From NCBI GenBank assembly GCA_034722035.1, contig JAYENK010000029.1, forward strand, positions 5,739 to 69,738: a stretch of 64,000 nt of DNA, written 5' to 3'. Of this stretch, positions 1 to 64,000 are shown in pieces (within the stretch, counting starts at the first letter, position 1; each line of letters opens with the position of its first letter). The notes below the pieces were generated by a model. It was not told where the DNA came from. It did not search any database and saw only the letters and a program-made list of their open reading frames with translations. Source of the DNA: Patescibacteria group bacterium (GTDB lineage: Bacteria; Patescibacteriota; Patescibacteriia; Patescibacteriales; UBA12075). A program made the translations under genes and the position numbers.

Positions 1-1225
1 TTTTTCCCGTGATTGGTGCACGGATACTTAAGTCTCCAGCCTGAATCTGGCTTAGATTTAGCTGGCTCCTAGAGCTATCCAAGGAAATCTGAGCGGAGAT
101 TTTTTGTTGACTTGAGCCTTGTTTGGTGTTTTCCAGCGCTACGAGTGAGTTTTCATAGCTTATCCTTGCTGTGCTTAAGCGATTTTCTGCAGAAAGAATT
201 GCGTTATTTAGGCTACTTTCGTCCTGAGTGTTTATTAGGCTAATATTTTGCAAGGTCTGCATTGTTGCTTTGGCGGTTGATACTGAAATAACCATTGAGC
301 TACGTAGACCAATAAAATTAGATTTTTGCGCATTAAGCCAGGTTTCAGTCAGGTCAAGCCCGGTTACAGTGTTATTTAGAAGATTGATCATGTCACTAAC
401 GGCAATTTCGGTTTTTTCCATAGCACTAACTAGCGCGCTTAGATCATTATCGATAGTATTATTATTTGGAGTAATGTTTTTTATATTATCATAAGCTGTC
501 TTTGCATTTTTATATGAAAGCTTAGCACTGGGCAAAGCGCTTAGATTTTTAGCGCCGATTGAGGGATCAAGTAGGATTGAACCTGGACTTAAAGCAGATT
601 CATCTACTTTGATAATTGTATTTATTTGGTCAAGGGCGCTAAAGACAGAATTAAGATAGCCAAAGTATGAAACCACCGCGTTTGTTTTAGCATCTTCATT
701 TGATTTATCGCGTAAGGCTAGATAGTTGTTCAAATTGTCGCGTGCGCTATTTACTCCGATTTCGGCCGCTTCCACCGAGTCAAGCGCGGCTTGCACGCCT
801 AGCTCCGCTTGGCGAACAGTTTCGTTTGCCAGCCGTTCGCTTGCAATTTGATTGTTTTGCATGTTGGCAAAATTTGTTTCCGCGCTAATCAGATTGGTCA
901 GGGTTAGGCTGTCGGAAAGTGAAGCCAGGGCTTGGTTTTGGAAAACTTTGTCATTAACCGAGAAAAAAATATTCCGCACTGTACCCTTGCTAAGAGCAAC
1001 TACATCTATTCTGGTTTTAGCCTTGACTGTGCCCACAGTCTCAAGTACGGCTTTATCGTGCCCGTTTAATTCCAGCTTTACGGTTTTAACTTTTTGCGCT
1101 ACTTCTTCTTTCTTCTCAGCTTCTATATTATTACCAAGCATTGCTTTGGCGCTTAGTATTAACCCGCCTATAAGTAAAATTCCAATAATTATTATATGCG
1201 GTTTTTTAAGTAAATTTTTTATCAT
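1..1225 (-). CDS. Efflux periplasmic adaptor / membrane-fusion protein (HlyD family). Partial: the C-terminal part runs off the window start.
   Basis: Minus-strand ATG at 1225 (plus 'cat' 1223-1225). Translation MIKNLLKKPHIIIIGILLIGG... gives an N-terminal anchor, a long coiled-coil, and a beta-barrel-type end motif ...LSIRAPITGK. The open frame reaches position 1. The + strand ORFs here are shadows. Confidence 0.6.
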   Translation of the reverse strand, partial: MIKNLLKKPHIIIIGILLIGGLILSAKAMLGNNIEAEKKEEVAQKVKTVKLELNGHDKAVLETVGTVKAKTRIDVVALSKGTVRNIFFSVNDKVFQNQALASLSDSLTLTNLISAETNFANMQNNQIASERLANETVRQAELGVQAALDSVEAAEIGVNSARDNLNNYLALRDKSNEDAKTNAVVSYFGYLNSVFSALDQINTIIKVDESALSPGSILLDPSIGAKNLSALPSAKLSYKNAKTAYDNIKNITPNNNTIDNDLSALVSAMEKTEIAVSDMINLLNNTVTGLDLTETWLNAQKSNFIGLRSSMVISVSTAKATMQTLQNISLINTQDESSLNNAILSAENRLSTARISYENSLVALENTKQGSSQQKISAQISLDSSRSQLNLSQIQAGDLSIRAPITGK

Positions 1226-1332
1226 GTTATTTTTTTATAATTATTTTAACCATTCAATTTAAGCAGAAACAGCCCAAAATGTCAATTAAACTAAATTAGA
1301 CTGATACTAAAAAATGTTGTATAATAATAAAT

Positions 1333-2472
1333 ATGAAAACGGTTTATAAATTATCAGATAGAATATTAATTATTATTGTTGGTTTTGCCACGATATTTGT
1401 TTTGTCATCGATTTTTGTATTGCGCGACTCCATAATAAGTGTTTTGATTTTAGGAGCGATTCTTTATATTTTATCTTTTTTTGCATCTTATTTTATTAGT
1501 CGTAATTTTTCCAAAAGGATAATGGCTTTAACTTTTAAAGTTCAGGAAATGGCGGCTGGAAATCTATCAATGCGCCTTAAGCATAATAGTAAAGATGAAA
1601 TTGGTTATTTGAGCAATTCGATTAATGAGTTGATGGGGCGTTTGCAAACTGGCGTCGCTCAAGATGTTTCTAAACATAGGCAACTCAACAAAGCTAAGAC
1701 TGATTTTGTGGCAATTGCTTCACACCAATTGCGCACACCATTATCAATAATTAAATGGTATGTTGATTATTTGATCTGCGAAGACGCGGGTGAAATTAAT
1801 CCAGAGCAAAAAAAATATCTCAAAGAAGTATATAGGAGCAATGAGCGCTTGATTGAGTTGGTTAACGCTCTTTTGGATGTTTCACGAATTGATGTCGGCA
1901 CTTTTTCAATCGACCCGGAATCGACCGATATAATTGAGCGCGCTGAGGCAGCGATTAAAGTTTTGAGTAGAGAGATTGAAAACAAAAAAATTAATTTGAT
2001 TAAAAAGTACGATAAATTTCCTTTATTAAATTTGGATCCGCGCCTTACAAAAATGGTGTTTCAAAATATTTTATCTAATGCGGTTAAATACACGCCGGAA
2101 GCGGGAATTGTAAAAATAGTTATTAAAAAAATCGAGCGTGATATTTTCATTAAAATTTCTGATTCCGGTTGCGGCATTCCCAGAGAAGAACAGCCAAAAA
2201 TGTTTTCCAAAATGTTTCGCGGACTCAACGCCAAGAAGATTGAATCAATCGGCACCGGCCTGGGGCTCTATATAGTAAAAGCGATTGTAGAGAAATCCGG
2301 AGGGAAAATTTGGTTTCACTCACCATCATTGGAACTTCTCTTGGCTCCGGGAAAAAATGATTCTGACATTCCTCTTGACAAAAGAAATCAAGGAACTACA
2401 ATTAATATAACAATACCGCTCAAGGGAATGAAAAGGAGGGCGGGCACGAAGAAGCTCACAAGTATTTCTTAG
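1333..2472 (+). CDS. Sensor histidine kinase (2 TM + HAMP + HisKA + HATPase_c)
   Basis: H-box IASHQLRTPLSIIKW, N/G boxes (SNAVKYTP, GTGLGLYIVK). The N-terminus has two hydrophobic helices with almost no extracellular loop. Confidence 0.85.
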   Translation: MKTVYKLSDRILIIIVGFATIFVLSSIFVLRDSIISVLILGAILYILSFFASYFISRNFSKRIMALTFKVQEMAAGNLSMRLKHNSKDEIGYLSNSINELMGRLQTGVAQDVSKHRQLNKAKTDFVAIASHQLRTPLSIIKWYVDYLICEDAGEINPEQKKYLKEVYRSNERLIELVNALLDVSRIDVGTFSIDPESTDIIERAEAAIKVLSREIENKKINLIKKYDKFPLLNLDPRLTKMVFQNILSNAVKYTPEAGIVKIVIKKIERDIFIKISDSGCGIPREEQPKMFSKMFRGLNAKKIESIGTGLGLYIVKAIVEKSGGKIWFHSPSLELLLAPGKNDSDIPLDKRNQGTTINITIPLKGMKRRAGTKKLTSIS

Positions 2473-2506
2473 TATTAATTAATGTTTAACATAATTTACT
2501 AATTAT

Positions 2507-2878
2507 ATGTCTAAACCAAAAATTTTAATAGTCGAAGACGAGCTTTCTTTGGTAGAAGCTTTAAATCGCAAATTTAGTCAGGCCGGGTTTGAAATTTTGG
2601 AGGCAAATGACGGTGAAATTGGTCTTAAGACGGCCTTGAAAGAAAAGCCAGACGTGGTAATGCTTGATATTTTAATGCCGAAAATGGATGGAATTGAGGC
2701 TATGAAGCAGATTAGGCAAGATAAAAAATGGGGTAAGCGCGTACCGATTATTATGTTGACTAACGTCAATGATTCAACTACTGTTAGTGAAGCGGCAAAT
2801 TATCAGGTTTTTGATTTTTTGATAAAAACCGATTGGCGCCTAGACGATATTGTGGATCTGGTCAAATCAAAATTATAA
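2507..2878 (+). CDS. Single-domain response regulator (receiver only, CheY-like)
   Basis: KILIVEDE...VVMLDILMPKMDG...IIMLT receiver motifs, 123 aa, no output domain. Lies 35 bp downstream of the kinase. Confidence 0.85.
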   Translation: MSKPKILIVEDELSLVEALNRKFSQAGFEILEANDGEIGLKTALKEKPDVVMLDILMPKMDGIEAMKQIRQDKKWGKRVPIIMLTNVNDSTTVSEAANYQVFDFLIKTDWRLDDIVDLVKSKL

Positions 2879-2988
2879 ATATTTATGTTGTTTGATCCAC
2901 AAAGAGCCGGTTTTAGTTTTGCCAAAATTATTTTCATACAAATCGTAATGCTGGGAACGATTATATTTTTTATAATTAATTTATAATA

Positions 2989-3052
2989 AAAAATACTCGT
3001 TATTTTGTAGAAATGCGATTAATTGCGTTTCTACAAAATAACGAGTATTTTT
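2989..3052. terminator. Bidirectional rho-independent terminator (perfect 25-bp inverted repeat, 14-nt loop)
   Basis: aaaaatactcgttattttgtagaaa / tttctacaaaataacgagtattttt arms with an A-run before and a T-run after. Lies between the convergent receiver gene and rpmB. Confidence 0.6.
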
Positions 3053-3061
3053 TTGTTTATT

Positions 3062-3232
3062 TTAATCTTTTGCCTTTGTTTTTAAACACTTAGTGCAAAT
3101 TGATAATTTTTTGCCGTCAATTTTTTTTGATTGCAAATTTATATTCTGCCTTTTGATAGTTTTAATATTAGAATGAGAACGGCTAGCACCCTTGGTAGAG
3201 CTTCGTCCGCAAAGATTACATTGTTTACTCAT
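3062..3232 (-). CDS. rpmB: 50S ribosomal protein L28 (zinc-ribbon C+ form)
   Basis: Minus translation MSKQCNLCGRSSTKGASRSHSNIKTIKRQNINLQSKKIDGKKLSICTKCLKTKAKD (56 aa, below the ORF-track cutoff). This is the classic L28 N-terminus with CxxC...CxxC. Confidence 0.75.
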   Translation of the reverse strand: MSKQCNLCGRSSTKGASRSHSNIKTIKRQNINLQSKKIDGKKLSICTKCLKTKAKD

Positions 3233-3347
3233 TTTGTTTGTATATTATTTTTTTATTCTTTAATACAGAATTCACTCTAACATGTTTTACAAAAATAATC
3301 AATACTGTTATAGTTTAGGTTATAAATAATTAAATTTATTAATTAAT

Positions 3348-3956
3348 ATGGATTTTAATATAATATTATTTCAGATAGTGACTCTAATTTTTTCTGCGAT
3401 TATTCATGAGTATATGCATGGCTGGATGGCAGACCGACTTGGTGACACTACCGCAAAAGATGCCGGACGCCTAACTCTCAATCCGATTTCACATATCGAT
3501 CCTTTGGGCTCGATTCTACTGCCGGCTCTACTTGTTTTTTCCGGAGCCGGTTTTGTCTTTGGTTGGGCTAAGCCGGTGCCATACAACCCATATAATTTAA
3601 GTGACAAAAAGTACGGTAGCGCTAAGGTAGCGGCTGCCGGGCCATTGGCTAATCTATTTACTGCAATATTTTTTGGTCTTATTTTGCGTTTTTTCCCTTT
3701 TGTCAATGTCGAGCTAAGCACCCTCTTCATTATAATTGTCCAGATTAATATTTTATTAATGGTATTTAATTTGGTACCGATTCCTCCGCTCGACGGTTCT
3801 AAAGTTGTGATGCCATTTCTTCCTTATAACCTACAAGAATCTTACGCTAAACTTGAGCGTTATGGCATGATTTTGGTTTTTGTTTTTATTATGTTCGGCT
3901 TTAATTTAATTATTCCAATAATGAATTTTTTACTTAAGCTGATTATTGGGTTTTGA
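3348..3956 (+). CDS. Peptidase M50 family (site-2 protease-like) membrane metalloprotease
   Basis: HEYMHGWMADRLGD (HExxH) in the first TM helix, multiple TM segments, LDGS motif. Confidence 0.7.
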   Translation: MDFNIILFQIVTLIFSAIIHEYMHGWMADRLGDTTAKDAGRLTLNPISHIDPLGSILLPALLVFSGAGFVFGWAKPVPYNPYNLSDKKYGSAKVAAAGPLANLFTAIFFGLILRFFPFVNVELSTLFIIIVQINILLMVFNLVPIPPLDGSKVVMPFLPYNLQESYAKLERYGMILVFVFIMFGFNLIIPIMNFLLKLIIGF

Positions 3957-4024
3957 TCACTTGACATATTTATAAGTTTTTGATAAATTAAAAGAGCAAA
4001 TAAATACAAAAACATCCTCTGTTT

Positions 4025-4095
4025 AAGGGGGTGATTTTAGTTATCGGCTTCGCCGACCCGCCACTACGAATGCGGGACATGCGAATGTCTGTGAA
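4025..4095 (+). promoter_or_regulatory. GC-rich structured leader element upstream of rpsL (not a tRNA)
   Basis: gggggtgattttagttatcggcttcgccgacccgccactacgaatgcgggacatgcgaatgtc contains the stems cccgc/gcggg and gacat/atgtc. It is a GC island in an AT-rich genome and has no T-loop or acceptor features. Confidence 0.25.
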
Positions 4096-4179
4096 GCTTT
4101 GATTGAATATTATTAGATAAATAAATAATTTATTCGGATGTGCCCTATTTGTAGAGGGGCTTTCCCGAAGGGAAATAAC

Positions 4180-4599
4180 ATGCCTACAGTAAATCAATTG
4201 GTCCGAAAAGGACGAAAACAAATAAAAACCAAAAGTAAATTTCCCGCTTTGCAAACTACTCTGGATACCCTGCATCGAAAACGAACTGAACTTAAACGCG
4301 GAGCGCCTTTTAAACGCGGAGTTTGTCTTAAAGTGACAACTACTACACCGAAAAAACCGAATTCAGCTCTTAGAAAAATTGCTCGTGTACGCTTGTCTAA
4401 CGGTATGGAAGTGACCGCCTATATTCCGGGAATGGGACATAATTTACAAGAGCATTCAATTGTGCTTTTGAAGGGTGGGAGAACAAAAGATCTTCCCGGT
4501 GTTCGCTATAAAATAGTGCGCGGTGTTTATGATACGCAAGGCGTAGAAGGACGTAAACAATCGCGTTCAAGCTATGGTGTTAAAAAAGAGAAAAAATAA
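4180..4599 (+). CDS. rpsL: 30S ribosomal protein S12
   Basis: [13 protein letters not shown]...[10 protein letters not shown]...GHNLQEHS...LPGVRY. A GAAGGG ribosome-binding site precedes it. The track's 4138 start is an upstream in-frame extension. Confidence 0.95.
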
Positions 4600-4720
4600 A
4601 GTTTATAAATTCACGAATTAGAACACAAATTCACAAATAATATAAAGAGAAGATTAAATAATTGAGTGCTTTGTGAAGAACTATCTATCTCAGATAGAGT
4701 AATAAAGCGCTAAAAAAGTT

Positions 4721-5188
4721 ATGCGAGGAAAACAAGCTCCAAAAAGAAAAATTGACGGTGATCTTAGGTACAATGACACCGATATAGCCAAATTTATTAA
4801 TTATTTAATGAAAGATGGCAAAAAAGCCACAGCGCAAAAAGTAGTTTATGGTGCTTTTGATATTGTAAAAGAAAAGACCAAACAGGACCCACGCCACGTT
4901 TTCAATAAAGCGCTTAAGCGCATTATGCCACTCTTGGAAGTGCGTGGTCGTAGGATTGGCGGAGCTAATTATCAGATTCCTTATCAAGTGCGAGGAGATC
5001 GACGCTATGTACTTGGTTGTCGTTGGCTAATTGAGGCGGCTAATGATCGCAAAGGAGCACCGATGACAAAAAAATTAGCAGATGAAATTTTGGCCGCAAC
5101 CGAAGGTGAAGGAAATGCTGTTAAAAAACGAGAAACCGTTCAAAAACAAGCTGAGGCCAACAAAGCTTTTGCTCATTTTGCACGATAA
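4721..5188 (+). CDS. rpsG: 30S ribosomal protein S7
   Basis: MRGKQAPKRKIDGDLRYND...MPLLEVRGRRIGGANYQIP. Confidence 0.95.
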   Translation: MRGKQAPKRKIDGDLRYNDTDIAKFINYLMKDGKKATAQKVVYGAFDIVKEKTKQDPRHVFNKALKRIMPLLEVRGRRIGGANYQIPYQVRGDRRYVLGCRWLIEAANDRKGAPMTKKLADEILAATEGEGNAVKKRETVQKQAEANKAFAHFAR

Positions 5189-5196
5189 TTTAAAAC

Positions 5197-5388
5197 ATGA
5201 AGTCCGCTCTTTGTTCGAATCAATCCGGTTCAGCTTTAATTGCTATAATGATAGTGATTATTGTTATAGCGGTCCTTGTTTATGGGAGCGTATTTTTTTT
5301 CAAGAATGATGCGAATGTACATTCACCCAGCGGAGCAATCAAAGCTTTGGATCAAGCGAAAAAAGACATTGAAAGAATTAATCAATAA
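5197..5388 (+). CDS. Small (63 aa) single-TM protein with a pilin-like N-terminus, inserted between rpsG and fusA
   Basis: MKSALCSNQSG|SALIAIMIVIIVIAVLVYG resembles a prepilin leader plus hydrophobic helix but has Ala instead of Glu at +5. Starts 9 bp after the rpsG stop. Confidence 0.4.
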   Translation: MKSALCSNQSGSALIAIMIVIIVIAVLVYGSVFFFKNDANVHSPSGAIKALDQAKKDIERINQ

Positions 5389-5436
5389 GTATGTTTAACA
5401 TTTAATACTAGATATTTTATACTAAATATTAAAAAT

Positions 5437-7530
5437 ATGGCACGAGAATATTTATTGGATAAAATTAGAAATATTGGCATCATGGCACATATTGATGCCG
5501 GTAAAACCACTTTTACCGAGCGGGTGCTTTTTTATACTGGTAAAAAACATAAAATCGGTGAAACTCATGACGGTGCTGCTGATATGGACTGGATGGAGCA
5601 AGAAAAAGAGCGGGGGATTACTATTACTTCGGCCGCGACTACTTGTTTTTGGAAGGATAACCGTGTCAATATCATTGATACTCCCGGACATGTTGACTTT
5701 ACCGTAGAAGTAGAGCGAAGTTTGCGTGTTTTGGACGGCGCTATTGCTGTTTTTGACGGTTCAGCCGGAGTTGAGCCACAAAGTGAGACAGTTTGGCGAC
5801 AGGCTGATAAATATAGGGTGCCGCGCCTTTGTTTTGTGAATAAAATGGACAAGATGGGCGCCGATTTCAAGATGTCAATGGATTCAATCCATGAGCGTCT
5901 TAGCACTAAGGCAGTTGCTTTTCAGCTTCCAATCGGAGCAGAGGATGATATGCGCGGCGTAGTTGATCTCTTAACCGAGAAAGCCTACGAATTTAAGGGT
6001 AGTTTTGGTGAGAAGATTAATGAAATTGATGTTCCTGCCGACATGAAAACTGATATCAAAGAGTTTCGTTCAAAAATGATTGAACGAATTGTTGAATCAG
6101 ACGAAAATACAATGGAAAAATATCTTGGTGGTGAGGACATTAGTATTGAAGAGTTAAAAATGGCTACTAGAAAGGGCGTTATTGCCAATGAATTATTCCC
6201 GGTTTTTGTTGGAACAGCCTTACAAAATATTGGCGTGCAACTTGTTTTGGATGCGGTAGTAGATTATTTGCCGTCTCCGTTAGATGTGCCGGCACTTGAA
6301 GGTTCTGCTGTTGATGATGAAGAGAAAAAGATTGAAATTAAGACTGACGATGACGGATCTTTTACGGCTTTGGCCTTTAAAGTGGCGACTGATCCTTTTG
6401 TGGGAAAACTTTGTTTTATTAGGGTCTACCGAGGAACACTGCAGTCCGGTTCATATATTGTTAATGCTTCAACCGGCAAAAAAGAAAGAATTGGACGAAT
6501 TATGCGCATGCACGCGAATCATAGGGAAGAAGTAAAAGAAATTTATGCCGGCGATATTGCGGCTGTAATCGGATTAAAAGCCACTATTACCGGGAATACT
6601 TTGTGTGCTGAAGGAGAGGAACTTTTGCTGGAGACAATTATATTTCCCGAGCCGGTTATCAAAATTGCGGTTGAGCCAAAGACCAAAGCTGATCAAGAAA
6701 AAATGGGCATTGCCTTACAGCGTTTAGCTGAAGAAGATCCAACTTTTCGTATTGAAACGGATGAAGAAACCAATCAAACACTTATTTCCGGTATGGGCGA
6801 ATTACATTTAGATATTATTATTGACAGAATGAAGCGTGAATTTAAAGTTGAGGCTAATGTTGGACAACCTCAAGTGAGTTATCGTGAAACCATTAGAGAA
6901 AAAACCGAATATGAAAGTAAATATATTAAACAATCTGGTGGACGGGGCCAATATGGCCACTGCTGGCTTCGAGTAGAACCGCAGGAAAAAGAACTTGAAT
7001 CTGAGTTTGTAGACGAAATTAAAGGCGGAGTAATTCCAAAGGAATATATTCCGGCGATACAAAAGGGCGTGATTGAAGCGAGCGAGCAAGGCGTTTTAGC
7101 CGGTTTCCCCTTAGTTGGCATCAAGACAACCGTTTTTGACGGCTCTTATCATGACGTTGATTCGTCTGAAGCAGCTTTTAAGATGGCGGCTATTCTTGGG
7201 TTCAAAGAGGCTTGTCGTCGAGCTAAGGTGATTTTACTTGAGCCGATTATGAAAGTGGAAGTAGTGACTCCGGAGGAGTATATGGGTAATATCGTTGGAG
7301 ATTTACACTCAAAGCGCGGGCAAATCGGACAAATGATTGACAGAGGTAAGGCAAAAGTGATTGACGCGATGGTACCGCTTAGAGAAATGTTTGGCTATGC
7401 CACTCAGCTTCGTTCTATGAGCCAGGGTCGAGCTAATTATAGCATGGGATTTGATCATTATTCAGAAACACCAAAAAGCGTATCCGAAGAAATAATCGGA
7501 GACAAGGCCAAGGAAAAGGTATCGAATTAG
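5437..7530 (+). CDS. fusA: Elongation factor G
   Basis: [15 protein letters not shown]...DTPGHVDF...NKMDK; 697 aa, full EF-G domain set. Confidence 0.97.
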
Positions 7531-7611
7531 CAATATTATTTATACAGAGATATTAGATTGACGAATATGATTTTATCCTATATAATACAAAAGTAATAAT
7601 TTGATATAAAT

Positions 7612-8088
7612 ATGGAAAATCAGTTGCAAAAAGCTTTAAGTTTAAGCAAAAAAACCGGAGATATATTGCTCGTATTTAATGCGAGTGGGGATACCGATCC
7701 CTTTGTATTGATGGACTTGGATGCGTATGAAAAAATTATTATTGGTAAAAGCGAGGTACGCGGGCTTTCTGAGGACGAATTATTAGACAAGATAAACCGT
7801 GATATTGCGATTTGGCGCAGTGAAAATAATAGTGTTGAAACGAACAGCAAACGTAATATTAGTGATTTTGAAACAAAATCATTTGTGCCGGTGGGTGATG
7901 TAATCGATGAACGCTGGGGCGATGATTTTGATGATAGTGCAGACGATGAATTTGGGGATATGTTTGATGACAATGATTTGGATGATAAAGAAAAGGACAA
8001 TAAAAACCCCTGGAAGATTCCCAGCGAACGCAAGCAAGCAGCCGAAGAGATTGTTGACGAAGATTTGCAATATTTAGAAAAAATTTAG
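7612..8088 (+). CDS. Hypothetical acidic protein (158 aa) inserted between fusA and tuf
   Basis: The N-terminal about 45 aa are weakly Phd/YefM-like (KTGDILLVFNASGDTDPFVLMDLDAYEKII). The C-terminus is a strongly acidic D/E-rich tail. Confidence 0.45.
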   Translation: MENQLQKALSLSKKTGDILLVFNASGDTDPFVLMDLDAYEKIIIGKSEVRGLSEDELLDKINRDIAIWRSENNSVETNSKRNISDFETKSFVPVGDVIDERWGDDFDDSADDEFGDMFDDNDLDDKEKDNKNPWKIPSERKQAAEEIVDEDLQYLEKI

Positions 8089-8255
8089 ATATAAAACTTA
8101 AAACAAAAATAATTTAATTAATAAATTTAATTCTGTACGGCTGGTTCCCCATTATTCGTCTTGTCGTTTGTGAACGACGAGATTTCACGAGTGACGGGGT
8201 AAAAACTCCGAGGTTATTTAAAAATAATAATTTTTTGGGGGCCGTGCCAATTTAC

Positions 8256-9443
8256 ATGGCAGAAAAATTTGAACGCACAAAGCCCCATGTAAACGTTGGT
8301 ACTATTGGCCACGTTGATCATGGGAAGACAACATTAACCGCTGCTATCTTAAAAGTGTTAGCGGCAAAAGGACTAAGCGCTTCCAATAAGGAGCTTGATC
8401 AAATTGATGCGGCACCGGAAGAAAAGGAGCGTGGTATTACCATTGCGACCGCTCATGTTGAGTATGAAACCGAAAAACGGCATTATGCCCACGTTGATTG
8501 TCCAGGGCACGCCGATTATGTTAAAAATATGATTACAGGAGCCGCTCAAATGGATGGATCCATTTTAGTGGTAGCTGCAACTGACGGTCCAATGCCTCAA
8601 ACCAGAGAACATATTCTTTTGGCCAATCAGGTTGGTGTAAAAAATATAGTTGTATTTTTAAATAAATGCGATATGGTTGAGGATAAAGAATTAATTGATT
8701 TGGTTGAAGAAGAAGTTCGTGATCTTCTTAAGAAATATGATTTTGACGGAGACAATATTAAAATTATTCGCGGGAGTGCCTTAAAAGCTTTGGAAGGTCC
8801 AGAAGGGGACGATGCTAATTCGGTAATGGAACTTATGACAGCGCTTGATGAAACTATTCCCGAACCAAAACGCGATGTTGACCAAACTTTCTTGCTTCCG
8901 ATTGAAGATGTATTTTCAATTGAAGGACGAGGAACTGTGGTTACCGGCCGTATCGAGCGTGGTAAGATAAAAGTTGGTGAAGAAATTGAAATTGTTGGTT
9001 TAAAAGACACTGCCAAAACTACCGTTACTGGCGTTGAAATGTTTAACAAACAATTAGATGAAGGTTTGGCTGGAGACAATGCTGGTATTCTACTTCGTGG
9101 TACCAAAAAAGATGAGGTTGAACGTGGCCAGGTTTTAGCTAAACCAGGTTCAATTACTCCTCATACTGAATTTGAAACAGAGGTTTATATTTTGTCAAAA
9201 GATGAGGGGGGGCGCCACAAACCATTTTTCAAAGGCTATAAACCACAGTTTTATATCCGTACTACCGACGTAACCGGTGAAATTGAATTGCCGGAAGGAA
9301 CTGAAATGGTAATGCCGGGCGACACGGTTAATTTAAAAGTTAAATTAATTAGTCCGATTGCCTTGGAAGAAAAAATGAAATTTGCTATCCGTGAAGGCGG
9401 ACGCACGGTTGGCGCCGGTGTAGTTGTTAAAATTATCAAATAG
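8256..9443 (+). CDS. tuf: Elongation factor Tu
   Basis: [27 protein letters not shown]...DCPGHADY...NKCD. The track's ORF start 8235 is a TTG; the ATG at 8256 matches the canonical EF-Tu N-terminus. Confidence 0.97.
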
Positions 9444-9456
9444 GCTGATATTTAAT

Positions 9457-9478
9457 CCTGTCATTTGCGAATGACAGG
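9457..9478 (+). promoter_or_regulatory. Perfect hairpin / palindrome in the rpsJ leader
   Basis: cctgtcatt-tgcg-aatgacagg, a 9-bp stem. Contains the TGCGAATG motif seen in other leaders. Confidence 0.35.
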
Positions 9479-9509
9479 ACAATAATATTTGTTTAATTAA
9501 TTTATTATA

Positions 9510-9848
9510 ATGACAGACGACAAAAAAACCGAGGCACCGAGTTTTAATCAAAAAATCAGGATCAAAATTAAAGCTTTTGATCACAAGATTATTGATCAAT
9601 CAACCCGTACTATTATTGATACGGCGAATAGAAGTGGAGCTAGCGTATTTGGACCGATTCCACTTCCGACTGAAAAAAAGAAGTATACGGTTAATCGTTC
9701 TACTTTTGTACACAAAAACGCGCGTGATCAATATGAAATGAGAACGCATAAAAGATTGATTGACATTATTGATCCTTCAGCTAAAACAATCGAAGATTTG
9801 ACTAGTTTAAATTTACCGGCTGGAGTTGATGTTGAGATTAAAATGTAG
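9510..9848 (+). CDS. rpsJ: 30S ribosomal protein S10
   Basis: [41 protein letters not shown]...[10 protein letters not shown]. Confidence 0.95.
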
Positions 9849-10134
9849 TTTTTACACTTCGTGTAAGCCCATCTACGCCTGCCCGCATTGGGAGGGAACA
9901 GGGCACATGTGAATAGACAAGGGACTTGCTTTTTTTATAGAAATAGTATATAGTGATTTTAGCATATTTTTATGTTAATTATTATATAATAAAATTTGTT
10001 TTAATAACTCTTGATATAAGAAAGTATTAAAATAGAAATTATTATAAAAGAAAGGAATTCACGATAAAAATTTAAATCATCCAAAAGAAATAGGCTGGTT
10101 TTTTGTTCGTGCAAGACCAGTATTTTTTATTTTT

Positions 10135-10827
10135 ATGAAGTTTATTATAGGGAAAAAAATTGAAATGACCCAGGTATGGCAAGAGGGCAAGGTGGTAGCT
10201 GTTACTAAAGTTTTGGTTAATCCTTGCACTGTGGTTCAGGTTAAAAATGTTGATAAGGATGCTTACATGGCAGTACAGCTTGGTTATGGTACGCGGCAGG
10301 AAAAGAATATTAAAAAACCACAAAAAGGTCATTTTAAAAATTTAAATAATTTTGAATTTTTAAGAGAATTCAGAGTTGGTATTGGTGATTTAAGCCGTGG
10401 AGACATGTTTAATGTTTCTAGTTTTGCGCTTGGTGACACCGTTCAGGCAAGTGGAGTAAGCAAAGGTAAAGGTTTTCAGGGAGTTGTGAAACGACATGGT
10501 TTTAAAGGAACAAAAAAAACTCATGGAAACAAAGATCAGCTAAGAATGCCCGGTTCAATTGGTGCAACCGGTCCGGCTCATGTTTTTAAAGGCACCAGGA
10601 TGGGTGGTCGCATGGGTGGAGACAATGTAACAATAAAAAATTTAGAAATAATTAAAATAGACGAAAAGGAAAATGTTTTATATATTAAAGGAGCAGTTCC
10701 TGGAGCAAGAAATTCTTATATTTTTATCATGGGTGAAGGAAATATGAAAGTGGTAAGCAAAAAAGATGAAAAAGTAGAAAATAAAGCAGATGAAAAGAAA
10801 GATATTAATAACCGGGAAGTCCTTTGA
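10135..10827 (+). CDS. rplC: 50S ribosomal protein L3 (Lys-rich C-terminal tail)
   Basis: GKKIEMTQVWQ...GVSKGKGFQGVVKRHGF... Confidence 0.95.
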   Translation: MKFIIGKKIEMTQVWQEGKVVAVTKVLVNPCTVVQVKNVDKDAYMAVQLGYGTRQEKNIKKPQKGHFKNLNNFEFLREFRVGIGDLSRGDMFNVSSFALGDTVQASGVSKGKGFQGVVKRHGFKGTKKTHGNKDQLRMPGSIGATGPAHVFKGTRMGGRMGGDNVTIKNLEIIKIDEKENVLYIKGAVPGARNSYIFIMGEGNMKVVSKKDEKVENKADEKKDINNREVL

Positions 10828-10863
10828 TAAGCTCAGGATTCTTTGAAAAAAAAGTAAAATAAT

Positions 10864-11514
10864 ATGTCAATTAGTGTAAAAACATATAATATAAAGGGTG
10901 AAGAGTCAGGAAAGATTAAACTTGATGAAAAAGTATTTGCTGTAAAAACAAATGAAGCTTTGGTACACCAAGTAATGGTCGCGCAAACCGCAAATGAAAG
11001 ACAAATGATTGCTCATACCAAGGATCGCAGTGAAGTACGCGGTGGTGGACGCAAACCTTGGCGTCAAAAGGGGACTGGCCGGGCTCGAGCCGGATCAAGT
11101 CGTTCTCCAATTTGGATTGGAGGCGGCGTAACTTTTGGTCCGCGCAATGAACGTAATTTTAAAAAACAAATAAATAAAAAAATGAAGCAAAAAGCTTTGC
11201 TCATGGTGTTGTCCGATAAAGTTGAAAGCAAACAAATTTTTGTTTTAGATGAATTGAGTTACGAAAAACCGAACACAAAACAAGCGGCTGAGATGTTTGA
11301 AAAAATCGTTAAAAAGGATAATAAAGAAAACAAAATAAGTATTCTAGTTGTTAATGGCAAGGTTGATAAAAAAGCTTGGTATTCAATTCGTAATTTAGTT
11401 GGTGCAAAATATATCAATATCGATAATATTAATATATTAGATTTATTAAAAAAGAAAAATTTGTTTTTGACTAAAGAAGCGGTAAAAATTTTGGAAGAAA
11501 AATATAGCAAATAA
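10864..11514 (+). CDS. rplD: 50S ribosomal protein L4
   Basis: RSEVRGGGRKPWRQKGTGRARAGSSRSPIWIGGGVTFGP. Confidence 0.95.
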   Translation: MSISVKTYNIKGEESGKIKLDEKVFAVKTNEALVHQVMVAQTANERQMIAHTKDRSEVRGGGRKPWRQKGTGRARAGSSRSPIWIGGGVTFGPRNERNFKKQINKKMKQKALLMVLSDKVESKQIFVLDELSYEKPNTKQAAEMFEKIVKKDNKENKISILVVNGKVDKKAWYSIRNLVGAKYINIDNINILDLLKKKNLFLTKEAVKILEEKYSK

Positions 11515-11520
11515 AGCAAT

Positions 11521-11976
11521 ATGGGAATATTTAATAAAGTAAAAAAAGAAAAAGACAATAAAAGTACCGGCAAAAAATCTAGTATGAAGGATTTGTATGA
11601 AGATAAAGACAAGCAAAAAAGTGAAAAAAGCAAAGAGAGTTCGGTAAAAGCTGTTGCTACAGCTAAAACCGACAAAACTGATGCAAAACTTGGAAATGCT
11701 TATCAGATTTTAGTTCGACCTTTAATTACAGAAAAGGCAGCCAATCTTGGCTCTGAAGATAAATATGTATTTGCTGTAAATAAAAATGCAAATAAAATAG
11801 AAATTGCTAAAGCGATTAATGAAGTATACGGTATTAAGCCGATTGCGGTAAATATTGTTCGAGTAGGTGGGAAAAAGGTGCGTCATGGACGAGTTCAGGG
11901 TCGGCGCAAAGATTGGAAAAAAGCAATAGTGACTTTACCTAAAGGTAAAACTATAAATATTTACGAAGGCGTTTAA
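11521..11976 (+). CDS. rplW: 50S ribosomal protein L23 with an approximately 55-aa Lys/Glu-rich N-terminal extension
   Basis: The L23 core is YQILVRPLITEKA...KKAIVTL. Starts 7 bp after the rplD stop, so the extension is probably genuine. Confidence 0.9.
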   Translation: MGIFNKVKKEKDNKSTGKKSSMKDLYEDKDKQKSEKSKESSVKAVATAKTDKTDAKLGNAYQILVRPLITEKAANLGSEDKYVFAVNKNANKIEIAKAINEVYGIKPIAVNIVRVGGKKVRHGRVQGRRKDWKKAIVTLPKGKTINIYEGV

Positions 11977-11991
11977 ATAATTATCAAACAC

Positions 11992-12840
11992 ATGGGAATT
12001 AAGAAAAGAAAACCAATAACTTCAGGTCTCAGATCAGCTAGTTTTGATGATTTTTCTGATATCACCAAAAATAGTCCGGAAAAACGTTTGACCAAAACCA
12101 AGAAACGAATTAGCGGTCGTAATGCGCAAGGAAGAATTACTATTCGTCATCGTGGTGGCGGAGCCAAGCGTCGATTACGTATTATTGATTTTAAAAGAGA
12201 TAAATTTGATATATCAGCAACAGTAAAAGAAATAGAGTATGATCCAAATCGAGGCGCAAGAATAGCTTTGCTTTATTACGCAGACGGAGTAAAACGATAT
12301 ATTATTGCTCCGAGTGGACTTAAGCAGGGATGCCAGGTTATTAGCAGTCAAAACAAGATTGAAATAAAACGTGGCAATGCTATGCCTGTTCAATACATAC
12401 CGGCTGGCATCGCTATTCATAATGTTGAATTAGAACCGGGGTATGGCGCTAAAATTGCTCGCGGTGCCGGGAATAGCGTATTAATTATGGGTGTTGAAGG
12501 AAAATTTGCACAGTTAAAAATGCCGTCCGGTGAAATTCGTTTAGTCAAAAAAGATTGTATGTGTACAGTTGGGGTAAGCAGTAATTCGAATAAACGACAT
12601 ATAAAGCTTGGCAATGCCGGACGTAAAAGACATTTGGGCTTTCGTCCAACTGTTCGCGGAACAGTTATGAATCCGGTAGATCATCCGCATGGTGGCGGTG
12701 AGGGTAACCAGTCAATTGGTATGAAGCATCCAAAAACACCTTGGGGTAAGCCGGCGCTTGGAGTTAAAACCAGAAAAAAGAAAAAATCTAGCAATAAATT
12801 AATTATAAAAAGACGTGGTAATAAAAGGCGTCGTCGATAA
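11992..12840 (+). CDS. rplB: 50S ribosomal protein L2
   Basis: [19 protein letters not shown]...[13 protein letters not shown]. Confidence 0.97.
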
Positions 12841-12843
12841 AAT

Positions 12844-13125
12844 ATGCCAAGAAGTTTAAAAAAAGGACCATATGTCAATGAAAGGCTTTTGAATAAGATT
12901 AAGAACCTTAAGCCTGGTGACAAAACTGTTTTAAAAACTTGGGATCGTGCTTGTACGATTACTCCGGAAATGGTTGGTTTTATCATTGGCGTGCATGATG
13001 GCAGGAAACACGCTGAAGTACGGATTGTAGAAAATATGGTTGGCCATAAATTGGGTGAATTTGCTTTGACTAGAAAATTTGTCAGTCATGGCGGTAAAAT
13101 GGCAAAAACCCAGTCCAAAGGATAA
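12844..13125 (+). CDS. rpsS: 30S ribosomal protein S19
   Basis: [11 protein letters not shown]...IGVHDGRKH. Confidence 0.95.
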
Positions 13126-13143
13126 ATAATTAAACTATTCGCA

Positions 13144-13719
13144 ATGGAAATAAAAGCTAAGACAAGATATGTAAAAATGTCTCCGCGCAAGGTGCGGGCG
13201 GTTATTGATGTTTTGCGTGGGCTTAAAATTGAAGAAGCAATGAATCAGCTTCAGTTTATTAACAAGTGGGCGGCGGTTCCGGTTCGAAAGCTTTTAGCTT
13301 CCGTCGTGGCTAATGCTGAACATAATTTTGAATTGAAAGAAGATAATTTATATATTAAAGAAATTAAAGTAGACGATGGACCAACTTTAAAACGTTGGAT
13401 GCCACGCGCACGCGGACGAGCCACCACCATTCGTAAACGATCTAGCCATATTGAATTGACGCTAGGTGAACTTGTGGATAGTGGTAAAACCGGTCCTAGA
13501 AAGCAAGAATTAGAAGCGCCAATTAAGCTGGGTAAAGAGCCAAAAGAAAATAAAGGCGTAAAAGTAGATAGCAAAAAAGAAGATGATAAAGAAAAGGGCA
13601 GTGAAGATAAAAAAGAAATTATTAATCCACGCGGACACGGTAAAGGAAAGAATACAAAAATTGAAGGTAAGAGTGAAAAAGGTTTTGCTAATAAAATTTT
13701 TAGACGCAAGTCTGGTTAG
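13144..13719 (+). CDS. rplV: 50S ribosomal protein L22 with an approximately 80-aa Lys-rich C-terminal extension
   Basis: L22 core MSPRKVRAVIDVLRG...RARGRATTIRKRSSHIEL, then a K/E/G-rich tail. Confidence 0.9.
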   Translation: MEIKAKTRYVKMSPRKVRAVIDVLRGLKIEEAMNQLQFINKWAAVPVRKLLASVVANAEHNFELKEDNLYIKEIKVDDGPTLKRWMPRARGRATTIRKRSSHIELTLGELVDSGKTGPRKQELEAPIKLGKEPKENKGVKVDSKKEDDKEKGSEDKKEIINPRGHGKGKNTKIEGKSEKGFANKIFRRKSG

Positions 13720-13732
13720 GTAATTATATACT

Positions 13733-14431
13733 ATGGGAAAAAAGATTAATCCAAAAATATTTCGAATTAGCGTAACTAAGAAATGGCCGTCCAAATGGTT
13801 TGCGACTGGCAGAAATTACGCAAAAAAAGTAGAGCAAGATGTTTGTACTCGCCGTTTTATATTAAAAGAATTAATGGAAGCTGGCGTTGATCGAGTAGAT
13901 ATTGAGCGCAATACCGACAAGATTAACGTTAATATTTATACGGCTAAGCCTGGTTTAATTATCGGTCGTGGTGGTACCGGAGTAGACGATTTAAAAAAGA
14001 AAATTCATAGCAAGTTTTTAAAAAATTATAAACCAAGTAATATTAATTTAGATATTCATGAATTTGATCGACCGAATTTGAGCGCACAGATTATTGTACA
14101 ATCAATGACAGTTGATATTGAAAAAAGAATGCCGTTTCGACGTGTAATGAAGCAAGCGATTTCTCGTGTGGAAAGAGCCGGCGCGCTTGGAGTTAAGGTG
14201 AAAGTATCAGGACGTTTGAATGGAGCAGAAATTGCTCGCTCAGAAATGCTGGCCAGCGGTAAGATTCCTTTACATACTTTGCGGGCTGATATTGATTATG
14301 CTCGCGGCTCGGTTCGTACTACTTATGGTGCGGTTGGGATTAAGATATGGATTTATAAAGGAGACAGATTTGAAGAATCCAGTGAAAAAAAGGGAGAGGT
14401 CCTAGGTAAAAAAACAGGACCAAGAAAATAA
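13733..14431 (+). CDS. rpsC: 30S ribosomal protein S3
   Basis: KH domain and the S3 C-terminal domain (GRLNGAEIARSE...). Confidence 0.95.
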   Translation: MGKKINPKIFRISVTKKWPSKWFATGRNYAKKVEQDVCTRRFILKELMEAGVDRVDIERNTDKINVNIYTAKPGLIIGRGGTGVDDLKKKIHSKFLKNYKPSNINLDIHEFDRPNLSAQIIVQSMTVDIEKRMPFRRVMKQAISRVERAGALGVKVKVSGRLNGAEIARSEMLASGKIPLHTLRADIDYARGSVRTTYGAVGIKIWIYKGDRFEESSEKKGEVLGKKTGPRK

Positions 14432-14455
14432 TTATTTAATTTTGAAGCAGATAAT

Positions 14456-14860
14456 ATGTTGATGCCGAAAAAATCTAAATATCGAAAGTCGCACAAAGGA
14501 CGAAGAGGCGGCAAGACCAATCGTAAGATAAAAATTGCCTTTGGCTCTTATGCGCTTAAAAGCAAGGAAGCACATTGGGTCACTTCACGTCAGATTGAAG
14601 CAGCGCGTCGAGTAATGACTCGTTACACTAAACGCGGCGGCAAGATTTGGATTCGTGTATTTCCGGATAAGCCAGTAACACAAAAGGGAGGTGAAATGCC
14701 GATGGGCAAAGGTAAAGGAGCGGTTGATCATTATGTGGTTGTAGTAAAGCCTGGTATGATAATATTTGAAATGGACGGTGTTGATGAAAAAATGGCTAAA
14801 GAGGCAATGGAATTGGCTGCTTACAAGCTACCGGTAAAGTGTAAATTTATAGTAAAATAA
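14456..14860 (+). CDS. rplP: 50S ribosomal protein L16
   Basis: [19 protein letters not shown]. Confidence 0.95.
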
Positions 14861-14869
14861 ATTAATATA

Positions 14870-15085
14870 ATGAATTATAAAGAATTAAAAAAGAAAAAAA
14901 CGAAAGATTTGCATAAAATATTAGCAGAAGCACGTAATAAGCTTAGAGAATTTCGTTTTAAAGACGCGAATAAACAGCTTAAGGATGTGCGGGTTATTCG
15001 CAAGACCAGAAATACTATTTCTCGCGTTTTAACATTATTAAATATAAAGTCAAAAGATTATGACCGAAAAAAAAGCAATAATTAA
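14870..15085 (+). CDS. rpmC: 50S ribosomal protein L29
   Basis: Position in the operon, about 70 aa helical K-rich protein. Overlaps the rpsQ start by 26 nt. Confidence 0.8.
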   Translation: MNYKELKKKKTKDLHKILAEARNKLREFRFKDANKQLKDVRVIRKTRNTISRVLTLLNIKSKDYDRKKSNN

Positions 15086-15308
15086 AAAAAAATTTACCGG
15101 ATTGGTTGTTAGTGATAAAATGAATAAAACAATTGTAGCGCAGGTTGACAGAGTAAAACAACATTCAAAATATATGAAGCGCTATACAGTTAGTAAACGC
15201 TATAAAGTTCATGATGAGAAAGAACAGTATAAGGAAGGAGAGCAAGTTAATTTTATTGAATGTCGTCCAATGTCAAAAGACAAAAAATGGCGTGTAATGT
15301 ATAAATAG
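15060..15308 (+). CDS. rpsQ: 30S ribosomal protein S17
   Basis: GLVVSDKMNKTIVAQVDR...HDEKEQYKEGEQV. Confidence 0.9.
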   Translation: MTEKKAIIKKKFTGLVVSDKMNKTIVAQVDRVKQHSKYMKRYTVSKRYKVHDEKEQYKEGEQVNFIECRPMSKDKKWRVMYK

Positions 15309-15680
15309 ATGATACAAGTAGAGTCAAAATTAAAAGTAGCCGACAATTCAGGTGCCAAAAAAGTAAAGTGCATTAAGGTTCTTGGTGGATATAAAAAAAG
15401 ATATTGCCGAGTTGGTGAAGTTTTTACCGCTTCAGTCAGAGAAGCTACTCCGCATACAGCCATTAAAAAGGGCGATGTTATTCATTGTGTTTTGGTGCGC
15501 AACAAAAAGGAGATTCGTCGTTTTGATGGAACTTATTTGCGTTTTGATGATAATGCTTGTGTTGTTTTGGATAAAGAAAAGAAGGAACCGCGGGCAAGTC
15601 GTATTTTTGGACCAATCGCCCGTGAAGTAAGACGAAAAGGATATTTTAAAATAGCCAGTTTGGCACCAGAAGTTTTATAA
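15309..15680 (+). CDS. rplN: 50S ribosomal protein L14
   Basis: [19 protein letters not shown]. Confidence 0.95.
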
Positions 15681-15696
15681 TTTTTTAATAGAGTTT

Positions 15697-16023
15697 ATGA
15701 ATATTAAGAAAGGGGACAAAGTAAAGTTACTTGCAGGAAAAGATAAGGGTAAAACCGGGAAGGTTTTGCAGGTGTTTGTGGACCGCAAAAAAGCCAGCAT
15801 TGAAGGGCTTAATTTACTTATTAAGCATATGCGTCCAAAAAAACAGGGCGAGAAAGGACAGCGAATTGAATTTCCGGCGCCAATGTCAATTTCTAATTTA
15901 ATTTTAGTATGTCCAAAATGTAATAAGCCTAGTCGAGTTGGTGTTAAAGCAATTAAATCAGAGAAAACAGGTAAAACTAAAAAATATCGAGTTTGTAAAA
16001 AATGTAATAAAGTAGTAGATTAA
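15697..16023 (+). CDS. rplX: 50S ribosomal protein L24 (KOW) with a C-terminal CxxC...CxxC zinc ribbon
   Basis: IKKGDKVKLLAGKDKGKTGKV... then CPKCNK...CKKCNK, a Zn-ribbon variant as in Thermus L24. Confidence 0.9.
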   Translation: MNIKKGDKVKLLAGKDKGKTGKVLQVFVDRKKASIEGLNLLIKHMRPKKQGEKGQRIEFPAPMSISNLILVCPKCNKPSRVGVKAIKSEKTGKTKKYRVCKKCNKVVD

Positions 16024-16033
16024 ATATACTAAA

Positions 16034-16576
16034 ATGAGATTACAAGAACAGTATAAAAAACAAATAGTGCCGGAACTTAAGAAGAAGTTTGCTTATAAAA
16101 ATATTTTTGAAGTGCCGTGCATTGAAAAGATAGTAGTTAATGTTGGTTTTGGTCGGCACAATAAAGATAAGCAATACATTAAAATGGTTGAAGAAGGTTT
16201 AACCCGCATTACCGGACAGAAGCCAATGCTCAATAAAGCTAAAAAATCAATTTCCGCGTTTAAAATAAGGGAAGGAAATATCATCGGCGCTTCAGTCACT
16301 TTACGCGGCAAGCGAATGTATGATTTTTTGGAAAAACTAATCAATGTTTCTTTTCCGCGAGTTCAAGATTTTCGTGGAATTAATAGCAAGGGGATTGATA
16401 GAACCGGAAATTTAACAGTCGGCTTTAAAGAGCATACATCTTTTCCGGAAATTAAGCTTGGCGAAGTTGATAATGTTTTTGGTCTAGAGCTTTCTTTGGC
16501 AACTAGCGCAAAAAATAAAGAAGAAGGTTTAGCCTTGTTTACTTTATTAGGATTTCCATTTAAGAAAAAACAATAA
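16034..16576 (+). CDS. rplE: 50S ribosomal protein L5
   Basis: Canonical L5 signature and operon position. Confidence 0.95.
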   Translation: MRLQEQYKKQIVPELKKKFAYKNIFEVPCIEKIVVNVGFGRHNKDKQYIKMVEEGLTRITGQKPMLNKAKKSISAFKIREGNIIGASVTLRGKRMYDFLEKLINVSFPRVQDFRGINSKGIDRTGNLTVGFKEHTSFPEIKLGEVDNVFGLELSLATSAKNKEEGLALFTLLGFPFKKKQ

Positions 16577-16580
16577 TACT

Positions 16581-16766
16581 ATGGCAAGAAAAGCACTAAT
16601 CGCTAAAACTAAAAAAACACCTAAATTTAGTACACGCAAAATACATCGTTGTTGGCGTTGTGGTCGTAATTGTGGCTATATGCGCGATTTTAATCTTTGT
16701 CGTATTTGTTTTCGTGAGCTTTCAGAGAATGGCGATATTCCCGGAGTAAGACGTTCGTCTTGGTAA
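16581..16766 (+). CDS. rpsN: 30S ribosomal protein S14 type Z (zinc-binding, 61 aa)
   Basis: CWRCGRNCGYMRDFNLCRICFRE. Confidence 0.9.
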   Translation: MARKALIAKTKKTPKFSTRKIHRCWRCGRNCGYMRDFNLCRICFRELSENGDIPGVRRSSW

Positions 16767-16806
16767 TAAATAATATAATAAAATAATTCAAATAATTAAA
16801 ATCACT

Positions 16807-17220
16807 ATGACAGATCCAATTGCTGATATGTTAACTCGGATAAGAAATGCCACAGCCGCCAAAAAAAGCGAGCTTGTTTTGCCAATGAGTAAAATTAAGC
16901 ATGAAATTGCTAAAATTTTACAAAAAGAGGGTTGGATTCTTGATGCGCGAACCGTCAAAAAACAAATAGCAAAGAATCAAAGCAATAGTTTTGATGAATT
17001 GAAAATAGTTTTAAAATATAAAAAAAGCGGTAAGCCTTTTATTGCTTCAATCAAAAGAATCAGTAAGCCGGGGCTTAGAATCTATGTCAAAAAAAATGAT
17101 TTGCCGAGAGTTTTGAATAATTTCGGAATGGCAATAATTTCTACCCCCAAAGGGCTTATGACGAATAAAGAGGCGCGAAAGGCTAATTTGGGTGGAGAGG
17201 TTCTGTGTGAAATTTATTAA
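16807..17220 (+). CDS. rpsH: 30S ribosomal protein S8
   Basis: MTDPIADMLTRIRNA. Confidence 0.95.
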   Translation: MTDPIADMLTRIRNATAAKKSELVLPMSKIKHEIAKILQKEGWILDARTVKKQIAKNQSNSFDELKIVLKYKKSGKPFIASIKRISKPGLRIYVKKNDLPRVLNNFGMAIISTPKGLMTNKEARKANLGGEVLCEIY

Positions 17221-17235
17221 AAATATTTTAAAAAT

Positions 17236-17781
17236 ATGTCACGTTTAGGAAAATTACCAATTGAACTTGTTGACGGAACTGAAGCTCGTATTCAGGATGG
17301 TTTTGTAATTGTAAAAGGGAGAAAAGGGGAGTTAAAGCAAAAATTACATGATTTGGCTATGGTTAAAATTGAAGATAAGCAAATTATCGTTAGCATAAAA
17401 AATCCAAAAATAAAAAAAGAAAGAGCATTTTGGGGATTGTATCGCAGTTTGATTAATAATATGGTTATAGGAGTAAATGATGGCTTTGAAAAAAAGCTGG
17501 AAGTGGTTGGAGTTGGTTACCGTGTAGCGCTTTCTGGAAAAAATCTAAAATTAAATGTTGGTTTTTCTCATCAGGTTGATTTTTCTTTGCCAGATGGGAT
17601 AGAGGGAGCAGTTGAGGGGAATATAGTTACTATTAGCGGATTTGATAAGCAATTGGTCGGTGAAACTGCCGCCAAAATCAGAAAAATTAAAAAACCGGAG
17701 CCATATAAAGGCAAAGGGATTAAATATACAGACGAAATTGTTCGCCGCAAAGAAGGTAAGACAGCGGCCAAAGGAGAATAA
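17236..17781 (+). CDS. rplF: 50S ribosomal protein L6
   Basis: MSRLGKLPIEL, two L6 repeats. Confidence 0.95.
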   Translation: MSRLGKLPIELVDGTEARIQDGFVIVKGRKGELKQKLHDLAMVKIEDKQIIVSIKNPKIKKERAFWGLYRSLINNMVIGVNDGFEKKLEVVGVGYRVALSGKNLKLNVGFSHQVDFSLPDGIEGAVEGNIVTISGFDKQLVGETAAKIRKIKKPEPYKGKGIKYTDEIVRRKEGKTAAKGE

Positions 17782-17792
17782 TATAAATTTAT

Positions 17793-18149
17793 ATGGATAA
17801 AAATAAGAAAAAATTAAATAGTCGCATTCGTCGGCATAATCGAGTTCGAGCAAAAATATCCGGGACTGGCGTTCGTCCACGTCTTAGTGTTTTCAAATCA
17901 AATAGCAGTATTTATTTACAATTAATTGATGATAGAAATGGTAAAACTTTAGTTAGCGCGAACGTAAAGGAAGTAAGAAAGAAAGATTTAAATAAAACCG
18001 AGCAAGCAGCAGAATTAGGCAAGCTTATTGCGGAAAAAGCCAAGAAAGAAAAGATCGATGTAGTTGTTTTTGACAAAGGGCCTTATAAATATCATGGCCG
18101 TGTAAAGGCAGTGGCCGACGCAGCTAGAGAAAGCGGCCTTAAATTTTAA
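17793..18149 (+). CDS. rplR: 50S ribosomal protein L18
   Basis: [20 protein letters not shown]. Confidence 0.9.
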
Positions 18150-18159
18150 ATTTATAAAC

Positions 18160-18819
18160 ATGGAAGAAGCTAAAAATAAAATTCAAGATAAGCCAAAGAG
18201 CGCACAGGGTAGCGCAGTTAACAAAACCGTTTATTCCAAAAGACGATCTGACAAAAAAAGAGCTCGTCCTAAAAGGTATGAGAAACCAAAGGATGAGTTT
18301 GATCAAAAAATTGTTGATATTGCGCGTGTTACCAGGGTGATGGCCGGTGGAAAACGAATGCGTTTTCGTGCTTGCGTTGCGATTGGCAATAAAAAAGGCA
18401 AGATAGCGGTTGGCATAGACAAGGGATCTGATGTTAGCATTGCGGTCAATAAGGCGGTAAATAAGGCAAAGAAAAAAATTGTAGATATTTCAATTGTAAA
18501 CGATACAATTCCGCATGAAGTTTATTATAAATATGGCGCAGCGAAAATTTTATTTCGTCCTGCCGGCGGCGGTCGAGGAATTATTTCTGGTGGAGCCACT
18601 CGCGCTATTTTAGAGTTGAGCGGTATCAAGAATATTACTACCAAAAATCTTGGAACAAATAATCCGGTTAATATTGCAAAATGCACGGTTGAAGCGCTTG
18701 ATAGCTTGAAAAAAGTTGAGGTAAAAAAGGATAATAAGAATTTAGAGAAAATAAAAAAAGAAAAAACTTCAGAGAACAAAATAGAAGAAAAAAATACAGA
18801 AAAAGCAAAGAATAAATAA
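18160..18819 (+). CDS. rpsE: 30S ribosomal protein S5 with Lys-rich N- and C-terminal extensions
   Basis: VTRVMAGGKRMRFRACVAIGNKKG...GRGIISGGATRAILELSGI. Confidence 0.9.
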   Translation: MEEAKNKIQDKPKSAQGSAVNKTVYSKRRSDKKRARPKRYEKPKDEFDQKIVDIARVTRVMAGGKRMRFRACVAIGNKKGKIAVGIDKGSDVSIAVNKAVNKAKKKIVDISIVNDTIPHEVYYKYGAAKILFRPAGGGRGIISGGATRAILELSGIKNITTKNLGTNNPVNIAKCTVEALDSLKKVEVKKDNKNLEKIKKEKTSENKIEEKNTEKAKNK

Positions 18820-18823
18820 AATT

Positions 18824-19249
18824 ATGTCATTATCAACTCATACAATCAAAGGTGCTAAGGGTTCGAGCAAAAAACGTAAACGGATCGGACGGGGTAATGC
18901 TTCCGGTACCGGGACTTATTCCGGTAAAGGACTTAAGGGGCAAAATTGCCGCTCTGGTGTTTCTAATTTAAAACGGCTTGGCATGAAGCAAGTGCTACTC
19001 CGTACTCCGAAAAAACGTGGTTTTAATTCGGTTAAGTCGAAAAAACAAGTTGTCAACTTAAGTGATTTAAATAAACATTTCAAAGAAGGTGAAATTGTGT
19101 CTAAGGAGTCATTGCTTAAAAAGGCTTTAGTTGATAATATTAAAGTAAATGTTAAAATTTTAGCTAAAGGTGAGTTAACAGTAAAGAATTTAAAGTTTAA
19201 AGACGTTTTAATGAGTGAAGCTGCTAAAAAACAGCTTAAAGTTAAATAG
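18824..19249 (+). CDS. rplO: 50S ribosomal protein L15, directly after S5 (no rpmD/L30 in between)
   Basis: GRGNASGTGTYSGKGLKGQN. Only 4 bp separate the rpsE stop from the rplO start. Confidence 0.9.
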   Translation: MSLSTHTIKGAKGSSKKRKRIGRGNASGTGTYSGKGLKGQNCRSGVSNLKRLGMKQVLLRTPKKRGFNSVKSKKQVVNLSDLNKHFKEGEIVSKESLLKKALVDNIKVNVKILAKGELTVKNLKFKDVLMSEAAKKQLKVK

Positions 19250-19263
19250 CAAGTAGATTTATT

Positions 19264-20538
19264 ATGATTATAGATAAATTAATTCAAATCTGGCGCGCAA
19301 AAGATCTTCGAAATAGCCTTCTATTTGTTTTGGCTATGTTGGTTATTTTTCGTATTGCCGCCCATATTCCGGTTCCAGGCGTTGACACAGTCGCTTTGGA
19401 AGATTTTTTTGGCAACAATCAAATTCTGGGGCTACTTAATATGTTTTCCGGTGGCAGTATGCAGAATTTTTCAATTGTAATGATGGGAATTGCTCCTTAT
19501 ATTACAGCTTCTATTATTTTTCAGCTTCTTGGAATGATTATTCCAAAACTGGAAAAAATGCAAAAAGAAGAAGCCGGACGGCAAAAAATAAATATGTGGA
19601 CACGTTGGTTGACTGTGCCAATGGCAATGATGCAGGCTTTTGGCATGATTACCTTGCTTAGCCGTTCCGGTACAAATATTTTAGCTGATGTAGGCGGGTT
19701 TGACGTTGTCAGTATGTTAATAATTATTACTGCTGGTACAATATTCTTGATGTGGATTGGCGAACTTATTACCGAGAAGAAGGTGGGAAACGGCATCTCC
19801 CTTTTGATTTTTGCCGGTATTGTGGCCGGTTTACCTCAGGCCGCACAGCAAATATTTGTCACTTTCGACCAATCTCAATTATTTATGATGATTGGTTTTA
19901 TTGCGATTGCGATAATAACCATTGTGGGCGTGGTTGTAATCACCGAAGCACAGCGTAATGTTCCGGTGCAATATGCCAAACAAATTCGAGGCAACCGTAT
20001 GTATGGTGGCACTAGTAGTCATTTGCCCCTCAGAGTAAATATGGCCGGAGTTATTCCGATTATTTTCGCTATTTCAGTAGTGCTTTTTCCAAGTATGATT
20101 GCACAATTTTTTATACAAGCAAAAACCGCCTGGATTGCTTTTGCAGCTGAATGGGTGATTGCAATGTTTAATAATCAGCTTTTTTACGGTGTATCTTATT
20201 TTATTTTGGTTTTTGCTTTTACTTTCTTTTATACAGAAGTGATTTTTCATCCGACTCAGATTGCCGAAAATTTGCAAAAACAGGGCGGATTTATTCCCGG
20301 AATTAGGCCGGGAAAAAATACTAGTGAATATTTAGCTAACACTACACATAAAATTATATTAGTCGGTGCTTTATTTTTGGGGATTATCGCAATTTTGCCG
20401 TTAATTTTAAAAGCAATTACCAACATGCAAGCTTTAGCCTTAGGAGGAACCAGCTTGCTAATCGTAGTAGCGGTTGTTATTGAAACTGTTAAACAGATTG
20501 AATCACAGCTCACCATGAGAGAATACGACGGTGCTTAA
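19264..20538 (+). CDS. secY: Preprotein translocase SecY
   Basis: 10-TM protein with GMIAPYITASII and LLIFAGIVAG motifs. Confidence 0.95.
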   Translation: MIIDKLIQIWRAKDLRNSLLFVLAMLVIFRIAAHIPVPGVDTVALEDFFGNNQILGLLNMFSGGSMQNFSIVMMGIAPYITASIIFQLLGMIIPKLEKMQKEEAGRQKINMWTRWLTVPMAMMQAFGMITLLSRSGTNILADVGGFDVVSMLIIITAGTIFLMWIGELITEKKVGNGISLLIFAGIVAGLPQAAQQIFVTFDQSQLFMMIGFIAIAIITIVGVVVITEAQRNVPVQYAKQIRGNRMYGGTSSHLPLRVNMAGVIPIIFAISVVLFPSMIAQFFIQAKTAWIAFAAEWVIAMFNNQLFYGVSYFILVFAFTFFYTEVIFHPTQIAENLQKQGGFIPGIRPGKNTSEYLANTTHKIILVGALFLGIIAILPLILKAITNMQALALGGTSLLIVVAVVIETVKQIESQLTMREYDGA

Positions 20539-20566
20539 TTTTTTTATTTTTTATTACAGTATATAT

Positions 20567-20598
20567 AAAAAAAATCAGACATATTCTGGTTTTTTTTT
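20567..20598. terminator. Putative terminator after secY (A-run, short stem, T9)
   Basis: aaaaaaaatcagacatattctggttttttttt. Followed by an extended -10 tgtgttataat. Confidence 0.35.
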
Positions 20599-20627
20599 AT
20601 GTTTAATTGTGTTATAATATATAATAT

Positions 20628-22370
20628 ATGGAGCCTTTAATCAAGACGCAAAATTTAAATTTTACTTATAATGCCGGTAAAGATAATGAATATCAGGCGC
20701 TTATTAATATTAATCTTGAAATTTATCCTGAAGAATTAATTGTAGTTTTTGGTCCTTCCGGTTGTGGAAAGTCGACCTTGCTTAATCTTATTGCCGGCCT
20801 GGAAAGGCCGGAGGCAAATACGATGTATATTTTAGGTAAAGATATGCATAGTATGACCAAAAATGATTTTGCCATGTATCATCGCACACAGATAGGAATG
20901 ATTTATCAGCAATATAATTTAATTACCAGTTTGACGGTACTCGAAAACGTGGCTTTGCCTCAGGTGTTTATTAACGTAAATAAAGGCAAGCGCAATACAT
21001 GGTCGCGGTCGCTCTTGGAGCGTTTTGGTATATTGAAACAAGCTAAAAAAATACCGTCTGAATTGTCCGGTGGACAACAACAGCGGATTGGCATTGCCCG
21101 TTCGATCGTAAATAACCCTGATATAATTTTGGCAGATGAGCCGGTTGGTAATCTTGATTCAGTGTCAGCTAAAAATGTGTTGACGATTTTAGAAAAATTA
21201 AACGAAAAAGAAAAGAAAACTGTTATTTTAGTGACACATAATCCGGAATTTTTGGTGTACGGTGATCGCTTGTTTTATATGAAAGATGGAGTTATTACCC
21301 GAGAAGTGATAAACAAGGATCGTAAGAAAAGAGAAAGAGCCAAAGTTCTTCCCAAATCAACCGCCTCCGAAATAAATGATTTAATGCGCGCATATCACGG
21401 ACTTACTCCGGAGCAAATTAATATTTTAATTATGCCGTATAAGGCTAAAGCATTTGCGCATCATTTTGTTTCAAGCAGGAGTATGGAAGAGACAAAGATA
21501 CTTGAAGACGTGATCCAGCGTCGTTTGCTTGGCACGATTTCGCAGGAAGATTTTTTTGAAATATTAAAAAAGAGCATAACTGAGGGCGGAGTCGGTTTTG
21601 ACGTGCGTACGGCCGAGAAAATTTTACGCCGGGTTAATCGAATTATTCGTACTGCTTATTATATTTATCAAAACGAAAGGGTGCAAGAAGACGATAACGG
21701 AAAAAATATTAAAATTAGCGATATCGAAAAGGCAAAAAAAGTTACTTGGTATCTTTTGAATTCTTGCTATTTTAAACATTATAAGAATTTGGAAGGAGCG
21801 CAGATGAATCGTTTGCAGGAAAGCGTCAAAGAAAGATTGGTCGGAATTTTGCAAAAGGATAATTTTTTTGAAAAAATAGATAAGCCGTTTAAGGACGGTG
21901 GAGTCGGTTTGAACGTCAAAACAGCTAAGGCAATGGCAGAGGAGTTGGAGCTCATTCTTATTCTTGGTTTTGGTGTTGTTCAGAAGACTAGCATAGAAGA
22001 AAAAAATAAAAAAATAGAAAAAAATAAAGCCGAAACAAATGATATAAACAAACATAATGAGTTTGACAATAAAAATTTAATTTCACAGGAAGCCTTGTCT
22101 GCTGTGACAGAAAATATTACAGCCCAGGTGGCGACAGATGACGGTAATTCGGCAAAATCAGAGCAATCAGAGGCAATGACATTGAGCGGAGAAGAGGTGG
22201 TTAAATTAGCTGAGTCGGGATTTGCTTTTGATGACAAAGACAAGAAAAAAGCTAAGCCAAGTACGGCTGATTTGCTTGAAAAAGAGTTAAAAAATACCGA
22301 AGAACTAACCAGGCAATCAAAAGAGAATTTAAAAGATATTCCAAAAATAAAAAATGAAAATAATGAATAA
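20628..22370 (+). CDS. ABC transporter ATP-binding protein (MacB/LolD/FtsE class) with an approximately 350-aa C-terminal extension that includes an internal tandem duplication
   Basis: Walker A GPSGCGKST, signature LSGGQQQRIGIARS, Walker B ILADEP. The C-terminus has two roughly 55-aa repeats (VIQRRLLGTISQEDFFEILKKSITEGGVGFDVRTAEKI and VKERLVGILQKDNFFEKIDKPFKDGGVGLNVKTAKAM), then an acidic low-complexity tail. Confidence 0.85.
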   Translation: MEPLIKTQNLNFTYNAGKDNEYQALININLEIYPEELIVVFGPSGCGKSTLLNLIAGLERPEANTMYILGKDMHSMTKNDFAMYHRTQIGMIYQQYNLITSLTVLENVALPQVFINVNKGKRNTWSRSLLERFGILKQAKKIPSELSGGQQQRIGIARSIVNNPDIILADEPVGNLDSVSAKNVLTILEKLNEKEKKTVILVTHNPEFLVYGDRLFYMKDGVITREVINKDRKKRERAKVLPKSTASEINDLMRAYHGLTPEQINILIMPYKAKAFAHHFVSSRSMEETKILEDVIQRRLLGTISQEDFFEILKKSITEGGVGFDVRTAEKILRRVNRIIRTAYYIYQNERVQEDDNGKNIKISDIEKAKKVTWYLLNSCYFKHYKNLEGAQMNRLQESVKERLVGILQKDNFFEKIDKPFKDGGVGLNVKTAKAMAEELELILILGFGVVQKTSIEEKNKKIEKNKAETNDINKHNEFDNKNLISQEALSAVTENITAQVATDDGNSAKSEQSEAMTLSGEEVVKLAESGFAFDDKDKKKAKPSTADLLEKELKNTEELTRQSKENLKDIPKIKNENNE

Positions 22371-22373
22371 ATT

Positions 22374-23582
22374 ATGTTAGCTTCGGATATATTACGTTTG
22401 GCCACTAGAATGTTTCGAACCAACCGGTCTCGGACCGTTTTGACTATTCTTGGGATAAGCGTTGGTATTGGTACGATTTTGTTTTTGGTATCGCTTGGTT
22501 ATGGTATTCAGCAATTAATTTTGGATAGGATTACTACTTCTGACGCGCTCCTTAGTTTGGATGTTAGCACTGGAGATTTTGAAGCGCTTAAGCTTGATAA
22601 TGATTCGATTGAAGATATTTTTACAATTGAGAATGTAGACAAAGTTAGTCCGCTCGTCACTACGCAGGCGCAAATTACTATTAATGATATTTCATCAGAG
22701 CTTACGGCTAATTTCGCTGATCGTGAGTTTTTTCGTTTGGATGGAACGGTTTTAAAAAAAGGTGATTTTTATAGTGACAGCGAAGAGGATAAGAACAAGA
22801 TAATTTTATCATCTGCTTCTTTGCGTTTGTTTGATATTTCGGAAGAAGAGTTATTTACCAAGAAGTTAAAGTTTGTTTTTTTTACAGAGAGTAGTGAAGA
22901 AGGTAAGAATACAATTGTTCGTGATTTCATTGAGTCAGAGCTCGAGTTTGAGGTGGTGGGAATTGTAGAAGAAGAGAATTCCAACTATGTTTATTTACCT
23001 CGTAATTTAGGCGAAGAGCTTAATTTTAATAGATATTCAAAGCTTAAAGTAAAAGTTAAAAAAGAAGAACAGCTTAACGTGGTTCGAGATTCAATTATTG
23101 AAAAGGGCTATATCGTGAGCGCTTTGTCCGATATTATTGAGCAGGCCAATCAAGTATTCAAGGTGGTGCAAATAGTATTGGCTTCATTCGGTGTGGTTGC
23201 CTTGATTGTTTCTGCGATTGGAATGTTTAATACCATGACGATTGCATTGCTTGAGCGGACTCAGGAAATTGGCATTATGAAGGCGCTTGGAGCAACCAGT
23301 GTTGATGTTTGGAATTTGTTTTTGTCCGAATCGGTCATTATTGGTTTTCTGGGCGGGGTCGGAGGGATTTCGCTTGGATTACTGGGGGGAGAGGTTTTTA
23401 ATTATATGATTAATATTATGGCCGGAGCTTTTGGTGGAGAAAGTATCGATCTTTTCGCAACACCAATTTGGTTTATATTAACAATCATAATTTTTTCTAC
23501 CGTTGTCGGTCTGGCAACAGGATTTTATCCGGCCAGACGTGCCGCTAAAATTAGTGCAATGGAAGCGGTTCGCTACAAGTAG
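22374..23582 (+). CDS. ABC transporter permease, FtsX/MacB-type (TM1, approximately 210-aa extracytoplasmic domain, 3 C-terminal TM)
   Basis: C-terminal FtsX-domain pattern ...TIALLERTQEIGIMKALGAT...GFYPARRAAKISAMEAVRY. Starts 3 bp after the ATPase stop. Confidence 0.8.
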   Translation: MLASDILRLATRMFRTNRSRTVLTILGISVGIGTILFLVSLGYGIQQLILDRITTSDALLSLDVSTGDFEALKLDNDSIEDIFTIENVDKVSPLVTTQAQITINDISSELTANFADREFFRLDGTVLKKGDFYSDSEEDKNKIILSSASLRLFDISEEELFTKKLKFVFFTESSEEGKNTIVRDFIESELEFEVVGIVEEENSNYVYLPRNLGEELNFNRYSKLKVKVKKEEQLNVVRDSIIEKGYIVSALSDIIEQANQVFKVVQIVLASFGVVALIVSAIGMFNTMTIALLERTQEIGIMKALGATSVDVWNLFLSESVIIGFLGGVGGISLGLLGGEVFNYMINIMAGAFGGESIDLFATPIWFILTIIIFSTVVGLATGFYPARRAAKISAMEAVRYK

Positions 23583-23583
23583 T

Positions 23584-23617
23584 CAATTAAAAATTAAGAA
23601 TTAAAAATTAAGAATTA
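23584..23617. repeat. Tandem dimer of the dispersed AT-rich element (AAAAATTAAGAATTA x2) immediately after a stop codon
   Basis: caattaaaaattaagaattaaaaattaagaatta. Near-identical copies at 25321, 33803, 46330, 51989 and 56672. Confidence 0.5.
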
Positions 23618-23690
23618 CGGCTTCGCCCTTTGTCATCCCGGGCGTAGCGTAGCGAAGACCCGGGATCCAGGGAAGAGCAGTAGGAATTAT
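23618..23690. other. GC-rich hairpin element following the AT-repeat (possible terminator or small structured RNA)
   Basis: cggcttcgccctttgtcATCCCGGGcgtagcgtagcgaagaCCCGGGATcc has the nested stems cttcgc/gcgaag and atcccggg/cccgggat. It shares GGCTTCGCC with the rpsL leader element. Confidence 0.3.
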
Positions 23691-23739
23691 GAAAATAGTA
23701 TTGAGTATTTAAAATCAATTAATTTAAGTTTATAAAAAT

Positions 23740-24135
23740 ATGTTAGACAAAAAAGAAGTAAATCAAATTGAATTTAATGGAACAGAATCAGTTAAAAGTT
23801 TTGTTAAAAAGTATAAAAAAGAGTTTAGAAAAGTTTTTTCAAAAGAATTTAAAACACTTGATGGTGAACAAGTTGATTTTTTCGAACTTTTGGACAGAGT
23901 GATTGATGAAGCTAGAAATAGTGGGATTGATGGTAATAAAATTTATAGAATTTTCAAAAAAGATTTTAAGTTGGATTATAAAGATATGGATAAAGTTTTG
24001 TCAGTACTTCAAGAAAAATTAATGCCAGAAGGTGAAGAGAAAAAAAATGCCGATGAAAAACTAGCTAAGCGGCAAGAACACATCAGACAAATTATGGCAA
24101 TGATTCAGGCTGAGCAAGCTAAGTCTAATAATTAG
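23740..24135 (+). CDS. Hypothetical protein (131 aa, K/E-rich)
   Basis: Clean ORF with no recognisable motifs. Confidence 0.4.
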   Translation: MLDKKEVNQIEFNGTESVKSFVKKYKKEFRKVFSKEFKTLDGEQVDFFELLDRVIDEARNSGIDGNKIYRIFKKDFKLDYKDMDKVLSVLQEKLMPEGEEKKNADEKLAKRQEHIRQIMAMIQAEQAKSNN

Positions 24136-24143
24136 AGTTTTAT

Positions 24144-25334
24144 ATGGGGAACAGTATAAAAAATTTAGTCTTTGGCGGTGGTTCTAAGCCAAAAAAAAGC
24201 GCAGCCTCAAAGCTTGTTTTTGGTGATAAAGCTAAGCCCCCAAAAAGCAAGTTTTCTTCTTTGGTTTTTGGTAGTAAGAAAAAAACAGAAAGAACAGGAG
24301 CATCGGCTTTAGTTTTCGGAGACAGCAAAAAGCCACAGCGAACCGGCTGGGCTGCTTTGGCTTTTGGCACAGGTAAAAGCACTAAATATGAGCCGGATGA
24401 TTATGTGAGTGCACAATCGATGCGACCAAAACGACGTTTAAGCAGAGGGGATTATATTGAAGGTAAAAGTCTTCATAAAAGAGTAAGAGATTATAACAGA
24501 AAACATGCTGTTTCTGCTAAAGTTAGAGTTGAGGGAGAAAAGAATTTTAAAAATATAAAAATAAAAGATGGGAAATTGGGTGATATAATGAAGAGCGTGG
24601 TGAAAGAAGAAAGGTTTGTTGGCCGAACAGAAAGCAGTGCGGCCAATAAAATAGCAAATAAAAGAATAAAATATCGAGATAAAGAAGGTAATTTGACCGA
24701 GATTAAATTGGACCGAGCCACTAGAAGAAAACTAGCTAAAATGGCAACAGTTAGAGACTTTGAAAAGCCAAGCGAAGAAATACCGCAAGAAGTTAAAGCA
24801 GCTCGAATTGCCGCTTCTCGCGCTACTGCCGGTATTGCCAGTGAAAGGAGTGGAGACAGGAGTGACCCGCGCGCGAGACTTAGTAAAAATAAAGGTAGGG
24901 CGAGCGATATTGGCGCCAAAACCGTTGAAGAGGTTTCAAAAAAAACCGGGTTTGCACAATTAAGTAAAAGTGACAAAACAAGCGCTGGTTCGGATAAACA
25001 ACATGGTACAGCTTCAATTGAGCAAAGCAAAGAAGCAAGTGGAGTTACGTCTGGTATGGGAGCGAATAAAGAAGTTGGCACAAACGATAGTAAAGTAGAC
25101 GCAGAGCCAAAAAGTAAAAGCAGTGGACAACCGGTCGTGATTAGCGGTGGAGCGGGGATGAGCGAGGCAAGTCATCACGATGATGCTAAAGCGCAAGAAG
25201 AAAGAGTTAACAGTAGTGATGATGAATTTTTTTATTCAGCTAGAAAGGATATGGCATCAAATCGAAATAAAGTTGATTTTGCAAAATTAGTCGAAGAAAG
25301 AAAGGCTATGGACAAAGAATCAATTAAAAATTGA
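24144..25334 (+). CDS. Hypothetical basic low-complexity protein with five N-terminal tandem approximately 14-aa LVFG repeats
   Basis: NLVFGGGSKPKKSA / KLVFGDKAKPPKSK / SLVFGSKKKTERTG / ALVFGDSKKPQRTG / ALAFGTGKSTKYEP. The rest is K/R/S-rich and probably disordered. Confidence 0.45.
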   Translation: MGNSIKNLVFGGGSKPKKSAASKLVFGDKAKPPKSKFSSLVFGSKKKTERTGASALVFGDSKKPQRTGWAALAFGTGKSTKYEPDDYVSAQSMRPKRRLSRGDYIEGKSLHKRVRDYNRKHAVSAKVRVEGEKNFKNIKIKDGKLGDIMKSVVKEERFVGRTESSAANKIANKRIKYRDKEGNLTEIKLDRATRRKLAKMATVRDFEKPSEEIPQEVKAARIAASRATAGIASERSGDRSDPRARLSKNKGRASDIGAKTVEEVSKKTGFAQLSKSDKTSAGSDKQHGTASIEQSKEASGVTSGMGANKEVGTNDSKVDAEPKSKSSGQPVVISGGAGMSEASHHDDAKAQEERVNSSDDEFFYSARKDMASNRNKVDFAKLVEERKAMDKESIKN

Positions 25335-25380
25335 GAATTAAAAATTAATCTAGAGTATTTGGGAAAGAGTTAAATTTTTT

Positions 25381-26367
25381 ATGTTTATAGATATATTATT
25401 GTTTATATTGGGTTTTGTTTTTTTGGTGAAAGGAGCTGGTGTTTTGGTTGATGGGGCATCAGCGATCGCTAAGCATTTTGGTTTGTCGTCTTTTTTTATT
25501 GGGCTCACAATTGTTGCTTTTGGCACATCTCTACCTGAGTTAATTGTTTCGTTGATGGCGAGTTTACAGGGAAGTACCGGAATAGCGTTTGGTAATATTA
25601 TTGGTTCGAATATTTCTAATACTATTTTAATTCTTGGTGTTACGGCCATGGTGGCCCCGCTACTTGTAAAAAAGGCAACTATTAACAAAGAGCTTCCATT
25701 TTCTTTATTGGCAATTTTGGCGCTTGGCTTTTTAGTTAATGATATTTTTATTGATGGTAATGGTCCAGACGCTTTAACCCGAATTGATGGATTGATACTG
25801 CTTTTATTTTTTGCTATTTTTATTTTTTATACTTTTGGTATTAGTAAACCAAAGGAGAGCTTGGTCGAAAAAACAGTTGGCGATATTGGCAATGTTGACG
25901 ATGATGCAAACATGAAGAACACTAATGCAATCGGCATGATTATTGCCGGTTTGGCCGGTCTTTATCTTGGTGGTCGCTGGATTGTTAGTGGTGGTATTTC
26001 TTTTGCCGAGTTTTTTGGAGTTTCTGAGGCTTTAATCGGTTTGACTTTGGTCGCGATTGGCACTTCTTTGCCTGAATTAGTAACATCGGTTGTAGCGGCG
26101 CGTAAAGGCAAAACCGATATTGCGGTTGGTAATATTGTCGGATCAAATGTTTTTAATTTATTATGGGTACTTGGTTTATCTGCGTTATTTAGTCCGATAG
26201 CCTTTGATTTTTATTTGAATGTTGATTTGATTATTTTATTTATTGCCACAATTATATTAATTATTTTGACATATCTTGAAAAAAAGAATATATTATCTAA
26301 GAAAGAAGGAACTGTTTTAGTTTTGTTTTACTTTTTTTATATGGCATTTTTATTTTATCGGGGTTGA
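25381..26367 (+). CDS. Ca2+/cation antiporter (CaCA / YrbG family)
   Basis: Two alpha-repeats, GTSLPELIVSLMAS and GTSLPELVTSVVAA; about 10 TM. Confidence 0.8.
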   Translation: MFIDILLFILGFVFLVKGAGVLVDGASAIAKHFGLSSFFIGLTIVAFGTSLPELIVSLMASLQGSTGIAFGNIIGSNISNTILILGVTAMVAPLLVKKATINKELPFSLLAILALGFLVNDIFIDGNGPDALTRIDGLILLLFFAIFIFYTFGISKPKESLVEKTVGDIGNVDDDANMKNTNAIGMIIAGLAGLYLGGRWIVSGGISFAEFFGVSEALIGLTLVAIGTSLPELVTSVVAARKGKTDIAVGNIVGSNVFNLLWVLGLSALFSPIAFDFYLNVDLIILFIATIILIILTYLEKKNILSKKEGTVLVLFYFFYMAFLFYRG

Positions 26368-26407
26368 TTTGTTATTTTTAAAAATATTTGTTAATATCAA
26401 TGTAAAT

Positions 26408-27226
26408 ATGATTAGAATAAAAACTAAAGAAGAATTAATAATTATTAGAAATGGTGGTAGAAAATTAGCCACTATTTTAAATGAGGTAATTAAAATGGTT
26501 GCGATTGGAGTAAATACGGTCGATTTAGAAGCGCATGCTCTTCTTCGCATGAAAGAAGAGGGGGGTAAGCCGGCTTTTAAGGGTTACTTAATGCCGGATG
26601 GACGCGCTTTTCCCTCAGCCCTGATAACTTGTCTTAATAATGAGGTGGTGCACGCACCGGCTGTACCAGGAAGAATATTAAAAGACGGAGATATAATCAA
26701 AATCGATGTTGGTTTTATTTATCCAGTTCCTAATGAAGCAAATACGCGTAATAATTATCATGAGTCTGGTGGATATTTTACGGATATGAGCAAGACCGTG
26801 ATTGTCGGCCAAGTAGATGAAAAAGTTCAAAAATTAGTTGATACAACCAAAGAAAGTCTTTATGCGGGGGTTGATCGGGTCAAGCCGGGCAATACTTTAA
26901 ATGATATTGGCACTGCGATCCAGAAACATGTGGAAATGCGAGGTTTTTCGGTGGTGCGGGAATTAGTCGGACATGGCGTTGGACACGAATTGCATGAAGC
27001 GCCGCAAGTACCGCATTATGCGATTAAAGGCATGGAGTTTCGTAATGTAAAATTAAAATCAGGTATGGTAATTGCGATTGAACCAATGGTAAATATTGGA
27101 GATTGGCCGGTTAAAACAGGGGCAAACGGTTTTACCATTGAAACCAAAGACGGGAGCTTAAGCGCGCATTTTGAGCATAGTGTTGCGGTTACGGATGATG
27201 GATTTTTGATTTTGACCGAAGTTTAA
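26408..27226 (+). CDS. map: Methionine aminopeptidase type I
   Basis: MIRIKTKEELIIIRNGGRKLA...; the metal ligands D..D..H..E..E are present. Start chosen at the ATG at 26408 rather than the track's 26369. Confidence 0.9.
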   Translation: MIRIKTKEELIIIRNGGRKLATILNEVIKMVAIGVNTVDLEAHALLRMKEEGGKPAFKGYLMPDGRAFPSALITCLNNEVVHAPAVPGRILKDGDIIKIDVGFIYPVPNEANTRNNYHESGGYFTDMSKTVIVGQVDEKVQKLVDTTKESLYAGVDRVKPGNTLNDIGTAIQKHVEMRGFSVVRELVGHGVGHELHEAPQVPHYAIKGMEFRNVKLKSGMVIAIEPMVNIGDWPVKTGANGFTIETKDGSLSAHFEHSVAVTDDGFLILTEV

Positions 27227-27262
27227 AGATAAAGTAATTTAATAGAAATTAATAATAAAATT

Positions 27263-28210
27263 ATGACAACAAAACAAATATATAAGTTAGCGGTGGAGAT
27301 GGGGATGAAAGCTGATCTTCGCGGGCTGGCGAGTACAAAGAAGTATTTGGCAAAAACCAAAGAGGTTTATGAAAAATTAGATGATGAGGCTAAGGGGGAA
27401 TTTGATCAGGAAAAATTTGTAAATCCTTATTCAGATACCAGGATATTGCTTGATAATAATAAAAAAGAGATTAAAAAAGTTTTGGCTGGAATTGATATGG
27501 AGGGGCCGGAGCTTATGTTGGCCAAAGATATGGGGGATGTTGATCTTGTGATTTCGCATCATCCCGCAGGAAAAGCTTTGGCTGATTTGCATTCGGTGAT
27601 GGATTTGCAGGCGCAAGTTTTGGCGGGATACGGTGTGCCGATTAATATTGCCGAATCAGTAATGCGTCCCCGCATCTCTGAAGTTGGTCGCGGTGTTTCA
27701 CCGGCGAACCATAATCGGGCGGTTGACATTGCCCGTGTTCTTAAAATGGATTATATGTGTACGCATACAGTAGCAGATAATTTGGGCGCAAATTTTTTAA
27801 GCACATTAATTAAAAGAAAAAAACCGGAATTTGTCGGAGATTTAATCAAGATTATAAAAACTATTCCAGAGTACAAAGAATCTATTAAAATAAACGCCGG
27901 ACCGAAAATATTCGTTGGTAAAAGCGAAAATTCTTGTGGTAAAATCGTTATTACCGAGTTTACCGGCGGTACTAGCGGTGCTAAGGAAATTTATGAAAAA
28001 ATGGCTCAAGTCGGTATTGGTACAATCGTTGGTATGCACATGGGAGAGGAGCATCGAAAAGAAGCAGAAAAATACCATTTAAATGTCGTTATTGCCGGGC
28101 ACATGGCTAGCGATTCTCTGGGAATGAATTTGTTTTTGGACGAACTTCTACAAAAAAAAGTTAAAGTTGAGGTAATTTCGGGTTTAATTCGAGTGAAAAG
28201 AAAAAAATGA
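27263..28210 (+). CDS. Nif3-family dinuclear metal center protein (YqfO/DUF34)
   Basis: DLVISHHP motif and C-terminal Nif3 features. Confidence 0.7.
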   Translation: MTTKQIYKLAVEMGMKADLRGLASTKKYLAKTKEVYEKLDDEAKGEFDQEKFVNPYSDTRILLDNNKKEIKKVLAGIDMEGPELMLAKDMGDVDLVISHHPAGKALADLHSVMDLQAQVLAGYGVPINIAESVMRPRISEVGRGVSPANHNRAVDIARVLKMDYMCTHTVADNLGANFLSTLIKRKKPEFVGDLIKIIKTIPEYKESIKINAGPKIFVGKSENSCGKIVITEFTGGTSGAKEIYEKMAQVGIGTIVGMHMGEEHRKEAEKYHLNVVIAGHMASDSLGMNLFLDELLQKKVKVEVISGLIRVKRKK

Positions 28211-28274
28211 CAAATAAAGTAAAAAGTAGTATAATATCAATATAAATTGAAATATTATAATTTAAAATAAAACT

Positions 28275-29099
28275 ATGCATAAAGCAAAAATATTAATAAT
28301 AGAAGATGAAGAGGTTTTGGTTCAAGTAATATCAGCGAAGCTGAATAAGGTCGGATACAGCGTTGAAATTGCGGTAAATGGGGAAGAAGGGTTAAAAAAA
28401 ATTAACGATTATCAGCCGGATTTGATTTTATTGGACATTGTAATGCCAAAAGTAAATGGCTATGAAGTACTTGAGCAAATGCAAAAAGAAGGTATTAAAA
28501 TTCCGGTGATAATTATTTCTAATTCTGGGCAAGCGGTTGAAATTGAAAAAGCAGAGACCTTGGGTGCGGTCGATTTTTTGGTCAAAGCCAATTTTAGTCC
28601 GGAAGAAGTTTTGACTAAAGTAAAAAATTATTTAACACAAGCTTTAAATGCAGGCCAGCTAGAAAGTAAAACGGAAAAAAAAAGCGAAATTAAGCCGGAA
28701 ATAAATAAGGAAGTGCAACAATTGGGTGTAAAAATATTTTTAGTAGAGGATGATTCATTTTTGAGTGATATTTGCGGCAAAAAATTAATTAATGAAGGAT
28801 ATTCGGTTTACACGGCAGTCGATGGCAAAGAAGCAGTCAACGGCATTGCGCAAGCCAAACCAGACTTGGTTTTGTTGGATATTATTTTGCCGTCAATGGA
28901 CGGTTTTCAGGTGCTTTCGGCTATTCGGTTGAATCAAGACGAAAAAGTTTCTAATGTACCTATAATAATGCTTTCTAATCTGGGACAAGAAGAAGATGTA
29001 AAAAAAGCTATGGATGCAGGCGCCAACGACTATCTAATAAAAGCGCATTTTACAACCGAAGATATTATCAATAAAATAAAAGAGATATTAGCCAAATAG
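28275..29099 (+). CDS. Response regulator with two tandem receiver domains and no output domain
   Basis: The first receiver has ILIIEDE...LLDIVMPKVNG. The second has IFLVEDD...LLDIILPSMDG. Confidence 0.85.
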   Translation: MHKAKILIIEDEEVLVQVISAKLNKVGYSVEIAVNGEEGLKKINDYQPDLILLDIVMPKVNGYEVLEQMQKEGIKIPVIIISNSGQAVEIEKAETLGAVDFLVKANFSPEEVLTKVKNYLTQALNAGQLESKTEKKSEIKPEINKEVQQLGVKIFLVEDDSFLSDICGKKLINEGYSVYTAVDGKEAVNGIAQAKPDLVLLDIILPSMDGFQVLSAIRLNQDEKVSNVPIIMLSNLGQEEDVKKAMDAGANDYLIKAHFTTEDIINKIKEILAK

Positions 29100-29123
29100 T
29101 ATTTTGGATAATATTGAAAAAAT

Positions 29124-29154
29124 AACAGGTATAAGTTGGTATACTTGTTTTTTT
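29124..29154 (+). terminator. Rho-independent terminator after the first dual-receiver gene
   Basis: aacaggtata-agttg-gtatacttgtt + T7, followed by an extended -10 tggtataat for the histidine kinase. Confidence 0.45.
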
Positions 29155-29176
29155 ATTTTGTGGTATAATATATTTA

Positions 29177-31084
29177 ATGGATAATGTTTATCGTAGACGA
29201 TTAGAATTAAACGAATGGATTATAACTACCCGCTGGTTTTATATGGTGGCGGTTTTTTTGATTGGAATATTAGGCAACTCTTTGGTTTCTATTTTTCAAG
29301 TAAAATTTTCTTTTTTCTCAATTATTTTTTTATTATTGATTTTCCTTCTTGTCAATGCTTATTTTTATAAGTTGATCGAGGGGATGAAGCGGCACAAGTC
29401 AGAGAAAAGATTGAAGCTTATTAGTGTTGGACAAATTGTGATTGAGTTGATAGCTTTTACTATTGTTATGCGCTTGATTGGCGAGGAATCGTTAGCTAGC
29501 GTATTTTTCTTTTTGCCGATTATTTCTTCGGCGATTATTTTTGGCATCAGAGGAGCGGTTATTACCGCAATAATTTCGGGAGTAATAGTAAATTTTTCCA
29601 TGATTTATGGCAATTTAGATTCGGTTTTAGAGTATATCATTAGACGCAACGAGACAAATAATTTTGATTTACTTGCTTTGCAACGGACAACGATTTCGAT
29701 GATAAGCGTGATTGTCACTTCAAATTTTTATTTGGTGCTTGCGCTTGTGTCCGGTTGGAGCTTTAAATTGATTTTTAAGCGAGAGCAAAAATTGATGGCA
29801 AGCGTTGAACAGTTGACAACAGAAAAGAAAAAAGATAAAGAAGAAGTTAGTCGTCTTGATAAGAATGCTCAGCTTTTGGCGGCACAAGATAAAAAATTAA
29901 AATCGATAAATATCGAGTTAAATAAACGCCTTAATCAATTAAAAAGTTCGGAAAAATCGATCATCCGCGCTTTTTCCGATTTGCAAACAGCTAGGAAGCG
30001 AATCGAAGAAGAAAGAAACAAAACCAGCGCTATTATTTCTAATTTTATTGATCCGATTATAGTTATTAACAATGAAGATAAAATTAATCTGTTTAATCCG
30101 GCGGCAAAAGAGGTGTTCGGTTTTGACGATAAAGATTTGGGCATGGAGATAGCTGCGAGCAATAATTATTCGATGGATAATTTTAAGAAAATTATCGATT
30201 TTGATTTTGAAGTGAGGTCCGGTAAAGAGCTTAAAACACAGAACAAAGAAGAGGAGGAGCTTATAATTAATGTAGCCAAACAAGAGTTGACATACAAGGT
30301 AATAACAGCGAAAGTTTTGGACGGCAACAAAAACAAATTGGGCGTAATGAAAATTTTTTATAATTTGACGCGAGAGAAAATGATTGATAAAATGAAGTCA
30401 GAATTTATCTCTATTGCCGCTCACCAGCTCCGTACACCACTATCAGCAATTAAATGGGTAATTAAAATGGTTTTGGATGGAGATGTCGGAAAATTAAATG
30501 ACGAGCAAAAAGAATTTTTAACCAAAGGTTATGATAGCAATGAAAGGATTATCGGCTTGGTTAATGATATGCTTAATGTTTCTCGGATTGAAGAAGGGCG
30601 TTTTGGCTATTCATTTAATAAAGAAAGTTTTACTGATCTCACAGATAAAATTTTGAAGTACGTTGGGAATGCGATGGAAGCAAGAAGTATTAAGTTTGAA
30701 TCAAAGATACCAAAGACATTGCCACAAGTGTATATGGATAAAATTAAAATGGACTTGGCTCTTACTAATTTGATAGAGAATGCGATTAAGTATACACCGG
30801 AACATGGTAAAATTATCTTGCAAGTTGAGGTGGGAGACAAGTTTATTAAGGTTCGAATTAAAGATAACGGCGTAGGCATTCCGAAAAAAGATCAAGAGAA
30901 ATTATTTTCCAAATTTTTTCGAGCAGAAAACGTTATTCGTATGCAGACCGAGGGTTCCGGTCTGGGGCTTTTTATGGTTAGAAATATAATTAAGCGTCAT
31001 GGTGGAGAGATTACTTTTGAGAGCGAAGAGGGTAAGGGGGCAGAGTTTGTATTTACTTTACCGATTAATGAAGATATAAAATAA
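29177..31084 (+). CDS. Sensor histidine kinase (multi-TM N-terminal sensor, coiled coil, PAS, HisKA, HATPase_c)
   Basis: H-box IAAHQLRTPLSAIKW; N/G boxes NAIKYTPEHGKI, GSGLGLFMV; about 6 TM in the first 200 aa. Confidence 0.85.
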   Translation: MDNVYRRRLELNEWIITTRWFYMVAVFLIGILGNSLVSIFQVKFSFFSIIFLLLIFLLVNAYFYKLIEGMKRHKSEKRLKLISVGQIVIELIAFTIVMRLIGEESLASVFFFLPIISSAIIFGIRGAVITAIISGVIVNFSMIYGNLDSVLEYIIRRNETNNFDLLALQRTTISMISVIVTSNFYLVLALVSGWSFKLIFKREQKLMASVEQLTTEKKKDKEEVSRLDKNAQLLAAQDKKLKSINIELNKRLNQLKSSEKSIIRAFSDLQTARKRIEEERNKTSAIISNFIDPIIVINNEDKINLFNPAAKEVFGFDDKDLGMEIAASNNYSMDNFKKIIDFDFEVRSGKELKTQNKEEEELIINVAKQELTYKVITAKVLDGNKNKLGVMKIFYNLTREKMIDKMKSEFISIAAHQLRTPLSAIKWVIKMVLDGDVGKLNDEQKEFLTKGYDSNERIIGLVNDMLNVSRIEEGRFGYSFNKESFTDLTDKILKYVGNAMEARSIKFESKIPKTLPQVYMDKIKMDLALTNLIENAIKYTPEHGKIILQVEVGDKFIKVRIKDNGVGIPKKDQEKLFSKFFRAENVIRMQTEGSGLGLFMVRNIIKRHGGEITFESEEGKGAEFVFTLPINEDIK

Positions 31085-31093
31085 TTTAAAAAT

Positions 31094-31915
31094 ATGACAG
31101 AAGAAAAAAGTATAAAAATATTGATTATCGAAGATGAGCAATCCTTGGTTGATTTGCTTATGACTAAGTTGAAAAAAGAAGGGTATACGCTTGAGTGTGC
31201 TTATGATGGTGAGGACGGTTTTAAGAAAATAAAAGCATGGAAACCGGAGCTAATTCTCTTGGATATTGTAATGCCAAAAATGGACGGTTATGAAGTGTTG
31301 GAAAAAATGAACGAAGCTGGTATTAAAGTTCCGGTAATTATTATTTCTAATTCCGGTCAGCCGGTTGAAATTGAAAAAACCAAGAAGCTGGGCGCGGTCG
31401 ATCATTTGATTAAAACCGAATTTAGCCCTTTAGATGTTATTGAGAAAGTACAGGCTTGTTTATCGGGAGAGGGGTATGACGAGCTGCTTAATAGTAGGAA
31501 AACTTTGAAAGTTAAAGAGAATGAAGATGCAAAGAAGCTTGGAATTAATGTCTTATTGGTAGAGGATGATGCTTTTCTCAGAGAAATTAGTTCCAAAAAA
31601 TTAACCAAAGAAGGTTATAGTGTTTATGAGGCAATTGACGGCGAAGAGGCAATAGAAGGCGTTAAAACCGTTAAACCTGACATTGTTTTATTGGATATAA
31701 TTTTGCCGGCGGTTGATGGATTTCAAGTTCTTAGTTATATTCGAAAGAATGAGGACAAAAAAATTGCCAAAGTGCCGGTAATAATGCTTTCTAATTTAGG
31801 ACAAGAAGATGATATTAAAAAAGCTAAAGAAATGGGCGTAAATGATTATCTGGTAAAAGCGCATTTTACAACCAAAGAGATAATTGGAAAGATTAATGAA
31901 TTATTGAAAAAATAA
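31094..31915 (+). CDS. Second dual-receiver response regulator (paralog of 28275..29099)
   Basis: Same architecture and many identical stretches (LLDIVMPKMDGYEVLEKM..., KVPVIMLSNLGQEDDIKKA..., AHFTT). Confidence 0.85.
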   Translation: MTEEKSIKILIIEDEQSLVDLLMTKLKKEGYTLECAYDGEDGFKKIKAWKPELILLDIVMPKMDGYEVLEKMNEAGIKVPVIIISNSGQPVEIEKTKKLGAVDHLIKTEFSPLDVIEKVQACLSGEGYDELLNSRKTLKVKENEDAKKLGINVLLVEDDAFLREISSKKLTKEGYSVYEAIDGEEAIEGVKTVKPDIVLLDIILPAVDGFQVLSYIRKNEDKKIAKVPVIMLSNLGQEDDIKKAKEMGVNDYLVKAHFTTKEIIGKINELLKK

Positions 31916-31941
31916 TATTAATTATTTTTTTATTTATATCT

Positions 31942-31978
31942 GTAGAGATGCGCCGCGGTGCGTCTCTACTTTATTATT
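31942..31978 (+). terminator. Putative terminator hairpin after the second dual-receiver gene
   Basis: gtagagatgcgc-cgcg-gtgcgtctctac + tttattatt. It overlaps the track's GTG start (31958), which argues for the ATG at 31979 for the next gene. Confidence 0.4.
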
Positions 31979-33208
31979 ATGATTAATGATAAAAAAATTG
32001 AAATATTATCTCCAGCCGGGAACATGGAAAAAATGAAAACCGCTTTATCCTTTGGCGCGGACGCGGTTTATGCCGGAATTCCGGATTTTTCTTTGCGGGC
32101 CAGAATTAATGATTTTGATATAAATAGAATTAAAGAGGCAACAGAATATTGTCATAAATTTAACAAAAAAATATATATTACAATAAATATTTTTGCGCAC
32201 AATAAGCATATTGATAAATTGTCAGAATATATTAAAGATTTAAAAAAAATTAAAGTAGACGCACTAATTGTCTCTGATCCAGGAATTTTGATTTTAGTGA
32301 AAGAAGTATGGCCGGATGCGAAAATTCATCTTTCAACTCAGGCAAATTGTACAAACGCATCTGCAGTAAAATTTTGGCTGGCTCAAGGCGTTAAAAGAAT
32401 TATTTTAGGGAGAGAAGTGACTCTGGAGGAAATTAAGGAAATTCACAAAGCAGTGCCTAAAATAGAACTTGAATATTTTGTGCATGGCGCAATGTGTATG
32501 GCTTATTCCGGGCGTTGTTTTTTGTCCAAAGGATTTGTTGACCGCTCGGCTAATCTAGGAGACTGCGTTCAACCCTGTCGCTGGCGATATAAAATAAAAG
32601 CCGAAAATTATAAAGAAGAATTCGAAATTGTGGAAGAAGAACATGGGTCTTATATTTTGAATTCTAAGGATTTGTGTCTACTTGAACATTTACAGGATTT
32701 AGCCAAAGCAGGGATAAGTAGTTTTAAGATTGAAGGACGAGCTAAGAGTGTTTATTATCAGGCAATTGTCGCTGGAATATATTCCAGTGCGAGTAAAAAA
32801 AATATTAGTTTTTATAAAAAAGAGCTTGAAACAAAATTAGTGCATCGGGGATACGCCAAGGGATTTTTATTGGGCGAAAAAGCTGAACAAAACATAGAAA
32901 GTTCGCATAATAAATGCTCTTGGGAGTTTTGCGGACAAGTATATTCAATTAAAAATGAAAAATTAAAAATTAAGGATTATGATAATAAAAATCTTGTTTT
33001 AATTAAAGTTCATAATTCTTTGAAGGTGGGGGACAGGGTAGAGATGGTTCGGCCGAAATATGATATAATAAAAATGAAAGTTGATAAAATTTGGGATGCC
33101 GAAATGAAAGAAGAATTACAAGAAGCGCATGGGGGACAAAATAAAAAAGTGTTTTTGGAAGTTGAAGAAAAAGTACCGGAATACAGTGTAATAAGAAGAA
33201 AAATTTAA
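31979..33208 (+). CDS. Peptidase U32 family protein (collagenase-like; RNA-modification-associated family)
   Basis: IEILSPAGNMEKMKTALSFGADAVYAG... is the U32 N-terminal TIM-barrel signature. Confidence 0.8.
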   Translation: MINDKKIEILSPAGNMEKMKTALSFGADAVYAGIPDFSLRARINDFDINRIKEATEYCHKFNKKIYITINIFAHNKHIDKLSEYIKDLKKIKVDALIVSDPGILILVKEVWPDAKIHLSTQANCTNASAVKFWLAQGVKRIILGREVTLEEIKEIHKAVPKIELEYFVHGAMCMAYSGRCFLSKGFVDRSANLGDCVQPCRWRYKIKAENYKEEFEIVEEEHGSYILNSKDLCLLEHLQDLAKAGISSFKIEGRAKSVYYQAIVAGIYSSASKKNISFYKKELETKLVHRGYAKGFLLGEKAEQNIESSHNKCSWEFCGQVYSIKNEKLKIKDYDNKNLVLIKVHNSLKVGDRVEMVRPKYDIIKMKVDKIWDAEMKEELQEAHGGQNKKVFLEVEEKVPEYSVIRRKI

Positions 33209-33219
33209 TTTGTTTTTTT

Positions 33220-33801
33220 ATGCTTTCATATTTAAAAGGAACAATCCAAAATAAAGGTAAAGGCTACGTGATCGTTTTAACCGGTGATATCGGCTATAAA
33301 ATTTATGTGAATGACAGTATTTATGCGGAATTAGGCATTAATCAAGCCATTGAGTTTTATATTTTCCATAACGTAAAAGAAGATGCTTCTGATCTTTATG
33401 GTTTTTATCATATGGACCAGTTGGAAATGTTTGAGCTTCTGCTTTCGATTAGCGGCGTTGGTCCCAAGTCGGCTATGGCAACACTCGGAATTGCCAGTAT
33501 AGAGGACATCAAAGAATCAATAAGCCGAGGTGATTCATCTTTATTGATTAAAGTTTCCGGTATTGGCAAAAAGACGGCGGAGCGGATTGTTTTGGAGCTT
33601 AGGGATAAGATTATTCAGATAGCAGATGACAGACAACAGGCAACAGACAACAAAAGCATTCAAGCCTCGTCTGATGAAATTGACGCATTAATGGCACTTG
33701 GTTATTCGTTGCAACAGGCGAGAGAGGCGCTTAAGAAAATTGATGTTTCGATTAAGGATAGCGGGCAGAGGATTAAGGAGGCGCTTAAGGGGTTGGGGTA
33801 G
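33220..33801 (+). CDS. ruvA: Holliday junction branch-migration protein RuvA
   Basis: LSYLKGTI...; HhH motifs LLSISGVGPKSAMATL and KVSGIGKKTAERI; C-terminal domain III. Confidence 0.85.
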   Translation: MLSYLKGTIQNKGKGYVIVLTGDIGYKIYVNDSIYAELGINQAIEFYIFHNVKEDASDLYGFYHMDQLEMFELLLSISGVGPKSAMATLGIASIEDIKESISRGDSSLLIKVSGIGKKTAERIVLELRDKIIQIADDRQQATDNKSIQASSDEIDALMALGYSLQQAREALKKIDVSIKDSGQRIKEALKGLG

Positions 33802-33802
33802 C

Positions 33803-33835
33803 CAATTAAAAATTAGGAATTAAAAATTAAGAATG
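33803..33835. repeat. Tandem AT-rich element dimer overlapping the start codon of the FemAB gene
   Basis: caattaaaaattaggaattaaaaattaagaATG. Confidence 0.45.
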
Positions 33836-34792
33836 CGGGTAGTCGAAGTTAGTAGGGCAGAATTAAATAGTTTTACAGCATCACAGAAACGTTCTCAGTT
33901 TTTGCAGTCTTGGGAATGGGGGGAGTTTCAGGAGAGAACGGGGAAAAAAGTGATTCGATTGGGGTTTGAAGATGATGATAAATTGTTTTTTGCGTTTACT
34001 TTAATTAAAAACAATTTACCCTTAGGGATGAATTATTTTTATTCCCCAAGAGTTGGTGTCGAAAGTTTAAACAAGGAACAAGTAGAGCTTGTCTTTAAGG
34101 AAATAAAAAAGATTGCAAAAAAAGAAAAAATATTATTTTTTAGACTAGATTTAAATAAAAATTTAAAATTTAAAATTTTAAATTTTAAATTTAAAAAGAC
34201 TATTCATGTTCAACCTGAAAAAACTTTAATTTTAAATATATCTAGATCAGGGGAGGAGCTACTCCAAAGCATGCATAAAAAAACCAGATATAATATCAGA
34301 CTAGCTGAAAAGAAGGGCGTGACAGTGAGGCAGGCGAGCGAAGCAGATTTTAATGTTTGGTGGAATATTATGAAGGAAACCAAAGAAAGAGATAATTTTC
34401 GTTTGTATTCTAAGGAGCATTATAAGAAAATGCTAAAAATTAATATTATCAAATTATATATCGCTGAATTTCAGGAGAAAATAATTGCTGGAAACATAAT
34501 CGCATCTTTTGGTGACATGGCAACTTATGTTCATGGCGCGTCGTCTAATAAATATCGTAATGTGATGGCACCGTATTTATTGCAATGGGAAGCAATTAAA
34601 ATAGCAAAAGAGCAGGGTTGTAAATGCTATGATTTTTATGGAATTGATGAAGATAAATGGCCGGGAGTAACACGCTTTAAACAGGGGTTTTCCGGAGAAG
34701 AAATAATTTATCCCGGAACTTTTGATTTGATTTATTATGATTTTTATTATAATTTATATCAATTATTAAGAAAAATTAGAAGAATGGTGTAA
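33833..34792 (+). CDS. FemAB-family peptidoglycan aminoacyl-tRNA transferase (FemX-like)
   Basis: FLQSWEWGEF, YYSPRVG, KTRYNIRLAEKKGV, YGAS... are motifs of the PF02388 family. Confidence 0.7.
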   Translation: MRVVEVSRAELNSFTASQKRSQFLQSWEWGEFQERTGKKVIRLGFEDDDKLFFAFTLIKNNLPLGMNYFYSPRVGVESLNKEQVELVFKEIKKIAKKEKILFFRLDLNKNLKFKILNFKFKKTIHVQPEKTLILNISRSGEELLQSMHKKTRYNIRLAEKKGVTVRQASEADFNVWWNIMKETKERDNFRLYSKEHYKKMLKINIIKLYIAEFQEKIIAGNIIASFGDMATYVHGASSNKYRNVMAPYLLQWEAIKIAKEQGCKCYDFYGIDEDKWPGVTRFKQGFSGEEIIYPGTFDLIYYDFYYNLYQLLRKIRRMV

Positions 34793-34848
34793 TTTTTTCA
34801 ATCAATTCTCTTAATTATAAGCAATATTAGTCTATTTTGAGTTTGCTA

Positions 34849-34877
34849 TTGACAAAAATTAGGTTTTAGTATATAAT
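34849..34877 (+). promoter_or_regulatory. Consensus sigma70-type promoter TTGACA-17-TATAAT
   Basis: ttgaca aaaattaggttttagta tataat, about 135 nt upstream of the 35014 ATG. Confidence 0.5.
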
Positions 34878-35013
34878 ATAAAATCTAGAAAAGCTCTTTT
34901 ATATTTTAAATTTATTTTATTTTTGTAACGACAAAGCCATGGTGGTCTTTGTCAGTTAATATATATAATCTGCGCCGCTTATATGGTGGCCGCAACAAAA
35001 AGGAGGACTTGTA

Positions 35014-35679
35014 ATGAGGAAAGCAACCCTTAATCAGGTAGTAAAGATTTTGTCTATTTTTGACGATACTCCCGTTGAACAAATACAGGAGATCTTGGGA
35101 TCTGGTTTTTTGGAGGACATTCGTGATGCAGATATCAAAGAGGTTAATCGAAGTTTGTTTCGTAAAATGCTTGGTCTTAAGCCCTTGCATGTAACTAAGG
35201 ACAAGTTGTTTCTCCGACTCATTTCCGATGAGTCGTTGGCTGTTAAAGCCACAGACAAAAAGAGAATCATTGCGGAAGCGAATGATGTGTTTAAATGGGT
35301 TGATCCTGATTTTAAAAACTGGGGAGCGGACGAGGTTGGGTCGGAAACAGATAAAATTCCTACGTATATGTATGAAATGGAGAAAAATGGCAAGTTCCAA
35401 GAATTGTTTGGTTCGATCGGTGATATCAAAAAAATCTGTTTTACTCAGGAACAGATTATAAGTTTTGTAGAGAAGAGGAATAGGTTTTGGACTGACAGAT
35501 ATGCAATATTTTTTTTGTTTAGGTCTAAAAACACGAATTTTGAAAATACTCCTTTGGGAGAATTTTTCGTCGCCTGCGTGAGCATGGTCTCCGTCGGCCT
35601 CTACGTCTACGTACGCCAGCTCCAGGACTCTTACGTCTGGGATTCTGGGCGCCGGCACCGGGTGGTCGTTCCGCAATAG
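35014..35679 (+). CDS. Hypothetical protein (221 aa) with a strong AAAGGAGGA ribosome-binding site and a GC-rich 3' end
   Basis: Shine-Dalgarno AAAGGAGGA lies 7 nt upstream. Plausible amino-acid composition. The overlapping 264-aa minus ORF is judged a shadow. Confidence 0.5.
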   Translation: MRKATLNQVVKILSIFDDTPVEQIQEILGSGFLEDIRDADIKEVNRSLFRKMLGLKPLHVTKDKLFLRLISDESLAVKATDKKRIIAEANDVFKWVDPDFKNWGADEVGSETDKIPTYMYEMEKNGKFQELFGSIGDIKKICFTQEQIISFVEKRNRFWTDRYAIFFLFRSKNTNFENTPLGEFFVACVSMVSVGLYVYVRQLQDSYVWDSGRRHRVVVPQ

Positions 35680-35687
35680 TGGATGTT

Positions 35688-35729
35688 CCCTCGAATTCTT
35701 TAACACTTGGAATTCGGGGGATTTTTTTT
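35688..35729 (+). terminator. Rho-independent terminator
   Basis: ccctcgaattc-tttaacactt-ggaattcggggg + T8. Confidence 0.55.
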
Positions 35730-36015
35730 GTAATAATGTAGTCTTTCAAAAAATTCTTGGTTACGGCTTTGGGTTGAGATTGCTCGAAAATATTTTGAGA
35801 ACCAAAACTAAAAAGCGAATGTTTAATAAAGTTTCTAAAAAATATGAATTATTGCAAAAGGATTTGTTGCCAGAAGAATAGTATTATCAAAGTATTGAAT
35901 CTTATTTAGGAATGTTAAAACATTGCAACGGACATAATATTGCAGAAATATTAAAAAAATATTAAGATGTGTTATAATGTAAATAATGATAATTTTAATA
36001 TTATAAATTATAGCT

Positions 36016-37407
36016 ATGGAAATAATTTTAAATATAATTAAAAAAATAATTCCAAATAGATTATTCAAGGCGCTGCAACCTTGTTACCATTTTATTTTTT
36101 CTTATTTGGCGGCTTTATTTTATTCTTTCCCGTCGGAAAAATTGATTGTGATCGGCGTTACCGGTACGACCGGCAAGACCACTAGCGTTTATTTGATTGC
36201 CAAAATGTTTGAGTCGGCCGGAATAAAGACCGGATTCACTTCAACTGCCATTTTTAATGACGGTAAAAAAGAGTGGAATAATGATAAGAAAATGACAATG
36301 CTGGGGCGTTTTTTTACACAAAAATTATTGCGTAATATGTTACGCAATAAATGCCGGGTCGCGATTGTGGAGACTACTTCTGAAGGGATCAGACAATTTA
36401 GGCATCGATTTATTAATTATGACATTGCAGTCTTTACCGGCTTGTACGAAGAGCATATTGATTCACATGGCAGTTTTAAAAATTACAAAAAGGCCAAGGG
36501 TCAATTATTTGAGCACTTAAAAAAAAGCAAGACAAAATATATTGATAATAATCGGCGAGTAGTGGCGCCAAAAAGCGGTTTTAAAAAAATTGATTTAAAC
36601 CGCGTAAAAAAAACAATAATTGCTAATGGCGATGACGAATACGCGGATTATTTTTTACAATTTGTTGCTGATAGAAAGATTGTTTACAGCAATGATGAAA
36701 ATAAAAATTTTAAAGATAATTTTAAAGTAATAAATTATTCCGGCCTTAAATCTGATGCAAGCGGGGTGAGCTTTAAAGTTTTAAATATGAAATTAAAATT
36801 AAAAATGCTTGGTGCGTTTAACGCCATAAATGCTATGAACGCGATTAGTGTCGGTTTTGCCTTAGATTTAAATAAGCAAGCAATAAAGAAAGGGGTGGAA
36901 AGCGTTACAGGTGTAGCCGGTCGTTTGGAGAAAATCAATGAAGGACAAAATTTTATCGCTATTGTTGATTATGCTTTTGAGCCCAAAGCCCTCAAGAAAT
37001 TATATGATGTTTTGGATAAAATTCCGCATAAAAATATTGTTCATGTTCTGGGTTCGGCCGGAGGCGGACGTGATTTGGCGCGTCGACCAAAATTGGGAGA
37101 AATTGCTGGCAAGAAAGCCAAGTATGCTATTGTCACTAACGAAGACCCTTATGACGATGATCCGGAGATTATTATTGACCAGGTGGCATTGGGAGCGGAG
37201 AATGTTGGAAAAAAAATAAATTTTGATTTGTTTAAAATTCTTGACAGGAAACAAGCAATTAAAAAAGCACTTAGCTTAGTAGAGGATAATGATATATTAA
37301 TTATTACCGGCAAAGGCAATGAACAGGCTATTTGTGTGGCTAATAGCAAGAAAATTCCTTGGGATGACAGAGAAGTATTAAAAAAAATAATTAGGAATAA
37401 AAAATAG
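36016..37407 (+). CDS. Mur ligase family protein (MurE/MurF-like peptidoglycan peptide ligase)
   Basis: P-loop VIGVTGTTGKTT, middle-domain NYDIAVFTGLYEEHIDSHGSFKNYKKAKGQLF, C-terminal ITGKGNEQ. Confidence 0.7.
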   Translation: MEIILNIIKKIIPNRLFKALQPCYHFIFSYLAALFYSFPSEKLIVIGVTGTTGKTTSVYLIAKMFESAGIKTGFTSTAIFNDGKKEWNNDKKMTMLGRFFTQKLLRNMLRNKCRVAIVETTSEGIRQFRHRFINYDIAVFTGLYEEHIDSHGSFKNYKKAKGQLFEHLKKSKTKYIDNNRRVVAPKSGFKKIDLNRVKKTIIANGDDEYADYFLQFVADRKIVYSNDENKNFKDNFKVINYSGLKSDASGVSFKVLNMKLKLKMLGAFNAINAMNAISVGFALDLNKQAIKKGVESVTGVAGRLEKINEGQNFIAIVDYAFEPKALKKLYDVLDKIPHKNIVHVLGSAGGGRDLARRPKLGEIAGKKAKYAIVTNEDPYDDDPEIIIDQVALGAENVGKKINFDLFKILDRKQAIKKALSLVEDNDILIITGKGNEQAICVANSKKIPWDDREVLKKIIRNKK

Positions 37408-37717
37408 CTTTTTTCGCTAATTGTGGATAAATTAGTTTTATTGTATTTTTTTTAAATACTAGCAAAAAATAGCTAATAATAAAAGTTTATTATTGGTATT
37501 GACAAGATTAGCTTTAATTGGTAATATATTAAAGCTTGTTTAGGTATTTGACAAAATATCGTTTTTTTGTTAAATAATCCCCCGTGTGCTTTTATTATTA
37601 AAAGCAAGATCAGTGAAAAATTGCTTGCTTAATTAAATAAAAATCAATATAAAACTCAAAGCCAATAACTGGCCTTGAGCTTTTTTGCTTTCAATAAAAA
37701 ATATAATTTAAATATTT

Positions 37718-40700
37718 ATGATAAAGATTGCAGCACGAAAATTTTTTAATAATAATAGATCGGCGATGCCCATGCCTGATTTAACTGAAATTCAAAAAAA
37801 TTCTTACGATTGGTTTTTACGTGAAGGTCTTAAGGATCTTTTTGATGAAATTTCTCCCATTACTGATTTTATTGGTCGGAATTTGGAGCTTAATTTTTTA
37901 GAGTATTTTTTAGATGAACCTAAATTTAATGAAAGTGAAAGTCGGGCAAAAAATGTCACTTACGAAGTGCCTTTGCGTGTTAAAATTCAGTTGGCGAATA
38001 AACGCACCGGGCAAAAAAATGAGCAAGAAGTATTTTTGGGCGATTTCCCTTTAATGACAGATAATGGCACTTTTATTGTTAATGGTATTGAGCGTGTGGT
38101 TGTATCGCAGTTAATTCGTAGCTCCGGTGTTATTTTTACTTCGGAAATGAATAAAAATATAAAGACTTATGGCGCAAAAATAATTCCAAATCGTGGTGCT
38201 TGGCTCGAAATTGAGACTGACGCGAATAAGGTGCTATGGGTAAGGATTGATCGGAAAAGAAAGGTGGCGGTTACTTCATTGCTTCGGGCTTTTGGCATTA
38301 GCAGTGATGAAGAAATTATTGATTTGTTTAAAGAAGCGGATATGGTTAACAATGAATCAGCCGGTTATATTGAGGCTACAATTAATAAGGATTTGGCTAA
38401 AAATGAGGCTGAAGGATTAAAAGAAGTGTACAAAAGAATTCGTCCTGGGGATTTAGCCACGACTGATAACGCCAGGCAGTTGATTCATTCGATGTTTTTT
38501 CGTTTTGATCGTTATGATTTTGATCGGGTCGGACGCTATAAATTAAATCGTCGTTTTAATCTCGATATTCCCAACAACAAAGAAACCAGAATACTTCGGC
38601 GAGAAGATTTGATCGAAATAATTAGAGAAGTAATTCGTTTGAATATTAGCAAGGAGCAAGAGGACGACATCGATCATTTGGGGAATAGGCGCGTACGTGC
38701 AATTGGCGAACTTATTCAAAATAAATTTCGCGTAGGACTAGCTCGGATGGAACGTATTATTAAAGACAGGATGAGTACAGCTGACATTAATATAATTACT
38801 CCGAATAAATTAATTAACGCCAGACCGGTTATTTCGATTGTAAAGGAATTTTTTATGTCATCACAGTTGTCTCAATTTATGGACCAAACCAACCCTTTAG
38901 CTGAACTCGAGCACAAACGTCGTTTGTCTGCCATGGGTCCGGGAGGGTTAACCAGAGAACGGGCCGGTTTTGATGTGCGTGATGTGCACACTACTCATTA
39001 TGGACGTATTTGTCCGATTGCAACTCCGGAAGGGCCGAATATCGGTCTTGTGGGGCATTTGGCCTCTTTTGCCAAATTAAATAATTATGGTTTTTTGGAG
39101 GCGCCCTATTATCGCGTTTTGCACGATGTTCAAAACGAAGAAGATATTTTACTTGATAAGATTGTCCGAGAGGATATTTGTGAAATTAAAGACTCCGGTA
39201 AAGAAGGAAAAATTATTGTTAAGGCTGGTGAGCGAATAACAGAAAAAACAGCAAAAAAAATAAAAAAATCAGTTTCGGCTGATAAGCTAATTCCGATTAA
39301 GCCAATAATGACCGATGAAATTGTATATTTGGACGCATTCAATGAAGAAAAATATATTACCGCAGCCGCAACCACTCCGATTGATGAGGACGGCTATTTT
39401 TTAATTGATAAATGTGAGGTAAGAAAATATGGCAACCCGGGGACAGCCGAAGTTAGTACAATTGATTTTATCAGTGTCGCGGCAAATCAGATTATTTCAA
39501 TCGCAACTTCGTTAATTCCTTTTATGGAGCACGATGACGGACAAAGAGCTCTGATGGGAACAAACATGCAACGACAGGCCGTGCCGTTGATATCGGCTGA
39601 AGCTCCAATAGTCGGAACTGGTGTTGAAGCTAGAGCCGCACTTGATTCCGGGCATGTAGTTATTGCATCGGAAGACGGAGAAATCGCAAAAGTGGATTCG
39701 GCAAATATTGAATTTAAGACAAAAAAGGGTAAAACAATTAATTACTCTCTTACTAAATTTTTAAGATCTAATGCCTCGACTTGTATCAATCAGCGTCCCT
39801 TGGTTAATGTTGGGCAGAAAATAAAGAAAGGAGACGTTTTGACCGACGGTCCTTCAATTGATAAAGGTGAATTGGCGCTTGGTAAAAATGTCTTAGTTGC
39901 CTTTATGTCGTGGGAAGGCTTTAATTATGAAGACGCGGTGATTGTTTCGGAAAGATTAGTCAGAGAGGATGTTTATTCATCAATTCATATTGAAAATTAC
40001 AAAATTGATGTGCGTGATACAAAATTGGGCGCAGAACTTATTACCGGTGATATTCCAAATATTGGTGAAGAAAAATTAAAAGATTTGGATGAAAAAGGAA
40101 TTATTCGTATTGGCGCCGAAGTTTCATCCGGAGATATTTTGGTTGGTAAAATTACACCTAAAGGTGAAACCGAATTATCGGCTGAAGAAAAGTTGCTTAG
40201 AGCAATTTTTGGTGAAAAAGCCAAGGATGTGCGCGACTCATCTTTGTATTTAGAGCATGGTGAACATGGTAAGGTGGTTGATGTGAAGATATTTTCTCGT
40301 GAAGACGGGGATAAGTTATCAGCCGGAGTACTACAATCAATTCAAGTGACAGTAGCCAATTTACGTAAGATTCAAGCCGGAGATAAAATGGCCGGACGTC
40401 ATGGAAATAAGGGGGTTATTTCTAAAATTGTACCGACCGAAGATATGCCGTATATGGAGGACGGAACGCCGATTGATATTATTTTGTCCCCCTTAGGCGT
40501 TATTTCCCGTATGAATCTTGGACAAACCCTGGAAACCCACCTTGGTTTTGCCGCTAAAAAACTAGGCTATACCGTAGCAACTCCGCCCCTTAACGGGTTA
40601 AGCGAAAAACAGATTAAAGGAGAATTGGAAAAAGCCGGTTTACCGACTGATGGCAAAATAACTCTTTATGATGGCAAAACCGGGACCGCTTTTGACAACA

Positions 40701-41092
40701 AGATAACAGTGGGGCATAAATATATGCTTAAGCTTAATCATATGGTGGAGGATAAGATTCATCAACGTTCAATTGGGCCATACTCTTTGATTACACAGCA
40801 ACCGCTTGGCGGTAAAGCTCAATTCGGTGGACAGCGTTTTGGTGAAATGGAAGTTTGGGCTTTAGAGGCTTATGGCGCGGCTCACACTTTGCAGGAAATA
40901 TTAACAATCAAATCGGATGATGTTCCGGGACGTTCTAAAGCTTATGAATCAATTATTAAAGGTGAAACAATTAAAAAGCAGAATTTACCGGAAGCTTTTA
41001 ATGTTTTGGTTCGTGAACTTAAGGGGCTTTGTTTAGATGTGGATCTTCTTGGTGGAAAAAAAGATAGCGACAAAAAAGAAGATAAAAAATAA
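37718..41092 (+). CDS. rpoB: DNA-directed RNA polymerase subunit beta
   Basis: 1124 aa with the canonical RpoB blocks (GPGGLTRERAGFDVRDVH, NMQRQAVPL, etc.). Confidence 0.97.
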   Translation: MIKIAARKFFNNNRSAMPMPDLTEIQKNSYDWFLREGLKDLFDEISPITDFIGRNLELNFLEYFLDEPKFNESESRAKNVTYEVPLRVKIQLANKRTGQKNEQEVFLGDFPLMTDNGTFIVNGIERVVVSQLIRSSGVIFTSEMNKNIKTYGAKIIPNRGAWLEIETDANKVLWVRIDRKRKVAVTSLLRAFGISSDEEIIDLFKEADMVNNESAGYIEATINKDLAKNEAEGLKEVYKRIRPGDLATTDNARQLIHSMFFRFDRYDFDRVGRYKLNRRFNLDIPNNKETRILRREDLIEIIREVIRLNISKEQEDDIDHLGNRRVRAIGELIQNKFRVGLARMERIIKDRMSTADINIITPNKLINARPVISIVKEFFMSSQLSQFMDQTNPLAELEHKRRLSAMGPGGLTRERAGFDVRDVHTTHYGRICPIATPEGPNIGLVGHLASFAKLNNYGFLEAPYYRVLHDVQNEEDILLDKIVREDICEIKDSGKEGKIIVKAGERITEKTAKKIKKSVSADKLIPIKPIMTDEIVYLDAFNEEKYITAAATTPIDEDGYFLIDKCEVRKYGNPGTAEVSTIDFISVAANQIISIATSLIPFMEHDDGQRALMGTNMQRQAVPLISAEAPIVGTGVEARAALDSGHVVIASEDGEIAKVDSANIEFKTKKGKTINYSLTKFLRSNASTCINQRPLVNVGQKIKKGDVLTDGPSIDKGELALGKNVLVAFMSWEGFNYEDAVIVSERLVREDVYSSIHIENYKIDVRDTKLGAELITGDIPNIGEEKLKDLDEKGIIRIGAEVSSGDILVGKITPKGETELSAEEKLLRAIFGEKAKDVRDSSLYLEHGEHGKVVDVKIFSREDGDKLSAGVLQSIQVTVANLRKIQAGDKMAGRHGNKGVISKIVPTEDMPYMEDGTPIDIILSPLGVISRMNLGQTLETHLGFAAKKLGYTVATPPLNGLSEKQIKGELEKAGLPTDGKITLYDGKTGTAFDNKITVGHKYMLKLNHMVEDKIHQRSIGPYSLITQQPLGGKAQFGGQRFGEMEVWALEAYGAAHTLQEILTIKSDDVPGRSKAYESIIKGETIKKQNLPEAFNVLVRELKGLCLDVDLLGGKKDSDKKEDKK

Positions 41093-41119
41093 AATTAATT
41101 AATATATAAATTAAATATT

Positions 41120-44100
41120 ATGTTAAATCCGATAAAAACTACTGATTTTGACGCCATTAAACTCAAATTAGCGTCTCCCGATGTTATTTTGAATTGGTCT
41201 AACGGCGAAGTTATTCGACCGGAAACAATTAATTATCGTACGCAAAAACCGGAAAAAGACGGCTTGTTTTGTGAAAAGATTTTTGGCCCATCCAAGGATT
41301 GGGAATGTTATTGTGGAAAATACAAAAAAATTCGTTATAAAGGGATTGTTTGCGATAAATGCGGCGTGGAAGTGACACGCAGCATTGTTCGGCGCGAGCG
41401 TATGGGGCATATATCTCTAAAAACTCCTTGTACTCACATTTGGTTTTTACGCGGTTTATCATCAAAAATAGGTTTGCTTCTGGACCTATCGATGCAAGCT
41501 ATGGAAAAAGTGGTATATTTTGCCAATTTTATTATTATTGATGTTAACGAAGATTTAAAAAGCGCTACAATTGATCAGATTAAAAATGAGTTTGAGCAAA
41601 AAAAGAAATCGATTGGAAATGATTTTAATAAGCAAATTACCGGGATTAAAAACCGAAAAGGAAAATTAATGGAAGAAGGAAAGGATCGTGCGGAGGCTGA
41701 CGAAGAAATCGGTAATGGAATTGATGCTTTGGCCTCGCTTAAAGAAGAAAAATTGAAAAATCTTCAAAAGGCTTTTGAGCAAGCGCAAAAAGAACTAAGA
41801 GATTTAAAGCCGCTTTTGATTATTTCAGAAAGTGTTTATCGGAATTTGAGTCTTAAATATGGACATATTTTTGAAGCCGGTATTGGGGCTGAGGCAATTC
41901 GGAAACTACTTGAAAGAATTGATTTGAAAAAAACAATTACCAGTTTTGAGAATGAACTTAAAGACGCAATTGAATCGAAAAAAGACAAACTGACTCGTCG
42001 TTTAAAGCTTTATAAAAGCTTAGAAGCAAATAATTTAAAACCGGAATGGATGATTTTGACTGAAGTGCCGATTATTCCCCCGGATTTGCGTCCGATGGTT
42101 GCTTTGGATGGGGGTAGATTTGCCACTTCAGATTTAAATGATTTGTATCGAAGGGTTATTAATCGTAATAATCGTTTAAAACAATTGATCGATCTTAACG
42201 CGCCGGAGGTTATTTGCCGCAACGAAAAACGTATGTTGCAAGAAGCGGTTGATGCTTTGATCGATAATTCAGCTCGGCACGGTAAAACCGTAATTGCCAG
42301 CACAGGACAAAAACGTATGCTCAAGTCTTTGGCTGATTCGCTTAAAGGGAAGCAGGGGCGTTTTCGTCAAAATTTGCTTGGTAAAAGAATCGATTATTCC
42401 GGACGAAGTGTGATTGTGGTAAATCCAAAGCTCAACCTTGATCAGTGCGGACTTCCAAAAATTATGGCTTTGGAATTGTTTAAACCGTATATTATAAATA
42501 AGTTAATTGAAAAAGAAATAGTGCATAATGTCCGTTCTGCTTCTCGTTTTATTGATTCCGGTGAAGAGAAGATTTGGGATATTTTAGAAGATATTATAAA
42601 GGAGTCTTATGTAATGCTTAATCGCGCTCCGACTTTGCATCGACTCGGTATTCAGGCTTTTAAACCGATATTAATTGAAGGTAAGGCTTTGCAGATTCAT
42701 CCGCTTGTGTGTACCGCATTTAATGCTGATTTTGATGGAGATCAAATGGCGGTTCATGTTCCTTTGACAAAGGAGGCTATTAAAGAGGCGAGTGAATTAA
42801 TGCTTTCGTCCAAAAATTTGCTTAAACCTGCTACCGGAGATCCGGTTGTAGCACCAAATCAGGATATTGTTTGGGGCACTTTTTATATTACCAGCATATG
42901 GGATGAAGACAAAGATAAAAAAGAAATAAAAAGTTTTTCTGACGAAACCGAGGCAAAGTTAGCCTATGAGCTTAAAAAAATTGATTTACATGAATTAATC
43001 CAAGTTCGTTTGGATGAGAAGGATATAATAAAAACTTCAGTTGGACGAATTATTTTTAATGAGATTTTGCCGGAAAAATTGCGTTTTGTGAATGAGGTTG
43101 TTGGCAAGGGGGGGCTAAAAAACCTGGTAAAAGATTGTTTCAGGCACTATGGTCCGGACAAAACTGTTCATTTTTTGGATGATCTAAAACTTAAAGCTTT
43201 TAGTTTTATTACAAAAAGCGGACTTTCTTGGGGGATGAACGATTTATCAAATTTTTCTGAGAAGGATGAGTTGATTGCCAAAGCTCAAGAAACAGTTGAG
43301 GGTATTCAATCTCAATACGAGGAAGGTCTTTTGACTGATTCGGAGCGTTATGCCAAAGTTATTGAGGTTTGGAGCGGAGTGAAAGAGAAAGTGACTGATA
43401 TTTGCAAAGACGGGCTTGATCGAAGCGGACCGATTTATTCTATGATTGAATCCGGCGCGCGTGGTTCTTGGGCGCAGTTAACGCAAATACTCGGGATGAA
43501 GGGACTCGTAACTTCTCCGTCCGGTGATATTATTGAACTTCCGGTAAAGGGAAATTTTAAAAATGGTTTTGGCGCTCTTGAATATTTTATTTCGACTCAT
43601 GGTGTGCGCAAAGGTTTATCTGATACCGCCCTTCGTACTGCAAGCGCCGGATATTTGACTCGCCGCTTGGTTGATGTATCGCAAGATGTAATTGTGGCAG
43701 ACAATGATTGCGGTGACTCGGACGGTTTTACTATCAGCGAGGAAGAAAGCAAAGTTATGGGAACTACACTTGCAGAGAGAATCGTCGGACGCTACGCCGC
43801 TAAAGATATTATAAACACAAAAGGTAAAGTTTTGATAAAAGCGGGAGACTTAATTGATGATGAGGTATTTGATAAAATTGAAAAAGAAGAAATTAAAGAA
43901 GCAACAATTAGATCGGTTTTATCTTGTAAGCTGCATCGCGGTGTTTGTGTAAAATGTTATGGCTGGGATCTGGGACATCATCGTGATGTTTCTTTGGGGA
44001 CCGCTGTTGGCACAATTGCCGCTCAATCGATTGGTGAGCCGGGAACACAGCTTACTATGAGAACATTTCATACCGGTGGTGTTGCCGGTAGCAATGATAT

Positions 44101-45079
44101 TACTCAAGGGCTGCCGCGAGTTGAAGAGATTTTTGAAGCTCGCTCGCCTAAGCGCAAGGCTATTATTGCCAATAAATCCGGTACTCTAAAAATAGAAGAA
44201 GCCGAGCGGACTATTGAGGATGAAAAAGGCAAAATTACCGTGTCAAATCCACAAGAGAAAATTTTGAAAATAAAATATTTAGGTGAAGCGGCCAAGTCTT
44301 ATTATTTAGCTGAAATTATTAAAGAGTTTAACGCGGAAAACAAGAAAAATAAAATAAGCAAAAAAGATTTAAAGATTTTGGTTAAAGACGGAGACACGAT
44401 TAAATTGCACGCATCGATTGTGGCGATTGGAAGCAAGAAAATTAAGTCTGATATATCCGGGGTGGTGGATTTGAGTGATAAGCGAATTAAGATAAAAGGA
44501 GAAGAAAAAAAGGTAAAAGAATATATCGTCGCCAAGGGGATGTCAATATTGTTTAATAATGGAGATAAAATTAAAAAAGGCGATCAATTGACTGATGGTA
44601 GTGTTGATTTACAGCAATTATTTAAGCTACGCGATAGATTGCAGGCGCAAAAATATATTATTAAAGAAATTCAAAGTGTATATTCTTCGCAAGGGCAGCC
44701 GCTAAACGATAAACATATCGAAATTATCGCAAAACAGATGTTTTCTCGTTTTCTTATTACGGTTTCCGGCGATACTGAGCTTTTGCCGGGCGAAATAGTG
44801 GAAAGCGCTATGTTTAACCGAGCCAATAAAAAGGCGATAGAAGCAGGTAAAGAACCGGCTAAGGCTGATTGTTTACTCCTTGGCATTACCAAGGCATCCC
44901 TTACGACTGATAGTTTTTTATCATCGGCTTCTTTTCAGGAAACGGCTCGGGTATTAATTGACGCGGCTGTTGGCGGTAAGATTGATTATTTGGAAGGACT
45001 TAAGGAGAATGTTATTATCGGTCGTTTAATCCCTGCCGGAACAGGATTTAAGGGGAAGCAAGAGAGAGCGGAATATTAA
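41120..45079 (+). CDS. rpoC: DNA-directed RNA polymerase subunit beta'
   Basis: 1319 aa; Zn finger CYCGKYKKIRYKGIVCDKCGVEV, catalytic NADFDGDQMAVH. Confidence 0.97.
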   Translation: MLNPIKTTDFDAIKLKLASPDVILNWSNGEVIRPETINYRTQKPEKDGLFCEKIFGPSKDWECYCGKYKKIRYKGIVCDKCGVEVTRSIVRRERMGHISLKTPCTHIWFLRGLSSKIGLLLDLSMQAMEKVVYFANFIIIDVNEDLKSATIDQIKNEFEQKKKSIGNDFNKQITGIKNRKGKLMEEGKDRAEADEEIGNGIDALASLKEEKLKNLQKAFEQAQKELRDLKPLLIISESVYRNLSLKYGHIFEAGIGAEAIRKLLERIDLKKTITSFENELKDAIESKKDKLTRRLKLYKSLEANNLKPEWMILTEVPIIPPDLRPMVALDGGRFATSDLNDLYRRVINRNNRLKQLIDLNAPEVICRNEKRMLQEAVDALIDNSARHGKTVIASTGQKRMLKSLADSLKGKQGRFRQNLLGKRIDYSGRSVIVVNPKLNLDQCGLPKIMALELFKPYIINKLIEKEIVHNVRSASRFIDSGEEKIWDILEDIIKESYVMLNRAPTLHRLGIQAFKPILIEGKALQIHPLVCTAFNADFDGDQMAVHVPLTKEAIKEASELMLSSKNLLKPATGDPVVAPNQDIVWGTFYITSIWDEDKDKKEIKSFSDETEAKLAYELKKIDLHELIQVRLDEKDIIKTSVGRIIFNEILPEKLRFVNEVVGKGGLKNLVKDCFRHYGPDKTVHFLDDLKLKAFSFITKSGLSWGMNDLSNFSEKDELIAKAQETVEGIQSQYEEGLLTDSERYAKVIEVWSGVKEKVTDICKDGLDRSGPIYSMIESGARGSWAQLTQILGMKGLVTSPSGDIIELPVKGNFKNGFGALEYFISTHGVRKGLSDTALRTASAGYLTRRLVDVSQDVIVADNDCGDSDGFTISEEESKVMGTTLAERIVGRYAAKDIINTKGKVLIKAGDLIDDEVFDKIEKEEIKEATIRSVLSCKLHRGVCVKCYGWDLGHHRDVSLGTAVGTIAAQSIGEPGTQLTMRTFHTGGVAGSNDITQGLPRVEEIFEARSPKRKAIIANKSGTLKIEEAERTIEDEKGKITVSNPQEKILKIKYLGEAAKSYYLAEIIKEFNAENKKNKISKKDLKILVKDGDTIKLHASIVAIGSKKIKSDISGVVDLSDKRIKIKGEEKKVKEYIVAKGMSILFNNGDKIKKGDQLTDGSVDLQQLFKLRDRLQAQKYIIKEIQSVYSSQGQPLNDKHIEIIAKQMFSRFLITVSGDTELLPGEIVESAMFNRANKKAIEAGKEPAKADCLLLGITKASLTTDSFLSSASFQETARVLIDAAVGGKIDYLEGLKENVIIGRLIPAGTGFKGKQERAEY

Positions 45080-45100
45080 TTTATAAGCCGTTTATATAAT

Positions 45101-45132
45101 AAAAAAACCGACGCGTTTGCGTGGGTTTTTTT
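45101..45132. terminator. Bidirectional terminator between convergent rpoC and porB
   Basis: aaaaaaaccgacgcgtttgcgtgggttttttt. Confidence 0.45.
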
Positions 45133-45142
45133 ATTAAAATAT

Positions 45143-46087
45143 TTATAATCCGTATTTTCTTATATTTTCATCAGCTAATTTTTGAATTAGTTTAAGCTGT
45201 TCTTTGCCTTGCGGAGTTTTGAAGAGATGGGCGAAACGACCTTGCAGCTCCAAGTATTTTTTTATACCTATTTTTGGCTTGGGCGTTTTTAAAACATTCG
45301 TTAGTTCGCCATTTTCAAATTCCAAGACCGGATATAGGCCGGTTTGGGCAGCCAATCTACCAAGCGTCAGGGTTTGGTCCGGTTTGACGCGCCAACCCGG
45401 AATGCATGGTGTCATTATTTGAATATAGGCAGGGCCTGGAGTGGCGGCCGCTTTTACTGCTTTTTGTTTGATATCTTCCAAGTACCCAATAGTAGTTTGA
45501 GCGACATAATTAAGACCGTGTGCCAAGGCAATTTTAATCATATCTTTTTTGCGTTGATGTGAGCCGATTGCGTCAATTTCTTTGCCGCTACCGGACGGGG
45601 TAGTGGTTGTGCTTGAGCCCCATGGAGTAGCACCGGAAGCTTGCATGCCGGTATTGGAATAAGCTTCGTTGTCATAGCAAACATAAAGAATGTCTTCCTC
45701 TCGTTCCCACATACCGCTAATTAAGCCAAAACCGATGTCAAAAGTACTCCCGTCCCCGCCTTGCGCGAGAACTTTGACTTTTTTATTTAGCTTTTGCTGT
45801 TTGAGCGCGGCTTCGACGCCGGAGGCAACGCCGGCTGCGTTTTCAAAAAGAGAATGAATCCAAGGCACGCGCCAGGATGATTCGGGATAAGGAGAGGTGG
45901 TCACTTCCAGGCAGCCGGTATTATTGGCAATGATTGTTTCCGGTCCGAGCGCGTCAATTACAACACGGGCGGCCAAATTTTGGCCACAGCCGGCACAGGC
46001 GCGATGCCCCGGAGCAAGCAAGTGTTTTTTTGATTTAGGTCTTGTGGCTGTTTTGGTTTTTTTAATAGTTTTCGTTTTTGTAGGCAT
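45143..46087 (-). CDS. porB: Pyruvate/2-oxoacid:ferredoxin oxidoreductase beta subunit (TPP-binding)
   Basis: N-terminal Cys cluster HRACAGCGQ, TPP motif GGDGSTFDIGF. Confidence 0.85.
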   Translation of the reverse strand: MPTKTKTIKKTKTATRPKSKKHLLAPGHRACAGCGQNLAARVVIDALGPETIIANNTGCLEVTTSPYPESSWRVPWIHSLFENAAGVASGVEAALKQQKLNKKVKVLAQGGDGSTFDIGFGLISGMWEREEDILYVCYDNEAYSNTGMQASGATPWGSSTTTTPSGSGKEIDAIGSHQRKKDMIKIALAHGLNYVAQTTIGYLEDIKQKAVKAAATPGPAYIQIMTPCIPGWRVKPDQTLTLGRLAAQTGLYPVLEFENGELTNVLKTPKPKIGIKKYLELQGRFAHLFKTPQGKEQLKLIQKLADENIRKYGL

Positions 46088-46110
46088 AGGTATTATTAGT
46101 TTATTATCTT

Positions 46111-46320
46111 TTAGTTAACCGGTAAAACCTGTTTCATATCTTTTAAATTTTGTATTTTATCAAATTGTCCGGTAAATTTGCTTGCGTCAAGAATTTCAAT
46201 CAATATTGGTTTGCCTGCCCGAGAAACATGGATTAAAATATTGCCCACTTCGCGTACATGGCTGATTTTACCTTTAGCCAGTTCAATGCTGACTATATTG
46301 GCTTCTGCATCAAATATCAT
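46111..46320 (-). CDS. DUF2283-family small protein (putative antitoxin-like partner)
   Basis: MIFDAEANIVSIELAKGKISHVREVGNILIHVSRAGKPILIEILDAS is the DUF2283 pattern. Confidence 0.6.
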   Translation of the reverse strand: MIFDAEANIVSIELAKGKISHVREVGNILIHVSRAGKPILIEILDASKFTGQFDKIQNLKDMKQVLPVN

Positions 46321-46329
46321 TCTTTCTTC

Positions 46330-46362
46330 AATTAAGAATTAAAAATTAAAAATTAAGAATTA
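46330..46362. repeat. AT-rich dispersed element dimer in the 49-bp gap between the DUF4258 and DUF2283 genes
   Basis: caattaagaattaaaaattaaaaattaagaatta. Confidence 0.45.
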
Positions 46363-46369
46363 TTTTTTA

Positions 46370-46585
46370 TTATTTTACAGGGAAAAAGGTTATTACTTTA
46401 ATTATTTTATTTTCACTACTATAAATTACATTAATGTTATTTTTGATAGCTGAAAAATATTTACCCTTTTTTTTAGTATCATCCGGATTCGCAATCGTAT
46501 CTTCAATTTGTTCCCGCGTAAAAAACACCTGATGTCTATTCAGTATTTCAAATTTTTGATCTGCGTATTTACTAAAATATATCAT
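46370..46585 (-). CDS. DUF4258-family protein (putative toxin-like partner of DUF2283)
   Basis: MIYFSKYADQKFEILNRHQV...IKVITFFP. ATG at 46585 with an AAGGA ribosome-binding site; the track's GTG at 46600 is probably an upstream extension. Confidence 0.6.
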   Translation of the reverse strand: MIYFSKYADQKFEILNRHQVFFTREQIEDTIANPDDTKKKGKYFSAIKNNINVIYSSENKIIKVITFFPVK

Positions 46586-46594
46586 TTTTTTCCT

Positions 46595-46618
46595 TAGCAC
46601 ATTCTATGGAATGTGCTA
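46595..46618. promoter_or_regulatory. Perfect 10-bp inverted repeat (TAGCACATTC-tatg-GAATGTGCTA) at the 5' end of the DUF4258 gene, a candidate autoregulatory operator
   Basis: Seen directly. It overlaps the ribosome-binding site and start region on the minus strand. Confidence 0.35.
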
Positions 46619-46706
46619 GTATTATTAATTTGAAAACAGAAAAATATTAGTAATATTAAAATTAAGATAAAAGCATAAAATTATCAGGAAAGACCAATGA
46701 TAGTTA

Positions 46707-47402
46707 TTAGTTAGAATTATTTTCATTGCATTGTCCGTCCATTGTACATGCATCTTCTCCTTCGCCCGAAACAAGCTGGCAATGATATGTGTATCCACTT
46801 GGTAGAGCACCTTGTTTACGACATTCTTTGTGAGATATTGCTGACTCCTTTTTTTTCTTTTTGCAAGCACAAAGTAACCCTATATGATCGTTTGCGCTAC
46901 CTGGGCAGTAACTTTCATCTTTTTCATCCCATGTTATTAAATCTACTCTATTTTTCCAGTAGCACTCTGAATGATTGCTCATATCAACAACACTCGGTGT
47001 CTCCAGCTTAATCGCTGTCATCGTCAATAAATTCGGATTAACCATATATAACAAAGTATAAGACGAAAGGGCTAGAATCAAGCCGGTCAATGATGAAAAA
47101 ATCCATTGTTTAGCGTTGTCCATTTTGCTGGCGTTGCCGGCGGCCGTAATATATAATACTCCACCATACATCATTACCACCGTTGCCAAAATTCCAACGA
47201 TACCAAGGGCGTAAGTATAAATTGCATTTATTAGATTTCCGATTGAGTTGGGACCAATTTTTTTGTGACTAAATCCAATTTGATCAATAACTTGGGCGTC
47301 AAAATCTATTGCTGCCTGTACCGAGCTAATTTGTGCAAATAAAATAATGAATAAAAATAGAAAAAATAAAGGAATGATGTGTTTTGTTGTTTTTTTTGTC
47401 AT
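46707..47402 (-). CDS. TrbC/VirB2-like pilin family protein with a Cys-rich C-terminal domain (secreted)
   Basis: Signal peptide, then two hydrophobic helices (...YALGIVGILATVVMMYGGVLYITAAGNASKMDNAKQWIFSSLTGLILALSSYTLLYMVNP) typical of the TrbC/VirB2 fold. The C-terminus has 9 Cys. Confidence 0.45.
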   Translation of the reverse strand: MTKKTTKHIIPLFFLFLFIILFAQISSVQAAIDFDAQVIDQIGFSHKKIGPNSIGNLINAIYTYALGIVGILATVVMMYGGVLYITAAGNASKMDNAKQWIFSSLTGLILALSSYTLLYMVNPNLLTMTAIKLETPSVVDMSNHSECYWKNRVDLITWDEKDESYCPGSANDHIGLLCACKKKKKESAISHKECRKQGALPSGYTYHCQLVSGEGEDACTMDGQCNENNSN

Positions 47403-47418
47403 AAGTTATTTGATGACT

Positions 47419-47691
47419 CTATAAACAGTTATATATATCGTGTTTTCCGATTGATATAAAAGTAATCTCTCCATTGATTTGACGCTCGAATATAATTCGA
47501 TAATTTTTGTTAATTGAAATTGACCAGGCATTTTTTAACCGTCCATGTAGTTCGTGCATTCTTAATGATGAGTGAAGAGGATTGATTTTAAAGATTTTTT
47601 CTGTAGTAATTGCTTTTTTTATTATTTTTTTTGGCAATTTTTTTAATTGCTTTGCAAATTTTTTTGAATATTTTATTTTTACTACGATCAT
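47419..47691 (-). CDS. relE: RelE/ParE-family toxin (type II toxin-antitoxin system)
   Basis: KIKYSKKFAKQLKKLPKKIIKKA...YRIIFERQINGEITFISIGKH. Has a 4-bp ATGA overlap with the upstream antitoxin. Confidence 0.75.
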   Translation of the reverse strand: MIVVKIKYSKKFAKQLKKLPKKIIKKAITTEKIFKINPLHSSLRMHELHGRLKNAWSISINKNYRIIFERQINGEITFISIGKHDIYNCL

Positions 47692-47921
47692 AATAGATCA
47701 GCTATTGAATTAGCCTTAATTAAAGTTCCTTTTTTATATTCTTGCCTAGCTTTTTTAATCATTTTAGCTAGACTGTCTTCAGAAATAATATTATCATCTC
47801 CGTCCATTTCAAGTAGATACTTAATATAACTGCTAATTGATTTGTATCCGCGTTTTTTTACCCTGTTTTTTATTTCTTTGATTGTTTTTCCTGGCATAGA
47901 AAGACTTAAAATTTCACGCAT
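47688..47921 (-). CDS. Antitoxin partner of RelE (77 aa)
   Basis: Small protein directly upstream, translationally coupled to the toxin. A palindromic operator lies upstream. Confidence 0.55.
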   Translation of the reverse strand: MREILSLSMPGKTIKEIKNRVKKRGYKSISSYIKYLLEMDGDDNIISEDSLAKMIKKARQEYKKGTLIKANSIADLL

Positions 47922-47943
47922 AAATTTATTTTATTTATTATTG

Positions 47944-47963
47944 TGTAATACAAGTGTATTACA
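47944..47963. promoter_or_regulatory. Perfect 9-bp inverted repeat TGTAATACA-ag-TGTATTACA upstream of the antitoxin, a candidate toxin-antitoxin operator
   Basis: Seen directly in the promoter region of the minus-strand antitoxin-relE pair. Confidence 0.4.
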
Positions 47964-47982
47964 AATTAATATTTTTGTCAAT

Positions 47983-49164
47983 TTATCCCACAAACCGACA
48001 TTTGTCACTACTTCGCCCAACTTCAATGACGATTGATTTGATCATTTTTTTGGTAATATCGCGTCCGCCCAGGCCGACAATGAAACCTTGAATTTTGGTT
48101 TTGGTTTTGTTTTTGGCAGCTGCTTTAACATCCAAGGTAAGGGGGCCATCGCTTGCTCCCAAAGAAATCGCTTTCTCTACAACCGCTACTTGTTTAACGC
48201 CGGTGATTGATTTGAGCAGTTCATTGGCGGGGAACGGACGATAACATTTTATTTTGACAACACCAACGCCACCATAAACTTTATTTTTATTCATTTCGTC
48301 TACCGCGTCTTTAATTGTTCCAATCAAAGAGCCCATTGCAATCAAAACTGTCTTGGGTCGGATAGCGCCGTAGTATTCCAAAAGACCATTATTGATATGG
48401 GCGTTTTTTTCAGTTTTTTTAATTACACCCGGTACTTTCTTTTTTAGATTTTCATATTCATCAAAAATACTTTTGGCCGAATTTAACATTGCATTATGCA
48501 GTTCTTCGCGTATTTCCAGATAATAAGCCGGTGGAGCAAAAGTACCTAAACTATGTGGATTTTTTGTATCCAGATATCCGCCGGATGTCGGTTTATAATT
48601 AGGGAGAAATTTTTTAACGTCCGCTCGATTAGGGATTGATACATTTTCATAAGTATGAGTTAAAACAAAGCCATCAATGCAAACCATGGCTGGTAATTTG
48701 TCTTTTTCCGCTACTTTGTAGGCTAGTAAATGCTGCTCCAGTGCTTCTTGGTGGTTCTCGGCATAAAATTGAATCCAGCCGGCGTCGCGCACTGTCATTG
48801 AGTCTTGATGGTCATTCCAGATTGTGATTGGGGCAGATATACCACGATTAGCCAGTGTTATTACAACCGGTAAGCGCATACCGGCAATATTAAAAATAAC
48901 TTCAGTCATCAGAAGCAATCCCTGTGAGCTGGTGGCAGTATAGGTACGGACGCCAGTCGCGCTTGCACCGGTGACAATTGAAGCGGCTGCAAATTCACTC
49001 TCGGCGCGAACATATTCATAAGTAGCTTTGCCATCAGCCTTGAGTTTAGCTAAATCTTCAACAATATGCGTTTGTGGCGTAATCGGATAAGCGGAAACAA
49101 CCGCCGGTTTAATATTATTGATAGTTTGAGCAATCGCTTGAGAGCCTTCTAATATTTGTTTCAT
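47983..49164 (-). CDS. porA: Pyruvate/2-oxoacid:ferredoxin oxidoreductase alpha subunit
   Basis: MKQILEGSQAIAQ...AYPITPQT... Confidence 0.9.
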   Translation of the reverse strand: MKQILEGSQAIAQTINNIKPAVVSAYPITPQTHIVEDLAKLKADGKATYEYVRAESEFAAASIVTGASATGVRTYTATSSQGLLLMTEVIFNIAGMRLPVVITLANRGISAPITIWNDHQDSMTVRDAGWIQFYAENHQEALEQHLLAYKVAEKDKLPAMVCIDGFVLTHTYENVSIPNRADVKKFLPNYKPTSGGYLDTKNPHSLGTFAPPAYYLEIREELHNAMLNSAKSIFDEYENLKKKVPGVIKKTEKNAHINNGLLEYYGAIRPKTVLIAMGSLIGTIKDAVDEMNKNKVYGGVGVVKIKCYRPFPANELLKSITGVKQVAVVEKAISLGASDGPLTLDVKAAAKNKTKTKIQGFIVGLGGRDITKKMIKSIVIEVGRSSDKCRFVG

Positions 49165-49171
49165 AGATTTT

Positions 49172-49444
49172 TTATTTAGTTTCTAATTTCATCTTAATAC
49201 ACTTAACCGGGCATTTGGCGGCGCAGAGGCCACAACCTTTACAATAATCATAATCGGTTTTGGGTTGGTTTTTTTTGCCTTTTTTTATCATGGCAATGCA
49301 AGTCTCGGGGCAAACTTTGGCGCAAGCGCCGCAACCGATACATTTGTCATAATCGGTGCGGGGGATAAAGGTGCGCCAGCCCCCGGTTTTATTATTAGTT
49401 GTTGAACCTGGTTTTACTGCTAAATCCATAGTATTATAATGCAA
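49172..49444 (-). CDS. porD: POR delta subunit (2x[4Fe-4S] ferredoxin)
   Basis: CIGCGACAKVCP and CKGCGLCAAKCP. Confidence 0.85.
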   Translation of the reverse strand: MHYNTMDLAVKPGSTTNNKTGGWRTFIPRTDYDKCIGCGACAKVCPETCIAMIKKGKKNQPKTDYDYCKGCGLCAAKCPVKCIKMKLETK

Positions 49445-49500
49445 ATTTACGAATGATATGCGAATCTACAAATTCGAATTATGCGAAAAATCATTGCGTA
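49445..49500. promoter_or_regulatory. Repeated CGAAT-motif cluster containing the 17-mer AATTCGAATTATGCGAA (porG-porD intergenic)
   Basis: tacgaatgatatgcgaatctacaaattcgaattatgcgaaaaatcattgcgta. The 17-mer is identical to 50968..50984. Confidence 0.35.
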
Positions 49501-49520
49501 GAAATGTGATTTTTAATTTT

Positions 49521-50066
49521 TTAATTCATGTTGTATGCTCTAGTTATTGCGTTTATGTTTTTTTCGACTAAGCTCTGACTTTTGGTGCCAAATTTTTGTT
49601 TGATTGCTTTTTCAAGAGATTTTAGAGTGATTAAGCCGGTGGCTTTGGCGAAAGCACCGAGGATTACGGTGTTGACAATGTTTCGGCCAATTTCTTCCAT
49701 CGCAATTTCGGTTGCATTTAAGACAAACAAATTTTCTTTTGGAATAGGTAGATCAATTTCTTCCTTTTTTTTGGTTGAATTGAGGATTAATAAAGTCTCT
49801 TTGTCGGATCCTTTGGTGGCGTCAACTGTGCCGATCAAGGAAGAGTCTTGAATAATTAAAATATCCGGCTCGTAGATGTGTTCACGCGTGCGGATAGGTG
49901 AGTCGTCGATCCTGGCAAAAGCTTCAATCGGCGCGCCGGTACGCTCCACGCCAAAAGAAGGAAAGGCTTGTGAATAATGCCCCTCATTGAAAGCGGCAAT
50001 TGCAGTAAGTTCGGCGGCAGTGACAACGCCCTGTCCGCCCCGACCGTGAAATCTAATTTGATGCAT
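49521..50066 (-). CDS. porG: POR gamma subunit
   Basis: MHQIRFHGRGGQGVVTAAELTAIAAF. Confidence 0.85.
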   Translation of the reverse strand: MHQIRFHGRGGQGVVTAAELTAIAAFNEGHYSQAFPSFGVERTGAPIEAFARIDDSPIRTREHIYEPDILIIQDSSLIGTVDATKGSDKETLLILNSTKKKEEIDLPIPKENLFVLNATEIAMEEIGRNIVNTVILGAFAKATGLITLKSLEKAIKQKFGTKSQSLVEKNINAITRAYNMN

Positions 50067-50750
50067 TTATTTGTTGTTATTTTTATTATTTTGAATTAGT
50101 AATCCATTAATTATTTCGGAAAATATGTTAGGTGGAATATTCCCGGCGATTTTGATGTCATTGATATACCAAGTGGGAGTGCCAGTTATACCCAGGTTTT
50201 GCCCGGCTTTAAGATCAGCCGTAACTGAACCTAGATATTTTTTTCCTTCCAAGCAGTTATTAAATTTTTTTCCATCAAGACCAATTTGGCGCGCCAATTC
50301 ATTTAATTCATTGGCAGTGCTAATGCCTTGGTTGAGAAAAAGGGAATCATGCATCGCCCAAAATTTGTCTTGCTCGCCAGCGCATTCGGCCGAAAGCGCC
50401 AAAAGAGTAGAGTACTCGGTTATTATAGGATAATGGCGATAAATTATTCTTATTTTATCTTGATATTTTAGGCTAATCTCTCTTATTGTTGAAAAAGCGT
50501 TTTTACAATAAGGGCAGGTAAAATCACTAAATTCAACAATAGTAATAAGCGGGGAAGAGCTTCCAATCGAATGGCTAAGCGGGTTATTATTGATTAGTTT
50601 CAATTTTTCCGTACTAACAGTATATTTAGAAGAGCTCGTGCTATCAATTGGGTTTTTGTATATTTTGAAACTTTTTACTCCAATAATTACTATAACAATA
50701 ATAAATAATAATAGAGTCAATAAAAATATAATGAAAAAAAATTTTTTCAT
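50067..50750 (-). CDS. DsbA-like thioredoxin-fold thiol:disulfide oxidoreductase, N-terminal membrane anchor
   Basis: CPYC active site in FSDFTCPYCKNAF. Its stop abuts the porG start. Confidence 0.75.
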   Translation of the reverse strand: MKKFFFIIFLLTLLLFIIVIVIIGVKSFKIYKNPIDSTSSSKYTVSTEKLKLINNNPLSHSIGSSSPLITIVEFSDFTCPYCKNAFSTIREISLKYQDKIRIIYRHYPIITEYSTLLALSAECAGEQDKFWAMHDSLFLNQGISTANELNELARQIGLDGKKFNNCLEGKKYLGSVTADLKAGQNLGITGTPTWYINDIKIAGNIPPNIFSEIINGLLIQNNKNNNK

Positions 50751-50940
50751 CTTTGATTTGTTTTATATTAAATAATCTTTTATAATATTAATTATAACAT
50801 ATTTTAAGTATTATATCCAAAAATGATAAACAATAATAAAAAAGAAGAAGAAATAAGAAAAAAGTACGAAAAACGGGACAAGAAGAAGGCAAAAAAGATG
50901 AAGGTTAGTGGAAAAAGTGTATTTAAAGTGCAAAAAATTA

Positions 50941-50990
50941 GAAATAAATGATAATGCGAATTTATGCAAATATAGCGAATTCGAATTATG
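50941..50990. promoter_or_regulatory. Second CGAAT-motif cluster with the identical 17-mer, in the divergent promoter region between dsbA-por and leuS
   Basis: atgcgaatttatgcaaatatagcgaattcgaattatgcgaatatttt. Confidence 0.35.
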
Positions 50991-51192
50991 CGAATATTTT
51001 ATGAAAAAAAATATTTTAATTATATTTTTATTTTTTTAGTAGCTTCGCCTGTTTTTGCTGAAGAGAGAATTAAAGATTACACGATTGATATTAATTTTAA
51101 TTATAATAGGTATATTTTTTAAAACAAAAAAATGCGTATTGATTATTTTTGCGTTTCTGCTAAGATAAGGAAAGATATAAAAAATAAAAACA

Positions 51193-53598
51193 ATGGAAAA
51201 ATATAATTATAATAAAACAGAAAAAAAGTGGAGTCAAAAATGGGTAGAAGACAAGACTTTTACACCTGACTTAAAAAACGCGAAAGATCCTTACTACGCG
51301 CTTTTTATGTTTCCTTATCCGAGCGCTGAAGGGCTGCATATTGGGAATTTTTATGCTTTTGTTTGTACAGACGTAATGGCAAAATACAAAAAACTACAAG
51401 GTAAGGACGTGTTTGAGCCTTTTGGCTTTGATGCTTTTGGCATGCACTTGGAAAATTATGCCCTAAAAATAGGGGAGAGGCCACAAGCAGTAGAGGCGCG
51501 TACTACCAAAAATTTTCGTAAGCAAGCACAGTCGGCCGGACTTTCTTGTGATTATACTCGTGAAGTTGACACAACCAAGCCGGAGTATTACAAATGGACC
51601 CAGTGGCTTTTTACTAAACTTTTTGAAAAAGATTTGGCTTATCAGAAAGAAGCTTTGCTCAATTGGTGTCCATCTTGCCAGACGGTTTTGGCGGACGAAC
51701 AGATAGAAGACGGGATTTGTGAAAGGTGCAATGCTCAGCCGGAGAAAAAAACAATGAAACAATGGTTTTTTCGTATTACGGCTTACGCGGATAAAATGCT
51801 TGAAGGACTTGAGGACATGGATTGGTCGGAAATTACAAAAGCAGCGCAGAAGAATTGGATTGGTAAAAGTGAAGGAGCGGAAGTTGAATTTAGAATCAAG
51901 AATTTAGAATCAAGAATTAAAGTGTTCACTACTCGTCCGGATACTTTGTTTGGCGTGACTTATATGGTGTTGGCGACGGAGCATTCTTTAATTAAAAATT
52001 TAAAATTAAGAATTAAAAATTATCAAGAAGTTCAAGCATATATTAAAAAAACTGAAGCTAAGTCAGAGTTAGAACGAACAGAAAACAAAGAGAAGACCGG
52101 AGTAAAATTAGAGGGGGTGTATGCGGTTAATCCGGTAAACAATGAAAAAATATCGATTTGGATTGCGGATTATGTAATGATGGGTTATGGGACGGGCGCG
52201 ATTATGGCAGTGCCGGCGCATGATGAGCGTGATTATGAGTTTGCGAAAAAGTTTGATTTGCCCATTGTCGAAGTGTTGAGTGGGGGAAATATTGAAAAAG
52301 AGGCATATATTGGGGACGGCAATCATATTAACTCCGGTTTTTTGAATGGTTTAAATAAAGAGAACGCAATTAAAAAAATTACTGATTGGCTTGAAGAAAA
52401 AAAATTTGGTAAAAAAGAAGTAAATTATCGTTTGCGTGATTGGTGTATTTCTCGGCAACGCTATTGGGGACCGCCGGTACCGGTTGTGTATTGTGAGAAA
52501 TGTGGAATTTTATCAGTGCCAGAAAAGGATTTGCCGGTAATGTTGCCCGAAACTCAAGAATGGGAGCCATCCGGCGATGGACGAGGACCGCTTGCCAAGG
52601 TGGACGAATTTATGAATACAAAATGTCCTAAATGCGGTGAGCCAGCTGTACGCGAAGCTGACGTAATGGACAATTTTCTTGATTCGGCTTGGTATTTTTT
52701 TCGTTATATTTCGCCAAGTAATTCTGAGGCGATATTTGATGCTAAGCTAGGTAAGAAGTGGCTGCCGGTTGATTTGTATGTTGGCGGCAATGAACATGCA
52801 GTTCTTCATTTGATGTATACCCGTTTTATTACAATGTTTTTGCACGATTTGGATTTGATTGATTTTAATAATCCTTTTAAAAAGTTTCGGGCGAATGGTA
52901 TGATTTTAAAAGACGGCAAGAAAATGAGCAAGTCTAAGGGAAACGTGATTAGTCCGGAGGAGTATGGTAAAAAAGTCGGTTATGACGCGCTTAAAACTTA
53001 TTTACTCTTTCTTGGCCCTTTGAGTGAAGACAGGTCTTTTACCGATACCGGCGTTCAAGGCACAAAAAGATGGGTGGAGAAAGTTTATAAATTAAAGGAA
53101 AAAGTATTGGATAAATATGATGACAGCGAAGAAGCGGCCAGAAAGTTGCACCAGACAATTAAAGTGGTTGGGGAAAATTTTGAAGAGCAAAAATATAACA
53201 CAGCCGTGGCCAGGTTAATGGAGCTTACCAATGTATTTGTTCAAGCTAAAAATATATCAAAAGAAAACTGGAAAAAATATTTAGCGATTATAGCTCCCTT
53301 TACTCCGGCTTTGGCCGAGGAGCTTTGGCGCGAATTTGGAAATAAGACTTCAATTTTTAGCGGTAGGAATTGGCCGGATTATGATAAAAAATCAATCAAA
53401 GAAGAAACAGTTGGAATAGTCGTGCAAATTAATGGCAAAGTGCGGGATAAGCTGAAATTAAATGCAGATATTAGCGAGGCGGACGCAATAAAAAAAGCCA
53501 AAGAATCAGAAAAAGTGAAAAAATGGCTTTTTGATAAAGAGATTATAAAAGAAATTTATGTAAAAGGGAAGTTGGTTAGTTTGGCGGTTAAAGATTAG
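51193..53598 (+). CDS. leuS: Leucyl-tRNA synthetase
   Basis: 801 aa; HIGN (HIGH) and KMSKS present; carries an in-frame tandem 14-bp repeat and a copy of the AT-rich element in the editing-domain region. Confidence 0.95.
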   Translation: MEKYNYNKTEKKWSQKWVEDKTFTPDLKNAKDPYYALFMFPYPSAEGLHIGNFYAFVCTDVMAKYKKLQGKDVFEPFGFDAFGMHLENYALKIGERPQAVEARTTKNFRKQAQSAGLSCDYTREVDTTKPEYYKWTQWLFTKLFEKDLAYQKEALLNWCPSCQTVLADEQIEDGICERCNAQPEKKTMKQWFFRITAYADKMLEGLEDMDWSEITKAAQKNWIGKSEGAEVEFRIKNLESRIKVFTTRPDTLFGVTYMVLATEHSLIKNLKLRIKNYQEVQAYIKKTEAKSELERTENKEKTGVKLEGVYAVNPVNNEKISIWIADYVMMGYGTGAIMAVPAHDERDYEFAKKFDLPIVEVLSGGNIEKEAYIGDGNHINSGFLNGLNKENAIKKITDWLEEKKFGKKEVNYRLRDWCISRQRYWGPPVPVVYCEKCGILSVPEKDLPVMLPETQEWEPSGDGRGPLAKVDEFMNTKCPKCGEPAVREADVMDNFLDSAWYFFRYISPSNSEAIFDAKLGKKWLPVDLYVGGNEHAVLHLMYTRFITMFLHDLDLIDFNNPFKKFRANGMILKDGKKMSKSKGNVISPEEYGKKVGYDALKTYLLFLGPLSEDRSFTDTGVQGTKRWVEKVYKLKEKVLDKYDDSEEAARKLHQTIKVVGENFEEQKYNTAVARLMELTNVFVQAKNISKENWKKYLAIIAPFTPALAEELWREFGNKTSIFSGRNWPDYDKKSIKEETVGIVVQINGKVRDKLKLNADISEADAIKKAKESEKVKKWLFDKEIIKEIYVKGKLVSLAVKD

Positions 53599-54565
53599 TT
53601 AAATACCATTCTCCGTTTAATTCTTTTTCAATATAAAATTCAACCGGCACCGAGTAGCCACCCATTGAAAAATAGACATTATTTTTATAAGTAAGTTTGT
53701 CGTCAATTTCTGTTGCTAGAGTGGATCCGGAAAGGATATTACCGAGAACAAGCCTGCTATCGTCATTGAAAGACTCAAAAATATTTCTAATAGCTATTTC
53801 CATGTCTGGTCTGAAATATTTTATTGCTTCGTCCGGGTCATTATTTCTGATGGTGCTGGCTGCATTTTTTATAACATTATATTTTCCCGTAGAAAGAACG
53901 GGAGTATCCGATACGTCCGGTTTGGGGAAAATGTTAGGTTCATTTGGGATAATATGAGTTGAAATCTTATTAATATTAATATTATTTATGCCCAGGCCAA
54001 ATTTACGCATAATTTTGAAAGCAACCGAGGGGCGGGACAAGTAGTATCGTTTTAAATTATCCGGACTCACATACCAGGCCTCACCATTTTGCTCAATTTG
54101 CAGGAATATTTTTCCTGTATTTTTTTTGACAAAGTTTTCATCAATTAATATTTTGTCCGCACCAATTGGATTATAATTATTAATTATTTCATCATAATCA
54201 CTGTGTCCATCATTATCACTGTCCGGATTATCTTTGTCTGTAAGCAGTGTCTCTTCCAGCCGGTTTCCAAGTCCGTCATTGTCATTATCTTTATCGATGT
54301 CTGCTATAACGCCAATAGGGATTTTACTTAGATTATCATTGGTGATGCCGATGCCAAGTTTACGCATAGTACTAAAAGCGTCACTAGGCTTGTTTAGATA
54401 ATATTTTTTATAATTTTCCGGGTTAACGTACCAAGCTTCACCGTTATTTTCGATTTGAAGCAAAATTTTTCCCGCTAGTTTTTGTCCTAGATTGATATCT
54501 GCTTTGACTGGCAAGATAATTAAAAATAGAGCTAAAGCTAAGAATAATCCTTTTTTTATATGCAT
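53588..54565 (-). CDS. Secreted protein with a duplicated approximately 45-aa module and two EF-hand/dockerin-like calcium-binding loops
   Basis: Signal peptide. Repeats AGKILLQIENNGEAWYVNPENYKKYYLNKPSDAFSTMRKLGIGIT and TGKIFLQIEQNGEAWYVSPDNLKRYYLSRPSVAFKIMRKFGLGIN. Loops DNDNDGLGNRLE and DSDNDGHSDYDE. Confidence 0.55.
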   Translation of the reverse strand: MHIKKGLFLALALFLIILPVKADINLGQKLAGKILLQIENNGEAWYVNPENYKKYYLNKPSDAFSTMRKLGIGITNDNLSKIPIGVIADIDKDNDNDGLGNRLEETLLTDKDNPDSDNDGHSDYDEIINNYNPIGADKILIDENFVKKNTGKIFLQIEQNGEAWYVSPDNLKRYYLSRPSVAFKIMRKFGLGINNININKISTHIIPNEPNIFPKPDVSDTPVLSTGKYNVIKNAASTIRNNDPDEAIKYFRPDMEIAIRNIFESFNDDSRLVLGNILSGSTLATEIDDKLTYKNNVYFSMGGYSVPVEFYIEKELNGEWYLTNL

Positions 54566-54605
54566 AAATTTGTTATAATGAATATACTTATATTATAGCA
54601 AAAAT

Positions 54606-55142
54606 ATGGTAATTAAGAAAAAATATAAATTATCGACAATAATTATTTTGTTGTTATTATTTTTCTTTTGGGGCGGGAGCGCAATTAATAAAAAATTGGA
54701 ATGGAAAATAGTTGAGGATTTAATTGCCGGCAGCGCATTCCCGGTTGAGATGGGAAATATTAATTCTACGGTGGCTCAATGTGTTCCGTCATGCTATGAT
54801 CCAATAGCTTCTTGTTGTGCTCCTCCATGTTCAGAAGTGGTGCCTTCTAGAGGCGATTATGAAGCAACTTGCCCCCTGTATTCGTTTGTAAGCGGACAGT
54901 CAACCGGCGGGACAGGAGGAAATACGGCGATATTTTCCAATATTGCGATGGGACAAGCCGGCCTAACATCGGGTGGACAGTTTATTTACGGTGGAACTAC
55001 TAATAATATGTCTTTGGGCGAGCAAAACGCAGTCTTAGCTTCAGTGGATGGTTGCTATAATTGTTACGCAAAAAATAAAAGTAATTGGAAGCAAAAATTT
55101 GCCGTGGTTGCCGACATGTTTATGGCGATGTTCAAGGATTAA
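54606..55142 (+). CDS. Membrane-anchored Cys-rich secreted hypothetical protein
   Basis: N-terminal TM, 9 Cys, G/T-rich stretch. Confidence 0.45.
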   Translation: MVIKKKYKLSTIIILLLLFFFWGGSAINKKLEWKIVEDLIAGSAFPVEMGNINSTVAQCVPSCYDPIASCCAPPCSEVVPSRGDYEATCPLYSFVSGQSTGGTGGNTAIFSNIAMGQAGLTSGGQFIYGGTTNNMSLGEQNAVLASVDGCYNCYAKNKSNWKQKFAVVADMFMAMFKD

Positions 55143-55190
55143 AGCTTGATTGATTTTTTAGTTTATTTTGCTATAATTAAATAAAATAAT

Positions 55191-55463
55191 ATGATAAAAA
55201 ATACAAGAAAAATTAAAAAACAAGAATTTTCTGTTTTGATTGAAAAAGATGAAAGCGGTTTTTATTTTGCTAAAGTGCCAACAATTAAAGGCTGTCATAC
55301 TCAAGCTAAATCATTGTCAGAATTGTATAAACGCTTAGATGAAGCAGTATTACTTTGTTTGGAAGTGCAAGAAAAAGATAAAGAATATTTAATTAGCAAG
55401 AATGAGTTTGTTGGTTTTCAAAAAATAGAAGTGAAAATACCTCCAAAATTAAAATATGCCTAA
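55191..55463 (+). CDS. hicB: HicB-family antitoxin
   Basis: FSVLIEKDESGFYFAKVPTIKGCHTQAKSLSELYKRLDEAVLLCLE. Confidence 0.7.
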   Translation: MIKNTRKIKKQEFSVLIEKDESGFYFAKVPTIKGCHTQAKSLSELYKRLDEAVLLCLEVQEKDKEYLISKNEFVGFQKIEVKIPPKLKYA

Positions 55464-55692
55464 ACTAACACTGATAAGCGGGGAAAAAATGCTTAAATTA
55501 CTTGCTTTGTGCGATTTTGAGATTGTTAGAATTAAAGGAAGTCATCATTTTTTAAAAAATAAAACCAAAAGAAGTATGACGGTAGTGCCAGTTCATGGAA
55601 ATGAAGAATTAGGTGTTGGTTTGTTAATTAGCATATTGTCAGATGTGGATTTGTCCAGAAAAGAATATGAAAAATTACGGCGAAAAATTTAA
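55456..55692 (+). CDS. hicA: HicA-family toxin (mRNA interferase)
   Basis: KLLALCDFEIVRIKGSHHFLKNKTKRSMTVVPVHGNEELGVGLLISIL. Has an 8-bp overlap with hicB. Confidence 0.75.
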   Translation: MPKLTLISGEKMLKLLALCDFEIVRIKGSHHFLKNKTKRSMTVVPVHGNEELGVGLLISILSDVDLSRKEYEKLRRKI

Positions 55693-55698
55693 TAAAAA

Positions 55699-55725
55699 AT
55701 CATCCTCATGTAGGATGATTTTTTA
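55699..55725 (+). terminator. Rho-independent terminator after hicA
   Basis: atcatcctc-atg-taggatgat + T6. Confidence 0.5.
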
Positions 55726-55801
55726 CGTGGACCCAAAAAGAGGCCACCGACTGGTACGGAGTTCCATGATTAACTAAATATATAATAACTGCCTATATTA
55801 A

Positions 55802-56626
55802 ATGTCAAGTTTGATCCAAAAAACAATTAATATTTCCAAAAAATATAATATCAGCCCAAAACGTAGCAAGGGGCAGAATTTTTTGATTAATGAAAGTGTT
55901 TATAATCAAATAGTTGAAGTGGCTGATTTGCAATACGAAGATATTGTTCTAGAAGTTGGGCCAGGGCTCGGATTTTTAACAGAAAAATTAGCAGAAAAAG
56001 TTAACAGAGTAGTTGCGGTAGAGCTGGATGATGGATTGACTGAGGTATTGCGGGCGAGATTAAAGGAGAAAGAGATTGGTAATGTTGAGGTAATTAATGA
56101 AGATGTACTTAAAATTTTCAATTTTCAATTTTCAATTTTCAATTTTAAAATTATCGCGAATTTGCCGTATAATATTACTTCGATTTTTCTTAGAAAAGTT
56201 TTGGAGTTGGAAAATAAGCCTAAAAGCTTAACTTTGATGTTGCAAAAAGAAGTTGCGAAGCGGATTACGGCAGAGCCGGGAAAGATGAGTAAATTGACGG
56301 TTTCGGTTCAGTTTTACGCGGACGCAGAGATTCTTTTTAATGTACCTAAGACAGATTTTTGGCCTGAGCCCAAGGTGGACAGTGCAGTAATTGAGTTAAA
56401 AATAAAAAGTAAAAAGTATAAAGTAGATGATAAGAGGTTTTTTCAACTGGTGCGGATTGGCTTTAGCGCAAGGCGGAAGAAACTTAAGAATAATTTGGCG
56501 AGCGGTTATCAGATAAAGGCGGAAGAAGCGGGAGAAAGACTAAAATTAGCTAATTTAAATCCAGATTGTCGCGCTCAAGATTTAGGCGTACAAGATTGGA
56601 TAAAATTACTTGGTTATTTTAGTTGA
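55802..56626 (+). CDS. rsmA: 16S rRNA (adenine1518/1519-N6)-dimethyltransferase
   Basis: KGQNFLINESV..., SAM motif VLEVGPGLGFLT, NLPYNITS. Contains an (AATTTTC)x4 microsatellite in-frame (FNFQFSIFNF). Confidence 0.9.
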   Translation: MSSLIQKTINISKKYNISPKRSKGQNFLINESVYNQIVEVADLQYEDIVLEVGPGLGFLTEKLAEKVNRVVAVELDDGLTEVLRARLKEKEIGNVEVINEDVLKIFNFQFSIFNFKIIANLPYNITSIFLRKVLELENKPKSLTLMLQKEVAKRITAEPGKMSKLTVSVQFYADAEILFNVPKTDFWPEPKVDSAVIELKIKSKKYKVDDKRFFQLVRIGFSARRKKLKNNLASGYQIKAEEAGERLKLANLNPDCRAQDLGVQDWIKLLGYFS

Positions 56627-56704
56627 TTTATGTTATAATTAACATAAGCTGTTGATTACTTTACCAGATAAATAATTTTTAATTCTTAATTAAATCTCTC
56701 CCCC

Positions 56705-57397
56705 ATGCCTGAAAATTACTCAGAACAAACCAATACACCAGAAGATTCTATTTCCGGTCATTTTGTTAAGCTAAAAACAAGTCAGAAGGTTGCTTTTGTA
56801 GTCCTGGCTTTTTTTGCTGTTTTTGTATTTGGCGCTTGGGTGGTTCAGCTGAAAAATAGCATAGTTTCGCCTTTGGCACGTCCCGCTGCGGTAGCGACTG
56901 ATAACTCAAATAACGCAAGTATTTGCACCGGCCCGAATTGTACTGACGGTACAATAGAAGAATTAAAAGCAAAAGACACAGACAAAGACGGATTAAATGA
57001 TTATGAGGAACTGGAAATATATAAAACTTCACCTTATTTAGAGGACAGTGACAGTGATGGTTTCAGTGATTACGAGGAAGTGCAGTCGGATAATGACCCC
57101 AATTGTCCGGATGGGGCAAATTGTGGTTCGGTTCCGGTGCCAAACAGTTCTAAAGAATTAATTGAGACTGATTTAAGTTTGCCGGAGCAGAATTTAGGCG
57201 TAGATCCATCGATTTTTGCCAAAGATAGCGTTGTACTCGAAAATATTTTACTCGGACAAAGCGATGTTGAATCTTTGCGCGCGCTTTTGCTTCAGTCCGG
57301 TATGGACGAAAATTTGCTTGGACAAATTAATGATAAGGATTTAATGAAATATTATGAAGATACGCTTAGTTCAATGAATGAGGCGAGCGTAAAGTAA
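56705..57397 (+). CDS. Membrane-anchored extracellular protein with paired canonical EF-hand / TSP3-like calcium-binding loops
   Basis: TM anchor; DTDKDGLNDYEE ...(11 aa)... DSDSDGFSDYEE, followed by DNDPNCPDGANCG. Confidence 0.5.
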   Translation: MPENYSEQTNTPEDSISGHFVKLKTSQKVAFVVLAFFAVFVFGAWVVQLKNSIVSPLARPAAVATDNSNNASICTGPNCTDGTIEELKAKDTDKDGLNDYEELEIYKTSPYLEDSDSDGFSDYEEVQSDNDPNCPDGANCGSVPVPNSSKELIETDLSLPEQNLGVDPSIFAKDSVVLENILLGQSDVESLRALLLQSGMDENLLGQINDKDLMKYYEDTLSSMNEASVK

Positions 57398-57424
57398 ATA
57401 AACAAATTCATAAAATTATATATA

Positions 57425-60400
57425 CATGAAAAATTTTGTTAAGTTTAAAAAAAATATAACAGTTTTATTTACTTTAATGTTTTTGTTTGCAACTTGCTTG
57501 GTATTTGGTCCTAATGTTGTTTTCGCGGATTCTTTTTTTGATTCTTTCTTGGGTCCGCCGGCAATTGAGACAAAAGATACTAGGTTAAAAAGATTGATTA
57601 GTGGAATTGACAAAAGTAATAAAGCCAAGGAAAAAGAAGATAAAGTTAAGCAAAATCTTGGGTCTAAATTGTATTACAGCACTCTAAGTAAGGCCTTAGG
57701 TATGATTGCTTATGATACTGCTACTTGGATTGGTTCCGGTGGTGAGGGTCAAAAGCCATTGTTTATTAAGGAAGGCTGGAGAGAATATTTGGTGAATGTA
57801 AGCGATAATGCGGCTGGTAAATTTATAGAAACATTAGGGAAAGAAAACGGCTATCTTGAGTTTGATCTTTGTGAGCCAAGTTTTGCCGGTAAATTCTCAA
57901 TCAATTTGGGTCTTCATAGCAAGTACAGTGGTCGAGATAAGCCTGCCTGTACTTTTTCTGAAATGAGAGATAACTGGGAAGCTGAATTAAATCGTCCTGA
58001 TTTTTTAAGTCGGTTTAAAACCGTGTTTAAGCCAGAATCTAATGATGTTGGCATTGCTTTATCGGCTCACACTAAGATTATTGAAGAGCAGGCAATTAGC
58101 TTAAGGTTTAAATCGCTTGAGCGTGAGGAAGGTGATTCTTGGCTTGATGTGCGAGATATTGCCGGAGACCTAAAAAGTCCTCCTGGTTGGGCTAAACGAG
58201 AAGCCAATGATTTAAAAGGACCACTGATAGATAATTTTGGACAGATATCTGGTGATATTTTAGTTGACGCAGCTAACATATTTCTTAATCAATTAGCAAT
58301 TACTGCGATTAACAACTTGATGCGCTCGTTGGGGCGTGATTTAGATACTTATACTTCGCCTTATTCTTGGGATAATCCAGACGCCGGACCAATCCGGGGC
58401 GGAATAGTGGCCGCCAAAGAACGTTTCCGTAAAATTATTGAGCCGATATTCGATGTACGTGGAGATTATAATATTTTGAGCGAATTGTCAGTTTGTCCGG
58501 ATCCGAATAAAGCTGGTCCGACTAATTGTGTTTTGGACGATCAATTTCAAAGCGCGATTGAGGCTAAGTTAACTGTAGCGGAAGCGATGGAGGAGGGATA
58601 TCTAAAAAAAGACGGCGTGTTTGGGTTTTTGTCCGGGAACGATTTAGAGCCAAATTATATTGAGGGCTACCCTTATCGTAGTATGAAAATACTGCGCAAA
58701 TTTCGAATAATTCCGGTTGGTTGGGAATTAGCCGCGCAATATATCGCCGAGCACCCCGAGGACGTTGGCGGGGTTAAGACTTTGGAAGATTTAGTTGTTT
58801 GTTATGACGGCAATGACCCACATATCGGACAAGATGATTATCAAGAAGTTTGGTGTAAGGGTTTGGTTGATCCAAATTGGGTTTTAAAGGCGCCGCTTAA
58901 TTATTGTGGGCGTGAAGGTCCTGGTCCGGAGATAGTGAGCGAGGAAGTGCTCGGCAGTGGTGAAGATAGCTATTTATCTATTAAACGCAATGAAAATTAT
59001 TGCGCCGATGAGCAGGCTTGTATCCAGGAGAATCAGGATGGCTCTTGTGAATACTATGGTTATTGCACGGAAGAACGGCGCAAATGGGATTTTGACGGGG
59101 AAAGTTGTAATCCTTTATATAATACTTGTCAAACTTATCGTTCTAGCGGCGGACAAACCGTTTCTTATTTGAATAATACGTTAGACTATGGTTCTTGCGG
59201 CGCGGATAATGCCGGTTGTTTGGCTTATTGTGAGGAATACGATAATGTGAATAATTTTAAGTGTAATGGCGTGAATGACGCTATTTTGCGGGCTGACGCC
59301 GGCATTGAAGCTTGCGATTATTCGAGCGAAGGATGTCATGAATTTATCCGTTTTAAACCAGGACTTGGTTCTAATTTACTTATTAATTCAAGTTTTGAAG
59401 ATTATGATGGAATTGCCAATAATGATGACGGAGGAAATATTGATAATGTGGCTGAGATTGGTCTAGGGGATTGGGAAATAATAAGTGAAGCCTATATTGG
59501 GAATTCTGCTTTACATTTAATGGGTGTTCTTGATTTAAGTGATGTTTTTGGACCAGATAGTTGGATGGTTGGCGGGCAAGGTTATACTTTTTCTTTTTAT
59601 GCAAAAGATTGTAGTGCCAATGCTGATGATACCGCTGGTTTGGGCGTGAATGGAGACGATGAAACAATCACAATTGCCTCTCATCCGGATTGGCGTTTTT
59701 ACACTTTGTCCAAGGTTTTTTCGGATGATGTTAATACTCCGACTCTAAATATTAAGTTTAATATAAATGACACTTGTGATATTGACGGGTTAAAATTAGA
59801 AATGGGAGCTGAGGCAACTGTTTGGAGTGACTACAGGGATAATGGTTTGGTTTATCAAAAATTAGCGCCGGATCATTTGACTTGTGATGGAGATAGTGAT
59901 CCATCAGAATGTAGTCGTTTTGTGCGAGAATGCACAATTGGTGAGTTTGGCTGCGATCTTTATACAGCGCAGTCCGATGGGATGACTATTCCGGCTCGAG
60001 TGGCGAATGATGATTATTGTCCGGGAGCGTGTGTTGGTTATGACGAATATGTTCAGCGTTCAAGTAGTTTTGATTCGGAAACACTTAAAAAAATTATTCC
60101 AAATACAGCCAGAAATTGCAACGCGCAGGCGGTTGGCTGTGATGAATTTACTAATTTAGATAGAATCGGTGAGGGTGCAGAAGCGCGTGAGTATTATAGC
60201 GAGCTTAAACAGTGTGTGATTGAAACCGAGGAAACACCTAATCCGGATTGTAGCGCTTTTTATACTTGGGAAGGAAGTTCGGAAACCGGTTATCAACTCA
60301 GGGTATTTAGACTCAAGGCGGATGGAAGTGGAGAGCCGATTTTGACTAATAACGGGCTATACAATGATTTGGATTGTGCATCAACGACGTATGATTTGGA

Positions 60401-63400
60401 AATAAATCCAATGTGCCGTGAGTTCTATGATCCAAGCGGAGAACGTTTCTATGAGTTTTTACCCTATGTGATTACTTGCAGTAATAATTGCCATCCTTAT
60501 CGGCGTAGTGTTAAAAATATTTTACCCAGTATAGTCGAGGCTTTTGCTCTTTGCCAGTCTGATTGTGGCGGTAATCCATTGTGTTTAGTAGAATGTAGTA
60601 ATACAGATGACTGTAATATTGACAGCGGAAGCAGAATATGCGAGTTTGACGATGGAAAAGCGGTATATTGTAAAGATGGCGGTCTATGGCGGTACGACCA
60701 TCAATCTTGTCTTTATCAGGCGATTCCGGATGAGGGGGTAAAATGCAACGCAAGCGCGGCTGGTTGCCGTGAATATACCGGCCCTAGCGGGTATAATATC
60801 CGGCGATTGTTTGCAGATAATTTTGAGTCAGGTCATACCGATGATTGGACCGGTCTAAATACGATTGAACCCAGTAGCGAATCACTTTTGGTTGGTGGCC
60901 ATTCTCTTTATGTTAACAATCCCGGTGCGAGCACTTCTAAAGACGTACACACAATAGTACGGACAGGCAAAACTTATATTTTGCGTTTTATTGCACGTAG
61001 TCCGCTTGATCAAATAATAACAGCTTATTTTGCTTCCACCACTGCTTCGGGGGCTGATATTGCAACAACCAGTTTTAACGGTCAGGCTGAGATAGACTCT
61101 GAGTGGCAAATTTTTGAGCTTAATTCCAATATAATTGAGCGTGATATTTGGGGAGAGGAAGTGTTAATAATAGCGGGAACAGACGAATTTTATATTGATG
61201 ATATTCAATTAATTGAAGTAACGGACCGATATTATTTAATTACCGATCCTTGGAATACGCCGGATGTTTGTTATAAGGACATATTTGGCAATGGTCAAGG
61301 AGAGGATTTTAATCTTGGCTGTGAGATTTACATCGACAGGGACGATAATATTAATTATATTCATAGTTTTTCCAATTTATGCCAGGATGACGCGGTTGGC
61401 TGTGAGCTTATGATTGATACAAATAATTATGATGATAGCGCCAGTTCAACTTGGTTTGGTAGTGAGCAAGCAGATTGTGATGTTGCGATAAATGATGATT
61501 GTCGCGAAGTAGAGGAAGATGAATATAAATATGTAGTGTATAATTCGGATAAATTATGCAATTCTACAGAAAAAGGTTGCCAGCTTTTAGGCAGCCCATA
61601 TAATTATGAAGATACAACCCTATATTCGTCCGTATATTTGAAAAATGATCCTAATGAGTATGGTCGGATTTTATGTGAATATCAGGATGAAAATTGCGCG
61701 GCCTGGACTATGAATAATTCGTCTGATTATTTTAAAGATCCGGGGGATATGGTTTGTGAGTGGCGAACCGAAGCAAGTGGAAATATAAGTAATTCAGCCT
61801 GGTATAAAAAGAAAATTAAGCGTTGTGACGAGAATGATAATGGAAGTATTGAATTGCTTGAAACCAGTGTTTGTCAGAATGATAATGACTGTAGTGCTGG
61901 CTTTTGTATTCTTGATGAAAATAATCATCCTTGTGAGTTTGATAAGCTTAAAACAATTGGCTATGGCGGATATGGCAATGTAATTTCTCAGCCAACTATG
62001 GATGGCGATAATAATTGGGTCGGGCTTTGTCCGGCTGATGAATCCGGTTGCAGTGAATACATCGATCCAATCTCTCGTTTTAATCCAAACACTATATTTA
62101 ACGCGTCTTTTGCCGATCTTGATGGCGATGGCAATCCCGCTGATGGTTGGAGTGGTAGTTCGCAAAGAGTAGATGTTGAGCCTTATACCCTGTATCGATT
62201 TGGCGGAAAAGGTACCGGTGATTCGATTTTGGATTGTGACAATCCTATTTATTGGCTTTCGACAGACAATATGCTTAACGATACGACAAATCCGCGTACG
62301 TTTAATATTGGCGCTATCTATCAAAGTCGTTTAGTCTATACAGACTCTAATACTGTTTGTACAACATCGGTAGAAAATGCGACTGAAGTAGATGGTAGAG
62401 AAATTGAATTGCGTGAAGTTGTTGTTGATTATCAGCTTCAGCAAGAACTTGATCAAGGAAGTTGTACCGGTTTAGTGGAATATGATAATGGATGCGTTTT
62501 ATTTAATAAAAGAACTTTTGATAAAGATGGGTGCAATGAGCTTGATTCTGATGCGGATCATTCGATTGGCTCAACTACGTCCGCACCACCGGTGGCAGGA
62601 GTGGTTGACGCGGACAATGATTCAAATGTTGTTCTAAAAGTTACACCTAATCGGATCTGTGATAAATGGTTGGCCTGCAAATCATATGTAAAAGAAGATG
62701 AGGAAACTATTTGTTATGACCTTGGGCTTTGTGATAGTTTGAATCGGAGCGGTAACTGTGATTCCTTTGTTATAGAAAAGAAGAAAAATCAAAGTTACGC
62801 ACTTTTTGATGGTGGGTATTTTGCCAATAAAAGCGGGTATTCGCTTAGTGGCTTAATGGACAGTCAATTTGAAACCGATTACTATCCTGTGGGAGAAATG
62901 GAGCAAGTTGGTAATGTTGCTCAAGTGGCGAATGGGGGTTTTGAAGTTTACGGTGATAATAATTATCCGATAAGCTGGATGCCTGTTAATTCCAGTTGGG
63001 ACGAAAATGATTTTCGCGTAATTAGCAATCCTTTTGGCTCTGAAAGAGAGAGTATTGAACGCGCCCTCAAAGGCAGAAGTTTCTTAAAACTCGGTTTTAG
63101 CCATATGGCCGTTTCCGAATTCATTAACGTGGAGCAGAATACGGAATATACCCTTTCCGCTTTTATTAATACCATAAATTTGTATGAAGGCGAGGCCAGG
63201 ATCAGCGTTCAAAAATATGATTGTTCCGGTTCTAGGCAGGGTGGTAGCTTTGATGTTCACGGCGCATCTTTGTCGTCAGGAGAAAAATGGACATTTGTTT
63301 CGGGACGATTTAATATTTTAGGAACGGCAAATCGGATCAAGTTAACCTTGTATGTCGATTCACCCGGGGACGTAGAAGGAAATTTTTATTTTGATGATAT

Positions 63401-64000
63401 AAAATTGCGTCCGGCTCTAAATGTACGAGATATTATTGCTAGTGGAAACACTCAATATGTTTCTCAGACTTGCCGCTTATATCCAAAAGATGATGCTTTG
63501 TCTTGTGAATATTTTGAGGAATCGGGCATTAAAAATAAAGGCATATACGGTTATTGTCTGGAATATGATCGCGCGCCCGGTTCTAAGGACACTTGCATTT
63601 TGTGGTATCCGGTGGACAGGGTTAAAGGTGATGGGATTGAAGGGGGGGCTGGTTATAACGGGAAAATGCCGGTTTATTATTGTACAGACGCAATTCCTAT
63701 TTTTGGTTTTCAAGGAGAATGGAAAGATTGGCTTGTTCCGAAGGGTGGGAGTTGTGGTGACATTATTATAAATAACGATCGTTTTAACGCGTATATGAAT
63801 ACGGATGAACCAGATGGATTGACTGGTGGTGGATGCGACGGTGATTACGGCGGTCTTCGCAATCGTCCTCCAGGTTGGGGTGGGGGCACGTTTAATGATT
63901 GTCCAGGAAATTGTGCTGATACCAGGCAAAGCGACTATCTTTTGCCTAGTCCAATAACTACAGATGCAAACGACAGATCATGGTATTATTTATCTTTTTA
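57425..64000 (+). CDS. Giant (more than 2,170 aa, 3' partial) Cys-rich extracellular protein with several CBM4/9-like jelly-roll modules. The signal peptide is separated from the body by a 1-nt frame change in a T6 tract, so the gene is a possible pseudogene or phase-variable gene.
   Basis: ATG 57425 encodes MKNFVKFKKNITVLFTLMF, then T6 at 57479-57484. The original frame stops at 57512-57514. The adjacent frame (open from 57477 to the window end with no stop) continues ...FATCLVFGPNVVFA|DSFF.... Downstream there are repeated xGC(x)E(F/Y) Cys motifs and modules such as NSSFEDYDG...GNSALHL..., DNFESGHTDDW...GGHSLYV..., ANGGFEVYGDNNYPISWMP... Confidence 0.55.

What the first reader, a model, noticed from the sequence alone, without database searches (positions are those of the whole stretch)
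57425..64000. Giant Cys-rich multi-CBM surface protein whose signal peptide is split by a frame change in a T6 homopolymer
A protein of more than 2,170 aa (still open at the window end) carries at least four galactose-binding-like / CBM4/9-like modules. These share the pattern N..FE...W.....SL.....G.TY.LSF.....G; one example is DSQFETDYYPVGEM...ANGGFEVYGDNNYPISWMPVNSSWDENDF...EYTLSAFINT. The modules are interspersed with Cys-rich linkers showing a recurrent GC(x)E(F/Y) motif and YGYC(T/L)E repeats. Giant Cys-rich extracellular proteins are a hallmark of episymbiotic CPR bacteria, which are thought to attach to host cells. The only plausible signal peptide (MKNFVKFKKNITVLFTLMF|FATCLVFGPNVVFA-DS) is split across two reading frames exactly at a T6 run (57479-57484). 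Removing one T restores a single ORF. Homopolymer slippage is a classic ON/OFF phase-variation switch for surface adhesins, but it is also the commonest assembly-error type.
Basis: partly seen in the sequence, partly recalled or inferred. Interest (0 to 1): 0.7.

Follow-up and report, generated by a model that had tools for sequence, protein, structure and literature searches.

The report
Intact giant secreted lectin-module protein
The reported frame change in the signal peptide is a misreading: the gene is intact and encodes a giant secreted, cysteine-rich protein with sugar-binding-type modules, from a large uncharacterised family of ultra-small (Patescibacteria) bacteria that in related genomes sits directly upstream of their type IV secretion genes.

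Summary
The headline claim is wrong. The T run is T5 (57480-57484; 57479 is G). The ORF runs unbroken from ATG 57426 to the window end: 2,191 codons, no stops. It is identical to the first 2,191 residues of a deposited 2,759-aa Patescibacteria protein.

The protein has a Sec-type signal peptide, 3.8% Cys (about 70 Cys invariant in 30 homologs), the GCxE[FY] and YGYC[TL]E motifs, and four beta-rich modules. Three modules are CBM4/9/22-like by Pfam, a PDB profile search, hhalign and AlphaFold2 plus Foldseek. The fourth is inconclusive.

New here:
- The family is very large: at least 545 GTDB species and 1,715 clusters at 50% identity.
- It is colinear, and its conserved core matches no Pfam family.
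- It is tightly syntenic. A single-pass TSP3-repeat membrane protein lies directly upstream (63/65 loci).
- A VirB6-like gene lies downstream (47/49 loci), followed by PrgI/VirB3-, TraC-like and VirB4-like genes.
- The lectin-type modules are the least conserved parts.

Best reading (inferred): a disulfide-stabilised host-surface adhesin or contact factor linked to the Patescibacteria T4SS. Interest is moderate.

The parts
57426..64000 (+). 5' 2,191 codons of an intact 2,759-codon gene for a giant secreted Cys-rich protein. The window ends inside the gene.
   Evidence: One open frame with 0 stops. 100% identical to P0001, 2,759 aa.
57426..57527 (+). Sec-type signal peptide MKNFVKFKKNITVLFTLMFLFATCLVFGPNVVFA|DS: Lys-rich n-region, hydrophobic core at residues 10-25, and a V-F-A cleavage-type motif.
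   Evidence: Translation and hydropathy. It is the only hydrophobic segment in the protein. 96 of 98 assessable homologs have the same feature.
57480..57484 (+). It is T5 and lies in frame (TTT TTG = Phe19 Leu20).
   Evidence: There are 304 T runs of 5 or more in the window.
57678..58925 (+). Conserved N-terminal domain (residues about 85-500), predicted mainly helical, with no known family.
   Evidence: 38-65% identity to homologs. No Pfam or PDB hit. AlphaFold2 failed, mean pLDDT 41. Its profile finds 1,715 clusters, always at the N-terminus.
58926..59357 (+). Cys-rich region A (residues about 501-644). This is the best conserved stretch; it contains YGYCTE and a C-x6-GC-x-EF hairpin motif.
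   Evidence: Identity 0.64-0.67 over residues 501-600, falling to 0.47 over 601-650. Most Cys invariant. Motifs.
59358..59825 (+). Module 1 (residues 645-800), a CBM-like jelly-roll. Homolog P0002 has a Laminin_G_3 domain at about the same relative position after the N-terminal domain.
   Evidence: hhalign gives 95% probability to module 2 and 80% to module 4. Laminin_G_3 in P0002 at 606-764 (N-domain offset; positional correspondence estimated from offsets, not aligned).
59826..60797 (+). Cys-rich region B (residues 801-1124).
   Evidence: Invariant Cys. Includes the GCDEF and GCREY motifs.
60798..61235 (+). Module 2 (residues 1125-1270), CBM4/9/22-like.
   Evidence: PDB profile hits to CBM22 4xup (5.9e-6), CBM70 4d0q (8.9e-5) and CBM4 1gui. 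AlphaFold2 pLDDT about 76-89. Foldseek CBM hits.
61236..62078 (+). Cys-rich region C (residues 1271-1551).
   Evidence: Invariant Cys. Mostly low AlphaFold2 confidence.
62079..62441 (+). Module 3 (residues 1552-1672), an all-beta module with the shared N-terminal signature. CBM status is unproven.
   Evidence: AlphaFold2 pLDDT 67-85, all strands. hhalign gives only 48% to module 4. No PDB hit and no consistent Pfam hit.
62442..62912 (+). Cys-rich region D (residues 1673-1829).
62913..63425 (+). Module 4 (residues 1830-2000), Pfam CBM_4_9.
   Evidence: PF02018 at 35.2 bits against a cutoff of 25.9, best stretch 1896-1977. AlphaFold2 pLDDT 70-91. Homolog P0056 has a MAM domain at residues 1912-2004, roughly the same position (not aligned).
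63426..63725 (+). Cys-rich region E (residues 2001-2100), containing YGYCLE.
56705..57397 (+). Upstream partner gene, 28 nt before the giant ORF. It encodes a 230-aa single-pass membrane protein with bacterial TSP3 (Ca-binding type) repeats.
   Evidence: PF18884 hit. TM segment at 23-51. An ortholog lies directly upstream of the giant gene in 63 of 65 loci, median gap 45 nt.
55802..56626 (+). KsgA/RsmA rRNA dimethylase, a syntenic housekeeping neighbour.
   Evidence: Present in 55 of 59 loci. PMC12102498 notes KsgA is abundant near virB4.
53588..54565 (-). Secreted 325-aa protein, ortholog of the TSP3-repeat gene in the syntenic block. No Pfam hit for the window copy.
   Evidence: 44-47% identity to the L001 and L002 genes, which carry weak TSP3_bac hits. 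No Pfam family for the window protein at E<=0.1.
46707..47402 (-). T4SS pilin (VirB2-like) gene elsewhere in the window.
   Evidence: PF18895 at 43.2 bits.
50067..50750 (-). Membrane-anchored DsbA/MdbA-like thiol-disulfide oxidoreductase. It could catalyse the disulfides of the giant protein (inferred).
   Evidence: Thioredoxin_4 and DSBA hits. TM segment at 1-33 and a CPYC motif. A DsbA gene also ends the T4SS block in L002.

Best explanation
SHOWN. The gene at 57426 onward is intact. It encodes the first 2,191 residues of a 2,759-aa protein with a Sec-type signal peptide. The mature protein has a conserved, mostly helical N-terminal domain of unknown fold. This is followed by conserved Cys-rich segments (about 70 invariant Cys). 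Between these segments sit three CBM4/9/22-like beta-jelly-roll modules and a fourth, unclassified beta module. The protein has no other membrane segment and no LPXTG motif. It belongs to a very large, colinear, Patescibacteria-type family. In that family the jelly-roll modules are the least conserved parts, and some lineages carry LamG or MAM domains at roughly corresponding positions. In orthologous loci the gene lies directly downstream of a single-pass TSP3-repeat membrane protein. It also lies upstream of, and co-oriented with, a small two-TM protein, a VirB6-like (TrbL_3) protein, PrgI/VirB3-, TraC-like and VirB4-like genes. These are the monoderm-type T4SS of Patescibacteria.

INFERRED. 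After Sec export and disulfide formation (a DsbA/MdbA-like enzyme is encoded nearby), the protein forms a rigid extracellular scaffold. It is probably held at the cell surface through its membrane-anchored TSP3 neighbour and/or T4SS components. Its variable lectin-type modules would bind glycans on the host cell envelope. In this way it would supply the host-recognition or adhesion function of the T4SS, for which no PrgB-like adhesin has been found in Patescibacteria. There is no homopolymer ON/OFF switch in the signal peptide.
For: Intact ORF and identity to the deposited protein.

Signal peptide. 96 of 98 assessable homologs have one.

CBM-like modules:
- Pfam CBM_4_9 above its cutoff.
- PDB profile hits to CBM22, CBM70 and CBM4.
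- hhalign links between modules.
- AlphaFold2 beta-sandwich blocks.
- Foldseek TM 0.64-0.74 to CBM22, CBM4-2 and CBM16.

Invariant Cys.

Modules least conserved (identity 0.24-0.37, against 0.45-0.67 in Cys-rich and N-terminal parts). LamG, MAM and BppA-type hits in homologs.

Family size: at least 545 species representatives and 1,715 clusters at 50% identity.

Synteny:
- Same block in L001-L003 with Pfam-labelled TrbL_3, PrgI, TraC-like and P-loop_TraG/DUF87 genes.
- Window upstream genes are orthologous to those loci.
- up225 in 63/65 loci and the VirB6-like gene in 47/49.
- Gaps are 45 nt upstream, and 0.6-1.0 kb downstream in the lower half of loci, i.e. one small gene.
- NCBI locus tags are near-adjacent in four annotated genomes.
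- In L006 the upstream context differs but the VirB6-like gene remains downstream.

Literature: the Patescibacteria T4SS is MPF-FATA-like, lacks a relaxase, and 'no adhesins such as PrgB were detected' (PMC12102498). The T4SS is essential in Southlakia (PMC10633639). Its role is 'completely unknown' (PMC11665869).
Against: - Function is inferred from domains and gene order only.
- Housekeeping genes (LeuRS, KsgA) are nearly as syntenic (43/51 and 55/59), so part of the linkage may simply be conserved gene order within this clade.
- Two of 49 loci (L027, L072) have no T4SS genes within about 8 kb downstream.
- The T4SS genes of this particular genome lie beyond the window and could not be retrieved.
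- The most conserved parts, the N-terminal domain and the Cys-rich segments, have no recognisable fold or family, and AlphaFold2 failed on them. The core activity could therefore be something other than adhesion.
- Sugar-binding residues were not examined.
- Module 3 is not demonstrably a CBM.
Confidence: 0.55

Rival explanations
1. A T6 homopolymer splits the signal peptide across two frames. The gene is therefore a slipped-strand ON/OFF phase-variable adhesin gene, or else an assembly error or pseudogene.
For: None in the sequence. Short A/T runs do occur in the 5' region (A8 at 57447-57454, T5 at 57480-57484, T7 at 57533-57539). In principle such runs can slip.
Against: The run is T5, not T6. 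The frame is continuous from 57426 to 64000. The deposited protein has the same uninterrupted N-terminus. The other two frames contain stop codons within the first 45 codons. Homologs have uninterrupted signal peptides. A/T runs of 5 or more occur about once per 80 nt in this 37% GC window.
Confidence: 0.02
2. A general cell-envelope or surface-layer structural protein, or a free adhesin, that is functionally independent of the T4SS. On this view the adjacency reflects frozen gene order near KsgA/LeuRS in this clade.
For: LeuRS and KsgA are also conserved neighbours. L027 and L072 keep KsgA, up225 and the giant gene but have other genes downstream. Large Cys-rich extracellular proteins occur in CPR genomes without any stated T4SS link (PMC4736985).
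Against: The VirB6-like gene follows in 47 of 49 loci across proteins only 32-49% identical. The linkage survives replacement of the upstream context in L006. Arrangement is tight and co-oriented. No SLH or S-layer families were hit.
Confidence: 0.2
3. A structural extracellular part of the T4SS itself rather than an adhesin. Examples would be a stalk, channel or tip component standing in for the VirB8/9/10- or VirB5-like parts, which are largely undetected in Patescibacteria.
For: It sits at the head of the T4SS block. The N-terminal, Cys-rich and extreme C-terminal ([IV]VV[KRT]E) parts are conserved, suggesting fixed protein-protein contacts. VirB8 homologues are scarce and outer-complex homologues are not associated with virB4 in Patescibacteria (PMC12102498).
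Against: There is no similarity to any T4SS family in Pfam or NCBIfam. The lectin-type modules are variable and differ in type between lineages, which fits ligand recognition better than a fixed machine part. Two loci lack the T4SS downstream.
Confidence: 0.13
4. A secreted polysaccharide- or cell-wall-degrading enzyme. The CBMs would target an unrecognised catalytic domain (the N-terminal domain) to host or environmental glycans, acting as a VirB1-like wall opener or for nutrient scavenging.
For: CBM4/9/22 modules are typically appended to glycoside hydrolases (PDB hits are xylanase, laminarinase and hyaluronate lyase CBMs). VirB1 homologues are mostly not associated with virB4 in Patescibacteria. 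The N-terminal domain is highly conserved.
Against: No hit to any catalytic family in Pfam, NCBIfam, PHROGs or the PDB. The only weak hit, to the EXOG nuclease (E about 0.09), lies outside that enzyme's catalytic motif and is not significant.
Confidence: 0.1

Closest known systems
Surface adhesins of Gram-positive conjugative T4SS (e.g. PrgB / aggregation substance of pCF10)
   Same: Large Sec-exported surface proteins with lectin-like binding domains, encoded with a monoderm-type (MPF-FATA) T4SS and mediating cell-cell contact. The Patescibacteria T4SS is of this type (PMC12102498).
   Different: No sequence similarity, no LPXTG sortase signal and no PrgB-type domains. About twice the size, strongly Cys-rich, chromosomal, and in a system without a relaxase. 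The T4SS link is by synteny in orthologs only.
Large cysteine-rich extracellular proteins of CPR bacteria (Peribacteria, PMC4736985)
   Same: Signal peptide, large size, high Cys content, a proposed role in attachment to other cells, and a disulfide-forming enzyme encoded in the genome.
   Different: Homology between the two sets was not tested. Those proteins are richer in Cys (about 7%) and occur as a multi-gene cluster. This family was seen at one locus per contig in the loci examined. It is colinear and CBM-bearing, and it sits next to T4SS genes.
CBM_4_9 / CBM22 / CBM16 carbohydrate-binding modules of glycoside hydrolases
   Same: Beta-jelly-roll fold. Pfam PF02018 scores above threshold. 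Foldseek TM 0.64-0.74 and 13-22% identity.
   Different: Not attached to a recognisable catalytic domain. Flanked by disulfide-rich segments. Ligand and binding residues are unknown.
Reelin repeats (jelly-roll subrepeat, EGF module, jelly-roll subrepeat)
   Same: Alternation of CBM-like jelly-rolls with small Cys-rich modules. Foldseek hits 6a48 and 5b4x and weak EGF-like hits in Cys-rich region A.
   Different: Architectural analogy only. Global TM is 0.10-0.12, the protein is eukaryotic, and there is no evidence of homology.
Giant T4SS-associated proteins of other bacteria (H. pylori CagY; Rickettsiales VirB6-4 extensions, PMC7648143)
   Same: Very large, surface-exposed, variable proteins encoded within T4SS loci.
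   Different: Those are extended homologs of VirB10 or VirB6. This protein has no T4SS-family domain.

Membership tests
Phase-variable (slipped-strand) contingency gene | A homopolymer or short repeat inside the ORF whose observed length puts the downstream coding sequence out of frame or toggles it | tested here: not met
   The run is T5 at 57480-57484 and the frame is continuous from 57426 to 64000 with 0 stops. The deposited protein is identical.
Phase-variable (slipped-strand) contingency gene | Repeat-length heterogeneity among reads or strains | not testable with these tools
   No reads are available. Homologs show uninterrupted N-termini.
Pfam CBM_4_9 (PF02018) / CBM4-9-22 jelly-roll superfamily | Profile match above the curated gathering score | tested here: met
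   35.2 bits against a cutoff of 25.9, 2 stretches, best at 1896-1977. Many homologs carry PF02018.
Pfam CBM_4_9 (PF02018) / CBM4-9-22 jelly-roll superfamily | Beta-jelly-roll fold similar to solved CBMs | tested here: met
   AlphaFold2 blocks with pLDDT 70-91. Foldseek hits 4xuo (TMt 0.74), 2y6k (0.65), 2zex (0.68) and 4d0q (0.67). Which of the three modelled modules gives each hit is not reported. Module 3 alone is unproven.
Pfam CBM_4_9 (PF02018) / CBM4-9-22 jelly-roll superfamily | Actual carbohydrate binding and conserved ligand-contact residues | not tested
   Binding-site residues were not mapped. Biochemistry is needed.
Sec-dependent secreted protein | N-terminal positively charged n-region, hydrophobic h-region, and small-residue cleavage motif | tested here: met
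   Five Lys in the first 9 residues (K2, K6, K8, K9), hydropathy maximum at residues 10-25, and VFA|DS. No dedicated predictor was available.
Gram-positive T4SS adhesin (PrgB-like) | PrgB-type adhesin domains and an LPXTG cell-wall anchor | tested here: not met
   No such Pfam hits and no LPxTG motif.
Patescibacteria T4SS gene cluster (accessory member) | Encoded adjacent to and co-oriented with virB6/virB3/virB4 homologs | tested here: met
   Met in orthologous loci: 47 of 49 with a VirB6-like gene, and VirB4-like seen in at least 20 of 44 (flank-limited). For this genome itself the region lies beyond the window end and could not be fetched.
Patescibacteria T4SS gene cluster (accessory member) | Functional dependence on, or physical association with, the T4SS | not testable with these tools
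   Needs expression, interaction or genetic data.
RTX/Bap/Ig-repeat giant adhesins | Long tandem arrays of Ig-like, cadherin or VCBS repeats and a T1SS C-terminal signal | tested here: not met
   Only CBM_4_9 was detected. The architecture is non-repetitive and colinear.

The most novel reading that the evidence does not exclude
This family is the missing host-contact subunit of the Patescibacteria (ABY1/Parcubacteria-type) type IV secretion system. On this reading it is a disulfide-braced extracellular scaffold, anchored through the TSP3-repeat membrane protein and the T4SS. Its lineage-variable CBM, LamG or MAM modules would recognise host envelope glycans and so help determine host range and where the secretion channel docks.
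Probability: 0.3. Interest if true: 0.65.

Novelty: new variant of a known kind. Interest (0 to 1): 0.4.

Why it matters
As submitted, the finding's main point (a homopolymer switch in the signal peptide) is a reading error and does not matter. What remains is useful as a lead. [quoted passage not shown] Its role is described as completely unknown, and a recent survey explicitly found no adhesin for it. This family is very large and its conserved core matches no Pfam family. It encodes secreted, lectin-module-bearing giants placed at the head of that gene cluster. That makes it a concrete candidate for how these epibionts recognise and dock onto hosts. It also suggests that the type of lectin module present in each lineage could be a readable marker of host specificity. 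None of this has been tested experimentally.

Tried and rejected
1. AlphaFold2 on the N-terminal domain plus Cys-rich region A (residues 80-650, 27-sequence alignment) gave mean pLDDT 41 and pTM 0.21. I ran no fold search on it.

2. Searches of the N-terminal profile against the PDB and Pfam found nothing significant. The EXOG nuclease match (E about 0.09) aligns outside the catalytic motif and I treat it as noise. EGF/FXa-like matches had E>0.04.

3. NCBIfam gave only a 17.6-bit partial match to a T9SS DNase model whose cutoff is 260, which I rejected. PHROGs gave no hits.

4. Fetching the window's own contig failed. P0001 is not on record in the contig index. The MAG is not a GTDB species representative (best locus 49% identity). 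A search with a VirB6-like protein from the closest relative did not return a U9Q85-tagged protein among its best 120 hits.

6. The top Foldseek hits to Cry protoxins, reelin and Vip4 are chained multi-jelly-roll alignments with global TM of about 0.11. They are not evidence of toxin homology.

7. The module 3 profile gave no PDB hit and only scattered single-member Pfam hits.

8. The promoter and terminator scan around the start was uninformative (11 sites against 7.2 expected). It found no terminator between the upstream gene and the giant ORF.

9. The supplementary tables of PMC12102498 contain no entry for CBM_4_9 or TSP3.


Full report
**1. The observation**

I read the DNA directly and translated all three forward frames. 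The ATG is at 57426-57428. The following codons are AAA AAT TTT GTT AAG TTT AAA AAA AAT ATA ACA GTT TTA TTT ACT TTA ATG TTT TTG TTT GCA ACT TGC. These translate as MKNFVKFKKNITVLFTLMFLFATC.

The T run occupies 57480-57484, so it is T5. Base 57479 is the G of the Met18 codon. One frame stays open from 57426 to the last base of the window: 2,191 codons with no stop. The nearest upstream in-frame stop is at 57411-57413. The other two frames contain stop codons within the first 45 codons.

That missing residue is the entire 'frame change'.

A database search returned a deposited protein, P0001 (2,759 aa, 'hypothetical protein U9Q85_02985, Patescibacteria group bacterium'). It is 100% identical over 100% of the query and has exactly this N-terminus. 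T runs of 5 or more occur 304 times in the window and A runs of 5 or more occur 501 times. The headline claim is therefore refuted: there is no split signal peptide, no switch and no pseudogene.

**2.

- The protein is 3.83% Cys, with 84 Cys in the window part.
- GCxE[FYL] occurs five times and YGYC[TL]E twice.
- Three of the C-x6-GC-x-E[FY] hairpin motifs sit immediately before modules 1, 2 and 3.
- Residues 1-34 have a Lys-rich start, a hydrophobic core and a VFA|DS motif.
- There is no other hydrophobic segment and no LPXTG motif.

**3. The modules**

- Pfam CBM_4_9 matches above its curated cutoff (35.2 against 25.9 bits; best stretch 1896-1977, module 4).
- A profile of 30 family members hits solved CBM22 (4xup, 5.9e-6), CBM70 (4d0q, 8.9e-5) and CBM4 (1gui, 0.014) structures on module 2.
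- Profile-profile comparison links modules 1, 2 and 4 at 80-95% probability. Module 3 links to module 4 at only 48%.
- AlphaFold2 on residues 1090-2110 gave mean pLDDT 57. The three modules are confident beta-sandwich blocks (pLDDT about 76-89, 67-85 and 70-91), and the Cys-rich linkers score below 50.
- Foldseek against the PDB gave 279 hits at E<=1e-3. Single-domain matches include CBM22 (TM 0.74), CBM4-2 (0.65), CBM16 (0.68-0.70), CBM61, CBM70, a porphyran-binding CBM and the meprin MAM domain.
- Module 3 on its own has no PDB hit and no consistent Pfam hit.

In sum, three of the four modules are supported as CBM-like. The fourth is a beta module that shares the N-terminal signature but is unproven as a CBM.

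**4. The family**

The first search found 692 homologs. The best 120 are mostly 2,300-3,150 aa and 37-53% identical, most covering 58-99% of the query. Those that carry a name are labelled Parcubacteria, Falkowbacteria, Patescibacteria or simply 'bacterium'.

A profile of the N-terminal 570 residues hit 1,715 clusters at 50% identity, 1,125 of them at E<=1e-30. Among the listed hits the match lies at the N-terminus of a giant; shorter entries look like fragments.

The family is colinear. The best conserved stretches are residues about 350-640 (the end of the N-terminal domain plus Cys-rich region A) and a C-terminal WGD...H.Y segment. The jelly-roll modules are the least conserved, at identity 0.24-0.37. 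About 70 Cys are invariant in 30 sequences.

Two homologs that were scanned carry other lectin-type domains at roughly corresponding positions. P0002 has Laminin_G_3 at about the module-1 position, and P0056 has MAM at about the module-4 position. Weak BppA-type CBM_4_9_1 hits also occur. These correspondences are estimated from offsets, not from an alignment.

The conserved core has no known family or fold. AlphaFold2 failed on it, with pLDDT 41.

**5. Context**

The window itself carries, upstream of the giant gene:
- LeuRS.
- A secreted protein on the minus strand (53588-54565). It has no Pfam hit itself, but its orthologs carry weak TSP3 hits.
- A small secreted Cys-rich protein.
- A HicB/HicA pair.
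- KsgA.
- A 230-aa single-pass membrane protein with TSP3 repeats, ending 28 nt before the giant ATG.

Elsewhere the window has a T4SS pilin gene and a DsbA-like gene.

Two orthologs on long contigs show the same upstream block. Downstream of the giant gene they have a gene of about 165 aa, a TrbL_3 (VirB6-like) gene of about 805 aa, and two unknown genes. These are followed by PrgI (VirB3-like), TraC-like and a VirB4-type ATPase (P-loop_TraG/DUF87/AAA_10). In one of them a DsbA gene follows. The window's upstream genes are orthologs of theirs.

Across the 80 fetched loci:
- The TSP3 membrane protein is directly upstream in 63 of 65 loci with at least 1.5 kb of upstream sequence.
- KsgA is present in 55 of 59.
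- The VirB6-like gene lies downstream in 47 of 49 loci with at least 8 kb of downstream sequence.
- A VirB4-like gene was seen in 20 of 44, which is a lower bound set by the 10-kb flank.

The gap from the upstream gene to the giant ATG has a median of 45 nt. The distance from the giant stop codon to the VirB6-like gene is 0.6-1.0 kb in the lower half of loci, which is one small gene. NCBI locus tags are near-adjacent in four annotated genomes.

Caveats:
- Housekeeping neighbours are nearly as syntenic.
- Two loci (L027, L072) have a Por_Secre_tail protein, a class II aminoacyl-tRNA synthetase and a radical-SAM gene downstream instead of T4SS genes.
- Against a pure frozen-gene-order explanation, L006 has a quite different upstream region (UvrD, Ddl, HisG) but keeps the small gene and the VirB6-like gene downstream.
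- For this genome itself the downstream genes lie outside the window, and I could not fetch them.

**6. Literature**

- The Patescibacteria T4SS has been described as a distinct clade related to the monoderm MPF-FATA type. It has VirB4, TrsD, VirB3, VirB6 and VirB2-like pilins but usually no relaxase.
- That study notes that KsgA is abundant near virB4 and states that no adhesins such as PrgB were detected (PMC12102498). Its held supplements contain no CBM_4_9 or TSP3 entries.
- The T4SS is essential in Southlakia epibionticum (PMC10633639).
- Its role is called completely unknown (PMC11665869).
- Large Cys-rich extracellular proteins, proposed to act in attachment, were already noted in CPR genomes in 2016 (PMC4736985).
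- A CPR-enriched MdbA/DsbA-like oxidoreductase family has been reported (bioRxiv 10.1101/335083).

I found no paper describing this giant family or its position at the T4SS locus. My search covers only the held library.

**7. Mechanism**

Shown: this is an intact gene for a Sec-exported, multi-disulfide, multi-lectin-module giant protein. In relatives it is tightly and co-directionally packed between a TSP3 membrane protein and the T4SS genes.

Inferred: the protein is exported and oxidatively folded, and it is held at the surface by its membrane-anchored neighbour and/or T4SS parts. Its lineage-variable jelly-roll modules then bind host envelope glycans, providing host recognition or adhesion for the T4SS. 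I put this at about 0.55.

Rivals:
- A surface protein unrelated to the T4SS (0.2).
- A structural extracellular part of the T4SS (0.13).
- A CBM-targeted enzyme with an unrecognised catalytic N-terminal domain (0.1).

**8. Verdict**

The finding's distinctive claim is an artefact of manual translation. The underlying object is a real and ordinary-looking member of a very large, uncharacterised Patescibacteria family. Its kind, a large Cys-rich CBM-bearing surface protein, is known. Its conserved placement at the head of the T4SS cluster, its lack of any known core fold, and its differing lectin-module types make it a new variant and a reasonable lead. Interest 0.4.

Noticed in passing
window 55191-55692 (+): A HicB-like antitoxin (90 aa) and a HicA toxin (78 aa, PF07927 at 55.7 bits) overlap by 8 nt. 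The pair is inserted between the small secreted protein gene and KsgA. In the Falkowbacteria locus L002 a HicA pair sits at a different place in the same block.
   Followed up: partly
window 46707-47402 (-): A T4SS pilin (VirB2-like, PF18895) gene with a Cys-rich C-terminal tail lies between genes for pyruvate:ferredoxin oxidoreductase subunits (45143-46087, 47983-49164, 49521-50066), about 10 kb from the giant gene.
   Followed up: partly
window 57447-57454 and 57533-57539: An A8 run (Lys-Lys-Asn codons of the signal-peptide n-region) and a T7 run (Ser-Phe-Phe-Asp) lie in the first 115 nt of the ORF. Both are in frame here. The window holds 24 A runs and 14 T runs of 8 or more, so these are probably just AT-rich codon usage. 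They could not be checked against reads.
   Followed up: partly
window 54606-55142 (+): A 178-aa protein with an N-terminal hydrophobic segment and 9 Cys, with no Pfam hit. It is conserved in the syntenic block (41% identity to L001).
   Followed up: partly
L027 18014-19213 and L072 18050-19258: In the two loci where no T4SS genes follow the giant gene, the next ORF is about 400 aa. The L027 ORF carries a Por_Secre_tail (T9SS-type C-terminal sorting) domain, which is unexpected in a monoderm-like Patescibacteria genome. The L072 ORF was not scanned.
   Followed up: partly
P0001 residues about 2350-2550 (beyond the window end): A stretch of about 200 aa present in this protein but gapped in most homologs (occupancy 0.07-0.23), just before the strongly conserved PKD-like WGD...H.Y segment. 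The extreme C-terminus [IV]VV[KRT]E(K) is conserved across the family.
   Followed up: no
loci L013, L020, L022-L027, L075 and others: Many GTDB representative records carrying this Patescibacteria-type gene and its syntenic block are titled 'uncultured Gammaproteobacteria', 'Tangfeifania' or 'Bacillota'. These are probably mislabelled bins.
   Followed up: no
window 58767-58955 (residues about 448-510): The family profile gives a weak, non-significant match (E about 0.09) to the region of mitochondrial EXOG nuclease just after its catalytic motif. I treat it as chance, but it is the only hit to the conserved core.
   Followed up: partly
L001 18171-18668 and equivalents: The small gene between the giant gene and the VirB6-like gene encodes about 165-200 aa with two hydrophobic helices, a layout reminiscent of VirB2-type pilins. 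It has no Pfam hit on record.
   Followed up: no
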